DNA of 64,000 nt, taken from the NCBI GenBank assembly GCA_052426225.1, contig JBNJNM010000011.1:1736001-1800000 (forward strand), in the 5' to 3' direction. The DNA is from Zancudomyces culisetae HAW-14-8 (Eukaryota; Fungi; Kickxellomycota). This document shows, one piece after another, positions 1-64,000 of the stretch. How positions within the stretch are numbered: the stretch's first letter is position 1; every line of letters starts with the position of its first letter. Under the pieces are notes generated by a model, which worked only from the letters and a program-made list of their open reading frames with translations, was not told the DNA's origin and made no database searches. Position numbers and translations under genes: made by a program.

Positions 1-67
1 AATGAATTTTGAATGTGAAAATAGTATCAATGAGAACGATGTATATTGCCACAAAACAGATTACTAG
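1..67 (+). CDS. possible 3' end of a gene cut by the window edge; resembles a CBM19-like C-terminus
   Basis: Frame 2 reads MNFECENSINENDVYCHKTDY*. The C...VYC spacing resembles the end of the neighbouring CBM19-like domain (VCRSNGQYSVYCGY). Too short to confirm. Confidence 0.2.
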   Translation, partial: MNFECENSINENDVYCHKTDY

Positions 68-283
68 CCAACATGCTCATACCCAAAACCTGAAAGTATA
101 GTCTTATATTAAATTTTAATATATACTCACTACTAATTTATGCTAGAAATATAATTCTGTACCCTCAAAAAAATATAAATACATGGTTCTGTTTCTAACA
201 AATCCTTTGTAAAAAAGACAAACGCTTTGTACTGATACACAAGCAGAAGATAAGAGGTTTAAAAAAATATTAAAATACTAAAA

Positions 284-1159
284 ATGCTAACCACATCTGG
301 AATATTGCATCTAACACTCGCTTCAATTCTCTTCAATAGCAAATATACAGCAGCTAACCATTTGACAACAGAAAATGTCAATGTATCTCAGTTAGAAAAT
401 CATTCCGTGCATCCCGACAATATGTTTCCATTTATTCCACAAGTAACTAGTATTAGAGATGTAGCAGTAGAAATAATGGAAGAACAAGAGGAAGAACAAG
501 AGGTTGACGAGTTTTTTGAGAATTTTAATGAGAATGACATGGTTGAAGAGGAAAGTATAGAAAAAATAATTGAAAATCTAGAAGGTATGGTACAAACTCA
601 AGCAAACGTAAGCCAGCCAGATCTGATGCTGCAAACTATGGGGCATAATAATACAGAACAGGCGGGTGTGGCTCACTTAGATATGGGTCAGGTACCAACA
701 AACCATACGAATGTAGATCTGGCCAATATATCCCAAGAAGACGGCATCCTCGGCGCAAACTTTACGCCCGAGTTAGTAGGTAAGTTAGAACTAGCATGCT
801 AATATGCGCATTTGTTTTGTTATGGAGGGAGATCATCTAATTGATGTTTTTTGGACGTCTATGGGTTAACTCAGAAACCCGGATGTTCACAATACTACTT
901 TTTTTCTAGTCATTATTTCGTATGTTTGTTGTTGCCTTTGAAAAACGCGATGTGGAAGTATACTAAAAAAAAACTATTAATACTGGTAGTTGGAGGAAAG
1001 TGCTCAGGTGTGATGTATTCTTGTGTTGGCCATGACCAACCGCAATATCTGCAGTGTAATTTCGATAGGTTTATTTTGATGGTATGCGGCCCAGGAACAG
1101 TATGTAGAAGCAATGGACAATATAGCGTATATTGCGGATACAGAGATTGTGAAGAATAA
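284..1159 (+). CDS. secreted protein with acidic stalk and C-terminal CBM19-like (chitin-binding type) domain; exons 284-779, 990-1159
   Basis: Hydrophobic N-terminus and E/N/Q-rich linker. GTAAGT donor at 780 and TAG acceptor ending 989 join in phase 1 to VGGKCSGVMYSC...QC...CGPGTVC...YCGY. The ORF track splits this into two ORFs. Confidence 0.8.
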
Positions 1160-1773
1160 AAAACGTTTCCAGTTATTTCTAGCACTTTTTTATATCACAA
1201 GTACCCAAAAAGAGTACGTGATGGTAGCACAAAAATATAAACGTTATTTTGGGGCATCTCACTTGCATCTGGTCGATGGTTAGTAGGATTGGGGGGTATA
1301 TTCTTTTTTATTATATCTATTTTACTAGATATATCAAGATTTGATTTACTTAATATCAGTAAAAAAAATACAAGTTTGTTACATTGCCATAAAAATGATA
1401 CTATTCCCTCATATTCAGTTTATAAAGTATTCAGTCATTTGTATCCACATTCCTTAATGCTGACGTGATGAATGTTTTGAGTGCTGTTTTTAGTAATAAA
1501 CTACGTTTAAAACGTGCAAACAATGGGAGGGTGTTTTTTATTCAAAGCCCATTTATGCATCTCCAAAAAGGGAGGAATCGTGTTTCTATAGTACCATAAA
1601 AACACTGTCAGTTCAAAGGAAAAAGAAAAGGCTTTCTGCCTTTTAAACACCGTTTTTTGGGGAGGAACGATGTCAATCTATTCAGTAAGCTATGTGGCAT
1701 GTACTTGGAAGTGCCTGAATGAGCTCAAATCGCAAATTAAAAACCAGATCCGAAAAGTTTGTAGTTTTTTCGG

Positions 1774-3686
1774 TTATGACATGACAACTGAGTGAATACC
1801 TGGATCTAATAACAGTTTCTTTCCATCTTCGAATATATCTACCAGTTTGTTATGATCTTCGATTGCATTTTCAAGCCTCCGCTTCAATTTTTCATTATCT
1901 TCGCGGTAAAAGTCATTGTCAATTAGTAGGCTCTTTATGGAGCATAGATAATATTCGCATTTTATACAGTGGTTGACCGGAGGGCCAGAGGATGCAAGGG
2001 TGGAGCCAAAAGTAGAGTAGGTATTATTATTAGAATTACTTTCGTCTGTATCCATATCAGTAGTAGACCTGAAACCTTCCGACATCAATGACAACTCCGA
2101 AGCCTTGGGATTTACATATTGGACGCAATTATTTTTGTAGCCTGCTGCTGAAGTGCAAACTGATTGATTGTCGTGCTTTATTGTTTGTAGCTCAAGAATG
2201 TTTCCCTCGTAAAAGTTATCCTTTAAATAGTGTGAAAATTTTATAGATTAATTTTAATTCAATAAACATGCCACATCAATACAAGTTGTGTATGAGGCAT
2301 ATAAAGGCGACACAAATGACTATACATAGATAGCAAAAAACTTACGATCTCGGCCTTTAACTCAAGGAAGGAGTCTACAAACTTTTTTTGGAGCGTGGAT
2401 CTGAATTTCTCAGAAAGCAACGGCTTCCTCCTGTTAAGCAAGCCAGTTTGATGTGAAAAGTTGACACTAAATGCCGGAGAGGATTGGTTCAGCTGGCTAC
2501 TGATAGCTTCAGAAACTACAAATAATAAGCAGAGGATATTAAAATATATTTTTAAGCGATTATAGAAACATATTATATACTAAAGTAGCACCACCACGGC
2601 CTTACAGTTAAATACTTTTGATTTCAACTCAAATAACTCAAGTTTTTTTACAACTTTAATCTCTTTGGCGCCTTTCAGGGTGGTGTGTGGTCGAGAGAGA
2701 GTCTGTCTATTATACAAAAAACCGCTTTCCGGGATATCATTAAAACTCTCTTTGTTTCTAAGCCTTGAATTCTCTCTCCTTAGCCTCGTATTCTCGCTAT
2801 TTAATATGTAGTGTACAAAATTTCATTTAGAGCAATCCCAATGTGAAAGTCGTAAGACCTTGCAACTCAATCTAACCACTTACTCTTCTATCTGTTTAAT
2901 TCTTTGTAACAGAAAGTTCCGCTCATTATTATAGGTACCTGGTGGAAAGATCTCGGTGTTATAGAATCCGTCAAAAGTATTTCCGTCAGATATATAGGTT
3001 GCTAAATCATCGATATTTTCCTTTTCAATAGATTTGGCTGCAAGAATCTCTTCAAGTTGTCTAACCCTTGCTTCCATTTTTCTGATTTTTTTTAAAAGAA
3101 GTTCATTGGCAGAATTTTCGAGGCCCTGCCGATTTAGCTGCTGGTAACCACTGGGCGTAAATTTACATTTCACGGCGGTAAATCCCAAATTCGCATCATT
3201 AGGTTTTTTTATAAACAATGGTTGAAAAAACTTGGAGTCCCCGCTTTTACGGCTTAGCTTTAACTTTTCCAGCCGCTCTAGAACTTCCACTGAATCGCTT
3301 CTTTTTGATCTTGTTCGAGGGGACCGCGCAGGTGTTGTGATATCTGTGAAAACTGCTGTCCCTTTTATTTGACTGGAAAATGACTTTTTAGGACCTGCGC
3401 AATCAATCTTCCTAGATGTCTTGCCATTATTTTGGACAGTTTCATTGTGTCTTCTTTTCGTTCCGCTTTTCAAGTCAGCACTCTCAAGATATGTCGGAAA
3501 AAGTATACCCTCACTTGAATTGTATGATAGTGAAAGTGGAGTTGGCCGTGGTAATAACGATTCCTTTGGAAGATTCTGCCTTGAACGCATTTCCTTTGTA
3601 TGGATTGTGGGTGTATATGACACATTCCCCCTCTCTTTACTGGGATTTCCGAAAACAGCCCCAGTGTTAGTTTTCAATGTATGCAT
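1774..3686 (-). CDS. hypothetical coiled-coil protein, about 536 aa; exons 3686-2884, 2796-2606, 2515-2346, 2220-1774
   Basis: Three GTAAG...AG introns join the ORF fragments with consistent phases (2, 1, 0) into a 1611-nt open frame. Heptad-like segments, several S/T-P sites and a late CxxC. Confidence 0.75.
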
Positions 3687-6600
3687 GACGCCTACAGATT
3701 GTTTATTACACGAGACGCTTGTATTGTCTCTTAATGATCGAATAAAAACTTAAATATATTTGCTTTTTTTACCACTACGGTATCACCGAATATCTACAAA
3801 GGCAAAAAATGGAATAAGCTTAATTGATGTAATATGTTTAGGAGTGTTGGTATATTCCATATTCCAAATAACATTTCTTGAATAAAAATTTTTTTGGCTT
3901 TATTTGGTAACTGTTGTTTTTGTTTATTTTATTTACACCTATCTTGTCTCAAGCCTTGGGTTTTTGTTCAATCAACATTTACTCCTTTGCAAAGTTAAAT
4001 TTAAATCCAGGTGTAAATTCAACTAAAATAGACGATTAGCAGAATAGAATTTGACATTTGGGTATTAGCGTAATAATTGGATATCAGTATTTACAAACAA
4101 TAAGTGTTTACTGAATCCATGTCCACTACTAGTGTATTAGACTACAGGCGATATCCTTCGCCTTGATAACTGTATGACCGAATTTTCAATATATTCTACT
4201 AGATTCTTGGCCACCATTTCTTTTCAACGATAAACGAGCTTTTTCAAACTCGTTTATATCACGGAATTTACAACTATACTTACACTTTTTACCCCTTTGA
4301 AACACCATGTAAACGTAGTTGCCAATTCAATATAGAATCAAACACTATGCCGTAAAACGTTATTTTGAATTCCCGATATTTGAAATGCAATGTCTAGTTA
4401 TGTAACACGAATAAAAAGATATTTTTGTACAAACAAATATTCTATTTTCGCACATGTTCTTAAATTAGGTTTAATATATTACTAATTTCTAAACCAATGT
4501 TCAATCCAATCGACAAGCTCTGGCCCAAGCTAGCTTTTATTTACAATTTATAATCAACACCCATTTATATGTTTATGGCAAAGTAATTTCAATGAGAGTT
4601 TGTTGGCTGTAAAATTTTCCAAAAAGATGACGTTTCTATATAAACAAAGCTCTAGATAGAGTATTTTTGTATCTTTCTCTTTTTGTCACAAAACAAAACT
4701 AGAGTTTAGTGATACACAAGTTCTGAGCCAACGAATTGTATGTATATATATGTATGTGTTTTGATGTAACCGGGTTATCGATAACAAATTATCACTACTT
4801 TACTGGGTCGGTGTGCTTTTACATGAGAATAGGTTAAATGTATACATCGTTATCCCCTTCCCACTTCTCCTCAAAAAAAAACTAGTCGTAAAAGTTCAAT
4901 GTTTTGCTATTGCTAATGTCGATGATTAAATCGTTAGTGTTATGCAATGTTTGAATATTTTGAAACTAGCACCCGGTTAGTCAGACAAGTGAGTACCAAC
5001 TATACGCACTCCTCTGCCCCTAATTCAAACGATTGCTTTTATGTGTATAAATACGCCTGCTTGTATACTGTGCTCAGCTCTAGTAGTAAAAATATTATTG
5101 TAGCGTAAATGTATGTATACGAGTACTTCTACAACACATGTTTTGTTGCTAAACACTATATTGAACATTAAGTGTACTCAATTTCAAAATTCTAGTAACT
5201 ATGCTGGAGTGCGTATTTACATGCTAAAAAAATATCTTGTAAAAATGACTTGTAAACATATTGGCTGCTTGTGAATACAACTAACACGCCATGTTATAAG
5301 CATTAAAATGTCAAATATGACTTAATTCTTACTCCAGTGCTTAACGAAGAAGAGAACGATTTCTATACCACGTCCATCAGTATTGGCTTGATTACTTTCG
5401 ATGCAATGTATAGTGTATCATTTAGCTAATTTTATTTATATTGCCAGTGTTTCTTTTGAAATACAGCGAGTTCATAAAATTGGTAAATGTTTTATTGCAC
5501 AAACAAATGAAGGCATATTACACATAATATCACCATGTCCTCTTAATTTACATTCATATGTTTAGTACTGTATTTCACCGTAAAAGAAATTCGTTGTTCA
5601 GCCCATTTGCAAAAATTATTTGAAGTCTGTCATGCCAACGGCACTGAGTATAAATCGGTATAGCTGTTATACTAGTAGGTACCTTGTTTATAGTGCTATT
5701 TCTCAGCTACAATAACCATTCTGGATGGGGGTAGAAATTCCAAAAATTAAAATATTCGATGAACTTTAAAGCAAATGCACTTTTCACCAAAAAAGAGGTT
5801 TCTTCGCCTAATAAAGACCCAACTAGTTTTTTTTTAAAAAATCAGTGTGGGACTTTGCATAGAATTTCAATTATACTGATGGCCGATATTTCTTGCATTT
5901 TAGTATAATTGTGGCTCCAAGTTGTTTTTTTTTTTAGTCTACTCATTTATTTGGTATAATTACTGATTCGTCGGCATCAAAGGATATACGTAGCCACTAA
6001 ATGATGTTAGCTTGTACTTTGGTATGCGACGGGTGATGGAAGTTGTGCTAAGGCTTATTTCACTTTTAAAATAAATGGCTACCTATGTCCCTTTTTTTTC
6101 TTTCCGGCAGGGCTGTGGTTTTTGAAGAAAACGATTGTGCAAATACCTATTACCAAATTGGCTTCGTTTTACAATGGTGGTTTTCTTTCCAAAAACATGT
6201 GACTGTATGTTAAAAGTGAAACATTCTGCTCTATGCGACTTTAATGTTGGTAAGGTGATGTAAATCATTAGCTGAAACCCGTCTTTTTACTATTTTTTTT
6301 TGGTTGATCCGCTCGCAGATCGTCAAGATATTGTATTAACTTGGATGATAACATCCTGACTTTATCAAGTTGCACTAAGGAGCTCAATAACTCTGTTATG
6401 GGCTAGAATTTTTTAATTGGCTAAACTAAAGTAAGGATCTGCAAAAAACAGTGAATATCACTACCTTTACTGATATTACAGTGTATATCAAGGGCCCTTA
6501 TGAAAAACTCATTTCTCTTTAAAAAACTCTAATATGAAGCATTGACTGGTTGTGTGATTGGTAAAAAAAACAGAAACCCCATATTTTATATAGATGAGAT

Positions 6601-7964
6601 TAGATATATACTGTTCTTTTTATGAATATCCTGAATTAATACTAGAAGATTGAACACGCTATTCTCCCTAAATAGAAAATAGTGGATAGTTCAGCAATAG
6701 TCAATGTCAATGATTTGGTAAAAGTTTAGATGGTTTGTTTTTATAACAAAACCTATGAAATTAATCGTCATCAGTGTTTTATGGTGTTAGGATTACTACT
6801 TTTTATATGTGGTAAATCAAGATATATAAATCTTCATATATTTTCCTTGAGAAAGACGAGAAATTCGAGTTAAATTAAATAAGAATATATTTGACACGTT
6901 TGCAAAATGAGGATCCCCTTATTATATCGGGTCAAGGATGTCATAATAATTAGTCACCGATGAATATTATGGGAAAAACAGTAATCATGCAAAAAGGGAG
7001 CTCTAATATAAAGTCTTTTAGCATAAAAAGTACCAGGGACTCAACTTTGAGTGTTGCGCATGACTTTTTACCCATATTGCGTACGTTCATTCATATTCAC
7101 AGCCAAAATACACGCATAACAAAGATACATACACCATTTATTCCCCCCCCCTTACTGTTTTGTATATTCATTACAAGCTGACGTGTACTTTATATGGTCC
7201 TACTCAAAGTAATACATTAGAAAATTTAAATAGCTTTTTTTGAGTTTTGTTTCAATCCAGGTTGATGGTATGAACATTTTTGGTTTATACCAAATTATTT
7301 TCGAGTCCAGAACAGAGACATTTTCATCACTCGTCCTTTTTACAGTCATTTCCTTAACATTGGTGTTCAAATGATATATATTGGTAAAAAACATGGGCTA
7401 AAACATGGCTAAAGCCCAGCGTATTAAAACAGTGCGAAATATCGTTATTGTGGATGCAGTGGCGAATATACTAAGCTTTCCCTTTCTTTTTTTCAATTTT
7501 TTGCCTTGTAAAAAAGGAGAAAACCAACATATGATGCGGAGAGTGGTTTGGATGTGCTGAATTGAAATGGAGTTAGTTCTTGAATGTCTCCTCTAGCCTG
7601 TTTTCAAGGAAATCCTTCCTATTAACCAACCAGGGACTGGTTTTTTCTCATTTCTGTAACAATATACGGACCAATCAGATCCAAAAATTTGGATATTGGT
7701 AGCCTCAGTTTATCAGCAGTTCTTGTTTTTTTTATTTCTGTTTAATTCAAAGTTTTGTTACAACTGCTATAGATCATCAACACACAAAGGATTATTTTTA
7801 GATGAAACTAGTTAAATTAATTGATACACCATTTTATTAGTAAGCGGGGCTTATTAAACTTGAATAAAGTCATTACTCAGAGTTATTGTTTATCTGTATT
7901 TAATATGGTACTTGATTCTTAGGTACATTTGTTGAAAAGGGTACCAGAGTATTTATTTTAAATT

Positions 7965-8026
7965 ACTCTAAAATGTACTATAAAATGTACCATAAATGTG
8001 CTATAAAATATACTATAAAATATACT
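7965..8026. repeat. degenerate ~12-bp tandem repeat (TACTATAAAATR), about 5 copies
   Basis: tactctaaaatg tactataaaatg taccataaatg tgctataaaata tactataaaata, followed by (GTGTAT)n near 8041. Confidence 0.7.
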
Positions 8027-10419
8027 GGTAATTGTAATGCGTGTATGTGTATGTGTATGTGAATGTGTGTATGGTATGTTTAGGACCGCTTCCTAGTGGA
8101 TATATATGCAAGCAAATGAAGAGATGAGTGAGTGGATGAATATATATATCTTTGTGATCCGTGTCAAAGACGCTTGAAATACTTTAATTTCTGTAAATTT
8201 GTAATAATGATTTTTATATTAAAGAGCTTGAACATTTGTAAATTAGCTAACGACAAACAAGTTGGGTTCTATAAAGGAGTTTTATTAAAGGATCATTAAA
8301 AAATAAACCACTATGAGGCTTTGTTTATAAGCTAAACCAGTGTTTGTAAACAATAGTTTAGCAATAACCCTAAGACTACGCTTTGCTTTAGTGTTATATC
8401 TATAACTCGATTTCAAAGACAAAACAACTTTAACAAATTTGCAATTTCAATGGGTGGTACAAGATGGTGGTGTTAAGAAATTCTGAGTGAATTAGCACTC
8501 GGCTATATTGTCCGATTGTAATCGAGAGTGAAAGTGAGGCAAAAAAAATAAATAGGACAAGACAAATTTCTTGCGTTTTTAGAATCTTAAAAGTTTATGA
8601 AAAAAGAAAACATTCATTTAAATGCTCGCCTATCAATACAAAGTTTACTTAACGGTGTTCTAGTCAAAATACCAACCAACTTGGTTTGCAAAGTGATTTT
8701 TTCCGCAAAATTGAAAAACTAATGTGCTGAATCTGGTAAATTATTACGTAGATTTTGGTAACACAAGCTACTAGAGCAAATTTTGTAATCTCGGAGAATT
8801 TGCCTGCCTCAAGCCAATTAGTAGTTGTTAATGGGATGGCACCCAAATAACCAATTTGCCAATCTTGCAGCTTTATAGGCAGGCTATTTCTTTTTTTTTT
8901 CACATTTTGCCCTAGGTGGAATATGTTGGAAGGGAGAGGGGAATAGTCAAGGTCTATTAGGCTAATTAATGCAGGAAAAAAAATTTTTTTTTTGCGTGGA
9001 ATAGCTGAAAAAAAACGCAATATTACGGTTTTAGGAACAAAAAAGAAATCAGTGGTTAAATCGATATATTGAATATTTTCACCTTGGTAAAATGATAAAC
9101 CCAATATTCAAATAATGTTTCGTTGAAAAAAAAAATGATGAACAGATTTAAGTAATTCATAGGTTGTGAGCTTTGTTGAAACATTAAAAAAAATTAAAGA
9201 TATACATGTAATTAAAGGTTATTCTAAAACTAGAAAAATTGTGAAATTAAAAACATGACAAAGCTTGCTGAAAGCAACAACTAAGCTTGTAGTTAAATTA
9301 GGTAAATTCCGCCGGAAAATGAGAAATAAAGGAGAGAATAGGTTAGTTTATAACACCTTATTAGATGAAATGTGAATAACTATTGAAAAGCAGAAATCAC
9401 AAAGTTTTTAGCGATAATCGTATACCGTCCATTTGATCATTTCATTGAAGGTTGTAAAGAAGACAGGTTATTAGCTCAAAGAAATTTCTTTGCATGTTTG
9501 TTTCTTTACAGTGGTGGTTCTTAGAGGAGATAGGTTATGGGTGGGTGGGGTGGAAACTTGAAAGGAAATCTTTTATCCATTTCAAATGTGTGATGTAAAA
9601 TACCACATCAAATTATGCCGTTTTTGTAAATAAAAAAAGGTGGGCTAAAATAAATGGGTAACTAAATTTTAATTACTTGTAAGTGGGCTGTATTACATCA
9701 GAGCGCTGTTTTTACTTTTTTTTTTATACCTTCTTTACTCTCTTAGCCATAGTTTCTAGTTTGGACTTATTTATATTCCTAGAAATTCCACAAAGGAAGA
9801 GCAAAATAAAATTTTTATTTAAATGTTCTTGAATACTCAGTAGACCTGAAACGCTCCTATATAGTTGTATGTGTTAGGATACATTTTAGTTCAATATTGA
9901 TTAGTTTTATGTGATACTTGCTCTGTCGTTACGAACATATCACGCTAAAGCTCGAGAGGTTGAAATTTTATAATTCCAGTTAAAGTAGAAGGTAAGACGC
10001 ACTGCTGTATAAATGGTTGTACTTTGTGCATAAAAAAAGTGTTAAACCTGCCATCTGCCCGAGGTCTTTATACCGCACGATGTTGTATCTCTAGTGCTTT
10101 GTCGTTTTCTTTCTCGAGAAAAGACAAGAAAATAGGATGTCAATAGCTATATAAGTCGATGTGTTATTGAATTTTTGCCTAACGAACCCTTCTCTTTTTT
10201 TTTTTACTTTTTTGAGAGAAGGGAGGAGAGGGAGCTTTTATATAACCGAACGATAATGTCTGAATGTTCTGGCAAACACTGCGACCTAGATATTTGTTGC
10301 AGTCACCAACGTGTCGATTGCTTTAAACTCTTATAACGTTAACAAGTAACTAAAAATATATACGTACTGTAAAATAGATAAAAAATAGAACTCTTGCTGA
10401 AAGTTAAATATATTAACTC

Positions 10420-12330
10420 ATGACCTTCAGAAAAATACTGGTAAGTTTTTGCGTTGAATATTTATCTTTGTTTTGATATCACACAAGTAAATGGGTGAAG
10501 GGTTTCTAATAAGGTAACTTAAATATAACATAACAGACTCGTGCAAGGATAGCGACAAGAGCATTCAGTAACAAGTCATGTAACAAGGGACAATTAACAC
10601 AGAGTAATGAGAACGAACCACTAGAGAGTGTAGCTGGGCTTGGCAACTTGAAATCCAACCTCGTTAAAGCCACAAAAAGAAAATTTTGTAATATAGAGTC
10701 AGAGGATGACAAAAAACAGAAAAAAATATCGCGGCGTCCACCGCTAAAGAAGAAAAACAGCAGTAGAATTTCAGTATATAGAGACGAATCCGAAGCAACC
10801 GAAGATCCTAGTACGGACGTTGCCGGAAAAAATATTCCAGTTGACGGTGGTAAAGAAGCTGAAATAGTAGAGAATCTTTCTGAAAAGATTAATAAAGTAT
10901 CAAAGCAGAAAGCACAAGCACATAGTGAAAGAATTTTGGCTCCACTGCAAGATCTGCATCATAGAAAACAGAATAATAATAACTCTAAAGAATGTAAAGA
11001 GATTCCATACAAAGATGCTACGAGATCTTTTTCAAGCAAAATGACATGTGTCTTGGATAACGAAACAAGTAATACAGATCTTGGAATTAAAAGCACAGTA
11101 TCGCTTCCTAGTAGTTGTGAAATAGATGAAACCATCAGGGATATAGCACCAGAGCATTCAGAACTATTTACCCAGCACACAGTCGTTGACTTTGTTTCTG
11201 GCCAAGGTATCTGTAAATCTGATTCTAGAAACAGCGTCAGTACAGTGCTTGGAACACTCTCTGAAGAAAACGCTATCATGAGCGCGTATGTAAAAGGTGT
11301 AAATGGGATATGTGCAAAAAACGCTGGTAACGACGCACAAACTCTAAAACCTTGCGTATCACAGGCATCAGTCGTTTCAACCACTACTGCTATTGAATCT
11401 GTTGACGCATACGAAACACTTGAAATTAATTTGGAGACTATTCGACAAGCATCCCTGTCGAAAAGTGAAAAAGATCTGTTGGCTAGAGAATGTCGCGCAC
11501 AAGAATGGGATGATCTTGATGCTGAGGATAAAGATGATCCGCTGATGGTCAGTGAGTATATTCCAGATATTATGAACTATTTATTTGAGACCGAGGCTCT
11601 TACTCAACCCGAAGCCGACTACATAGACAAACAAGCCGAAATCACTTGGCAAATGCGGGAGGTTTTAATTAACTGGGTTATCGAGGTTCACCACCAGATG
11701 GTGATGTTCCCAGAAACACTGTTTTTGGCGGTGAACCTAATAGACAGATTTTTATCCAAGCGATTTGTGGCTGCAAACAAACTTCAACTTGTCGGGATTG
11801 TAGCGTTACTCATCTCTTCTAAATATGAAGAAATGTCGACACTTTCCATAAAAGAGTTGGCATATGCAGCAAACAACTCATATTCTGAAAGTGAAATTCT
11901 AAGTGCAGAGAGGTTTATGTTGGGTGTTTTGAACTTTGACTTATCATATTCTGGACCCATGACATTTCTGCGAAGAGTTTCTAAAGCCGACAACTATGAC
12001 CTGATAAACCGCACCGTTGCAAAATATTTTTTAGAAATCAGCATAGTTGACCACAATTTTCTCAAGTTTCCACCCAGCTTAATTTCTGCATGCTCAATCT
12101 ACCTGGCCCGCAAAATGTTTAAGTCTGGAGATTGGAACGCCAACTTGGTTCACTATTCAGGATACTCGGAAGCTGAACTCCAGCCCTGTGCTGATGCTTT
12201 TATGGATTTTCTATTGCTTCCTTGTAAAAACGATGTTTTGCATAAGAAGTACAGCCACAAGAAATTTTATCGTGCTAGTCTGATTTGTAGAAAGTGGGCT
12301 CAAGATCATACCGCACAGAATTCTGATTAA
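10420..12330 (+). CDS. G2/M B-type cyclin; exons 10420-10440, 10537-12330
   Basis: Cyclin box MREVLINWVIEVH...ETLFLAVNLIDRFLS...LQLVG...SKYEE and the preceding WDDLDAEDKDDPLMVSEY motif typical of Cdc13/NimE/Clb cyclins. A short ATG exon splices in frame through GTAAGT...CAG. Confidence 0.95.
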
Positions 12331-13047
12331 CTGGGAAAGTATCAACCCGTTCAGCTATTCGGTGGCCACTTGATCTTTTGTTTTTGAGGCTTCTCACTTT
12401 CTTTAACGAGTGTACATTCAGAGGACTAAACGACCCCATTCACACCCGCAAGAAATTTGTCATTCATTTTGCTTGATGCAATCAACCCGAATATGGTTAT
12501 ATTTACAGCCAATTCCTATTTTTTTCTGTCGTACAGTTTTCCTGAACATATTATATCCTCACCGTGGATGTCTAAACGCTTTCGTTTTTATTACGCTATA
12601 TTATAGTACGCATCTTTCACGCCATATTGTATTTGTAGATTTAACGCCCTTGAATTATTCAGATATATTTCAATATTTCTTTTACTCTTACCTCCCTTTT
12701 GTTCTATAAACGCACGCATTTTGGTAATAAACCACCACTTCTCTCTACTAAACCTGGGAACACTTTGATAACAAATTCACAATGGTTTAGCCATGTAAGA
12801 CTTGGATAGTTAGTGACAGAAGCAAAAGCGTTCAAGTAGAACTGTGTCGCATAGTCGCTGTTTGTGCTAAGCACAGCATATCGTGTGTCTAAAATTATAT
12901 AAACCATACATACTTGTAAACACAGTGGTTAAATAGCTTACAGATGCCCCTATATCCAGAAATCCCCAGTCATCATTTGCTTAATTCACCAGTAATGTTA
13001 AAATTATTACTAGCAATTTTATTTTTTAAAAGCAAAATTTTTCAGTC

Positions 13048-13119
13048 GGTCCTATGGTCTAACGGTCATGACATTGGACTTTGAATCCAGTAGCCCGAGT
13101 TCGACTCTCGGTAGGACCT
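13048..13119 (+). tRNA. tRNA-Gln (anticodon TTG), no intron
   Basis: Acceptor stem GGTCCTA/TAGGACC, anticodon arm TTGGA-CTTTGAA-TCCAG, T arm CCGAG-TTCGACT-CTCGG, downstream T-run Pol III terminator. Confidence 0.96.
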
Positions 13120-14755
13120 CTTCTTTTTAATTTTTTTAACAGCTTTTTTAATCCGATTTGTATTGGTTACTGATAATGACATAGCACCAGTATGTGTTGC
13201 TTGCCTTTTTCACGTTTAAGCAAGTAAAAATAGCTTTTAGTACAAAGGCTGTTAATTTACCAAAATGGGATAATAGATCACTACCAACGATGAAGCTAGC
13301 CCAAAGTAGGCCGAGGTTTTCCCATATAGTAATTCTCAACGAATTTCAAGTTCATGTTCCTAAACTAAAAGAATATACACATCACCCAATTCTACCAATA
13401 TTCACAAATTGGGCAAAAATATCCCACATTTTTGATCCTATAAAAGGGTGATTCTCGGGAAATTTCCAAGTTTTGCAAAGGCTTTTTTCCTTAAATAACG
13501 GAATTTCAGATACCACGTCTTTAGTGACTAAAAAAGGGAAATAACAATACTTTTATTCCGATTTCTGATAAATTGTTTTAACGCTGGGAAAAATGATTAC
13601 AAAAAAAAAGTTAATATATTGTCAGGGACCAAAACAATCATTTGTGCTACTTGTAAATGCCACTTTCCCTAATTCTTTAAAATGGAAGGGCTTCCAAAAC
13701 CTTTTTCCCATAGCTTTTTTATTGCTTCGGATATTACTATTAAAGTAAATCATCGAGTTGTGGGGAGCGAATGTGAAACAATATGCTGACAAAAGGCGTG
13801 TCTTTTTGGATAATCCATTTAACGCTTTTTCTTTTAGTTTTCCATCATAATCTAGAGAATGTCAATTGTTCTGTGTAATAGTTTCGAAAGTGCCTTTAGT
13901 TAACGAAATATTTTTTTCTAGAAGTTTGCTGATATACAACAATCGCATAAAATATCATTGAATACCGGATAAAAATGATAGTCATATCACATGGTATGTA
14001 TTGAGTAAATATAATAGTGAGGCTATTGTATTACAATCGTTTTGACACAACTACAAGTGAATCCAGGTTGTGGAATTCTTGGACCAGTTTTGTGTTGTAT
14101 CTTGTTTTATGGACATAATTAGTGTTTTGTTTTCATTCACAATGTGCATTTTATCTATTATTTACTATTTTTTGTGGATTTTTGAAGTGTGGTCAGTTAG
14201 TAGAGACAATGATGCTTCTGGTAAATCAGTTATTTTTGTTACAGCATTGTGGCTATGATAGCACCAAAAAAAATAAAAAAATACAATACAACAAAAATGA
14301 TTGAATAAAACCGGGCGTAATGTAATCCAACTTATTATTCCATATCGTTAATACTTGAATTTGTGTTTATTGCTGTTTCATTATACTTGTAAAAACAAGT
14401 AGAGTGCTACCCGGTTTATGGCTTATGTATTGCTTAAACAAAAGAAAAAAACAATATACAAGACACAATACGTATATCCATTACATTCTCTAAACTAACA
14501 AAACCATGGTTGTGTTTGTTACAACAAGAACTATTTCTTGTTTTGCTTTTGCGGATATATCCCTAAAGTATACTTTTTATTTATCTTGGGTGTATGCCAG
14601 CATTTATATTATGGATATCATAGATTGAAAACTAGTATAAATACGTGTACAAAATCTCCAGAGTTAGACAAATACACAACATCTCACAAACATTTTCTTG
14701 CTTAGAAACAGCAGCATCAACATTTAAAAGACTTCGTAACACAAAAGTAAAAGCA

Positions 14756-15157
14756 ATGTTTAAACTATCAAAGGTTTTAGCAGTAGCAGCAATCTCTGCC
14801 ATAGCAAATCTCAGTTCAGTTGTAGTAATGGCTGGCGATGCCGATTACAATCAACCAGCACAACCCTATCAACAAAACGACTATGACTCAAATGGTGGCG
14901 ATTCCGGATATGATGCCAATCAAAACTATGATCAGCAAAACGGATACGTCCAGAACGACAATGGGTATGACCAAAACAGCTATCAAAATGGAGGCAAATG
15001 TTACGGCGACAAATACAAATGCATTGGACAAAACAACCCTGGATACCTTCAATGTGACCACGGCACATTCATCTTGAGACAATGTGGCCCTGGAACAGTT
15101 TGTGTTCAAAATGGAAGAGATAGCATTTATTGTGGATACCCACAGAAGTTATACTAA
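14756..15157 (+). CDS. secreted protein with Q/N/Y/D-rich repeats and a C-terminal CBM19-like domain, intronless
   Basis: Signal-like MFKLSKVLAVAAISAIANLSSVVVMA, then YDQN-type repeats, then six Cys including CGPGTVC. First ATG is at 14756 (the ORF track start is a GTG). Confidence 0.85.
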   Translation: MFKLSKVLAVAAISAIANLSSVVVMAGDADYNQPAQPYQQNDYDSNGGDSGYDANQNYDQQNGYVQNDNGYDQNSYQNGGKCYGDKYKCIGQNNPGYLQCDHGTFILRQCGPGTVCVQNGRDSIYCGYPQKLY

Positions 15158-16081
15158 GTAGGGTTTGTAGAGAATAACATCCTGCTTTCTCTTATCGCCT
15201 TATACTGCACATAGTTCAGTGTAAAAAAAGGGAGCGACTTTTTTCTCAAATAAGAGAAGATTATAACTTTCTTAGTTTCATTTGTACTTTCATTTTTCAA
15301 CTTTTGAATATCTAAATAAACTCATTTATTAAATTAAACAGGTGATATGAGCGTTGAATACGAGAAAATAATGCTAGTGGTGACATTTGTGAACTATGTC
15401 CTAAAAACAGTGCAAGAATTGCTTATAGGCTACTATCCAACTTCCTAACCTATGTTACAAAGACTATAACATGTATTTCTTTTGGCATCGTGCTTTTTGG
15501 GGCAGTTTAGTATTTCTATTGGATTTCTTCAAAATAAACAAATGCCTTGACAGTTTGGAAATATAAATTAATGGGTGAGGGGGATGGGAGGAATGAGATG
15601 TGAGGTTATGACAAGATATTTAAGCTCAAAATACACAGCCAATCATAGGTGGTTTTGATGTAAATAAGTTTGTATGAAAAAGCTGAGTTTGATTATGTTT
15701 AGTTTAAAATTGAGGTTTTGTAAAAAGGTAGAAAAAAAAAGAGAAAAATGAGCCAACGAAAAATCAGAAACGTTAGGTAAATAGAACGCATCCAAAAATA
15801 GAGCAATCTATCTTGCAGGATATTTAGAGGGAAAAGCCAAAAAAGATTCCAAGCAACTATTTTAACTTTACCATTCCTAATCAAAGGTGAAAAGCAGAGA
15901 AAATTGAAGCGTACAACCAAAACAAAATAAACACAGTTAGGGTCATAGTATTAAGAGTAGCAGTGTTGTCAACTACGAATGCAAGATCAACGAGATTGAA
16001 AGGATTCTAAAGAAGTATTCAAGTATTGCAGCAAATTTGTAAAGTAGAATTTAAACAGGAAGCAATAAGGGAGAACTGAAA

Positions 16082-19000
16082 ATGGTGGACGATAGAGTGA
16101 AAACTTTGGCAAATCAGATTCGTAAGCAGTTGTTTGTGGGAGTAGAGGATGACCCAAACACGCAAAATTTGTTTAAAGCAGGTAAGAATCGATAGGAGGG
16201 GAGGGTGATTAGCATTATACTCATATTCATGTAGATACGACAAAAATAATATGAACCTGAGTGTAGTGTCACTAATTTAAGAAGAAAAATAGATTGATTA
16301 GCTGTGTTTCTATTGTAAATAAGGTATACCAAGATATCAAGATACCAATAGCTAATAAAAATGTTGAAATAAACAAATAGTTGGATCGACAGCAAAGAGA
16401 GAGAGACTGTTGAATTTGGTCGAGGTCATAGCAAACGAGGATGAGGACGATATAAGTGACAAGAGAACAAAGATATTATGCATTACAGGTAAGAATCGAA
16501 CTGGCGAGAAATCTGTTTTTTTCCTCTTTCTTCATTCTGAAAAAAGGGGGTCCAATTTATACGTATTTGAGTAAAATATACCGTTTCTTTGTTAATAGTT
16601 AAGAGAAATAGAAAGTTGAGACTGCATCGTGTTAAGCATGTTGGGCAGGTGCTAATATCGAGCAAGCAATGGGGCTTAGATGAGATCAAATCGATAGAGT
16701 ACAAGGCGGTAAGTATTCACTATACAAGCCACAACTATGATGGCGGTATTTAGCGGATAGGGGATGATAAAAGAGGAATCAATTTTAAAAAAGTCGATTG
16801 ATAAAATAGGAAAGAAAGTTTAGTATTGGATTGAACAATCTCCATGAATACAGAACTACTGATGCACTACAGACGGAGGCATTTATACAGATGCTAGTCA
16901 CGGTAAATACTTGATTAATGATAGGGATTATTTGTGTAGAAAAGGCAGCTTGTGCGTTTATGTGCGTGGAATATGTTTAATAATAATATTTGGGATTCAA
17001 TATATATGAAATGTAGCTGTGTAATAAATACTCACAAAAACCACCGAAATATGTAAACATGGTCGGGGAGTTGAATAAAGGTAGGAATGAGAGAATATAA
17101 AAAATATGAATAGAATTAGATTGGTGTTGGTTATTTTAAGAAACAGAGAATAACATTTGCTATAAATAAACATTACAGGTAAAAAAGCTCCATCGAAACC
17201 AACAGAAAAAGGAAAAAGAGAAGAATCAGGAAAAAAACTAGTCAGAAAGCCAGATGCCGGAACTAAGACCAAAGAGCAGCCAAAGAGTGCAGTGAAACCA
17301 AAAGAAAGAACCACAACAACCCAAGTAGAGGAGAAGGGGAAGCGCGAGAAAGAGAGGCGAACCACGGAGACGGCTAGTGAGTCGAAGCGGGAAGAGGAGA
17401 GAAGAGAAAGAAGTGCAGAGGTGTCTGAACAGATTGGCGAGGGAGAGCAGGATGAGTATATAGATTTTGATTATGAGATAGAAGAGGGACAAGAAAACCA
17501 GCAAACGGCGGAAGATTTGCTATTGGACGAAACGTTTATGCTAAGTGCAGATGAGCTGTTGGGGGATTTTGGATGGCGCGCAAATATAGATGCAGCGGAG
17601 CTTGAATCAAGACTTATATCAGAGCTTTCGCGGCTTGATTCGGAAAACGTGCGGGCAGTTCTGGAGGCAGATAAGCGGGTACCGGTGGTGATTACAGAGT
17701 TGGACAAGGCGATTAATGAGCTGGAAGTGATGGATCAGCTACTAGAAAGGTATTTGTATGGGCTGGACTCTATGGGAGAAGATGTTCGAAAGATCCAGAT
17801 AGAGAACGAAAATCTAAAGATCGAGGAGCTTAACCAGCAAAAGCTGCTAATGGAGCTGGAAGGTATATTACGACTAATAGCAATGCCAGAGGAGCAGTTG
17901 CAGATTTTGCGAAAGGAATCATTGGACACACAGCAAGGGATAGATCGGGTCCAGCAAGTGGCGGCAATGTTGCAGCAAAAACTATCGACGGGTCTGGAGG
18001 GCCGGCTAGAGGAGATGGAGGCAGCGCGCGAGAAGAAGAAGAAATATGAGTTTTACTGTTCTAACTTCTCGACGCGGGTTTACGACTATCTCAAAGTGAT
18101 TATTCAGTTTAAAACGGAGGAAGCGCTTTCTAAGAAGCCGAAATCAACAGGTCGAAGACTCAAAGATATTGTTGCGCCAGCATATGTGCATGATAATCTG
18201 GTTCGATATACCGGATTCAATTTGTGGCTGCGCGAATTCAAGCCAGCTTCGGACAAAGAACTTCAGGCTCTGTATATCCAGACAATGAATAAGCTGTACT
18301 CTATTGAGGGAAATGATCTGATCGATTCGTGCCGCTTTTACTTTTTCAAATTGCGCAACAATACGATCGAATACCTATTTAGTCAACCAGCATCTGTTAC
18401 CACAAGCACACAGGCCGTGTCGTTCGGTACAAGAAGACCATCAGCAGACAAGCAAGATAGTGGGATGGGTGGAAACGTATTGATGGGTGGCGGGCGGCGG
18501 TCGGACAGTATTAGTGTGGACATGCAACCATACCAAGCGTTTTCTGCAGCCAGTAGAACGTTGATCACCAACGTAGTGGTCGAACAAAACTTTTTGGCAG
18601 ACTTTTTCCACTATGCACCGGCAAAGCCCAGCACAGGATCCAAAAAGGGCCGCAAAGTTGATGCGTACGATCCCAGCACGACGTCGGCCAGAATCACGTT
18701 CAACGAATGGGTGACAGGTGGCTGGGAGTCGATAGGCATGTGGTCAGTTCCACGTAAATACAAAGTACAAAGCAATATCAACACTGAAGTCAAAAACATT
18801 CTAGAGCTTTTGTTTGGCAATCTTAAAGCACACCTCGACAGCATGATCGATATGGGTACACGTTTTGATCCATCGCAGGCGTTGGGAATGATTGCTGCAG
18901 TGGAAGAATTGGAGGATATGTGTAAAGGTACTGACCAATTGTTTGCCATCCGTCTGCTCGAGGCGGCTAAAAAACGTCTGACTACTATTTTCGATCAGTT

Positions 19001-19796
19001 TGTACAAGCTCAGATGGCTGCCATTGACGATAAAAAACTTGTTACAAAGAAGCGATCTGGTGTGCAGCCAGCGGTTAGAATTTTTCCCAAGTTTCTTTCT
19101 CATATGGAGTCTTTATCTGGGCTCAATTCGCCTGAAGCCCAGGAACTTTCCAACCAAACCATTAGCAAAGTCGGTCAGCATATTCTGGACACCTTTGTTA
19201 ATCTTGTAACCGAATCCAAAACTGCGGCTCAGGGTAATGACAAGGATTTGTTGAAAGAATACCTCAATTCTCTAATTCTTGCCCTGACTAACCTTTCTAC
19301 TTTACGAGATGGTCTTGCGCCTCTCGTTTCCTCGTCAAAATCTGAGCGTTTGGGCACCTTCAATGTAGCCAAACACTTTTACAATATATCTTCCAGACAC
19401 GCTGCGACTTTCCAGCATGATTATGTGATGATTTTGATTCATCGACCTATGGGTCGTCTAATCGACTTTTTCTCTGTCGTTGATGATGCCTATTCTCGCC
19501 AACAATCTCCCGAGTTGATTCCTGGCCATAACCGTGCATCTTTGAAGAAACTAGTTGCTGCACACACCCAAAAAGAAGTCAAAGAGGCTGTCAAACTTCT
19601 GTACAAGCGTGCCGAAAAGCATCTTGGTAGCCAACCAGCGCTACTCAGTGCGGTGTGGCGGGAGGTCAGAGAAGATATGCTCAAACTCCACCAGAGTTTT
19701 ACTGCCACACTAACAAAGTTCTATACCGACTCTGGGATTACATTGGAGTTTAGACAGGCTGATTTATTACAGTGGCTTGATGAACAGTCTCGATAA
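16082..19796 (+). CDS. SEC3: exocyst subunit Sec3; exons 16082-16181, 16381-16488, 16599-16708, 16810-16902, 17017-17080, 17179-19796
   Basis: Five phase-consistent introns give an N-terminal PH-like domain (KILCITVKRN...KQWGLDEIKSIE...LCNKYSQKPP). The main ORF has the Sec3 coiled coil (LESRLISELSRLDSENV) and Sec3_C motifs (EQNFLADFFH, KKRSGV, LYKRAEKH). Confidence 0.88.
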
Positions 19797-20919
19797 TTTT
19801 ATTCGTTTATCTGTCTTGTGTACTTTCTCTATTTATTTCCTCGCCTACCTTCTATATATAAACACATATTTATAATTTATTCTTTTTCTTTTTCTTTTTC
19901 TTTTTGAGTATTCTGATTAAAATTTGTTTATAACAGAATCTATGGTTATATATATATATATATATACTACTTTACTTTGTATAGTGTTGTTTTTGTGTTT
20001 TCTGAGCTATTCTTAACACGTGTGGTTTTAGTCTCTGGTCTAGGTATTATTCTATAACCTGGATGGTATTATATTTGCAGATACAGTTAAGTTAGCCCAA
20101 TAAACGAGGTGATATAACGCATTGGCTGCTTGACACAAGTTTTATGTATTATATTTGAGGTTTTATATTTATCTAAAATTTTTAATATTCTTTATTTAAT
20201 GACATTAATAAGCTAATGTATTTGAAAAAAAGGAAATGAATATCAAAAAGTTTGCCTATGAATGAGGGGGAAGTGTCATACCTCCTGTAATATCGATTGT
20301 TAGGCGTTTGTATTTGAAGTTTAAAAATGTATTTTTATTATAGTGGTTTATGTATAAACTGCTTATTGAATCGTTTATCTGATGAAATGCTTCTATATTT
20401 TACAATAGAGTAAACTTGCGTGAATGAGTGAATGTGTGTAGTGGGGTGGGGAGAGAGAGGACCATTTCGATGAGTTCTCTCTTTCCACTTTTCCATGTTT
20501 GTAATTTACTGGACTGGAATCACAGGCATCACTATTGGCCGGGAATAAACTTACATAACAGAGAGCAGAGATTATTAAAGAAAAAATTTTTTCCCAATAG
20601 AATTCCAACCATTTGGTAAAAAAACAAAAAAAAAACGAAAAGAATACGAGGAAAAGTGGAAAAGTGGTAAAAATGGAGCAAAAGAATAAAAGAACAAGAA
20701 AAAAAAATAGTAAATGGGAGGAGGGTTTGTTTGATATAATAAGCTAGGAAAAACATTTTCTTTCTTCTTTGTTTTATATTCTAAACAAAAAGTAAATATA
20801 AACCAAACTTGTAAATACTAAATAAGATTTTACCCAAGATTGTTATAAATCATATTATAATAATCCAACACAAGGGCATATTATACATATTATCCATAGA
20901 CTTTTATTAAAATATATAA

Positions 20920-23671
<2,752 letters not shown>

Positions 23672-25009
23672 GGAAGGAATGTTATTAAATTAAAATAGGT
23701 CACTTTGTTTGGATAATTTGAGGTGGTCGTATCATTTATTGTTTTATAAATCATTTATTATTGTTTGCTAATAAAGGAACAATTCATATTCATCAAACAC
23801 AGAAAAAAAAAGAAAAAAAGACGAGTAAAATTTTCGCGATTTTGGCAAAAATAAAAAAAAATAAAAATAAAAAAATAACAGCAATCTACTGTTATTTATT
23901 TGACTTGTTCGTTTTATTTTGCAAAAAAATTTTCTTTTGGAGTTTAACTAGTGTTATAAAGGAGAAGAAAAAAAAACTAGTAAACTAGATGGTAAAATAA
24001 AAAATAGAGTAAAATAAAGCAAAACGGAATGAAATAAAAAATCAATGTAACGTACTTGAGGATTTTGTTGTTTTAAATTCAAATAATATTTGAAAAGAAA
24101 AGGAGAAATTAATTTTTATTATTTTAGAATACCTAAATAATAAAGCAAGGATAGTAGTAATAACAAGAGGAACTTTTAGAATACAAACATTATTTAAGGT
24201 AATTAAAGAGAGGATATTATACATTAACAATTTCAGACTTTTTAAATGTAAAAAAAATACAGCACTTGAAACAAAAAACAAACGTTTAAATAATAATAAT
24301 AATGTAATACCCAAATCAATTTCAATTCTTTAATGACTATTTCACTTGTAAATTGAAAGCTTTTATAAATATAAATTATAAATGTATTTTAGAAATATAG
24401 AAACTCTTTCCCCCCCCATTCTCTTTTTTATTATTATTTACCAGTACAAGGGATTCAAATAGATAAAAATAAGAATAAGAAAAGGAGCGGATGGAAAGGC
24501 CAATGCTGTAGAGTAACATTATTATAATTAACATTGACGAATAAGAAAATAAAGACAAAAACGAAAAAAGAAAAAGGAAAAACGAAGGGGAAAGGAAAGG
24601 AAAGGAAAGGGAAATTGTATCCAAATAGTTGTATGGAAGAACCCATTTGAATCGAGAAAACAAAAAACAAAAAACCTAGTATTTTTTATTAATTTTCTTA
24701 AAAGGTAAAAACATATATAATTGTCATTATTGATACCATTAATGATTGGAATTGGGTTTTGATCAAGAATAATGAATTGATGAATTTAAATATGGAAATG
24801 AAAATGAAAATGAAAATGGAAATAGGTACGGAGTAACCCACACAAACTTTTTACAAAAGATTTTATTTTTTAATGAAAAGAGAACAAGACGAGGAATAAT
24901 AAGGGAATACAAAAGTATAATTTAAGCAGGGATAAAGCAATCAATTGCAGAATCAAAATAGAAAAAAGTTGGGAAAAGAATTGTTTTGTAATTGTAGTTG
25001 GTTTCCAGA

Positions 25010-28000
25010 ATGCAAGTAGATGAAGCAACAATAGATAGAACAACAAAGCAAACGGAGGAGGCAGTGCGTATGAATAATGTTGGTGGAGGTAGAATGATGG
25101 AGGAAGGTGGTAGTGATGTGTTTGAAGAGTTGGATGGTGAAGAAGAAATATATAGAAAAACAGGGGGAACACCAACCGTAAGAGGGTCTGATAGTGATAT
25201 TAACAGCACTGAAGGTGAAGGTAGTCCAGTAGTCCATAAAACAAACAGGACGCAACAAGGTTTTTATAGTCATAATAACAACAATAACAATAAGAATAAT
25301 AATAATGTATTTGATTCAGCTTCAGACTCGGAGCTTGATTTGGACTTGGATATGGAAGGATATTCATCATCAAGTGCAAGTGAGAAAGAAAAACAAGATG
25401 ATGAATATATGGAATCAGACGCATTTAGTGAAGAAGAAGAGGAGGAAGAACAAGATAGTGATGATACTAGTGATGAAGAATGGGGTAAAAAAGCAACTAG
25501 TAAAAAGAAGAGAAGTGTGAAAAAGACAAAAAAGACAGGGAATAGAAATATGGTAGCAGATAGAAATAGAGGAGCAAAAGCGACAAAAAAAAGGCGGGTG
25601 GACAGCGATAGTGATAGTGAGGATTCTGAATATACAGAGGGGAGAGGTTCAAGGCGAACAAACAAGAAAAAAAACAAAAAGAGACGGTATGAAGAGTATA
25701 GTGGAGGCGGGACAAATTCAAATTCAAACTCAGAATCAGATTTTGAATACCGAGGCAAAAGAGGGAGTGGGTATGGAAGAAAGGCCAGAGCGACAACAGC
25801 AACGGTGCAGAGTTATAATGAGCAAAACGAGAGTAGTGCGGGCAGTAGTTTTGATGAAGAGATGGACGAGCGAGGAGGAGCGGGGTATGGCGAGCGTAAA
25901 CGGGCAAAGAGTAGCAAGCCAACAATGGTAGAGCCGACGATTGACGAGCCAGGAGAAGAGGATATAATTGAGACGATTAAAGATCACCGGCTGATTAATC
26001 AGGAGAAGCAGCAACTGGAGCCGGGAGAGGAAGTAGAGACAGGGGCAGAGGAGGAGACGTCGATGGAAGATATTAATGCGCTGGAGTTTTATGTCAAGTG
26101 GAAAGGATGGTCGTATCGACACAGTACGTGGGATACATATGCGAATTTGCGAGAGTACAAGGGGTACAAGAAGGTGGAAAATTATTTTAAATCGGTAGTG
26201 CTTGCGGAAGTGGCGGTGTTGGAAGACCCCGAGACATCGCAGGAGGTGATTGAACAAACCAACATTAACAAGGAGATTAACCGGCAGATTATGGCGGAGT
26301 TTAAGGAGGCAGAGCGGATTGTTGCAGAGAGAGAGTCGCGGGATCCGGCAGATCCAGAGGGGGCGATTGAGTACTTGGTGAAGTGGAAAAGGCAGCCATA
26401 TGGAGCATGTACGTGGGAAGCAGGAGAGGATATGCGGAATGAGTTTGCGGAGGTGGTGGATCGATACGTAGATCGCAGCAATTCGGATAAAGTAGCGTAT
26501 CGAAGCAGCAAATATGGACGCAAGCGACCAACGTATCAAAGAATACCGACACAGCCCAAATATCTAACGGGAGGCGAGCTGCGAGATTACCAGTTGACGA
26601 GTTTGAACTGGATGGCGCATTTGTGGAGTCGGAATGAGAATGGGATTTTGGCAGACGAAATGGGATTAGGAAAGACTGTGCAGACAATATCGTTTTTGGC
26701 GTATTTGTTTTATAGCATGCAAGTGTATGGGCCGTATCTGGTGATAGTTCCATTATCGACAATTGGGTCGTGGCAGCGTGAGTTTGCCAAGTGGGCTCCT
26801 GATATGAATGTAATTAGTTATACTGACGATGGTCGTAGTCGCGCCATTGCTCGAGAGTATGAGTTTTGGGAGGATGGGAATCGAGACAAAATCAAATTCA
26901 ATGCGTTGTTGACGACATATGAGTTGGTTTTAAAGGACCGCGATGTTTTGAAGGATATCAAATGGGCTTTTATGGCTATAGACGAAGCCCATCGATTGAA
27001 AAACAGCGATTCGCAACTACACGAGGCGCTGCGGTCATTCAAAGTGGCCAACATGTTGTTGGTTACGGGTACGCCGCTACAAAACTCAGTTAAGGAGTTG
27101 GTAACGCTGTGTCGATTTTTGATGCCAGACAAGTTTGACGATTTGGATATTGATTTGGATATCAAGATGGCCAACGATCCCGAACAAACAAAGACTATTG
27201 GTGAGCTGCATCGACGGCTTAAACCGTATATGTTACGAAGACTGAAAAAGGATGTTGAAAAGTCTTTGCCTCTGAAAACAGAACGGATTTTGCGTGTGGA
27301 GCTGGCTGCAATGCAGGTTCATTACTACAAGAACATTTTGACACGCAACTATGCTGTGCTAAACAAAGGAGTCAGTGGTGCAGGCCAGTTATCTCTGCTC
27401 AATGTTATGGTAGAGTTGAAAAAGGCTAGCAATCATCCGTTCCTGTTTCCCAATGCCGAGGTTATTAGTGCCAACGATTCAATAGCCGACCAGTTACGCG
27501 GAATTGTGTTGAACAGTGGCAAAATGATGTTGTTGGACAAACTGTTAACTAGACTACGACAGGGAGGCCATCGAGTGTTGGTATTTAGCCAGATGGTTCG
27601 CATGCTTGATATTATTTCCGATTATCTGTCGTATAAATCGTTGCCGTTCCAAAGACTGGATGGTTCAGTATCCAGTGAACAGCGCAAAAAGAGTATTGAA
27701 CATTTCAACATGCCCAACTCGGTTGATTTTTGTTTTTTGTTGTCTACTCGCGCTGGTGGTTTGGGTATCAATTTGGAGACTGCCGATACTGTTATTATCT
27801 TTGATTCTGATTGGAATCCTCAAAACGATCTTCAAGCAATGGCTCGTGCTCATCGGATTGGTCAGAAAAAGCAAGTGTCTGTATACCGGTTTGTTAGTAA
27901 AGGAACTATTGAAGAGGAGATTTTGGATCGAGCCAAACGCAAAATGGTACTTGAATATTGTATTATTAAGGGTATGGATACTAGTGGTTTGAATCTTAGT

Positions 28001-30703
28001 AATTCTACATCTACATCCACATCCAATAATAATAATAACAATAATAATACTCGTTCTTTTGCAAATTCTTCTTCTTCTTCCATTACAAATGCTAACAATC
28101 CTTTTACCAAGGATGAAATGGCCGAAATTCTAAAGTTTGGAGCCAAAAACATGTTTCAACAATCTTCCGATACCGAAAAACCCAAGTCATTGGAAGAGTT
28201 TGATTTGGATTCGGTTCTTGAAGCTGCTGAGCAAACCGAGACCCTGACAAACGGGATGGCTGAAGAGTTTTTGTCGCAGTTTAAAGTTGCTGATGTTGAT
28301 GGATTATCTCTAGAGTATGAGCAATTAAAGTCTGAATCTTGGAATGATATTATTCCCGAACAAGAACGGTTGAAACTTGCTAATGAACAAATGGAACGTG
28401 ATTTGAATTTGGTTCCTTCCGAATCCAAACGACGGAAAAAGAAACGAATTATTTATAGCGAATCCTTTGGTACTGGTAGTACTTCAAAAGCCAACACTAA
28501 CAGTAACAACAATAACAACAATAACAATGATGATGATTATTCTTCATCCTCATCTCTTGATAATTCAAATACTCGTAAACGTCAACCTAGTATAAAGACA
28601 AATGATCCAAATGTCTTAACCGATAAAGAATTCCGAGCACTGGTCAAGTCGATTCTGCGATTTGGTCGTGGCGAGTCGCCTTTATTGTTATCCAAACTCA
28701 TTGCTGATTCCGATTTGTCACACAAGACTGGCTTGTTGATTAAAGATACTATCTCTGAACTAATCAATGTATGTAAAGAAGCCATTTCCAAGACTTCTCA
28801 TAACGACGCAGCCGAAACCCCCGAGTCTTCTTTGAACAAGTCTGTGCTTCTGACTTATCGCAATTCACAAATCAATGCATCTTTGATTCTTCAACGCATT
28901 TCTGATTTCCATAACCTCCACCTGCTATTATCTTCTCTTGATCCTATCCACAAATTCCGTATTCCTCTATCAACTTTTTCCAACACCAACACCAACACAA
29001 ACACCAATACCAATACTAACACAAACACCAACAGCAGTATCAAAAACAAAACCAGTTCCAGATCGTTACAACCTTCCAGACTGAAATTGAAACTGAAATT
29101 GAAACCCGTCAAAAACTGGGCTGTTAACTGGGGAATCAAAGAAGATAGTATGCTTTTGGTTGGTATTTATACCTACGGCTTTGGTAATTGGGAGGATATT
29201 AGTCGTGATCATGATTTGGCTTTACAATCTAAATTTTATCTTTCATCTTCATCCTCTGCTCTTGCCAACCCTGGGAGTGCTCCACGGCCTGCCCATCTAT
29301 CTCGAAGAGCTGATTATCTATTCAAATTCATTTCCTCCATTACTCACCCTTCAAAGCTTTTATTCCCAAATCTCAATTCCTCTTTTAACGGTCTTGACAA
29401 TTCCAACTATCAAAACTCCACTGCTTCTCCTCTACATCATCATTCTTTGGATTACTCATCATCAAATCTCAACAATACTAATACCTTCACTTCTTCTTCA
29501 GCGTTTGATCATCATGGTCGCCGTGATTCATCGTTCTCTAACGCTGCAATGGATGAAGGTGGTAGTGGTCATACAGCGCATACTTCAACTGGTGCTAATT
29601 CTTCCCATACTGCTGCATCGGGCTCCAACGACCCATCTTCTCACCATGAAGAAGGTCAAGTTAGCGAATATGAATCAATGGATGAGCTTGAGTGTAAGGA
29701 TCTTTTGACTCCTGTACACCATTTCTTGAGGCGATTAAAAGATGGCAGCGACAAAGTTGATACCAAGGACAAGAAGATCCGTTTGATTTCCCAGTGTCTA
29801 TTGCCTATTGGTCGACATATCCGTTCCGTTATTGAACGACGCCTGGGGAGATGTAGGAAGTCTGACAAGGCTCAAATCAAAGCTGTCCATGATCTGAATA
29901 AACATTTGTGGGTTTATGTGACTTATCATTGGAGTCGACCAATTAGCCATAAACAAATGTTGAATTTGTTTGAAAAACTTGAGCTTAAAAAAGTCAATAC
30001 TTCTACTACTTCTACTACTTCTATCACTACTAATACTACTACTACCTCCATTTCTACTCCTACTTCCATTTCTACCCCTATCCCTACCCCTACCCTTAAC
30101 CCTACCCTTAACCCTACCCTTAACCTTACTTCTACTCTGCCTTTGTCTATGTCTAATCCTTCTGCTTCCATTTCTACTCCATCCTCTTCTATTGCCAACT
30201 CTAATATTAACTCCTCCCTTGCACTTAACTCAAGTTCCAACTCAAATACAGCCTCAAATCTTAATAGTGGTACAAATCTCAACTCTAATTCCAATCCTAA
30301 TCCCAATACTAATCTTGGTAGTGGTGGTAGTGGTGGTGGTAGTGGTAATACTGGTTCTAGTACAAATTTCACTAATACCAATAATAACCAGCAAAAACAT
30401 TTACATCCTCAACGTCATCCTCACTCTCACTCTCACTCTCACTCCCATTCCCATCCACATCCACATCCCCACTCTCACTCTCACTCTCATCCACACTCTC
30501 AATCTTACTCTCAATCTCACTCCCACCATCATTCGTACCAACATCATCTAAACAATCCAAATACTCAACGACATGGAGGTTATTCTTACCAACATTCGCA
30601 CTCTAACAACAACAACAGCAGCAACAACAACAGCAACAGCAATAGCAATAAAAATTATCAAAATAAGTACTCGTCACCTTCTACAAACCGACGCTTTTAT
30701 TAA
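25010..30703 (+). CDS. CHD1: chromodomain helicase DNA-binding protein Chd1/Hrp3
   Basis: Tandem chromodomains (FYVKWKGWSYRHSTW, EYLVKW), Snf2 ATPase (GILADEMGLGKT, DEAHRLKN, QAMARAHRIGQ), SANT/SLIDE (WGIKEDSMLLVGIYTYGFGNW) and a CHCT-like C-terminal helical domain. Start at first ATG; an upstream exon is not excluded. Confidence 0.95.
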   Translation: MQVDEATIDRTTKQTEEAVRMNNVGGGRMMEEGGSDVFEELDGEEEIYRKTGGTPTVRGSDSDINSTEGEGSPVVHKTNRTQQGFYSHNNNNNNKNNNNVFDSASDSELDLDLDMEGYSSSSASEKEKQDDEYMESDAFSEEEEEEEQDSDDTSDEEWGKKATSKKKRSVKKTKKTGNRNMVADRNRGAKATKKRRVDSDSDSEDSEYTEGRGSRRTNKKKNKKRRYEEYSGGGTNSNSNSESDFEYRGKRGSGYGRKARATTATVQSYNEQNESSAGSSFDEEMDERGGAGYGERKRAKSSKPTMVEPTIDEPGEEDIIETIKDHRLINQEKQQLEPGEEVETGAEEETSMEDINALEFYVKWKGWSYRHSTWDTYANLREYKGYKKVENYFKSVVLAEVAVLEDPETSQEVIEQTNINKEINRQIMAEFKEAERIVAERESRDPADPEGAIEYLVKWKRQPYGACTWEAGEDMRNEFAEVVDRYVDRSNSDKVAYRSSKYGRKRPTYQRIPTQPKYLTGGELRDYQLTSLNWMAHLWSRNENGILADEMGLGKTVQTISFLAYLFYSMQVYGPYLVIVPLSTIGSWQREFAKWAPDMNVISYTDDGRSRAIAREYEFWEDGNRDKIKFNALLTTYELVLKDRDVLKDIKWAFMAIDEAHRLKNSDSQLHEALRSFKVANMLLVTGTPLQNSVKELVTLCRFLMPDKFDDLDIDLDIKMANDPEQTKTIGELHRRLKPYMLRRLKKDVEKSLPLKTERILRVELAAMQVHYYKNILTRNYAVLNKGVSGAGQLSLLNVMVELKKASNHPFLFPNAEVISANDSIADQLRGIVLNSGKMMLLDKLLTRLRQGGHRVLVFSQMVRMLDIISDYLSYKSLPFQRLDGSVSSEQRKKSIEHFNMPNSVDFCFLLSTRAGGLGINLETADTVIIFDSDWNPQNDLQAMARAHRIGQKKQVSVYRFVSKGTIEEEILDRAKRKMVLEYCIIKGMDTSGLNLSNSTSTSTSNNNNNNNNTRSFANSSSSSITNANNPFTKDEMAEILKFGAKNMFQQSSDTEKPKSLEEFDLDSVLEAAEQTETLTNGMAEEFLSQFKVADVDGLSLEYEQLKSESWNDIIPEQERLKLANEQMERDLNLVPSESKRRKKKRIIYSESFGTGSTSKANTNSNNNNNNNNDDDYSSSSSLDNSNTRKRQPSIKTNDPNVLTDKEFRALVKSILRFGRGESPLLLSKLIADSDLSHKTGLLIKDTISELINVCKEAISKTSHNDAAETPESSLNKSVLLTYRNSQINASLILQRISDFHNLHLLLSSLDPIHKFRIPLSTFSNTNTNTNTNTNTNTNTNSSIKNKTSSRSLQPSRLKLKLKLKPVKNWAVNWGIKEDSMLLVGIYTYGFGNWEDISRDHDLALQSKFYLSSSSSALANPGSAPRPAHLSRRADYLFKFISSITHPSKLLFPNLNSSFNGLDNSNYQNSTASPLHHHSLDYSSSNLNNTNTFTSSSAFDHHGRRDSSFSNAAMDEGGSGHTAHTSTGANSSHTAASGSNDPSSHHEEGQVSEYESMDELECKDLLTPVHHFLRRLKDGSDKVDTKDKKIRLISQCLLPIGRHIRSVIERRLGRCRKSDKAQIKAVHDLNKHLWVYVTYHWSRPISHKQMLNLFEKLELKKVNTSTTSTTSITTNTTTTSISTPTSISTPIPTPTLNPTLNPTLNLTSTLPLSMSNPSASISTPSSSIANSNINSSLALNSSSNSNTASNLNSGTNLNSNSNPNPNTNLGSGGSGGGSGNTGSSTNFTNTNNNQQKHLHPQRHPHSHSHSHSHSHPHPHPHSHSHSHPHSQSYSQSHSHHHSYQHHLNNPNTQRHGGYSYQHSHSNNNNSSNNNSNSNSNKNYQNKYSSPSTNRRFY

Positions 30704-30722
30704 AAATATAACAATACAAAAA

Positions 30723-30866
30723 ATTTCTATTTCTATTTCTATTTCTATTTCTATTTATAATGTGATTGTTACTATACTTTATACTTTGATTTATATTTTG
30801 TTCATATTTAAATTTCAAATCTTTGACCTGACACACACACACACACACTCTCTCTCTCTCTCTCTA
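30723..30866. repeat. microsatellites (ATTTCT)n, (CA)n and (CT)n
   Basis: Directly visible downstream of the CHD1 stop. Confidence 0.85.
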
Positions 30867-31091
30867 TCTTTTTTCTTGTTTTAGTTTACACGTGTTTTTA
30901 TTAAATTGTAAAAGAAACTACTAGTGGAAAATAAAGAAATAAAAAAAAAGTATACTTGTATACTAAACTATTATATCGTAACCTACTAAATCCTCTTCCT
31001 CTTCCCCCTCCCACATCCCACATCCACACAGACGTGGATATAAGTGTATTATTTTTATTTTTATTTTTATTTTTATGTCCCCCTTTCATAC

Positions 31092-31736
31092 TTACTCATT
31101 CTTGCTCTTTGCAGTACCATCACTACCTGTTTGCTTGAATTCCTTGATCTTTTGGATAATTTCATTATTCATCTCTTCACAAAACTCCTTTCTGTACCCC
31201 AAGGTAAACAAAATTTCGAGGAACACAAAGAAAGGTGCCATAGCAAAGGCTTGTAGCAAGTTATCAAACAATGCTGGCGCACGCTTCTCAAATGTAAAGT
31301 GGCCAATGAACTGGACGGCCCAGGAGACAAAAAACACAATCGTTGTGTAGTACATTGCGGTGCTGGGTTCACTAGCATAGTACGCAACGAATTTGAAAGA
31401 AGCACCCAAAATACTCGAGAATATCGGAAGAAATAGCAGTGCAGCGATGGGATCGAGTATAAAGTAATACAGCATATACACAAAACCGTAAATATCAACA
31501 TGGCGTAGCCCGCTGGCAGTAATTCCAAGGCTTGTGCTAAGTGCCGCTTTTACTGATTCGGGGTATTCAAATGCGAGCGAACCGCCCGTATACAGCGTAA
31601 TGTAGTTAGAGAATGTCCACAGAATAGTTGGTACAAAGATTATGTGGATAATAACGTTGGTTAGGTTGTAGTGATACTCGCCATATTTGACAAATTGAGT
31701 TCGCAAGTCAAAGATTTTGGATATTTGCATTGACAT
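31092..31736 (-). CDS. MPO1: Mpo1/YGL010W-like (DUF962) membrane protein, 2-hydroxy fatty acid dioxygenase family
   Basis: YGEYH..TNVIIHIIFVP and WAVQFIGHFTFEKRAPALFDNLLQAFAMAPFFVFLE family motifs. Confidence 0.9.
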   Translation of the reverse strand: MSMQISKIFDLRTQFVKYGEYHYNLTNVIIHIIFVPTILWTFSNYITLYTGGSLAFEYPESVKAALSTSLGITASGLRHVDIYGFVYMLYYFILDPIAALLFLPIFSSILGASFKFVAYYASEPSTAMYYTTIVFFVSWAVQFIGHFTFEKRAPALFDNLLQAFAMAPFFVFLEILFTLGYRKEFCEEMNNEIIQKIKEFKQTGSDGTAKSKNE

Positions 31737-31765
31737 TTTTTCTTTCCTTTCCTTTTCTTTCCTCT

Positions 31766-31821
31766 TGTTTTGTTTTGTTTTGTTTTGTTTTGTTTTGTTT
31801 TGTTTTGTTTTGTTTTGTTTT
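31766..31821. repeat. (GTTTT)n pentamer microsatellite upstream of MPO1
   Basis: About 11 contiguous GTTTT units. Confidence 0.9.
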
Positions 31822-32994
31822 ATAAATTGTATAATTTATAGTTTTCTTTTCTTTATAAATATATATATTTTTCTCTCTCTCTCTCTCCTTAGTACCGGTA
31901 AAAAAAAAAGTAGTGCTATTTATACTGGCCGTTTAAGAAATGTTTTCTTTTCACGAGATTGTTTAATTTTACTTGTACATATATCATTTTTGTGTTTCAG
32001 GATTTTTTTTTTCATTTCTTGCATTTTTTCCATTTTTTCTAACTCTCGCATTTTTTTTTCCTTTTTTTTTTCATGTGATGTGGTTTAATGCAATGTAATG
32101 TAATTTAATGTGATTTGATTTGGTTTGGTTTTAGGTTTTGATTATTCAATTTATTCCGATTATTTTATTTTTTTATCAATGCATTATTTTAATTATATAC
32201 ACTTTTTTTTTTCTTTTTTACACATAAAACACAAATCAACCATAAAAAAAATAAAGTCATCATTTTTCAAATGCAGGTATATAACAACATTTGGTTAAAT
32301 CTTTGATTAACCAGAAAAGCTTACTAATAATAATTCTATATACATATGTTCTATTTTACCTGAATTGTGAAAAGGAGGCAGAGTGGTAATGTAATTAGAC
32401 TTTCTAAGTACGGCGTATTTATTAAATTATACTAATCTTTCCTTCTCCCCTTTCCCTCACCCCTTCCCCTCCTCCTTTTTCCCCCCTTTCCTTTCATTCC
32501 ACAATTTTCAAGAATCCAAATAATAACGGGAAAAAAAGAGAAAAAAAAGACATGTAAGAAGGCTTTTCCAATAAATTACCGGAGAGAGAGGAGAAAGAGT
32601 TAGAGATCTCATATCCTTTACTTTGATTCAAAATTATTCATAATCTGAGGTGAATGTTTTTGGTTTCGGATATGTCGCTAGTTGAACATATCCAAAATAA
32701 ATAAATAAATCTAAAACAAATAATGATGTTATCACATGTATGTTTGTAGCATAAAAGAAATTACTAGCGGAAAATCAAAATTGCTCGTACATTAAACTTA
32801 CCCATTGTGACCTTGCCTATTTACCCCTTTTCCCTTCTCCTCAATAAAAATAAATAATAATCTGAATCTGAATCTGAATATTTCCATAAGCACAAGCACA
32901 AGCACAAGTACAAGTACAAGTACACTCACATGCATACACATACACAGACACTAATGAGTATATGCAAGTATATTGTCTGTGTATTATCATCAAC

Positions 32995-33610
32995 CTACGT
33001 ATTCTTGCTCTTTGAAATACTATTATCACTTGTTTGTTGAAACTCCATTCTGTGTCCCAAAGTTTTACTTACTTTAGGAAATACAAAGAAAGGTGCTCCA
33101 TGGCAAATGCTTGTACCAAGTTATCAGACAATACAGGTACACGCTTCTCAAATGCAAAGTGGCCAACAAACTCAACAGGTTCACGAAACAAAAAAAGATA
33201 ATGATTGTTTAATACATGTGGTGGTGCTGGGTTCATTAGCAGTATCATCCTACAAATCTAAAGAAATCGTTCAAAATGCTCATAATCAATCAAAATTTAT
33301 AACAGTACGATGGTCAAATTGCGAATTACATAGTACAATAAGTGTATTGCTGCATAAACTTTGACAAAGCTTGGACCACTGGCAGTAATTTCAAAGTGTG
33401 TTTGTAAGAACAGATTGTACAGACTCAGAGGTATTTAAATTAGAACTCTACCACCCCATATACACAGCGCTGTAGTTGGAAAAGATCCAAAAACAGGGTT
33501 GGTACAAAGATAATGTGGATAATCATGATTGTGGAAGTAGTTTTGGTACTCGCCATACTTGGTAGACTTGGGCTTACAAATCAAGGAATGGTAGAAAGCT
33601 GAGTGAACAT
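32995..33610 (-). pseudogene. degraded tandem copy of MPO1
   Basis: Collinear similarity to 31092-31736 (attcttgctctttg; caagttatca; cacgcttctcaaatg.aaagtggccaa; ggtacaaaga; tactcgccata) with a deletion near the 3' end, small indels and no long ORF. Confidence 0.85.
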
Positions 33611-34149
33611 GACCTTTCACTTTCACTTTCACTTTCACTTTTCCTTTTCATTTTGCTCATAATGATAACAGGAAGATTCAAAGAGATGTATTTTCTTGTA
33701 GTTTTTCACTAAATTCGCCAAAACACTGCAAGTAACACTGGTTTCTAAGCACACAGTATATTGATTGTTGTGGTAAGTTGTTCTTTCTATATAAAGATTA
33801 TTTAAATTCAGGCAGTTTTAGATGAGTATAGCTTGTCTTGAAGTATACAGAATGTTACGTAGTATTGATAAAACAAAAATATCACATAGCATATCACATA
33901 GACCACACACACACATTTGCCAAAACCTATTGTCGGATAGCTCAAATATATTCTGGATTTATCCCATGTCATCTTTAAGCACCGAATCACTAACTTTTTA
34001 ATTTTCCATTATTATTATTATAGATCTCTACCACTATTAATTCAAAAATACTAAAATGAATATTATAGGTGAAATATTGCTCCTCATATCAATTTGTTTT
34101 TACCATGTGGTGGAGGGAAAAAAAGCGAATAAATGAATAAATGAAAGCG

Positions 34150-34690
34150 CTAATCTTGGCAATCCGGGTATCCACAATACACACTATATTGACCGTTGCT
34201 TCGACATACTGTTCCAGGCCCACACACCATAAGAATAAAATTATCAAAATTACACTGTAGAAACTGTGGTTGGTCATGGCCCATACAATGGTACATTACT
34301 CCCGAACACTTTCCACCGACTATTTTTACACATTATATAATTATTTTTTAAATATATTAGCAATAGCCTACCTATACCAATTTACAAAAAGTACTTACTA
34401 ACTAGTTCTGGAAACGTGCCCTGAATATTGACAAGCTCATCGGTTTTGTTAACGGTTGGTAAATTCTCGCCCTCTTCATCATCTAATGACTTGACTCGTG
34501 GTATTTTAAACAAAGGAGTATCGGATTCTGCATTATCCTGTGTTTCCAGTGTCAACTGTGTATCTAAATTTCCCCTGTGTATCGGGTTTCCCAGTCCTAC
34601 CAATGGTATCTTATGATATATACTGATGAGGCAACACGCCAATACTATCTTTGCCAGAATTCTGCTTATTTGCTTTAAAATTCTTGCCAT
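34150..34690 (-). CDS. secreted CBM19-like protein, paralogue of 284-1159; exons 34690-34399, 34319-34150
   Basis: A phase-1 GTAAGT...TAG intron joins ...FPELV to IGGKCSGVMYHCMGHDQPQFLQCNFDNFILMVCGPGTVCRSNGQYSVYCGYPDCQD*. Exon 2 is absent from the ORF track. Confidence 0.85.
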
Positions 34691-36745
34691 TTTACTTTAA
34701 TCTTGTAATTCTATATTTTTAATATCAACTTTTTACTTGTTTGTAGTTGGTAAGATGTGTAATCAATGATGCTACTGTCAATAGTATCCTTATCTAGATA
34801 AAATACTTTTGCTTGTAATTTCAGTAAAATTGAGCACTCCAACCTGTGTATTTATAATTTTAAAAATCTCTTGGATATAAATTCTTTTATAAACCCGACA
34901 TACTTTAGTATCAAATGAAGTCAGATATTTCTATATTTTTTTGTAGCACCAGAACCAGTTTCATGTCTTTTGATAAAACCTTTTCCAGCCATCATATTGT
35001 AGAAACTATTTGGATACGCATCAGTATAGCAATGTGATTATAGAGGACACATAAGATGTTTGACCCATATGGTATCGCTCGCGTACACATATAGGCATGC
35101 ATGTTTATACTTTCATTCGGCCGACCTTTTCACGCTACACACATAGGTGAGATACCCTGGTTTTACATTCTAGTTAATATCAGATATCACAACACCACCA
35201 ATCATGTTCTTGAATATGGTACCTGTGATCTGTGACTACTTTATCATTTAATTATCTTTTTCCTGATTAAAATGTGAAGTACAGCTTGGATATTCGGCTG
35301 AGACGCCAAACACTAGATACAAAAAAACGGGAAGATGAAGCACACTTAAAGCGAGATAATATGAAAACCATGTATCACTAGCTGATCATACATTCTGGGT
35401 CCGCCAACCTTGAATTCTTACCACCATAATTATTACTTTTTGCAAAGGCCATAAATTATGATAATTTGGCATACATGAGCATTCTTAGAATTCTAGTGTA
35501 ATATCAGATGTATAAATCAAGCACTGCTTTATTTTAATTTGCTAATGAAAATAAGTCATAAAATACTGAATTTTTGTGGAATCTACTTTGACTGTCTTTA
35601 CTTTACATATCGATATCCGTCCATTGTGGCGTATCGTGCACATCAAGTGTATATCATGGTACATCGAAACAGTGTGCCATCTATTTTTTCTTTTCATTAC
35701 AAGTTTTGGAAATGAAATACACGTGATATTTTTGTAGATTGGTACTCATTGCTAGTTAAGTCACAGGTGGTATTTTTTGAATATTATCACTCTTTGTTAT
35801 AAAATTTGACTAATCACTCACCACTTACTCTTCTTTTTTTCCTACAATATCGACATCTCCCTCCCTTTCTCCGTTCATAATCTTGGTTGTTTATTTTGCT
35901 ATACGCCTCGTTTACAATAGTAGTATAAATTTTATTATCAATACGCTTTAGTAATTGTTTGACCACTCGTATAAATCATACATGAATGACCAGAGTAAAA
36001 AAATGATGGTTTAACTGTGGTGGGCAACCTAAAGACTGGCTGTCGTATTTTTATTAGTGATAACAATAGCTTTAAAAATACATACTGCAATTAGGACAAA
36101 GATAATTAGCCACACCTGATGGCAAGGTGTTAAACGAAACACAAGTTCAAGACTCTGATGTAGCACAATTATATAACCCAATCTCTATAATAATAAAATA
36201 TTTAACGACCAAAAGTTACACTGTACTAAAACGTTGATTAACATGTGAGGTAAGCAGTTAAGCGAGTTAGGTTGCAGGATTAGTTGGAAAAAATATATTA
36301 GTTCTGAGGGCAGTCCAGTGGGTTTCTTGGCGTAGAAAAAAATCTCATAGAATCTCGTCTCGTTACATCTTATCCTACATTTATATCCTATTTTGAAACA
36401 ACAAAACAACAAAATAAACCAGGTAGTATACTAAATAGTTAGAAAGGAGGACAAAGACCTGAATTTACTATTATTTTAGGTGAGGCTACGTTTCTACAAA
36501 AATAATGTTCTCTTTATTTGTGGTTTCTTTTCTAAAGACTATGGGGTTACTCGGCCGTAAAAAAGCAGACGCATTTTAATATTTCGTACCTAAAGTCAAC
36601 TATAATATTAATAAATAAGTTTTTTTATACATGCTATAGTAGCATTTTTAACCAGCTCCTCACTATTTGATGGCAACAAGAAAAGTATAATTTTCAATTT
36701 GATACCAATCTATGGTAGATTGGGACCATAACCCTTAAGTGCGGG

Positions 36746-37101
36746 TACCAGTACATTTCTGGGCAAACAGTATTACGGAAATTTTGAAGTGCGGGGAATG
36801 TGGTTTAGTTGAAAAGCTGAGATTTCTTTAATATTAATATAGTCTATATATTTTTTTGAGTAAACTGAACATTCAATCAAATTGTCCAAAAGTAAGACAA
36901 CTACAAGGGTTACTCAAAACACACCTTACAGCATCTTGGCATATAGAGCCTAAGTACAAAACGGATACAATTTCTACACTAACTTTGAATACGGCTAGTT
37001 GTATATAGATGAATGTCATCCCATTTCAAATATTTTGCTAGTTGAAATTATAAATCTACTTTTTTGTTTTCAAAAGATATAAACAAACTAACGAGATAAT
37101 A
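36746..37101 (+). repeat. duplicated upstream block, copy 1 (near-identical to 44656-45010)
   Basis: About 355 bp aligning with few substitutions, lying upstream of a 7TM paralogue. Confidence 0.92.
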
Positions 37102-37254
37102 TTTTAAAAAATATTACAGAGTGTAAATCAGTCATACACTAACTATAAACGGCATTATAGCATAGATCGAGAGAGATAGCGGCATTAAACATTGTACTTT
37201 ACGAGATTTCGAATATATCTGTCACGATAATGAAATAAAAGGAAAATAAAAAAA

Positions 37255-38361
37255 ATGGGTGTTGAAAAAAACTCTGAAGTAGAAATAATTCAAATAACAA
37301 TCGTCTCAATCGTTATAGTCATAGGCTTATTCACTGTTTTTTGGTACTTTTTTCTTCTAATAGTCGACAGAAAAACAGTTAACAGAGTGATTATTAGGAT
37401 GATAGTAATAATACAAGCTGCTGATATCACTTGGCTAATCGCACATCTTTTGCTTTTAATTAACACCGGGTATTCAAATTTCTGCAGATCTACAACTATT
37501 ATTCTTCAGTTTTTTTTAATGCTTCAGTTGTATTTGGGCGTCGGGCTTACATTTCATTTGGTTCTTATATTCAGGTTTCAAAAAAAAAACATTGAGTGGT
37601 ATGAGATATGGTACTACGTTATTGCAGTTGTGATATCTGCACTATCGCTTATACAGTCTTTTCTGGGAAATGAGGAAATTCAAACCGAATTAAAAAGATG
37701 TGGTTATATTTTTTTAGGCGGTAAAGGTTTTCAGACAGCAATAATATCATATTATGTGTTAAGCGTTATAGGTACCGTTGTAACTGCAGTGCTTATAGTA
37801 ATGCTTTTTCGTGGAATAGCAGAATCTCGCGAACCATCTCATGAGAAAGTCGATGGCCACGTTAACTTTCGCAACCGTATTTCAAACATAAATAGAAAGT
37901 ATAACAATACTTTACTACGGCGAACGTTCAAAAGATTATTATGGTTCCCAATCCTTCCTATATCTTTTACAATTTCGATATTAGTTAACGTAATAGTGGA
38001 GGCAAGTGATAACGTAATCCCATCGGCAATATACAGTGTTGAAGCATTTTTGGTAGTTCTAGGAGAGTTGGGTGCTACCTTTATGTTTTTTGGGGATCCA
38101 ATTATCAAAAGAACTTTACAGGATGATAGAGAGCTCCATAATCTAAAAAAATTTATATTGAGGATAACAGGTAAACAAATAGAAATAGAAAGCCATGATG
38201 ATTTGGGAATTAACACAGGTAACAGTGAAGATAGTAATGAGTTGGGAAATATTACTAGTAGTGATGAAAGTAATAGCGAACCAGAAAATAATCCAAATAA
38301 TGAAAGTTACAATCAAACATCAAATGCTGCTAGTAGGATTAGTGAAATAGAAAGTTTATAG
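37255..38361 (+). CDS. 7TM GPCR-like protein (cAMP-receptor/Git3-like), paralogue 1
   Basis: Seven hydrophobic segments; Cys at the top of TM3 (SNFC) and in ECL2 (RCGY); RLLWFP at TM6; DP at the end of TM7. Confidence 0.8.
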   Translation: MGVEKNSEVEIIQITIVSIVIVIGLFTVFWYFFLLIVDRKTVNRVIIRMIVIIQAADITWLIAHLLLLINTGYSNFCRSTTIILQFFLMLQLYLGVGLTFHLVLIFRFQKKNIEWYEIWYYVIAVVISALSLIQSFLGNEEIQTELKRCGYIFLGGKGFQTAIISYYVLSVIGTVVTAVLIVMLFRGIAESREPSHEKVDGHVNFRNRISNINRKYNNTLLRRTFKRLLWFPILPISFTISILVNVIVEASDNVIPSAIYSVEAFLVVLGELGATFMFFGDPIIKRTLQDDRELHNLKKFILRITGKQIEIESHDDLGINTGNSEDSNELGNITSSDESNSEPENNPNNESYNQTSNAASRISEIESL

Positions 38362-39663
38362 TTGTATAAAAGTGAATATAGTTAACTTGTATTATATTTT
38401 TTTAGCTGTACCCGTTGAAATTCGTTTTAGACTTGAGTTTTACTTTATGTTTCATTTAGCAAAATTAACAAAGAAAAAAATAGTATCAAATAGAGTAAAA
38501 TAAAGAACCTAAATAAGGAGCAACAATTCGTTTAGTGTATATTACAATGGTTCAATGTCAAGATTGCCACAAGATACTATTTGGCTTTTATTTAGAAAGA
38601 TAATATTAGATTGCTTAGGCTGTCCTGGCTATAAAAAGATATTTGAATAAATTTCAGATAGGTACCGCTGTAAGACCAATCAAATATTTAGCAAAGAGTA
38701 TTGGTGAAATATGTACACATTGATATCACGTTGAGGTATACTACATAATTTCTCGCTTATGTCTTGTAATAGTGCTTATCCGTACGACTTGTATATCAAT
38801 AATTATAATTGTATTTTATCTTTTTTTTACCTTATAAGTATATAATTCAAGGAGGACGCGAAAATGGTTTTGTTTTTTACAGTTTATTTACCGCGAACAA
38901 TTCAATGATATTATTCTATCTTCATTATATATGATTCTATGTGTTATTTATCCAAAAAAAGTATTTGCATGATATTTGTATAAAAAACTAATGGTAGAAT
39001 TTTCTAAAGCATGTTTAAAAAAATTCATCTTTGCTCTTATTTCCATGATGCTTATTATGATCTTTTAAAACGGAAACATCTGCACTTATAAACTATTTCG
39101 CGATTTGTGAGATGGTTTAATCATTATATACCAACAGATTTTTGTTGACAGAGATCCCCAAATATAAATGTTTATTTCAAAGCGCAAAGCAGAAAAGATG
39201 GCGGGTCATCTGGAATATTTATTAGCTGGAACTGATCCCATCTTATAAGATTGAAAGGAACATGCGTATTTACAAAGCTGAGAGAAAAAAATGCCAATAG
39301 GAGTCTAGTTGGCTTGATCATTGCTTTTTGGATAAATGAAAGCAGTAATACCAATGTGGTACAGTCAGCCAAAAACCAAAATCGCCATTATTAAATTTAC
39401 ATACTATTTTTATTACACTTTACATTTTTTCTAATGTAAATTTGATATTGTAGCTGAATCAATATTATTGATGCTTGGATAGCAAAATTATAACAGAAAA
39501 CTAAATGAGTAACAGCAATAACGTTAAATGTATTAGATATACCTATTTAACAAATATAAATACAGTACTATAGTAAATGAATACTAGAATACATCGAGGA
39601 ATATAACAAATAAGATCCTAGTATTCATACCAACTTATACTACATAGTGATGAATTGAAGTAT

Positions 39664-42224
39664 TCACATAGAATTAACAACTGAGCTAAAGCTGGCGTGT
39701 GTGTTACTTTTGTTGATGAGCTCACATCCACGAGTTGTATCACGACTCTGCGCTTTTTCAATGGGGTTATACAACAGCTCAGTAAAATTAAAGCTCGAAA
39801 AAGCTTCCTTATAGCTGGAAATGGTGAGATTTTGGTCAAATATTGGAGACATATTTTTATCCATGTATTTGGTACTTGCATCCAAAATGGGGTAAAATAC
39901 ACGCTCGATCAATTTTTTACATTGATTAAGCAACGCGGTATTCTGAGGACGTTCATCAAAGTTGACAAAATTTACATAAAAGTCTTTAGGATCACCATCC
40001 AGGGTAAAATCGCTGATGGTGTGAGTATTGTGTTTTTCAAATGATTGTTTGTCTATACCACTCAAACCTTCAAACGGCAAATGGTGATTTTTTAACTCTT
40101 TGATTATTGATTTCAAATCGATATCCATTATAAATCGCTTTCTACTGGCTTCATTAACTAATGGAGATAGAAACTCTTTATTTCTACCTAGATTCCTTTT
40201 TGATGCAATTCTACTTAACAGAAACGGGTAATGGATCTTTGGGTTAGATGGATTATTACAACATACTCTTTTGAGATGACTGCTCCCTGTTGGAACCAAC
40301 CACGGATTGTAGTCATATGGAGAAAGCATTTTCAGTGCAAAAGTTGGTGGTATGTTTCTAAATTTGGCGTTGGCCCTGTCATAACTTTTTTTAAGGTTGG
40401 AAAAGTTAATAAGCAAATAATAGTACATCTTTGTTAATGATGATGTTGATTCAAGTCTTTCAAAATATTCGGATATCACTTTTTTTCCATTTATGATTGC
40501 ATTGTGTCTATTCAGATCTTTGATACACTCTATATTAGTGAGATACTTGAAGACGCGAAAAGCCATGTGATTCAGTTCTACATCAAACTTCTCGAGAGAA
40601 AAGTTTGAAATTAGCCAGTAGAATATTTCTGTAAAGCGAATAGTGTCCTCAATTAGTATTACTTTTGCCAGTTTTACCCTTTCCGGGGGGATATCCACAT
40701 TTTCATAGTAAGATATCTCCGATGTACCGATATATAAATTTGCCATACAAGAGTTCAGAATCAGCGTACAGTAGCGTAATATAAAGTATTCAATATTCAT
40801 CACATTCACTATATCTGGATTGCGTACTCCAAATACTAACATTTTTTTCAATTCATTGTGAAATTTCGCTACAACACTCTCCTGAAACTTCATAGAGTTT
40901 GTGAACATTCTCAAATAGCGTCGATAATCTTTACCCATGTCCTTTGCTATTATACTTTCTCTCCGGTTTATAAAAGTTACATTTGTATGTCTTATTTTGA
41001 ACAGTATCACATATGAAGCAAATGTATCAAATTTGAACTCCCCTTGGCTGCTTAGAATCATGTCACCTCTTTTCGTCGAGTTGGTTGTTGATATCGTGAA
41101 TTCTGAGTTTGTGTGCCATAAACGATCATTGCTGGGTAAGTTTACAAGTATGTCCTTCAGCTGTAAGGCCGGCTGAACCGCTGTTGCTTCAGATGTTAAT
41201 ACAGAGAGTATATATGAACACCACCAAAGACGCCTTTTAAGCTCACTTTCTACTATCAAATCCTTGCTAAGATTAGTGGGAGTTCTAATACAATATTCAT
41301 CAATTTTATGTAGTCTCATTGACATGGCCAGCCTAGTTGATAGGTGTATGTATTTTGTGCATTGTGTCGGAACTCCAAGTGTAATGTAATATATAGATAA
41401 CATTAGCATTGTCCATACACTCAAACAATCTGGATTGCTGATAACTGTTCTCATATGTTCAGTGACATAATTTAATGCCCTTTTACGCCTCTTTTCGGTA
41501 AATACTTTCAAAAACTTTTCATCTTTTAATACATTTGATCCCATTAACAAAAGAATACAAACCACGTATTTCGGCACTTGAAAACTCTTTACATTCTGTA
41601 TAAACTGAGGAATCCTTACAACATTTGCAAGTAGAGGATAGCGGTATATAAACTTATCCATAAGCTCATCTATCACATCTCGCAGGAGTTTTGATAACAC
41701 TATATCCTCCGAATTCCTACCGGCTATGTTTTGGATATTTACATTAATGGTACAAACTTTTGTCATCAAGTTATTTGTCTCATTTTTTACATTGTCATTG
41801 ACGATTCTTTTTGAGAAGGTTTTCGTTTTTTCGGCTTGTTTGTGCAATATATCGATCTTATTTTGTATACCCAAAAGTGTTTTATACAGAATCCAATTTA
41901 TGGATCTCTTCTTGATCTTTTTTTTTTCATTAAGCCTGAACCGTATTATGTGCTTTTTGTAGGCGTTTTCGGTGTCTGGTCTTGAACTTTTTCGCTTACT
42001 GCCACTACTCGCGGAATTTTCGCTTTCAGATTTTGCTTGGGCATTATAAAACCTAGCGAAAAATAAAAACATTAATATATTAGTTAAAACGGGACAATAG
42101 AAACTGATTCTCATAACCAACTATGTGTTTATATACTAAGCTTTTTTTGTTATTACTACGCCCATGCTTTCACGCATTTTGGTAGCTGATTTTTGATTTG
42201 AAATTACCTATTTCTTTGGTTCAT
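39664..42224 (-). CDS. fungal-specific transcription factor domain (Fungal_trans/MHR) protein; probable exons 42224-42208, 42052-39664
   Basis: YIHLSTRLAMSMRLHKID...ESELKRRLWWCSYIL...VNLPSNDRLW is the MHR signature. A 17-nt first exon (MNQRN) joins in phase 2. No Zn2Cys6 cluster seen. Confidence 0.8.
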
Positions 42225-44655
42225 TCTCTTACTAAGAACTATTATTAGTTGAAAACGGTTGGTGTTTTGCACCAGTAAATGATAACAATTATCTATAAAT
42301 AAATACTAAACAACAAGACAATTAATCCAACGGTTTTTTGTTTACACTGAACTCTGTTTTAAAATATCAGGTATCTATTTATATTTGCACTTGATAAATT
42401 TGAGTTTCTATTATTCGGGTTTTGCCGAACATGAGTACAGTGGAATATATCCTTCGCGTGTATTGTAAAACTATGCTATAGATTACCTAAAATAATAATG
42501 ACACTCTAGTTTTAGCTAAACCCAAGTTCCCGAAACCACTAAACATAACAACCTATTAATCATTTATTTTGATGGTTTTTTTTAAATATAGTCACTGCAG
42601 ACATCGCTCCTAAACATTTAAGAACTCCAAAAAATTGATGAATAAATACCCGGTTTTTTTACTTTAACATGGTAAGGGCCCGAATACATCAACATTCAGT
42701 ATTTCCTAAACTAAGAACATTGGCCCAATGGCCAAATTGAAATACATTGTACATTGACTGTGATTTGTGAAGTTCTTTTTAAATAAACGTATTGTTTTAA
42801 TATTACCAATTCAATATTACTATTAACCGTTCATACCAATAGATATAAGACTAAACCGAAAATCGCAAATTTTATAAAATTCCAACCAGTTAACATATCC
42901 AGAATGTTCGTCTATTACCTCCATCACTTAATCTCAAAACACTTAAATTCAAAGTCATAGTTCAAAACCAAAACCCATTGTGAAAACTAAGCAGTCACCC
43001 AAGGATGAGTAATAATCAAAATGAAGCACTGACCATAGCTTGGACACTGGATACAACTAAATAATAAATAATAAAAAACAGATGCAATAGTTACACATCT
43101 AAAGTATCTGCCATCCATACTTTTTAGGTCCAAGGTGAAACTATCTACCAGTTTCTTGCTTACACCTTTTTTATCCTTAGGTAAGCACTTTTATTATCTT
43201 TTTTGATGTTAATTTCTTTAGTGTTTGATAAAACTCACATCTAGAATTGTTCTACAATCAATATGGAAGAATAAGCATTAATAGCAGATAAAAAACATTG
43301 GCGATATCTGCATAATGTTTATCTACAGATTCAACCATTTCCATCCCTTCACCATCGATAATTTTTTGAAATCTAAATCATTTGTTTAATATCAAATAAT
43401 CACTTCGTCATGAGGCAAGCTCACCATTTCCAAAATATTGTTTTATATATTCCTGTTATATGCTATTGGGTATGCACCCAAAATCTCACACTGTTTTTCA
43501 ACAGTAGCCTCAGTATAGATCTTTTTTTTTTCATGAACTTCATGTTAGAGACTGATTCCCACGTTATTCAAACCTAACACCGCATTTTAGAATCTAACAT
43601 TATCAATTTAATAGTGCAATAAATAATTTGTGTTTTCTATTTTTTGGTATAAAAAAAAAGGTGATATCCCAGAAACAGATGGACTCAAGTGGATATTGCC
43701 TTGTTTCTTTAGATAGTCCTATAGCGCTATCCATTATAACTTGAAACCTGGATTTCATCGAGAATCACCACTACTTTAATATTATAGTGAGGTGTAGCAA
43801 TCAAGTAGAGTACATAACTTTAATGCTAGGTTTACTTTGTAGACCTGTAGTCAGTAAATATCATTTTTATCATACTTTATCTTTAAATCTAAGTATTAGC
43901 ATGTCCGAATACCACGTTCAAACAATATTCGTTTTTTGATGAGTAGTAGGACAATATGCGCTCGTTTGTGTAAAATACTGGCATACTGATGTCATTATAA
44001 AATCTGTGGCAATGCATAAAACATGAATGCTAGGTAAATCCATTTGCTTAGAAGCATTGGAAGGGTAGTCTGAAAAATAAAAAATGTGATTTTAGATGTC
44101 AATTCAAATGAATGAGGCGCTTGGACAAAATATATAAGAGCATTCACAATAATCATTAACTGAAAGATGTTTTTAGAACTGAAAATTTCAACTATTTTAA
44201 ACCTTCGCTTAAAAATGACATTAAGTTTATTTTATTGATACATATTGGTATCGGTATATGATTGATTAAAGAGCTGAAGAATACTGTAAAAGAAATACTC
44301 TTTTGTACAAACTAAGTATGCAGAACTAAACTTTTAGCTAGACTATGTAAATAATACAGCCTTTGATTTTTTACGGGACGTAAATAGTTAGTCAAGGTCA
44401 AATTTGTTTAGTATGTAGTCTGCTCTAATTAGTTAATGATTTAGGATATGTGTCGAATAAAACGAAATAGCTGAATGCTTATAACTTTTAAAAAAATAAA
44501 AGCTCTTTATCTTATCACAAGCGTGTCGAACCTAAATTTGGATATCCGGAATAAATAGATAGCTACTGCAAAGATAACCCACCCCCCAGAAAAGGAATAC
44601 ATTTCAACTCGCTAATAAACTAGGTAGGATTAAGATTATAACCATTAAGAGTGAA

Positions 44656-45010
44656 TACCAGTACATTTCTGGGCAAATTGTATTACGGAAATTTTGAAGT
44701 GCGGGGAATGTGGTTTAGTTGAAAAGCTGAGATTTCTTTAATATTAATATAGTCTATATATTTTTTGAGTAAACTGAACATTCAATCAAATTGTCCAAAA
44801 GTAAGACAACTACAAGGATTACTCGAAACACACCTTACAAAATGTTGGCATATAGAACCTAAGTACAAAACGGATACAATTTCTACACTAACTTTGAATA
44901 CGGCTAGTTATATATAGACGAATGTCATTCCATTTCAAATATTTTGCTAGTTGAAATTATAATTCTACTTTTTTGTTTTCAAAAGATATAAACAAACTAA
45001 CAAGATAATA
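44656..45010 (+). repeat. duplicated upstream block, copy 2
   Basis: Near-identical to 36746-37101. Confidence 0.92.
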
Positions 45011-45196
45011 CTTAAAAACAAATATCGTAGAGTGTAAATCAATCATTAAAAGTACGATGAATAAATAAATGTCGACCATCCATCAACTATAAACGTAATG
45101 ATAACATAGAGCAAGGAAGCTAGCGGTATTAAATATTATACTTCACGAGATTTCGAATACAATTTCTACAATAATGAATAAAAAGAATGTAAAAAA

Positions 45197-46384
45197 ATGG
45201 AAACAAATGGATACTTTGCAGCAAAAATAGTTGAATATATCATCGTTTCAATTATCGTAGCCATAGCATCCTTCACTGTTTTTTGGTATTTTTTTCTTCT
45301 ACTAGTCGACAGAAAAACGGTTAACAGAGTGATTATTAGGCAAATAGTAATCATACAGGCTTCCGGCATTGTTTGGCTTACTTCACATATTTTGCTTCTA
45401 ACTCAAAATGGGTATTCAAATTTCTGCAAATCTGTAACTCTACTTCTTCAGTATTTTGTGATGTTTCACGTCGTTGTAGGCATAGGGCTTGCTCTTCATT
45501 TGGTTCTTATATTCAGGTATCACAGAAAAAATGTAGAGCGGTATGAGATATGGTACTATGTTTTTGCAGCCGTGATATCTGTATTATCACTCATACAGTT
45601 TTTTTTAGCGGATGAAGAAGGTCTGACCGAATTAAAAAGATGTGGATATCTGTTTTTAGGTGATACAAAATTTCATAAAGTCATAATATCATTCTATGTG
45701 ATATGTGGTATAGGAGCTGTCATACAAATAATCCTTTTGGTAATGCTTTTTCGTGGAATAGCAGAAACTCGCGAACCATTTAATGAAGAAATCGATGACC
45801 ACGTTAACTTTCGCAACCGTATTTCAAACATAAATAGAAAGTATAACAATACTTTACTACGGCGAACGTTCAAAAGATTATTATGGTTTCCAATCATTCC
45901 GATTTTTGTTGTAGTTGTTATTTTGTGTAATATAATAGTAGAGGCAAGTGGCCATCCCGTTTCATCACTAGCTTATAGAATTGAGGCTCTTGTGGCATCT
46001 TTAGGAGAGTTGGGCGTTGCTTATTTATTTTTTGGCGATCCGATTATCAAAAGAACTTTACAGGATGATAGAGAACTTCATAATCTAAAAATGCTTATAT
46101 TGAGGGTAATAGGCAAACACAAAGAACTAGAAAATGATAGTGAATTAGGAAATCATACAAGCAGGGATGAAAGTGGTAGCCAGTTAGGAAGTAGCGTAGA
46201 TGATGAAGGTGTTAGTGAATTAATAAGTAACGCAAGCAATGAAAGAAACAACGGTAGCGAAAATGAAGCAAGTAGGAACAAAAGCAATGATGTGTTAGCA
46301 AACAACACAAATGAGAATAAAAGCTATGACAAGTTTGAAGACAGTACAAACATGACTAAAAGTAAACAAAAAGAAGATTTATAG
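45197..46384 (+). CDS. 7TM GPCR-like protein, paralogue 2
   Basis: Same topology and motifs as 37255-38361, with a longer N/S/E-rich tail. Confidence 0.8.
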   Translation: METNGYFAAKIVEYIIVSIIVAIASFTVFWYFFLLLVDRKTVNRVIIRQIVIIQASGIVWLTSHILLLTQNGYSNFCKSVTLLLQYFVMFHVVVGIGLALHLVLIFRYHRKNVERYEIWYYVFAAVISVLSLIQFFLADEEGLTELKRCGYLFLGDTKFHKVIISFYVICGIGAVIQIILLVMLFRGIAETREPFNEEIDDHVNFRNRISNINRKYNNTLLRRTFKRLLWFPIIPIFVVVVILCNIIVEASGHPVSSLAYRIEALVASLGELGVAYLFFGDPIIKRTLQDDRELHNLKMLILRVIGKHKELENDSELGNHTSRDESGSQLGSSVDDEGVSELISNASNERNNGSENEASRNKSNDVLANNTNENKSYDKFEDSTNMTKSKQKEDL

Positions 46385-47400
46385 GGGTTCAGTAGATGTA
46401 TATAGATATTTATTAGTTTTTTTTGATGCACTTGTTCTAATTCGTTTAACTCGGGTTAGATTGTATTTTTAGATGAACAAAAATATAAATAGAGTAAAAT
46501 AAAAAATTCAATTACGGGTTAATGAATAACATGGTTCTGGTATTAATAATACAAAGGTGGAAATATCAATCTCAGATTGTGTAAGATTAAAATACGATAC
46601 GTGTGAAAAAATTAAAAATAAGAGGTAGATAGATGATAAAGCAATATAATAAAACTGAGTGAAGAAAAAGTCAAATTAACCCCATTAAATATTCAGAACA
46701 CAACCTCAAGAGTTTCTATTACAGTTGAGTAGAACTAATAGAATTTGGAAAATACCATTTCATTGGTTTTGTCCTTACTTGCCGGAAATATGATGTTTTT
46801 TACAGTTTAGCTATCCGTATACACACAAGTTGGAGCAAGGTACGTATGTAGTTTAAAATGGTTGATATAAATCCTCAGTCAACCAGTAGTTTTCGTAAAA
46901 GTGAGTGCGGAGTATTGCAATTTATGTTAATATTAAAAATGGCGACAAAGATGAGTGGGGGTTTTACTTAATCGGTGGATAAGATGGGCGAATAGAGCAA
47001 TCCAAAGGTGATTAATCAGCCAGTCATGCAGTGTCCGATAGGAGTGAGGTATGCTTATAAATAAGGTATTGTGGTATTATAGCATTCAGAGATTTAGTAT
47101 TATGTCGTATTTATTATTTACTGTTATATACTCTTAGCAGTTAAATAATAAATTCTAGCCTTCCGGATCAAATATCCAAGCATATTTGCTTAACCTCAAT
47201 CACAAACCATAAGACGGTTAAAGCGATTTAACAACTATTCAAACGTCGGATATTGAATGTATATTAAAAGATACAAATCGCAGAGGATTACAAGGATACA
47301 CCTTTACACCGCTAAAGGTGAATGACAAAAAAAGGAAAAATGTTGAATAGCACGACTTAATGAAAAGTCAAACATATAAAAACGAGCAAAAAACAAACTA

Positions 47401-48372
47401 ATGGAAGGTCCGAGTACATGGCTACAAATAACTACCACTGTTGTCATCTCGATAGTTATATTTTTATCCTCATTTACAATAATATGGTATTTGTTCTTGC
47501 TTTTGGTGAATCGAAAATTAGTCAACAGGATAATAATTAGGCAAATAGTAATCATACAAACCAGTAGTATATCCAGGAATATTACATTTCTAGCGCTTTT
47601 GAATATTTCAGGATCTTCAAACTTTTGTCAAGGCCTAAAAATAATATTTGGGATTTTGGTGATGATTGAATTGTATGTGGGATTGTCAATTCCGTTTCAT
47701 CTGCTACTAATCTTCAAGTATCACAGGAAAAATGTAGAGAAATATGAAAAATGGTACTATTTTTTTGCTGTCGTGATAGCCGGGTTGTCGATCATACAAT
47801 TCTCAGTGGGTGGAGGCAGTGGAGAGCGGTTGTTGGATCGATGTGGTTATGTCTATGTGTCTAGTATAGGGTTTCATCCTGTCATAATATCATATTACTT
47901 ATTGATATTGATAGGTGCATTATCTGCGATTTTATTCTTGGTATTGCTATTTCAAACAATTTCAAAATGCCACGGCACAGTTCCAGAAGGAGCCGAGAAT
48001 GATACAAACATTCGACATAAAATGTCAGCTTTAAACTACAGGTTCAACAACACTATAGTGAGAAAGTTGCTTAAAAGATTGTTATGGTTTCCAATATTCC
48101 CTGTGGTTATTCTATTGTTTGTCACTATTACTTTTGTCGTTGAGGCTCTAGGTCGCAATGTACCAGATTTTGTATATAGGATTCAAATGCTACTAATTAT
48201 TCTCAGCGACTTGGGAGTTACAAATCTGTTTATTAAGGATCCTATGATTAGAAGAACGTTACAGGACGATAGAGAAATTTACAAGTTGAAGATACTACTG
48301 ATTAAGTTAGTAAGAAAGTCAGGAACGAGTATACAAGAACCTATAACAGAGGAAAATATTGATTCGGAGTAG
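47401..48372 (+). CDS. 7TM GPCR-like protein, paralogue 3
   Basis: NRIIIRQIVIIQ, SNFC, RCGY, RLLWFP, DPMIRRTLQDDRE. Confidence 0.8.
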   Translation: MEGPSTWLQITTTVVISIVIFLSSFTIIWYLFLLLVNRKLVNRIIIRQIVIIQTSSISRNITFLALLNISGSSNFCQGLKIIFGILVMIELYVGLSIPFHLLLIFKYHRKNVEKYEKWYYFFAVVIAGLSIIQFSVGGGSGERLLDRCGYVYVSSIGFHPVIISYYLLILIGALSAILFLVLLFQTISKCHGTVPEGAENDTNIRHKMSALNYRFNNTIVRKLLKRLLWFPIFPVVILLFVTITFVVEALGRNVPDFVYRIQMLLIILSDLGVTNLFIKDPMIRRTLQDDREIYKLKILLIKLVRKSGTSIQEPITEENIDSE

Positions 48373-48980
48373 ATTTTATTACTATAGAAAGTAGATACGA
48401 TAAGCAAAGTACACTGAATGTATGTATCATACTTATGTATAGGAGCGCTAGATGCAACAACTGGAGGTTGCTACTAGTTTTATTATAGTTAAAATTATTC
48501 AAGTTAAAATTATTCGAGTTTTTATAATTGTATATAAAATTTTTACCACTGAACAAAATATATCAAACTGAATATAATACGATGTGAGGACAAGACGTAG
48601 TAATGAGCAAAAGTATATACAGTAAAAGTAGTTACAAGTTTGAATGCTTTGTGAGAATTTGTGTTATAGGGTTTTCTAGGACTCGCTTTCGTACTTTATG
48701 TGTAGGAAAATTACACTGATTTATTAAATGCCATCAAACGCCTATACATAAACTAGTTAATTAAAGCTTGATAAGACTCAAGATATGAAAAGATGAGACG
48801 TGTTTAAATGTGTACTTCAACAAGGGTGGGATATATAAAGAATCTTATACGTAGAGAGATTTCAGCTGAACTTGTTGACTATAGGAGCATGAAGTAATCT
48901 AGTTTAAACGCAATGCCATGTTTGGAGTTATGTGTAGAATTTATAGCATTTAAATGGTTTGTTTTTAATAGCCTATTTTA

Positions 48981-49016
48981 TTAGTATTAGTATTAGTATT
49001 AGTATTAGTATTAGTA
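48981..49016. repeat. (TTAGTA)6 microsatellite
   Basis: Directly visible. Confidence 0.9.
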
Positions 49017-49474
49017 CTTAAGGATTTCATCCTTTTAAATAGGCTTTGATGTGTTTAAACTTGAGCGAAATATTAAATTAGCATCCTTAATGATAAATAA
49101 ATAGATATAAAAATAGTTGAATGTGAGTTGGTATGATCTTGTAATCATAATGTTCGTGCTGAACGAATGTTGACAGAGTTTTAAAGCCCCCTACTTAGTC
49201 AAAACTGGGGAAGGGGGGGGTGGGGAGTGAATAAAAAGCACTTATTTGGAAATCGATCTAGAAAAAAAAAATCCTGCCCAAAATTTTTTTTTCCGTTCTA
49301 TAAATCTTGAATAAAGAATCAAAAATCCAATGTAAAATTTTTTTAACTTTGTAACATAGCTAATTGAATAGTTTGTAAATATATCAATTAGTTGAAAGGA
49401 GACAACAGTCAATATTTTGTATATATAATTTATCCTACATATTCGGTATAGAAACGAAAAAATAACGGATAGCT

Positions 49475-51246
49475 ATGGTCGAAATCGAAAACGCGCAGAT
49501 CAAGCTCATTTCAAAGAGCAGCAATTATACATTGCCGGATACACAAATGGTGGTTCCCTCGGCCTTGGAAAAGGCCGGGCTCTCTGAAATTGTGAATAGG
49601 CTATTGAAAACAGAGAATCCTGTTCCATTTGATTTTTTGATTGACGGCGTCTTTTTAAGAACCAGTTTGCTTGAATATCTCAAGAATCAAAATTTATCAG
49701 GAGAAAATGTGATTGACATTGAATTTGTTGAATCCACACTGCCACCAATGTTTAAAGACTCCTGCGACACAGAAAGTTGGATCAGCTCAGTATTAGTTTT
49801 ATCACCAACGTAAGTTTTCCTTTTGTTTTTTCTTTAAAATATTTAACTATCACTTAATTACACTAGCATTAGTGGTTTCACTATGTAATTCATAGATAGT
49901 AATAATAAGCTTACAAACAAAAAAAAATAGGAAATATATCGTCGGAAGTTACGACAAGTCAATTCAAATATGGGGCAGCGATTTGGATATCGAAAGCAAA
50001 TTGGAGGGGCATGGAGGACCTGTTAAATCGCTATGTGTGGCAAATAGATCATTTTCTTATGCAAATTCCGAAAAAACTCGTGCTGATTTATTATCAGGCG
50101 GTCTAGACTGCACTGTGATAGGATGGAGGAGTAGTGATAAAGTCACAGAAGGCTTTGAGCCAGTATATCAGGCTATTGGCCATACAGGAAGTATAGAGTC
50201 GATTTCTATAGATTCCGAAAGCACAAATGTAAGTCTTATAGCCTAATAATAAGCAAAAGACATACTGGTAAATCAAAAAGTTTGAAACCTGAGAAATTGT
50301 AGATAGTAATCTATTATTACTATTAATGTAAATAGTTTATTACTGGATCCACTGACTCGACTATAAAGCTGTGGACCTTGAGTATTCCTGAAAAGTCAGA
50401 GGAGGATCTCGATTCAGTACAACAGCCACAAACCAAAAAGGCAAAGACAGAGCGAACTGAGGGTCTGAAATCAAAGGTTGGTTGGTTGATTGATTGATAT
50501 TATTAATTCACTGATGAATGATGTGTCAACAGATATATACCCATTCATTATTTACCAAGCTCCACTTAATGCAGGGAGAAAAATGGAAATACTATAATCG
50601 CTGATTATATTTGGATTTTTAGGTTTCCAAGGCAACATACTCTGGTCATCAGGGTGCAGTAAACTGTGTTTCATTCAATACCTTGAGACAGACACAGTTT
50701 TTCTCGGGAGGGTTTGATCATACTTTGAGAACCTGGGATGTCACGACAGGAGATTGTACCTGCACAAAGGTGTGTGACCAGGCATTTTTGGATATTGATT
50801 TTTCGCCACTATCCTCATTGCTGGTTAGCGGTCATACAGATAAAGTAATTAGACTGTGGGATCCACGAGTTGAAGGTAGGTTATTATCGGATAAGTATAG
50901 CAGTTAATTTGCATAATTTGTATGTTTAGATAAAAATCTGATTTGAATAATGTAAATAGATACAAGCAAGACAATAATGACGCTAAAGGGACATCAGAGC
51001 TGGGTATCATCGGTAAAATGGTCGCCAACATCACAACACACTTTTGCTTCAGCATCATACGACGGACAAATAAAAGTATGGGATATTAGAAGTCGGTTCC
51101 CCATGTACACTGTTGCACAGCCTGGACAGGATGGAAATAAAGGGTATGATGTGCTGACAGCCAAAAAGCTCCTAACGCTTGATTGGTGGAACTCCAACTT
51201 GGTGTCTGGTGGAGAAAGTGGAAAGTTGGATGTTTATAGTTTTTGA
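49475..51246 (+). CDS. YTM1: ribosome biogenesis WD40 protein Ytm1/WDR12; exons 49475-49809, 49931-50228, 50336-50476, 50623-50875, 50960-51246
   Basis: N-terminal NLE/UBL domain (PVPFDFLIDGVFLRTSL) followed by WD repeats (GSYDKSIQIW, LWDPR, GHQSWVSSVKWSP, SASYDGQIKVWDIRS); four phase-consistent introns. Confidence 0.93.
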
Positions 51247-51312
51247 ACTAGTGTATGATGTGCTTTTGTTTTTTTCTCAGTTCCGTTAAAGTAATGATAA
51301 TAAATAATCGTG

Positions 51313-51351
51313 TTGATATTGATATTGATATTGATATTGATATTGATATTG
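51313..51351. repeat. (GATATT)6 microsatellite
   Basis: Directly visible. Confidence 0.9.
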
Positions 51352-51986
51352 CGAGCAAAATGATGCTGTTTTAATTTGCAGTCATGAATGTGGTGCTGCG
51401 CATTTTTACCAGATGGTTTGTTGAGCTGCGCGAATGTGTTGAGGTTAGAAAAGTCATGTAATATTCATTTGGTTAACCAAGAAATGGGGGTACAAAAAAA
51501 TTTTTTTTTTGATTGTCAATGCCTCAGAGTTTAGAATTTGCAAAAAAATAAAAAAAAATAAAATACAGCGAATTGTCGAATCAGAACCCGCAGAGTTTGA
51601 GATTAAAAAAAAAGAATGGGTTCTGAAAAAATTATGGCAGAGTAAATAAATAGTGAGGAAGATCATTGAGCAAAAAAAAAGAGTGAAAAAAAAAGAAGGG
51701 TGGTGAAGAGAGGAAAAAAGCTGAAATCTCAGGTAGAGGAATGCAATTCGCACAAAGTGAGTTTCATGAAAAATTACAAGTTGAGGCGCCCTTTAGCAAA
51801 GAAACAAGGTATTACCTAGGCTTTTTTTTCATTTTGCTTTTAAAAACAAGACAGAATAACGAATCTACAAGCATAGGAGAGGGAGGAGAATCAAAGTAAT
51901 TCAACAAGTTTTAAAAGTAAAGACGGGACGAAAGCAGCGAATAAATTAAAAGTAGCGAAAGAACGAGAGTGTGTGACGAGGAAAAG

Positions 51987-54900
51987 ATGGAAAATGAAAC
52001 AGAAAGAGTAGAAAAATTCTCATGGGCAGAATACCTGCAAAACCAGGTGGTTCCAGTAGTTAGGACAAACAAAACCAAGGAACGTATTGCATTTTTCTCA
52101 ACCGATTTGATTTCAAAGCTCGAAGAGCATCCGATCCCAGAAAAAGCGGTAGTAGTGTTGCTTAAAGCCGTGTTTCCAACAACTAGGAAATATGTGGACA
52201 GGAAATCTCGGTTGTCAGTGCTAGGGTTTTTGAAAAAAATAGGCGAGAAGTATCCCGCAGCGATGGTTGAGGGGGTCAAGACGATAGTTGGAGCAGAGGT
52301 CGACAGGCTGTTTCCGGCTTCAGGAGTTACGACAGCGAACATCAAGGGAACTGCAGATGATAGATTCCAGCTACTGAACTGGATCAATGTGGCCATAAAG
52401 ACAGGGCTGCAGCAAGCTAGTAATAATCGAATGGACAAATTTGATTCGACACTTTCCAAATTGGTGGATTGTCAGGCTCGCTTGCTATTTGGATTATGTA
52501 GGGTTGGCGAACCGGTTGCACCTGGAGCCAAAAGTGGTGGTTCAAGTACAATTGTTGCGGGTGGCCAAGAAGGCGACGGTGCTCGAGAGGGGGGTGTTGA
52601 AGGGAGAAAAACAGACATAATGCATCAGAGCGGATTGGCAGATGTTCGAAGAGTAATACGGAGTAATCCACAGGCTATTCCAGCGTTTTTGGAAGAGTTG
52701 GCAAGTGGAAGGGGGAAGAGCGAGATGTATGGATCCGTTTTACTTGGCAATGTTGTTAGCACGGCAAATAGGCTTCGAAACAGTAACGACGGGAAGGAGG
52801 CTGTGGAAGCAAAGAAGGATGTGATATTAAAGTACATAGAAACAAACATTGTAAGTGCAAAGGCAGCGGTCCCATACTCGGCAGTTGATGCACTTGGCGA
52901 GTTTATTGGAAGTTATGTCGATGAAGCAGTGTTTAAGAACAAAATGGTTCCAGTGGCAAAGAGGATGATATTGCGGGGGCCAGAAGTGGTATTTATGGTG
53001 CTGAATTTGGTGCTTGAAAGGGTAGAATTTGATGTTGGTCCGGTATTTAAGAGCGAGTTGGCAGATAGTTTGGTACAAACAGTTTTGAAAAGCACCAATG
53101 TAATGGTCAGAAGGAACGGAGTCAAACTGTTTTTAAGAGCACTCAGTAAGAGCCAAAATGCAGAGAGCCTGATGGGGATTACAGAGATAATCCTGAAAGC
53201 GTTGAGTTCAGGAAAAGCAGTGGGAACAGCAGCGGATGCAAGATCTAGCTTTTATGAGATGCTAAGGGGGCTTGCAGCAGTTGGAAATGGAGATGTTTCC
53301 AAAAGAGTAATTGAGCAAGTACTGGTACAACTGGCTAAGGAGAGCATAGAGACATCGGTGGTTGGGTTGATCGAGATTATTGGGGTACACACCGAAGTAG
53401 TGCTGATTTGTGAAGCCAACGGGGCCAAAGATTATATAGAGACAATCAAAAAAGTGGCCGAGGCAGCGGGTAAGGTGGTGAAGCAGCAAGGTAGTAAGAG
53501 CGGGGTGGCGGTGAAGAGAGCATGGATGACCCAGGTGCTTGGTGAGCCAGTGTGGAAGGTGATGGTAGGGCAAGTAAGAAGTCTTGAGGGCACCGAAATG
53601 CTAGGCAAAGAGGCAATTGAAGTATTATCTAAGAATCAAGACGCAGGATTTAACGAGGTTGTTGAAGGGTTTATAGGGTTGGCAATATGGTTAAAACTAA
53701 GCCAGGTTCAAAAACACGATGAGCAGCGGGCACAGGCTATCAAGATAGTAAAAGGAGAGGAGAGGAAAGGCGGAGCAGTTTATTTGTATTCGGATAAAGT
53801 GTTGCATAAGGCGACGGAGGAGAGGGAGGCCATTTGGTTGATGCGAGCACTGGAGGGAATATACATGGAGCCGACGGTATATGAGGGAAATGAGTGGCAG
53901 CGAGAAAAGTTTGTAGAGGCGTTGATGACAGTGATAGAAGCAAGTAAGAGATCGCAGTGTATGGCGAATGAGGTGTGTGCGGCAGTGAATAGGATGGTAA
54001 AGAGTAATGGCGTGGAAATAGGATCTATGATAGAAAAATATGGAGTGCAGCAACTACAAAAGATCAGACAAACACCATTAAGTAGCACAAAAACAAAAGA
54101 AGATGGTGAAGAGGAAGAGCCTCAGCAGAGAGGTAAGAAAACAGAGATAGGTAGAATTTACCAAACCTTTATGGATGGTGATTATGATAAGGAGCAGAAG
54201 GCGCAGATGGCAATGCAGCTAGCACTATTAGTTCACAATGAGGAGAACGGGCAAGAAATATGGATTTCTTTGGTTCAAGAAGCAGGGTTAGATGTGCGAG
54301 AAGTCAGTTTGTTGTATAGTGACAAGTTGTTGGAAAGAGCAGTGGATGCAATTGTAAATGAGCAGGGAGAGCAAGGAGGCAGTAGATTGCTTGAGACACT
54401 GTCATTTGTGCTTGGGGAGGAAGTTATCGAGACGATATTACACAGAGCATCAAAACTGGTTAAGGAATCCAATGTCAAGAGTTTGGGATCTACAGAACAA
54501 AAGATTTGGAACACACCAGAGGGTGAGTTGGCTGCTGATTTAACAGAACTAATGCGCGAAGATTCGAAATCGCAGGGTGGAACAGGGAGTAGCGCAGAAA
54601 GGAAGTGGGAAGCAGAGGTGCGTGCGCAAATAGCACTCAAGAAGCGGGGAACACTAGGGAAGGAGGAGCAAAAGAAGGTAGATGAACAGCTGAAGGAGGA
54701 GAAAAAGATTCGAGAGCAGATTGGATGGCAGGCGAGGAAGGTGGGGGCAGCAATTGAGATGATAGCATCGATTGTACGAGGAAATGTTGACGAGGCAAAG
54801 AACTATGTGACGTTGATGTACAGAATCCTTTTGCAGGAGATAGCTGGAGAACAGGATGGCGCATGGTTGGTTGGGCAGCAGTTGCGAGCAGCAGTAGTTA

Positions 54901-57900
54901 TGATTGTTAAACAACTAGCGGAAGGAGTCAACCAGAAACACATTGTGGCGCTGGCCATGGCAATACTTCGAACCAACAGCAAAGGAAGTTATGAGTGTGT
55001 AGACGAGGAGTGGACCAAGGAACCGATCGAATTTATGGTAACACGGTTGTTGTTTTCATTGCGAATGTCTTCAGAAACTGAGGTGTTTAGCGAGACGGAT
55101 TTCGCAATAGCATTTCCATTGGTTCAAGCAACGATACAGGCAGGAGGGTATGGTGAGCAGCGAATTGAGGGAGCAGATGAGTACACAACAACAAGCCAAC
55201 GCGAGGAACAGATTGCAATGCTGGCAGAGATCATTTTGCTAAATTGGTCACGTCCACATCAGCGTGACAACCGTGAGCTGCGAGTTGAGAGTTTGCAAAG
55301 CTGTTTGGTTATAATGGAGAAGTTCTCCAGCAACAGTTTGGCAAAGGGAATTGAGGCGGTTGAAATGATATGTGCACAGACCGCAAGGATTAGCGAAGAA
55401 ATGCAAAGCAGTGTTGGAGAAGAGCGAAAGGTAGTGCTGCGAGGGTTGTTGAGTAAGGATTCAGCTATCAGAAATGGCTGCTTGGTGGGGCTACGCTATC
55501 TCAACTTTGATGATATTGACACTGGTGATGATATAGATGTTGCAGGAATTGAGCAGATAGCAGCACTATGGATTGCGACATGCGATAACGAACAAGCATC
55601 GTCATTGGCTAATAGCGAGTTGGCGACAACTTTGTTTTACACCGAATTTGAACTCGATTGCTATATTGGACAGTTGATGGAGTATCTGATTAGCAAGCGG
55701 GGATTTTTGATGCACAATGTTGTAAGTGGCGAAGCGGGTAATGAGTGGTACAACAACCGGTACATTCACAAGAGTAGTGTTAAGGCCATAGCAGAGGCAG
55801 TATCATTGCTATGGGATAGCAACGAGCGAGACAAGAACGAGTTGGCTGAATTTGTGTTGGTTGGATTGAAGGAAAGATACAGACAATACTACATATCGCT
55901 GGAGCCAGAGTTAGATCAATACGGACTGGTAATTGCAGGAACATCCAACAAAGTTGATCCATATCCAGTACGTGTAGCTATTGGCGAGACATTGGATTTG
56001 ATAATTCCAGTTATCAGCAACAACGCTAATAGCAATGATGGTGATAAAATGGCAATTACACATGTTATGGACTTTTTGTTAAATGACAAGGCACTAGGAG
56101 ATCGGGACGAGCAGGTTCGCGATGTGATGCTGAAGTTGGGAACAACATTGGTTAAGAGCTATGGTGAAGGATCGCAGTCGAGCGAGATAGGACATCGGTT
56201 GGAGACATGGCTAAACAGCACGGCGAGTGGAGCTGGAAGTGATGAAGTGCACGATGTGATGAAGGAGTCAGTAGTAGTGTTGCTAGGAACACTTGCCAGC
56301 TATTTACCAGAAGACAACGGTGCCAACGATGGACGAGTAAAGAGCGCAATCCAGAATTTGACGGCATGTTTACATACGCCATCCGAGTCTGTGCAAATGG
56401 CAGTGGCCAATTGTTTAGTACCGCTAGTCAAACGCATTAATACCAAAGACGAACAGTTTGTTGGTGAGTTGATCAAGCAGCTGTTGAGCGAATTGACAGT
56501 AGGTAAGAAATATGGAATCCGTAGAGGTGCAGCTTATGGACTTGCTGGAGTAGTTAAGGGTGGTGGGTTGGTAGTGTTGCGCAACCACGATATTGTTAAG
56601 AAGCTGCGTAACTTTGCCAACGACAAAAAGAGCATCAGTACACGACAAGGGGCATTGTTTGGTGTGGAAACATTGTCAATAATGCTTGGAAGGTTGTTTG
56701 AGCCGTATATGATTCAGATTCTCCCAGTGCTACTCAGACTGTTTGGTGACTCGAGTGCGGATGTCCGTGAGGCAACATCTGACGCAGCCAAGGCAATTAT
56801 GGGTCAGTTGAGTGGATACGGTGTCAAGTTGGTGGTTCCATCGCTGCTAAATGGGTTATCGAGCGAAAGTCCATGGAGAACCAAAGTCGGAAGTATTGAA
56901 ATGCTTGGATCGATGGCATTCTGTGCGCCCAAACAACTATCGTCTGCATTACCCGCCATTGTACCTGATTTGGTTGAATCGCTATCTGATACACATATTA
57001 ACGTTTCTCAGGCAGCCAAACAAGCATTGGCGAATTTCGGGCAGGTGATTCAGAACCCTGAGATCATTGATATGGTACCACATTTGCTGCTGGCACTGGA
57101 AGACCCAGCAAACAAGACATCCCCTGCTCTGTCACGACTAATCAATACTGCATTTGTTCATTATGTCGATGCCCCATCGCTGGCCCTGATCGCACCAGTA
57201 TTGGAGCGTGGGCTCAAGGAACGCAAGACTATTGATAAACGACAAGCAGCCCAAGTGTTTGGATCATTGGCTGTCTTGAGTGAACCCAACGATCTTGTGT
57301 TGTACTTGCCTAAAGTTATGCCGTTGCTGATTGATGTACTTGCCGACCCTGTTCCTGAAACACGTGCCACTGTTGCCAAAGCATTGGGCAAACTGGTGTC
57401 CAAGTTGGGTGAGGAACGTTTCCCAACGCTGGTCGATGATTTGCTGGAAACACTGCAGAGCAAAGTATCTGGAATGGATCGTGCTGGTGCTGCCCAAGCG
57501 CTTAGTGAAGTCGTTTACGGTATTGAATTAAGCACAGAGGTCGACGAACAAGTTACAGATGATCGACTGACAGCACTGGTCGATATGACCCTGCAAAAGG
57601 GCTGCACCAGTTCACTGTTTTATGTCCGCGAAGGTTTTATGACTCTGTTGATGTATTTGCCGTCCACCTTTGGTGACCGCTTTGTGGTATATCTAGACCG
57701 TGTTGTCAACCCAGTGCTGCGAGGATTGGCCGATGAATCTGAGCACGTACGTTCGGCGGCTTTGAAGGCTGGTCAAACACTTGTCGCCTTCTACCACAAG
57801 GACGAGGTCGCTCGACAACAACTATTGTCCGAGCTGCTGAATGGTTTGATGAATGACAGCTGGCGAATCCGCAAGGCCAGTGTTGAGTTATTGGGCGATT

Positions 57901-60900
57901 TGTTGATGAAGGTGTTGGGCCATGTAGCTCTTGGCAGTGGTCTTTTAGGATCATCGTCACAGCTTGGTAATACATTATTTGATGAAGATGAGGATAACGA
58001 AGAAGAAATAATGAACCAACTGAGCCAACTGGGTGCTAACAATACCGTCAACAATGCCAGTGGTCTGTTGGCCCAAACCTTTGGCGAGTCACAGCGCAAC
58101 TATATCTTTGCATCGCTGTACATTACCCGCAACGATGTAGTGGCATCGGTCCGCCAAGCCAGCACATTGGTGTGGAAGGCATTGATAGTCAACACGCCAC
58201 GCACAATCAAGGAGTGCCTCGAACCGCTGGTCAACCTGGTGCTCGATGCGCTTGGCTCGGCATCGCACGACCGCCGCACCTCGGCTGGCCTGACACTGGG
58301 AGACTTGGTGCGTAAGTTGGATGGTGGTGTTACCGATAGCAGCCATAGCATTATAGTGTCCAAGGTTATTCCGATATTTGGCGGTATTATTTCCGACCCC
58401 TTATCGATTCCTAGCAAGCGGCAAGGTGTGTTTGTTGGGTTGACTGAAATCTTGTCAACTAGCCGTGTGACTGACTATGGAGCCACCATTACTCCGCTTA
58501 TTCGTGTTGGGCTCGGTGATGGAGACCAGCAAGTGCGTGAAGCTGCAGTATTGGCGTTTGATGCGCTACAACTTGTTTTGGGTCCTAAAGTCTTTGACGA
58601 GATTGTTCCGCACTTATTGGATGCGTTGTCTAGCGAACAGCATGAAGACAGCCGTGCAGCTCTTGATGCTTTGACTCAATTGGTATCTATCAAACCTACT
58701 TTATTGATTCCAGTATTGGTTCCTATTCTGATCAAGGAAGAGCCGATTCCTATTGTTCACATCAAGACACTCCAGGCTTTGCTTTCAAACTCGACTAATT
58801 CCAGCAGCGTGACACTTCTCTCTTTGCTTCAACAACAGCGCAAGCTTGTAAACATTCTTTCGGCATTATTCAACTCTTATGGCAGTAGTGATGCCGACCA
58901 ACCTGAGTATAATGACGCGATTAACGACATTCTCAAATCCATTTCTACCAACTGCGCAAAGGATACCAATGGTGTACTGATCGATATGTTTATGGGCTTC
59001 CTCTTTGATATGGCCAATTCGTCTATTAAACAACTATCCGACGACCTTGACAACAACAGCCTTAGTCGTGTGACATTAGCGTTTTTCTGTATCGATTCGA
59101 TCTATACAAACTGTTCCCAACACGGGTTCCACAATATGAATAAATATACCATTGAATGGCTCAATGTTACACTTTCTTTGCTTGTGGAATCCTCAACCGC
59201 TGACATGAACATGTCATTTATTCCTTCCACTCTAACCAAGCTTTGTGCAAGCATCCAGAAACCAAACATTGCTAAACATGCTCCTATTTTCCAACGAACA
59301 ATATCCCAATCATATGCACAAAGAAACTCTGCCAGAACCAAATCACAACGGCAACAAACTTCGTCAGAATCAAATGATACCTTTGTACATGGCTTTACTC
59401 TTCCAAAGATTTTGACACCTATTTTGGCAATCTACAACTATACGCTACTTGAATCTCGTACCGAAGAACACCAAGAAAAAGAAGCGGCTATTGCAGGAAT
59501 TATCGATCTCATCAACTATACAAATCCAACAACTCTGGCGCTATATGTCACCAGCGGTATTACTGGCCCACTCATTCGTTTCTTGTCTGAGCGCTCCAAT
59601 ATTTCTTCTTCCGCATCGGCTTCAACTTCCTCCTCAGGTTCAACTTCCATTATGTCATCCAGTGCTGCAAATGCAGCAGCACTTGAAGCTGCAGCAAATG
59701 CTGTCAGGGCAAATGTCATCTACGCACTGTCGTTGTTGTTGGAAAAGACTTCCAAAAACATGCGGCCATTCTTGCCACAGCTACAGCGTACGTTTGTTAA
59801 GTTTTTGGTCGTTCCTCCAGCATCACTTTCAAATCCAGCTTCATCGACTTTTGCAGGCTCCATTTCTAGTGGTGAAAGCACAGTAAAAGCTAGATGTCAG
59901 TTGGGATTGGAGAAATTGGTTGGATTGCAACCTAGACTTGACCCACTTGTCACTGAGCTTGTCAATATCATTCGAACATATCTCAGCTATCCCTCATCAG
60001 CACTTGCAAAATCCAGCTGCGTCATTGCTGTCAACGTGCTTCGTTCCATCCTTACCCATGTCAATAGCTCTGGACTCACCCTAAGCGATGCCAGTAGACT
60101 TTCCATTGAACAGCTGTTTGTCTTTGGATCCAGCGATACTTCCTCTGCTTCTGAAGAAGCTGGTGAAACCGCTACTACTACTACCACTACTGGCCAAAGG
60201 GCTGCAAATTTGTTATCTTTGACTTCGTCCTCCACCTCATCATCTTCAATTTCATCTCCATTATCTGGTGATGCTCATGATACCGATTCTTTGCAAGTTG
60301 CTGTTACTAATATCCTTCCTGTCATTTTCTTGTCCTCTTCCTCTTCCTCTTCTTCTGCCACAACAAAACCAACAACAACAACATCAACGGCTAGTGGTAG
60401 TGCTGCCTCTTCTTCATTATTTAAACATCTTAAACTTACTACCCCAGACGATCTCAGTTCATCGAACACTTCTGCACTAACTTCAAAGCTACTTCTCAAT
60501 ATCTCAGTCCTCTCCTCACTCACAAAGACATCGTCAACTTCATCAGCTACATCATCAAATGATGAATTGTTGACTTTAATATTCTGCAATCTACAATTGC
60601 TATTTACCACCAGGTACAATAATTCCGAAGTAGTGACTTCAATAATTTCTGACGATAAACAGTTTTCTGCATTTGTAAAGAGTTTGGAACTCTTCAAACT
60701 ATACTTTGCTCTCAAAACTCCAACCGCAAATACAGCTGAACCTGCAAATCAACCATCATCATCATCATTGTTGGAAACCACCATCAAAAATGTCTTTTTG
60801 CCATCCTTGGCTCTTTCCTCAACAACTGCCATTACCACTTCGACAAGCTACAATGCACTATTTGTACAATTGGTCAATGTGCTCAAGTATCTAGCCAAAC

Positions 60901-61283
60901 ACACCGCTTCCACCACCTCTACTCCATCAAATGTCTTGTACGACTGTTTGCCCACAAACCTATACTACGAAATCATTAACTCTGTCTTTGATTTTGTACG
61001 TTCTCACCATATCCCCCTCAAATTTGCCTCCGAACGCTGTTTGCTTTACTTGCTTTTCCTCAAATCCAATACTTCCACTCCAAATCCAGCCGATGGTGCA
61101 GGAAATCGTGTGTTTGATGCGTTTGTTGCCCACTGTTTTGCTGATGAGCTGACAGCTTCTAGTAGTGCGTCGGTAGCTATGGGACTGAAAAAGAAGAAGA
61201 AATTGGTTGTTGACTATTACTCCCGGGTTTTGTCCAAATTGTCTGTTTCTACTGAAGATCCTGATTATGTAGATTCTGATTAA
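51987..61283 (+). CDS. GCN1: eIF2-alpha kinase activator Gcn1 (HEAT repeats), about 3098 aa
   Basis: RRGAAYGLAGVVKG, LGRLFEPY, WRTKVGSIEMLGSMAFCAPKQLS, TAFVHYVDAPSLALIAP, ITGPLIR, MRPFLPQLQRTFVK. First ATG at 51987. Confidence 0.95.
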   Translation: MENETERVEKFSWAEYLQNQVVPVVRTNKTKERIAFFSTDLISKLEEHPIPEKAVVVLLKAVFPTTRKYVDRKSRLSVLGFLKKIGEKYPAAMVEGVKTIVGAEVDRLFPASGVTTANIKGTADDRFQLLNWINVAIKTGLQQASNNRMDKFDSTLSKLVDCQARLLFGLCRVGEPVAPGAKSGGSSTIVAGGQEGDGAREGGVEGRKTDIMHQSGLADVRRVIRSNPQAIPAFLEELASGRGKSEMYGSVLLGNVVSTANRLRNSNDGKEAVEAKKDVILKYIETNIVSAKAAVPYSAVDALGEFIGSYVDEAVFKNKMVPVAKRMILRGPEVVFMVLNLVLERVEFDVGPVFKSELADSLVQTVLKSTNVMVRRNGVKLFLRALSKSQNAESLMGITEIILKALSSGKAVGTAADARSSFYEMLRGLAAVGNGDVSKRVIEQVLVQLAKESIETSVVGLIEIIGVHTEVVLICEANGAKDYIETIKKVAEAAGKVVKQQGSKSGVAVKRAWMTQVLGEPVWKVMVGQVRSLEGTEMLGKEAIEVLSKNQDAGFNEVVEGFIGLAIWLKLSQVQKHDEQRAQAIKIVKGEERKGGAVYLYSDKVLHKATEEREAIWLMRALEGIYMEPTVYEGNEWQREKFVEALMTVIEASKRSQCMANEVCAAVNRMVKSNGVEIGSMIEKYGVQQLQKIRQTPLSSTKTKEDGEEEEPQQRGKKTEIGRIYQTFMDGDYDKEQKAQMAMQLALLVHNEENGQEIWISLVQEAGLDVREVSLLYSDKLLERAVDAIVNEQGEQGGSRLLETLSFVLGEEVIETILHRASKLVKESNVKSLGSTEQKIWNTPEGELAADLTELMREDSKSQGGTGSSAERKWEAEVRAQIALKKRGTLGKEEQKKVDEQLKEEKKIREQIGWQARKVGAAIEMIASIVRGNVDEAKNYVTLMYRILLQEIAGEQDGAWLVGQQLRAAVVMIVKQLAEGVNQKHIVALAMAILRTNSKGSYECVDEEWTKEPIEFMVTRLLFSLRMSSETEVFSETDFAIAFPLVQATIQAGGYGEQRIEGADEYTTTSQREEQIAMLAEIILLNWSRPHQRDNRELRVESLQSCLVIMEKFSSNSLAKGIEAVEMICAQTARISEEMQSSVGEERKVVLRGLLSKDSAIRNGCLVGLRYLNFDDIDTGDDIDVAGIEQIAALWIATCDNEQASSLANSELATTLFYTEFELDCYIGQLMEYLISKRGFLMHNVVSGEAGNEWYNNRYIHKSSVKAIAEAVSLLWDSNERDKNELAEFVLVGLKERYRQYYISLEPELDQYGLVIAGTSNKVDPYPVRVAIGETLDLIIPVISNNANSNDGDKMAITHVMDFLLNDKALGDRDEQVRDVMLKLGTTLVKSYGEGSQSSEIGHRLETWLNSTASGAGSDEVHDVMKESVVVLLGTLASYLPEDNGANDGRVKSAIQNLTACLHTPSESVQMAVANCLVPLVKRINTKDEQFVGELIKQLLSELTVGKKYGIRRGAAYGLAGVVKGGGLVVLRNHDIVKKLRNFANDKKSISTRQGALFGVETLSIMLGRLFEPYMIQILPVLLRLFGDSSADVREATSDAAKAIMGQLSGYGVKLVVPSLLNGLSSESPWRTKVGSIEMLGSMAFCAPKQLSSALPAIVPDLVESLSDTHINVSQAAKQALANFGQVIQNPEIIDMVPHLLLALEDPANKTSPALSRLINTAFVHYVDAPSLALIAPVLERGLKERKTIDKRQAAQVFGSLAVLSEPNDLVLYLPKVMPLLIDVLADPVPETRATVAKALGKLVSKLGEERFPTLVDDLLETLQSKVSGMDRAGAAQALSEVVYGIELSTEVDEQVTDDRLTALVDMTLQKGCTSSLFYVREGFMTLLMYLPSTFGDRFVVYLDRVVNPVLRGLADESEHVRSAALKAGQTLVAFYHKDEVARQQLLSELLNGLMNDSWRIRKASVELLGDLLMKVLGHVALGSGLLGSSSQLGNTLFDEDEDNEEEIMNQLSQLGANNTVNNASGLLAQTFGESQRNYIFASLYITRNDVVASVRQASTLVWKALIVNTPRTIKECLEPLVNLVLDALGSASHDRRTSAGLTLGDLVRKLDGGVTDSSHSIIVSKVIPIFGGIISDPLSIPSKRQGVFVGLTEILSTSRVTDYGATITPLIRVGLGDGDQQVREAAVLAFDALQLVLGPKVFDEIVPHLLDALSSEQHEDSRAALDALTQLVSIKPTLLIPVLVPILIKEEPIPIVHIKTLQALLSNSTNSSSVTLLSLLQQQRKLVNILSALFNSYGSSDADQPEYNDAINDILKSISTNCAKDTNGVLIDMFMGFLFDMANSSIKQLSDDLDNNSLSRVTLAFFCIDSIYTNCSQHGFHNMNKYTIEWLNVTLSLLVESSTADMNMSFIPSTLTKLCASIQKPNIAKHAPIFQRTISQSYAQRNSARTKSQRQQTSSESNDTFVHGFTLPKILTPILAIYNYTLLESRTEEHQEKEAAIAGIIDLINYTNPTTLALYVTSGITGPLIRFLSERSNISSSASASTSSSGSTSIMSSSAANAAALEAAANAVRANVIYALSLLLEKTSKNMRPFLPQLQRTFVKFLVVPPASLSNPASSTFAGSISSGESTVKARCQLGLEKLVGLQPRLDPLVTELVNIIRTYLSYPSSALAKSSCVIAVNVLRSILTHVNSSGLTLSDASRLSIEQLFVFGSSDTSSASEEAGETATTTTTTGQRAANLLSLTSSSTSSSSISSPLSGDAHDTDSLQVAVTNILPVIFLSSSSSSSSATTKPTTTTSTASGSAASSSLFKHLKLTTPDDLSSSNTSALTSKLLLNISVLSSLTKTSSTSSATSSNDELLTLIFCNLQLLFTTRYNNSEVVTSIISDDKQFSAFVKSLELFKLYFALKTPTANTAEPANQPSSSSLLETTIKNVFLPSLALSSTTAITTSTSYNALFVQLVNVLKYLAKHTASTTSTPSNVLYDCLPTNLYYEIINSVFDFVRSHHIPLKFASERCLLYLLFLKSNTSTPNPADGAGNRVFDAFVAHCFADELTASSSASVAMGLKKKKKLVVDYYSRVLSKLSVSTEDPDYVDSD

Positions 61284-62630
61284 TTGTTGTTTTTTTCCCG
61301 CCTTTTTATTCATTTACTCTGTTGTTTTTTGTTTATCCATACTTTATCAAACTATAATATATTACACCCCCCCCCACCAGGTCCAAAAATGTTCAAATAT
61401 ATATGTATTGAATTACGACTGTAACTACTAATTCTCTTCGTTCTTTCTTTATATAACTTTATTTAGTAATCTATAACACACCATAAATAATGGGCGATAG
61501 GTAGCTGGAAAAATTCGTAGTGGTTTGTTCAAGGTAGTGTGAGTAAAGAGAATGTTGGAAACAATGATAAAAGCTTAAACAGGCTTGCGTATGAATGTGC
61601 GCAAGGAGTAGAAGCAAACACTAGTATATAGTGGTAACACACTTGGATTACACATTATAAGGTTATAAGGCTATAAGAATGGCAAAAACAATAATCGACA
61701 AATGAGTCTGGAATTCCATAGAAAAAAATGACTGAAATAATAGCCTGTTAATTGCTAGGCTTTGTATAGTACAGCTTTAACTGTATTAAAATATAAATTC
61801 TAGGTATCCAGAGAACCTCTGCATCGGAAATATATTTCAATATTGTTCAAAGCGAGTATCCTGGTATAGGTTGCAGAAAGTGCACCCTTTTAAAAAAAAT
61901 AAAGCAGATGGACGCAACCAGGCATGTAGCATAAGTTTACTTTTAGTCATGGTTATGGTTGTGGTCGTGTTCTATTCAAAGCTAGATACGGATATGACTG
62001 TATATAAGAAGCCTGTATTTGCGCAAATGTACTTTATTTTGCGATACATCAATTAACATAACTCTCCTTGCTTATACAAAAAAAAACGAACTAATAATAT
62101 GTATATACTCATTGGTCAAAGCTAAAGACGAATCGAAGATAAAATATCTGATACATACTTTCGCTCAACTAGTGGATCATAGAAACATGTGCGGGGGGTT
62201 GTAATTTGTGTTCATATTGTAAATACCAATAAAGTGAGATTATTTTAGTAGATGGTACACGTATGTCTAAGCAATTGTGTGTAGTGTTAATAGTAAACCA
62301 ATACATCCTCTTGAGAATGAACAGACCAACAACCTGCGAAAAAGGATAATTAAAAAAACCAGAATAGAGGATAAACATGTGTATTTGAGAACTATCAGTA
62401 ACTGTCTAGCAGTTCATTATCTTTCTTTTTAAACGTTTTTATATTCACGTATAATAATAATTATCGCAGAGTTAGTATATACTAATAAAGTGAACAACAG
62501 TATATTATCAAAGTCGAAGCCTACATCATGAGCGATAATAGTAGAAACGTCAAGGAAAGATAATAAATAGAAAAAAACTGACCAATTTATAGAAAACAAA
62601 AAGGAAAGAAAGGGATATAATGTACAAAGT

Positions 62631-63611
62631 ATGGAATCAAGGGATCGAACTATTACTGCAAGGGTGCTCTGGTCAACATACTTATCGATAGTATTAAGTA
62701 TTTGCCTAGCCACGGTTGGTTGGTATCTACTTTTGCTTCTAATAGATAGAAAACCAGTAAATAGAATAATAATTAGACAAGTAATCATAATACAAGTAGC
62801 AGGTATTACCAGGCTAACAGCATATTTGATTTTACTGAATCTAAGTGGAGATTCGAACTTTTGTAGAGATTTGAAAATCATATTTGGGTATTTTTCTACA
62901 CTTCAAGTGTTCATTGAGATAACGCTTGTATTCCACTTGTTGTTGGTATTTAAGTATCATAAGAAAAAAGTAAACCGACTTGAAATAGTATACTATATAA
63001 TTTCACCCATACTGGCCGGTCTATCGATTTTGCAATTTCTGATACCTGGAAAAGAAACTACAAAGTTGCTAAAAGTATGCGGCTATCTCTACCTATCAGT
63101 AGGCACTGGGTTTGAAACAATTGTAATTTCGTATTACCTCACGGATATAATTGGGGGTATTTTGTCTATCATATTTTTAATAATGTTGTTTGTTAACATC
63201 GCAAAGCGGCATACTCCACCAGTTGCCAGGACGGAAGGGCGATTCACGCTGGGTTCACAGCTCTCAGAACTCAACCACAGATACAATAACTCGGTTATTC
63301 GGCGTCTATTCTTTAGGCTTCTATGGTATCCAATACTTCCTGTCACAGCGTTGGTGATTGCTGGGATATGTGCAATTATTGAAGCCGCAGGAAGTAAAGT
63401 ACCGGATGTTGTATATACGCTTCAGCTTGTACTATCGTCACTGGGAGAGGTCGGACTTGCGTATTTTTTTTTTACAGATCCGATTATTAAACGAACCCTG
63501 CGGGATGATAGAGAGTGGTATAACCTGAAGAGTTGGGTATTCGAGACTTTCTATAAACGTGAAAATGAAGTTAGAGCTGATCAGCTCTCAGAAAACCCGT
63601 ACAACGAATAG
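62631..63611 (+). CDS. 7TM GPCR-like protein, paralogue 4
   Basis: NRIIIRQVIIIQ, SNFC, VCGY, RLLWYP, DPIIKRTLRDDRE. Confidence 0.8.
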   Translation: MESRDRTITARVLWSTYLSIVLSICLATVGWYLLLLLIDRKPVNRIIIRQVIIIQVAGITRLTAYLILLNLSGDSNFCRDLKIIFGYFSTLQVFIEITLVFHLLLVFKYHKKKVNRLEIVYYIISPILAGLSILQFLIPGKETTKLLKVCGYLYLSVGTGFETIVISYYLTDIIGGILSIIFLIMLFVNIAKRHTPPVARTEGRFTLGSQLSELNHRYNNSVIRRLFFRLLWYPILPVTALVIAGICAIIEAAGSKVPDVVYTLQLVLSSLGEVGLAYFFFTDPIIKRTLRDDREWYNLKSWVFETFYKRENEVRADQLSENPYNE

Positions 63612-64000
63612 ATTTCTTTTATTTTAATGAATTGTATACTCATATATAGACTTTTCCATTTTTTGCTCTCAGGTTACATACCATATGTATTATTATAGAT
63701 TATATCAAAGCTGTATTATATAGTTATAAAAACAAAACTTGCTTATAAATTGGATAAAAACATCACAATTCATTGCGTTAAATGCTGCACATTATCATTT
63801 TTGGATGGAAGAGTACAGACCAGATAGTCAAAATGGTACGCGTGGGTGAACGGTCTGCTAGATTGATAGAGTTAGGTGATGATTTCATTTGAATGAATAT
63901 TAAACAAGATTTGGTCAAAAATATTCCATCTCAAAGATAGAGTGTTAAAGAGCCAACCGCATTTAGGTACAGTGGAATAGAGATGTTACATGATAAAACA

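What the first reader, a model, noticed from the sequence alone, without database searches (positions are those of the whole stretch)
15550..32600. Gene-scale saw-tooth purine/pyrimidine skew with jumps at promoters
Seen: on the + strand SEC3, DBP2 and CHD1 each begin strongly G/A-rich (gag/gcg/gtg codons) and drift to C/T-rich (tct/ctt/act) at the 3' end, including at synonymous positions. The strand flips back to purine-rich near 15.6, 20.5, 23.8 and 32.5 kb, each upstream of a gene start. There is no comparable lasting reset at the convergent CHD1/MPO1 junction (~30.9 kb). The CHD1 crossover (~28 kb) lies near the midpoint of the 23.8 and 32.5 kb jumps. Established: transcription-coupled skew keeps one sign along a gene, whereas upward jumps with a decline between them mark bidirectional processes such as replication origins. 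Inference: promoter-centred origins or DSB/resection hotspots a few kb apart leave a very strong mutational footprint. Estimated by eye, not computed.
Basis: partly seen in the sequence, partly recalled or inferred. Interest (0 to 1): 0.8.

Follow-up and report, generated by a model that had tools for sequence, protein, structure and literature searches.

The report
Genes with mirror-image base bias halves
In the mosquito-gut fungus Zancudomyces culisetae, housekeeping genes are purine-rich in their first ~60% and switch abruptly to the mirror-image pyrimidine-rich composition in the rest, a strand-biased mutation footprint about ten times stronger than at yeast replication origins, strong enough to change the proteins, and not yet explained.

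Summary
The window is from Zancudomyces culisetae (Harpellales). The skew is real at fourfold-degenerate sites: (A+G-C-T)/N runs from +0.6 to -0.5 in CHD1 and +0.5 to -0.4 in SEC3 (permutation p=0.0005 each). DBP2 shows no significant trend. Across 264 kb, 18 of 41 long ORFs on both strands show it. Pooled 5' and 3' arms are near-exact reverse complements (A.45 C.11 G.25 T.19 against A.21 C.26 G.11 T.42), so transcription direction does not set the sign. The shape is plateau, sharp flip at about 60% of the unit, plateau; not a saw-tooth. Edges fall at both ends of transcription units and are often one-sided; convergent junctions with gaps of 150 bp or more usually reset. Promoter-centred origins or break hotspots are therefore not supported. 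GCN1 and CHD1 orthologues in relatives are flat. Best reading (0.4): replication forks enter origin-free active genes from both ends. Rev3, Rev1 and Apn1 were not found in the genome, which offers a lead on the chemistry. Closest known: opposite-sign, GC-only gradients along fungal genes (PMC3315797). First readers of this scan noted the same pattern on other DNA of this genome.

The parts
15600..18740 (+). SEC3 purine-rich arm: 5' flank, four short exons and introns (ATG about 16082) and first part of the long last exon; starts with a one-sided rise from about 0 at 15.55 kb
   Evidence: fourfold plateau +0.47
18600..18900 (.). SEC3 purine-to-pyrimidine flip (centre about 18740, logistic scale about 140 bp)
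18740..20100 (+). SEC3 pyrimidine-rich arm (stop 19796) and 3' flank
   Evidence: plateau -0.42; -0.27 at 19.8-20.1 kb
20100..20400 (.). two-sided upward edge in the SEC3-DBP2 tandem gap
   Evidence: -0.21 to +0.15
20947..23671 (+). DBP2 DEAD-box helicase, intron 22640-23114; purine-rich to about 22.4 kb, T-rich then A-rich intron halves, exon 2 near 0; no significant overall trend
23750..27340 (+). CHD1 purine-rich arm: AT-rich upstream region (one-sided rise at about 23.75 kb) and CDS from 25010
   Evidence: plateau +0.60
27300..27700 (.). CHD1 flip, between the SNF2 and Helicase_C domains; no shared motif and no GC peak at flips
27700..30900 (+). CHD1 pyrimidine-rich arm (stop 30703), with Ser/Thr/Pro/His/Asn repeat expansions at the C-terminus
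   Evidence: plateau -0.49
30704..31091 (.). 388-bp convergent CHD1/MPO1 gap with a partial reset
   Evidence: -0.47 to +0.08
31092..31736 (-). MPO1-like gene; small unit with its own weak inversion; the skew ends one-sidedly at about 32.3 kb
51987..61283 (+). GCN1, a 9.3-kb ORF outside the finding with the same pattern: +0.40 to -0.21, flip about 57.1 kb, edges about 51.6 and 61.45 kb

Best explanation
Shown: a strand-asymmetric, transversion-rich substitution bias has shaped housekeeping transcription units, and its direction points inward from both ends, whatever the gene's strand. The strand that runs 5'->3' from an edge into the gene is A>G>T>C. Inferred step 1: the directional process is DNA replication. 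Initiation is kept out of constitutively transcribed DNA and happens in intergenic gaps on either the promoter or the terminator side, so two forks enter each unit and meet near 60% of its length, the head-on fork being slower. Convergent genes with too small a gap act as one unit. Inferred step 2: the leading strand gains purines because non-instructive lesions such as abasic sites are copied by the A-rule in a genome that appears to lack Rev1, Pol zeta and Apn1. My odds: mutational bias independent of transcription direction 0.9; forks entering from both ends 0.4; A-rule chemistry about 0.2.
For: Mirror-image arms: A.45/C.11/G.25/T.19 against A.21/C.26/G.11/T.42 (pooled bins). Both strands: 10 plus and 8 minus ORFs with p<0.01. 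Flip at median 0.62 of the unit, past the middle in 14 of 16; 3' arm length against unit length r=0.95 without POL2. Flat plateaus up to 6.7 kb from the flip. Convergent gaps of 152-388 bp reset by +0.56 to +0.72; gaps of 0-129 bp show no sign change from negative to positive. Direction persists across some promoters: the ES2 5' exon is pyrimidine-rich (-0.52) and the GH17 gene is purine-rich to its 3' end. DNA_pol_B, zf-C4pol and REV3_N searches find pol alpha, delta and epsilon but no Rev3; one HORMA, one weak IMS match, no IMS_C or REV1_C, no Apn1/nfo, no SRAP. The A-rule order and Rev1's dCMP insertion are from my own knowledge.
Against: The flips are sharp (logistic scale 100-600 bp), which needs flanking origins to fire within well under a minute of each other; I know of no fungal precedent. 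The skew drops to about 0 within 200 bp of the 3' end, whereas outward forks should mark intergenic DNA too. POL2 flips at 0.95 of its unit. TAF4 and its small convergent neighbour (gap about 350 bp) do not reset. Yeast origin jumps are about 9%, and a 74% jump at Candida centromeres proved not to be replicative (PMC3459929). Gene absences are weak: the same search missed Rad4's PF03835 domain while finding its BHD_3. Rev1 and Rev3 status in Smittium was not tested. Unit edges were set by eye from the skew and ORFs, without RNA data, so the flip fractions are partly circular.
Confidence: 0.4

Rival explanations
1. Transcription-coupled damage or repair acting from both ends: sense transcription marks the 5' arm, and antisense transcription from the 3' nucleosome-free region, or read-through from a convergent partner, marks the 3' arm.
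For: The skew is confined to transcription units with abrupt edges, about 450 bp before the ATG and 100-150 bp after the stop. It is strongest in conserved constitutive genes and weak in secreted-enzyme and lineage-specific genes. The 3' arm weakens inward, 0.5 to 0.1.
Against: Sense transcription covers the whole gene, so antisense would have to override it fully to give an equal mirror image. The ES2 5' exon is pyrimidine-rich and GH17 has no 3' arm. A sharp flip that scales with gene length is not expected.
Confidence: 0.2
2. The flips themselves are the sources: an origin or break site in mid-gene, acting outward and stopping at the unit's edges.
For: The flip is the sharp, symmetric feature, and left and right amplitudes correlate, r=0.69. 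The polarity (G left, C right) equals the focal intergenic flip in Smittium angustum, where fourfold GC skew goes +1.0 to -1.0 with a GC peak, and the GC-skew direction at yeast origins (PMC3459929).
Against: Flip position scales with unit length. No motif, dinucleotide or GC signal at flips. No decay within long ORFs. AT skew runs opposite to yeast origins.
Confidence: 0.17
3. Meiotic break hotspots at promoters or intergenic gaps, with resection and error-prone fill-in.
For: A Spo11-type domain is present. Edges lie in intergenic gaps. The S. angustum site looks like a hotspot.
Against: One-sided edges, no decay over 5-6.7 kb, flat GC4 of 0.33-0.40. Pol zeta, the usual error-prone fill-in enzyme, was not found.
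Confidence: 0.08
4. Selection on the mRNA (fold-back of purine-rich 5' and pyrimidine-rich 3' halves, elongation ramps) or on protein composition.
For: The skew spans roughly the transcript, and amino-acid use differs: Glu 2.2x, Met 2.5x, His 0.43x, Ser 0.52x, 5' against 3'.
Against: Present at fourfold sites in all eight codon families and in introns. Genes in tight convergent pairs (GWT1, PPT1, RVB1, PDS5) have no 3' arm in their own CDS. Orthologues are flat, and the Z. culisetae protein has drifted from them in the direction of the skew.
Confidence: 0.05
5. Artefact of low-complexity tails, amino-acid composition or assembly.
For: The CHD1 and GCN1 C-termini carry simple repeats.
Against: Signal in conserved domains and within codon families. 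The earlier public GCN1 protein is 100% identical over the region searched.
Confidence: 0.01

Closest known systems
Opposite GC skews at the 5' and 3' ends of fungal genes (McLean and Tirosh 2011, PMC3315797)
   Same: Skew changes sign along genes, reaches fourfold sites and UTRs, alters amino-acid use; cause unresolved.
   Different: There: C-rich 5' and G-rich 3', ramps at the ends with a flat middle, uniform AT skew. Here: opposite sign, GC and AT skew both invert, plateaus with one sharp flip, mirror-image arms, dependence on the neighbouring gene. No Kickxellomycotina among that paper's species.
Replication-associated skews in yeasts and human N-domains (Marsolier-Kergoat 2012, PMC3459929; Polak and Arndt 2009, PMC2817419)
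   Same: Sign independent of gene strand; sign changes at fixed places.
   Different: Yeast origin jump about 9% with leading strand rich in A and C; human domains decline linearly with no sharp termination jump. Here jumps are 0.5-1.7, domains 1.3-10 kb, the sharp feature is mid-gene and the edges are often one-sided.
Intergenic initiation zones flanking origin-free active genes in mammalian fork-direction maps (own knowledge, not checked here)
   Same: Forks enter active genes from both ends and merge inside.
   Different: Scale there is tens to hundreds of kb with broad termination.
Focal G-to-C flip with GC peak in Smittium angustum
   Same: Very strong antisymmetric skew at fourfold sites in a related fungus, G left and C right.
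   Different: Intergenic, decays over about 3 kb, GC4 peaks near 0.8 against 0.2, mostly G/C.

Membership tests
Transcription-coupled skew | One sign along the coding strand | tested here: not met
   Sign inverts with mirror-image composition
Transcription-coupled skew | Confined to the transcription unit | tested here: inconclusive
   Average edges near the ATG and stop, but no RNA data and exceptions at ES2 and GH17
Replication-origin skew (N-domain type) | Sign independent of gene strand | tested here: met
   10 plus and 8 minus ORFs; mirror arms
Replication-origin skew (N-domain type) | Symmetric jump at the origin | tested here: not met
   15.55, 23.75, 32.3 and 51.6 kb edges are one-sided
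Replication-origin skew (N-domain type) | Linear decline between jumps | tested here: not met
   Step model preferred by 217 AIC units
Replication-origin skew (N-domain type) | Jumps coincide with mapped origins or fork direction | not testable with these tools
   No sequencing run was listed
Break or recombination hotspot footprint | Decay with distance from the centre | tested here: not met
   Slopes near 0 over 5-6.7 kb
Break or recombination hotspot footprint | GC peak from biased gene conversion | tested here: not met
   GC4 flat at 0.33-0.40 across flips; edges lie in AT-rich DNA
McLean-Tirosh fungal gene gradient | Sign change along genes, seen at fourfold sites and UTRs | tested here: met
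McLean-Tirosh fungal gene gradient | C-rich 5', G-rich 3', uniform AT skew | tested here: not met
   G/A-rich 5', C/T-rich 3'; AT skew about +0.4 to -0.3

The most novel reading that the evidence does not exclude
Z. culisetae replicates its housekeeping genes as gene-sized replicons: near-synchronous initiation in almost every intergenic gap, with forks meeting at fixed mid-gene points. Loss of Rev1 and Pol zeta inverted and amplified the strand bias until it rewrote codon and amino-acid use by position in the gene.
Probability: 0.2. Interest if true: 0.88.

Novelty: new variant of a known kind. Interest (0 to 1): 0.68.

Why it matters
The cause of within-gene skew inversion in fungi has been open since 2011. 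Here the signal can be read gene by gene in a culturable fungus with a long-read assembly, and each rival mechanism predicts a different result at named coordinates. If forks are the cause, it implies an origin density and synchrony not described in fungi. Whatever the cause, position in the gene biases amino-acid use up to about twofold, which matters for codon-bias, selection and phylogenetic analyses of this lineage.

Tried and rejected
Motif at the flips: best 6-8-mers had p of 2e-4 to 1e-3 among 1,800-5,900 tested, not significant; CpG, ApT and TpA ratios near flat. tRNA genes as anchors: none at flips or edges of the strong domains. Mutator Pol epsilon: exonuclease motifs look intact by eye. 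Loss of nucleotide excision repair: suggested by a blank for PF03835, overturned by BHD_3 and XPA matches. OGG1, UNG, MutS family, ORC2, an xth-type AP endonuclease and an MT-A70 gene are present. End-decay model fits worse than a step. The MPO1 pseudogene is too diverged and short to polarise substitutions. No sequencing run was listed. Rev1 and Rev3 in Smittium were left untested because no query with a reference was at hand. Spliced models were not joined; SEC3 exons were placed piece by piece. A mouse-hotspot paper I wanted for skew polarity was not held, so I make no use of it. Ten paper searches found no report of this pattern in Harpellales; the assembly paper has no occurrence of 'skew'.
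Full report
Identity and data. The window is G000:C11:1736001-1800000 of a 27.1-Mb, 25-contig assembly. Its GCN1 is 100% identical over the searched region to the Zancudomyces culisetae protein, and SEC3's best hits are Smittium at 47%. The size and the 5.2-Mb contig fit the PacBio assembly in PMC12611240, whose text never mentions skew. Gene names in the finding are right by Pfam: SEC3, DBP2, CHD1, MPO1. Positions above 64 kb continue the window's count. No sequencing run was listed. Spliced models were not joined.

The observation. At fourfold-degenerate sites, (A+G-C-T)/N falls from +0.61 to -0.55 in CHD1 and +0.52 to -0.40 in SEC3, p=0.0005 against shuffles within codon families; DBP2 exon 1 has no trend, p=0.19. 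The effect holds in conserved CHD1 domains, in all eight fourfold families and in three of four SEC3 intron stretches. Over 264 kb, 18 of 41 ORFs of 300 or more codons reach p<0.01, ten on the plus and eight on the minus strand. The strongest is TAF4, +0.86 to -0.81. Secreted enzymes and the lineage-specific membrane-protein family are weak or flat.

What kind of bias. Pooled over 17 genes, the 5' arm is about A .45, C .11, G .25, T .19 and the 3' arm A .21, C .26, G .11, T .42, while GC4 stays at 0.33-0.40. The arms are reverse complements on the same coding strand, so the direction of transcription adds little. A purine-pyrimidine imbalance at fourfold sites needs asymmetric transversions; transitions cannot make it. 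The pressure reaches the protein: Glu 2.2x and Met 2.5x, His 0.43x and Ser 0.52x, 5' against 3'. On aligned columns, Z. culisetae GCN1 uses more purine-coded residues than its orthologues in the first four tenths and fewer in the last tenth.

Shape. A plateau-step-plateau model beats a linear decline by 217 AIC units and an end-decay model by 164; the best common logistic scale is 100-200 bp, up to 400-600 bp in the longest genes. Plateaus are flat up to 5-6.7 kb from the flip. The pyrimidine arm ends 100-200 bp past the stop and the purine arm starts about 450 bp before the ATG, with no opposite skew beyond on average. The flip lies at a median 0.62 of the unit, and 3' arm length tracks unit length, r=0.95 without POL2; unit edges were set by eye, so this is partly circular. 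Left and right amplitudes correlate, r=0.69. No motif or dinucleotide signal marks the flips.

Neighbours. Convergent junctions with gaps of 152, 212, 289 and 388 bp (the last is CHD1/MPO1) reset by +0.56 to +0.72. Those with gaps of 0, 10, 76 and 129 bp show no negative-to-positive change, and the pair behaves as one unit. Exceptions: POL2 stays purine-rich for 95% of its unit; TAF4 and a small convergent gene about 350 bp away do not reset; the divergent promoter before ES2 has no jump, and ES2's 5' exon is pyrimidine-rich. So edges belong to both ends of active units, not to promoters as such, and not every gap is an edge.

Relatives. GCN1 in four Smittium species, Mycoemilia, Coemansia, Martensiomyces and Lobosporangium is mostly flat and negative, about 0 to -0.6, with no purine-rich 5' arm; so is S. 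culicis CHD1. The pattern is thus not general in the orthologues tested. S. angustum has something related but different: at the SEC3-cyclin gap, fourfold GC skew goes from +1.0 to -1.0 with GC4 near 0.8 against 0.2, decaying over about 3 kb. That is one or two sites in 43 kb, a lead only.

Mechanism. The geometry is what two machines give when they enter a unit from both ends and meet a little past the middle. Replication forks, with initiation kept out of transcribed DNA and the head-on fork slower, are the known process of that form (0.4). Against it: the sharp flips need near-synchronous firing, and intergenic DNA shows little skew. A paper on yeast skews puts origin jumps at 9% and shows that a 74% jump at Candida centromeres is not replicative (PMC3459929). 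For the chemistry, the inward-running strand has the order A>G>T>C, the A-rule order opposite abasic sites (own knowledge). Family searches found pol alpha, delta and epsilon but no Rev3 in three domains, one HORMA, one weak Y-family match and no REV1_C, and no Apn1 or SRAP. These blanks are weak, since the same tool missed one Rad4 domain, and Smittium was not tested (0.2). Rivals: sense and antisense transcription-coupled repair 0.2, mid-gene sources 0.17, break hotspots 0.08, selection 0.05, artefact 0.01; about 0.1 is left for an unknown cause.

Comparison and verdict. The closest report is the within-gene GC-skew inversion of many fungi (PMC3315797): opposite sign, GC only, ramps at the ends. 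This case fails membership of that pattern, of N-domain skew and of hotspot footprints on tested features, though it works most like a fork-direction skew. I found no paper describing it. Many first readers of this scan noted it elsewhere in this genome; those are unchecked notes, not support. New variant of a known kind, mechanism open; interest 0.68.

Noticed in passing
window 32980-33610 (-): Frameshifted tandem pseudogene copy of MPO1, just outside the skewed domain.
   Followed up: partly
L022 ~11500-16800 (Smittium angustum): Focal antisymmetric site at the SEC3/cyclin gap: fourfold GC skew +1.0 to -1.0, GC4 peak near 0.8 against 0.2; a weaker one at L023 ~6700; L031's last ORF (S. simulii) also has GC4 0.73. 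Looks like a recombination-hotspot or origin footprint.
   Followed up: partly
whole genome: No match for Rev3, Rev1 C-terminal domain, Apn1/nfo or SRAP/HMCES; only one HORMA and one weak Y-family match. Possible loss of Pol zeta and Rev1.
   Followed up: partly
G000:C13:582779-583447: Separate copy of the Pol delta C-terminal part, with the same zf-C4pol score as the main gene.
   Followed up: no
G000:C24: Five repeated copies of a family-B polymerase and four of a helicase, about 26 kb apart in both orientations; probably a virus-like or linear element.
   Followed up: no
window 22640-23114: DBP2 intron is T-rich in its first half and A-rich in its second (AT skew -0.39, +0.27).
   Followed up: partly
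window 37255-38361, 45197-46384, 47401-48372, 62631-63611: Four paralogous multi-pass membrane proteins; the two scanned have no Pfam match; low GC and weak skew.
   Followed up: no
L001:6886 to L002:~5200 (-) and L006:6592 to L007:866 (+): The Pol epsilon and Pol alpha catalytic genes lie 7-60 kb right of the window; POL2 is the outlier, purine-rich over 95% of its unit.
   Followed up: partly
L016-L017 (151-166 kb past the window's end): About 15 kb of AT-rich (22-30% GC), gene-poor DNA with tRNA genes and no skew.
   Followed up: no
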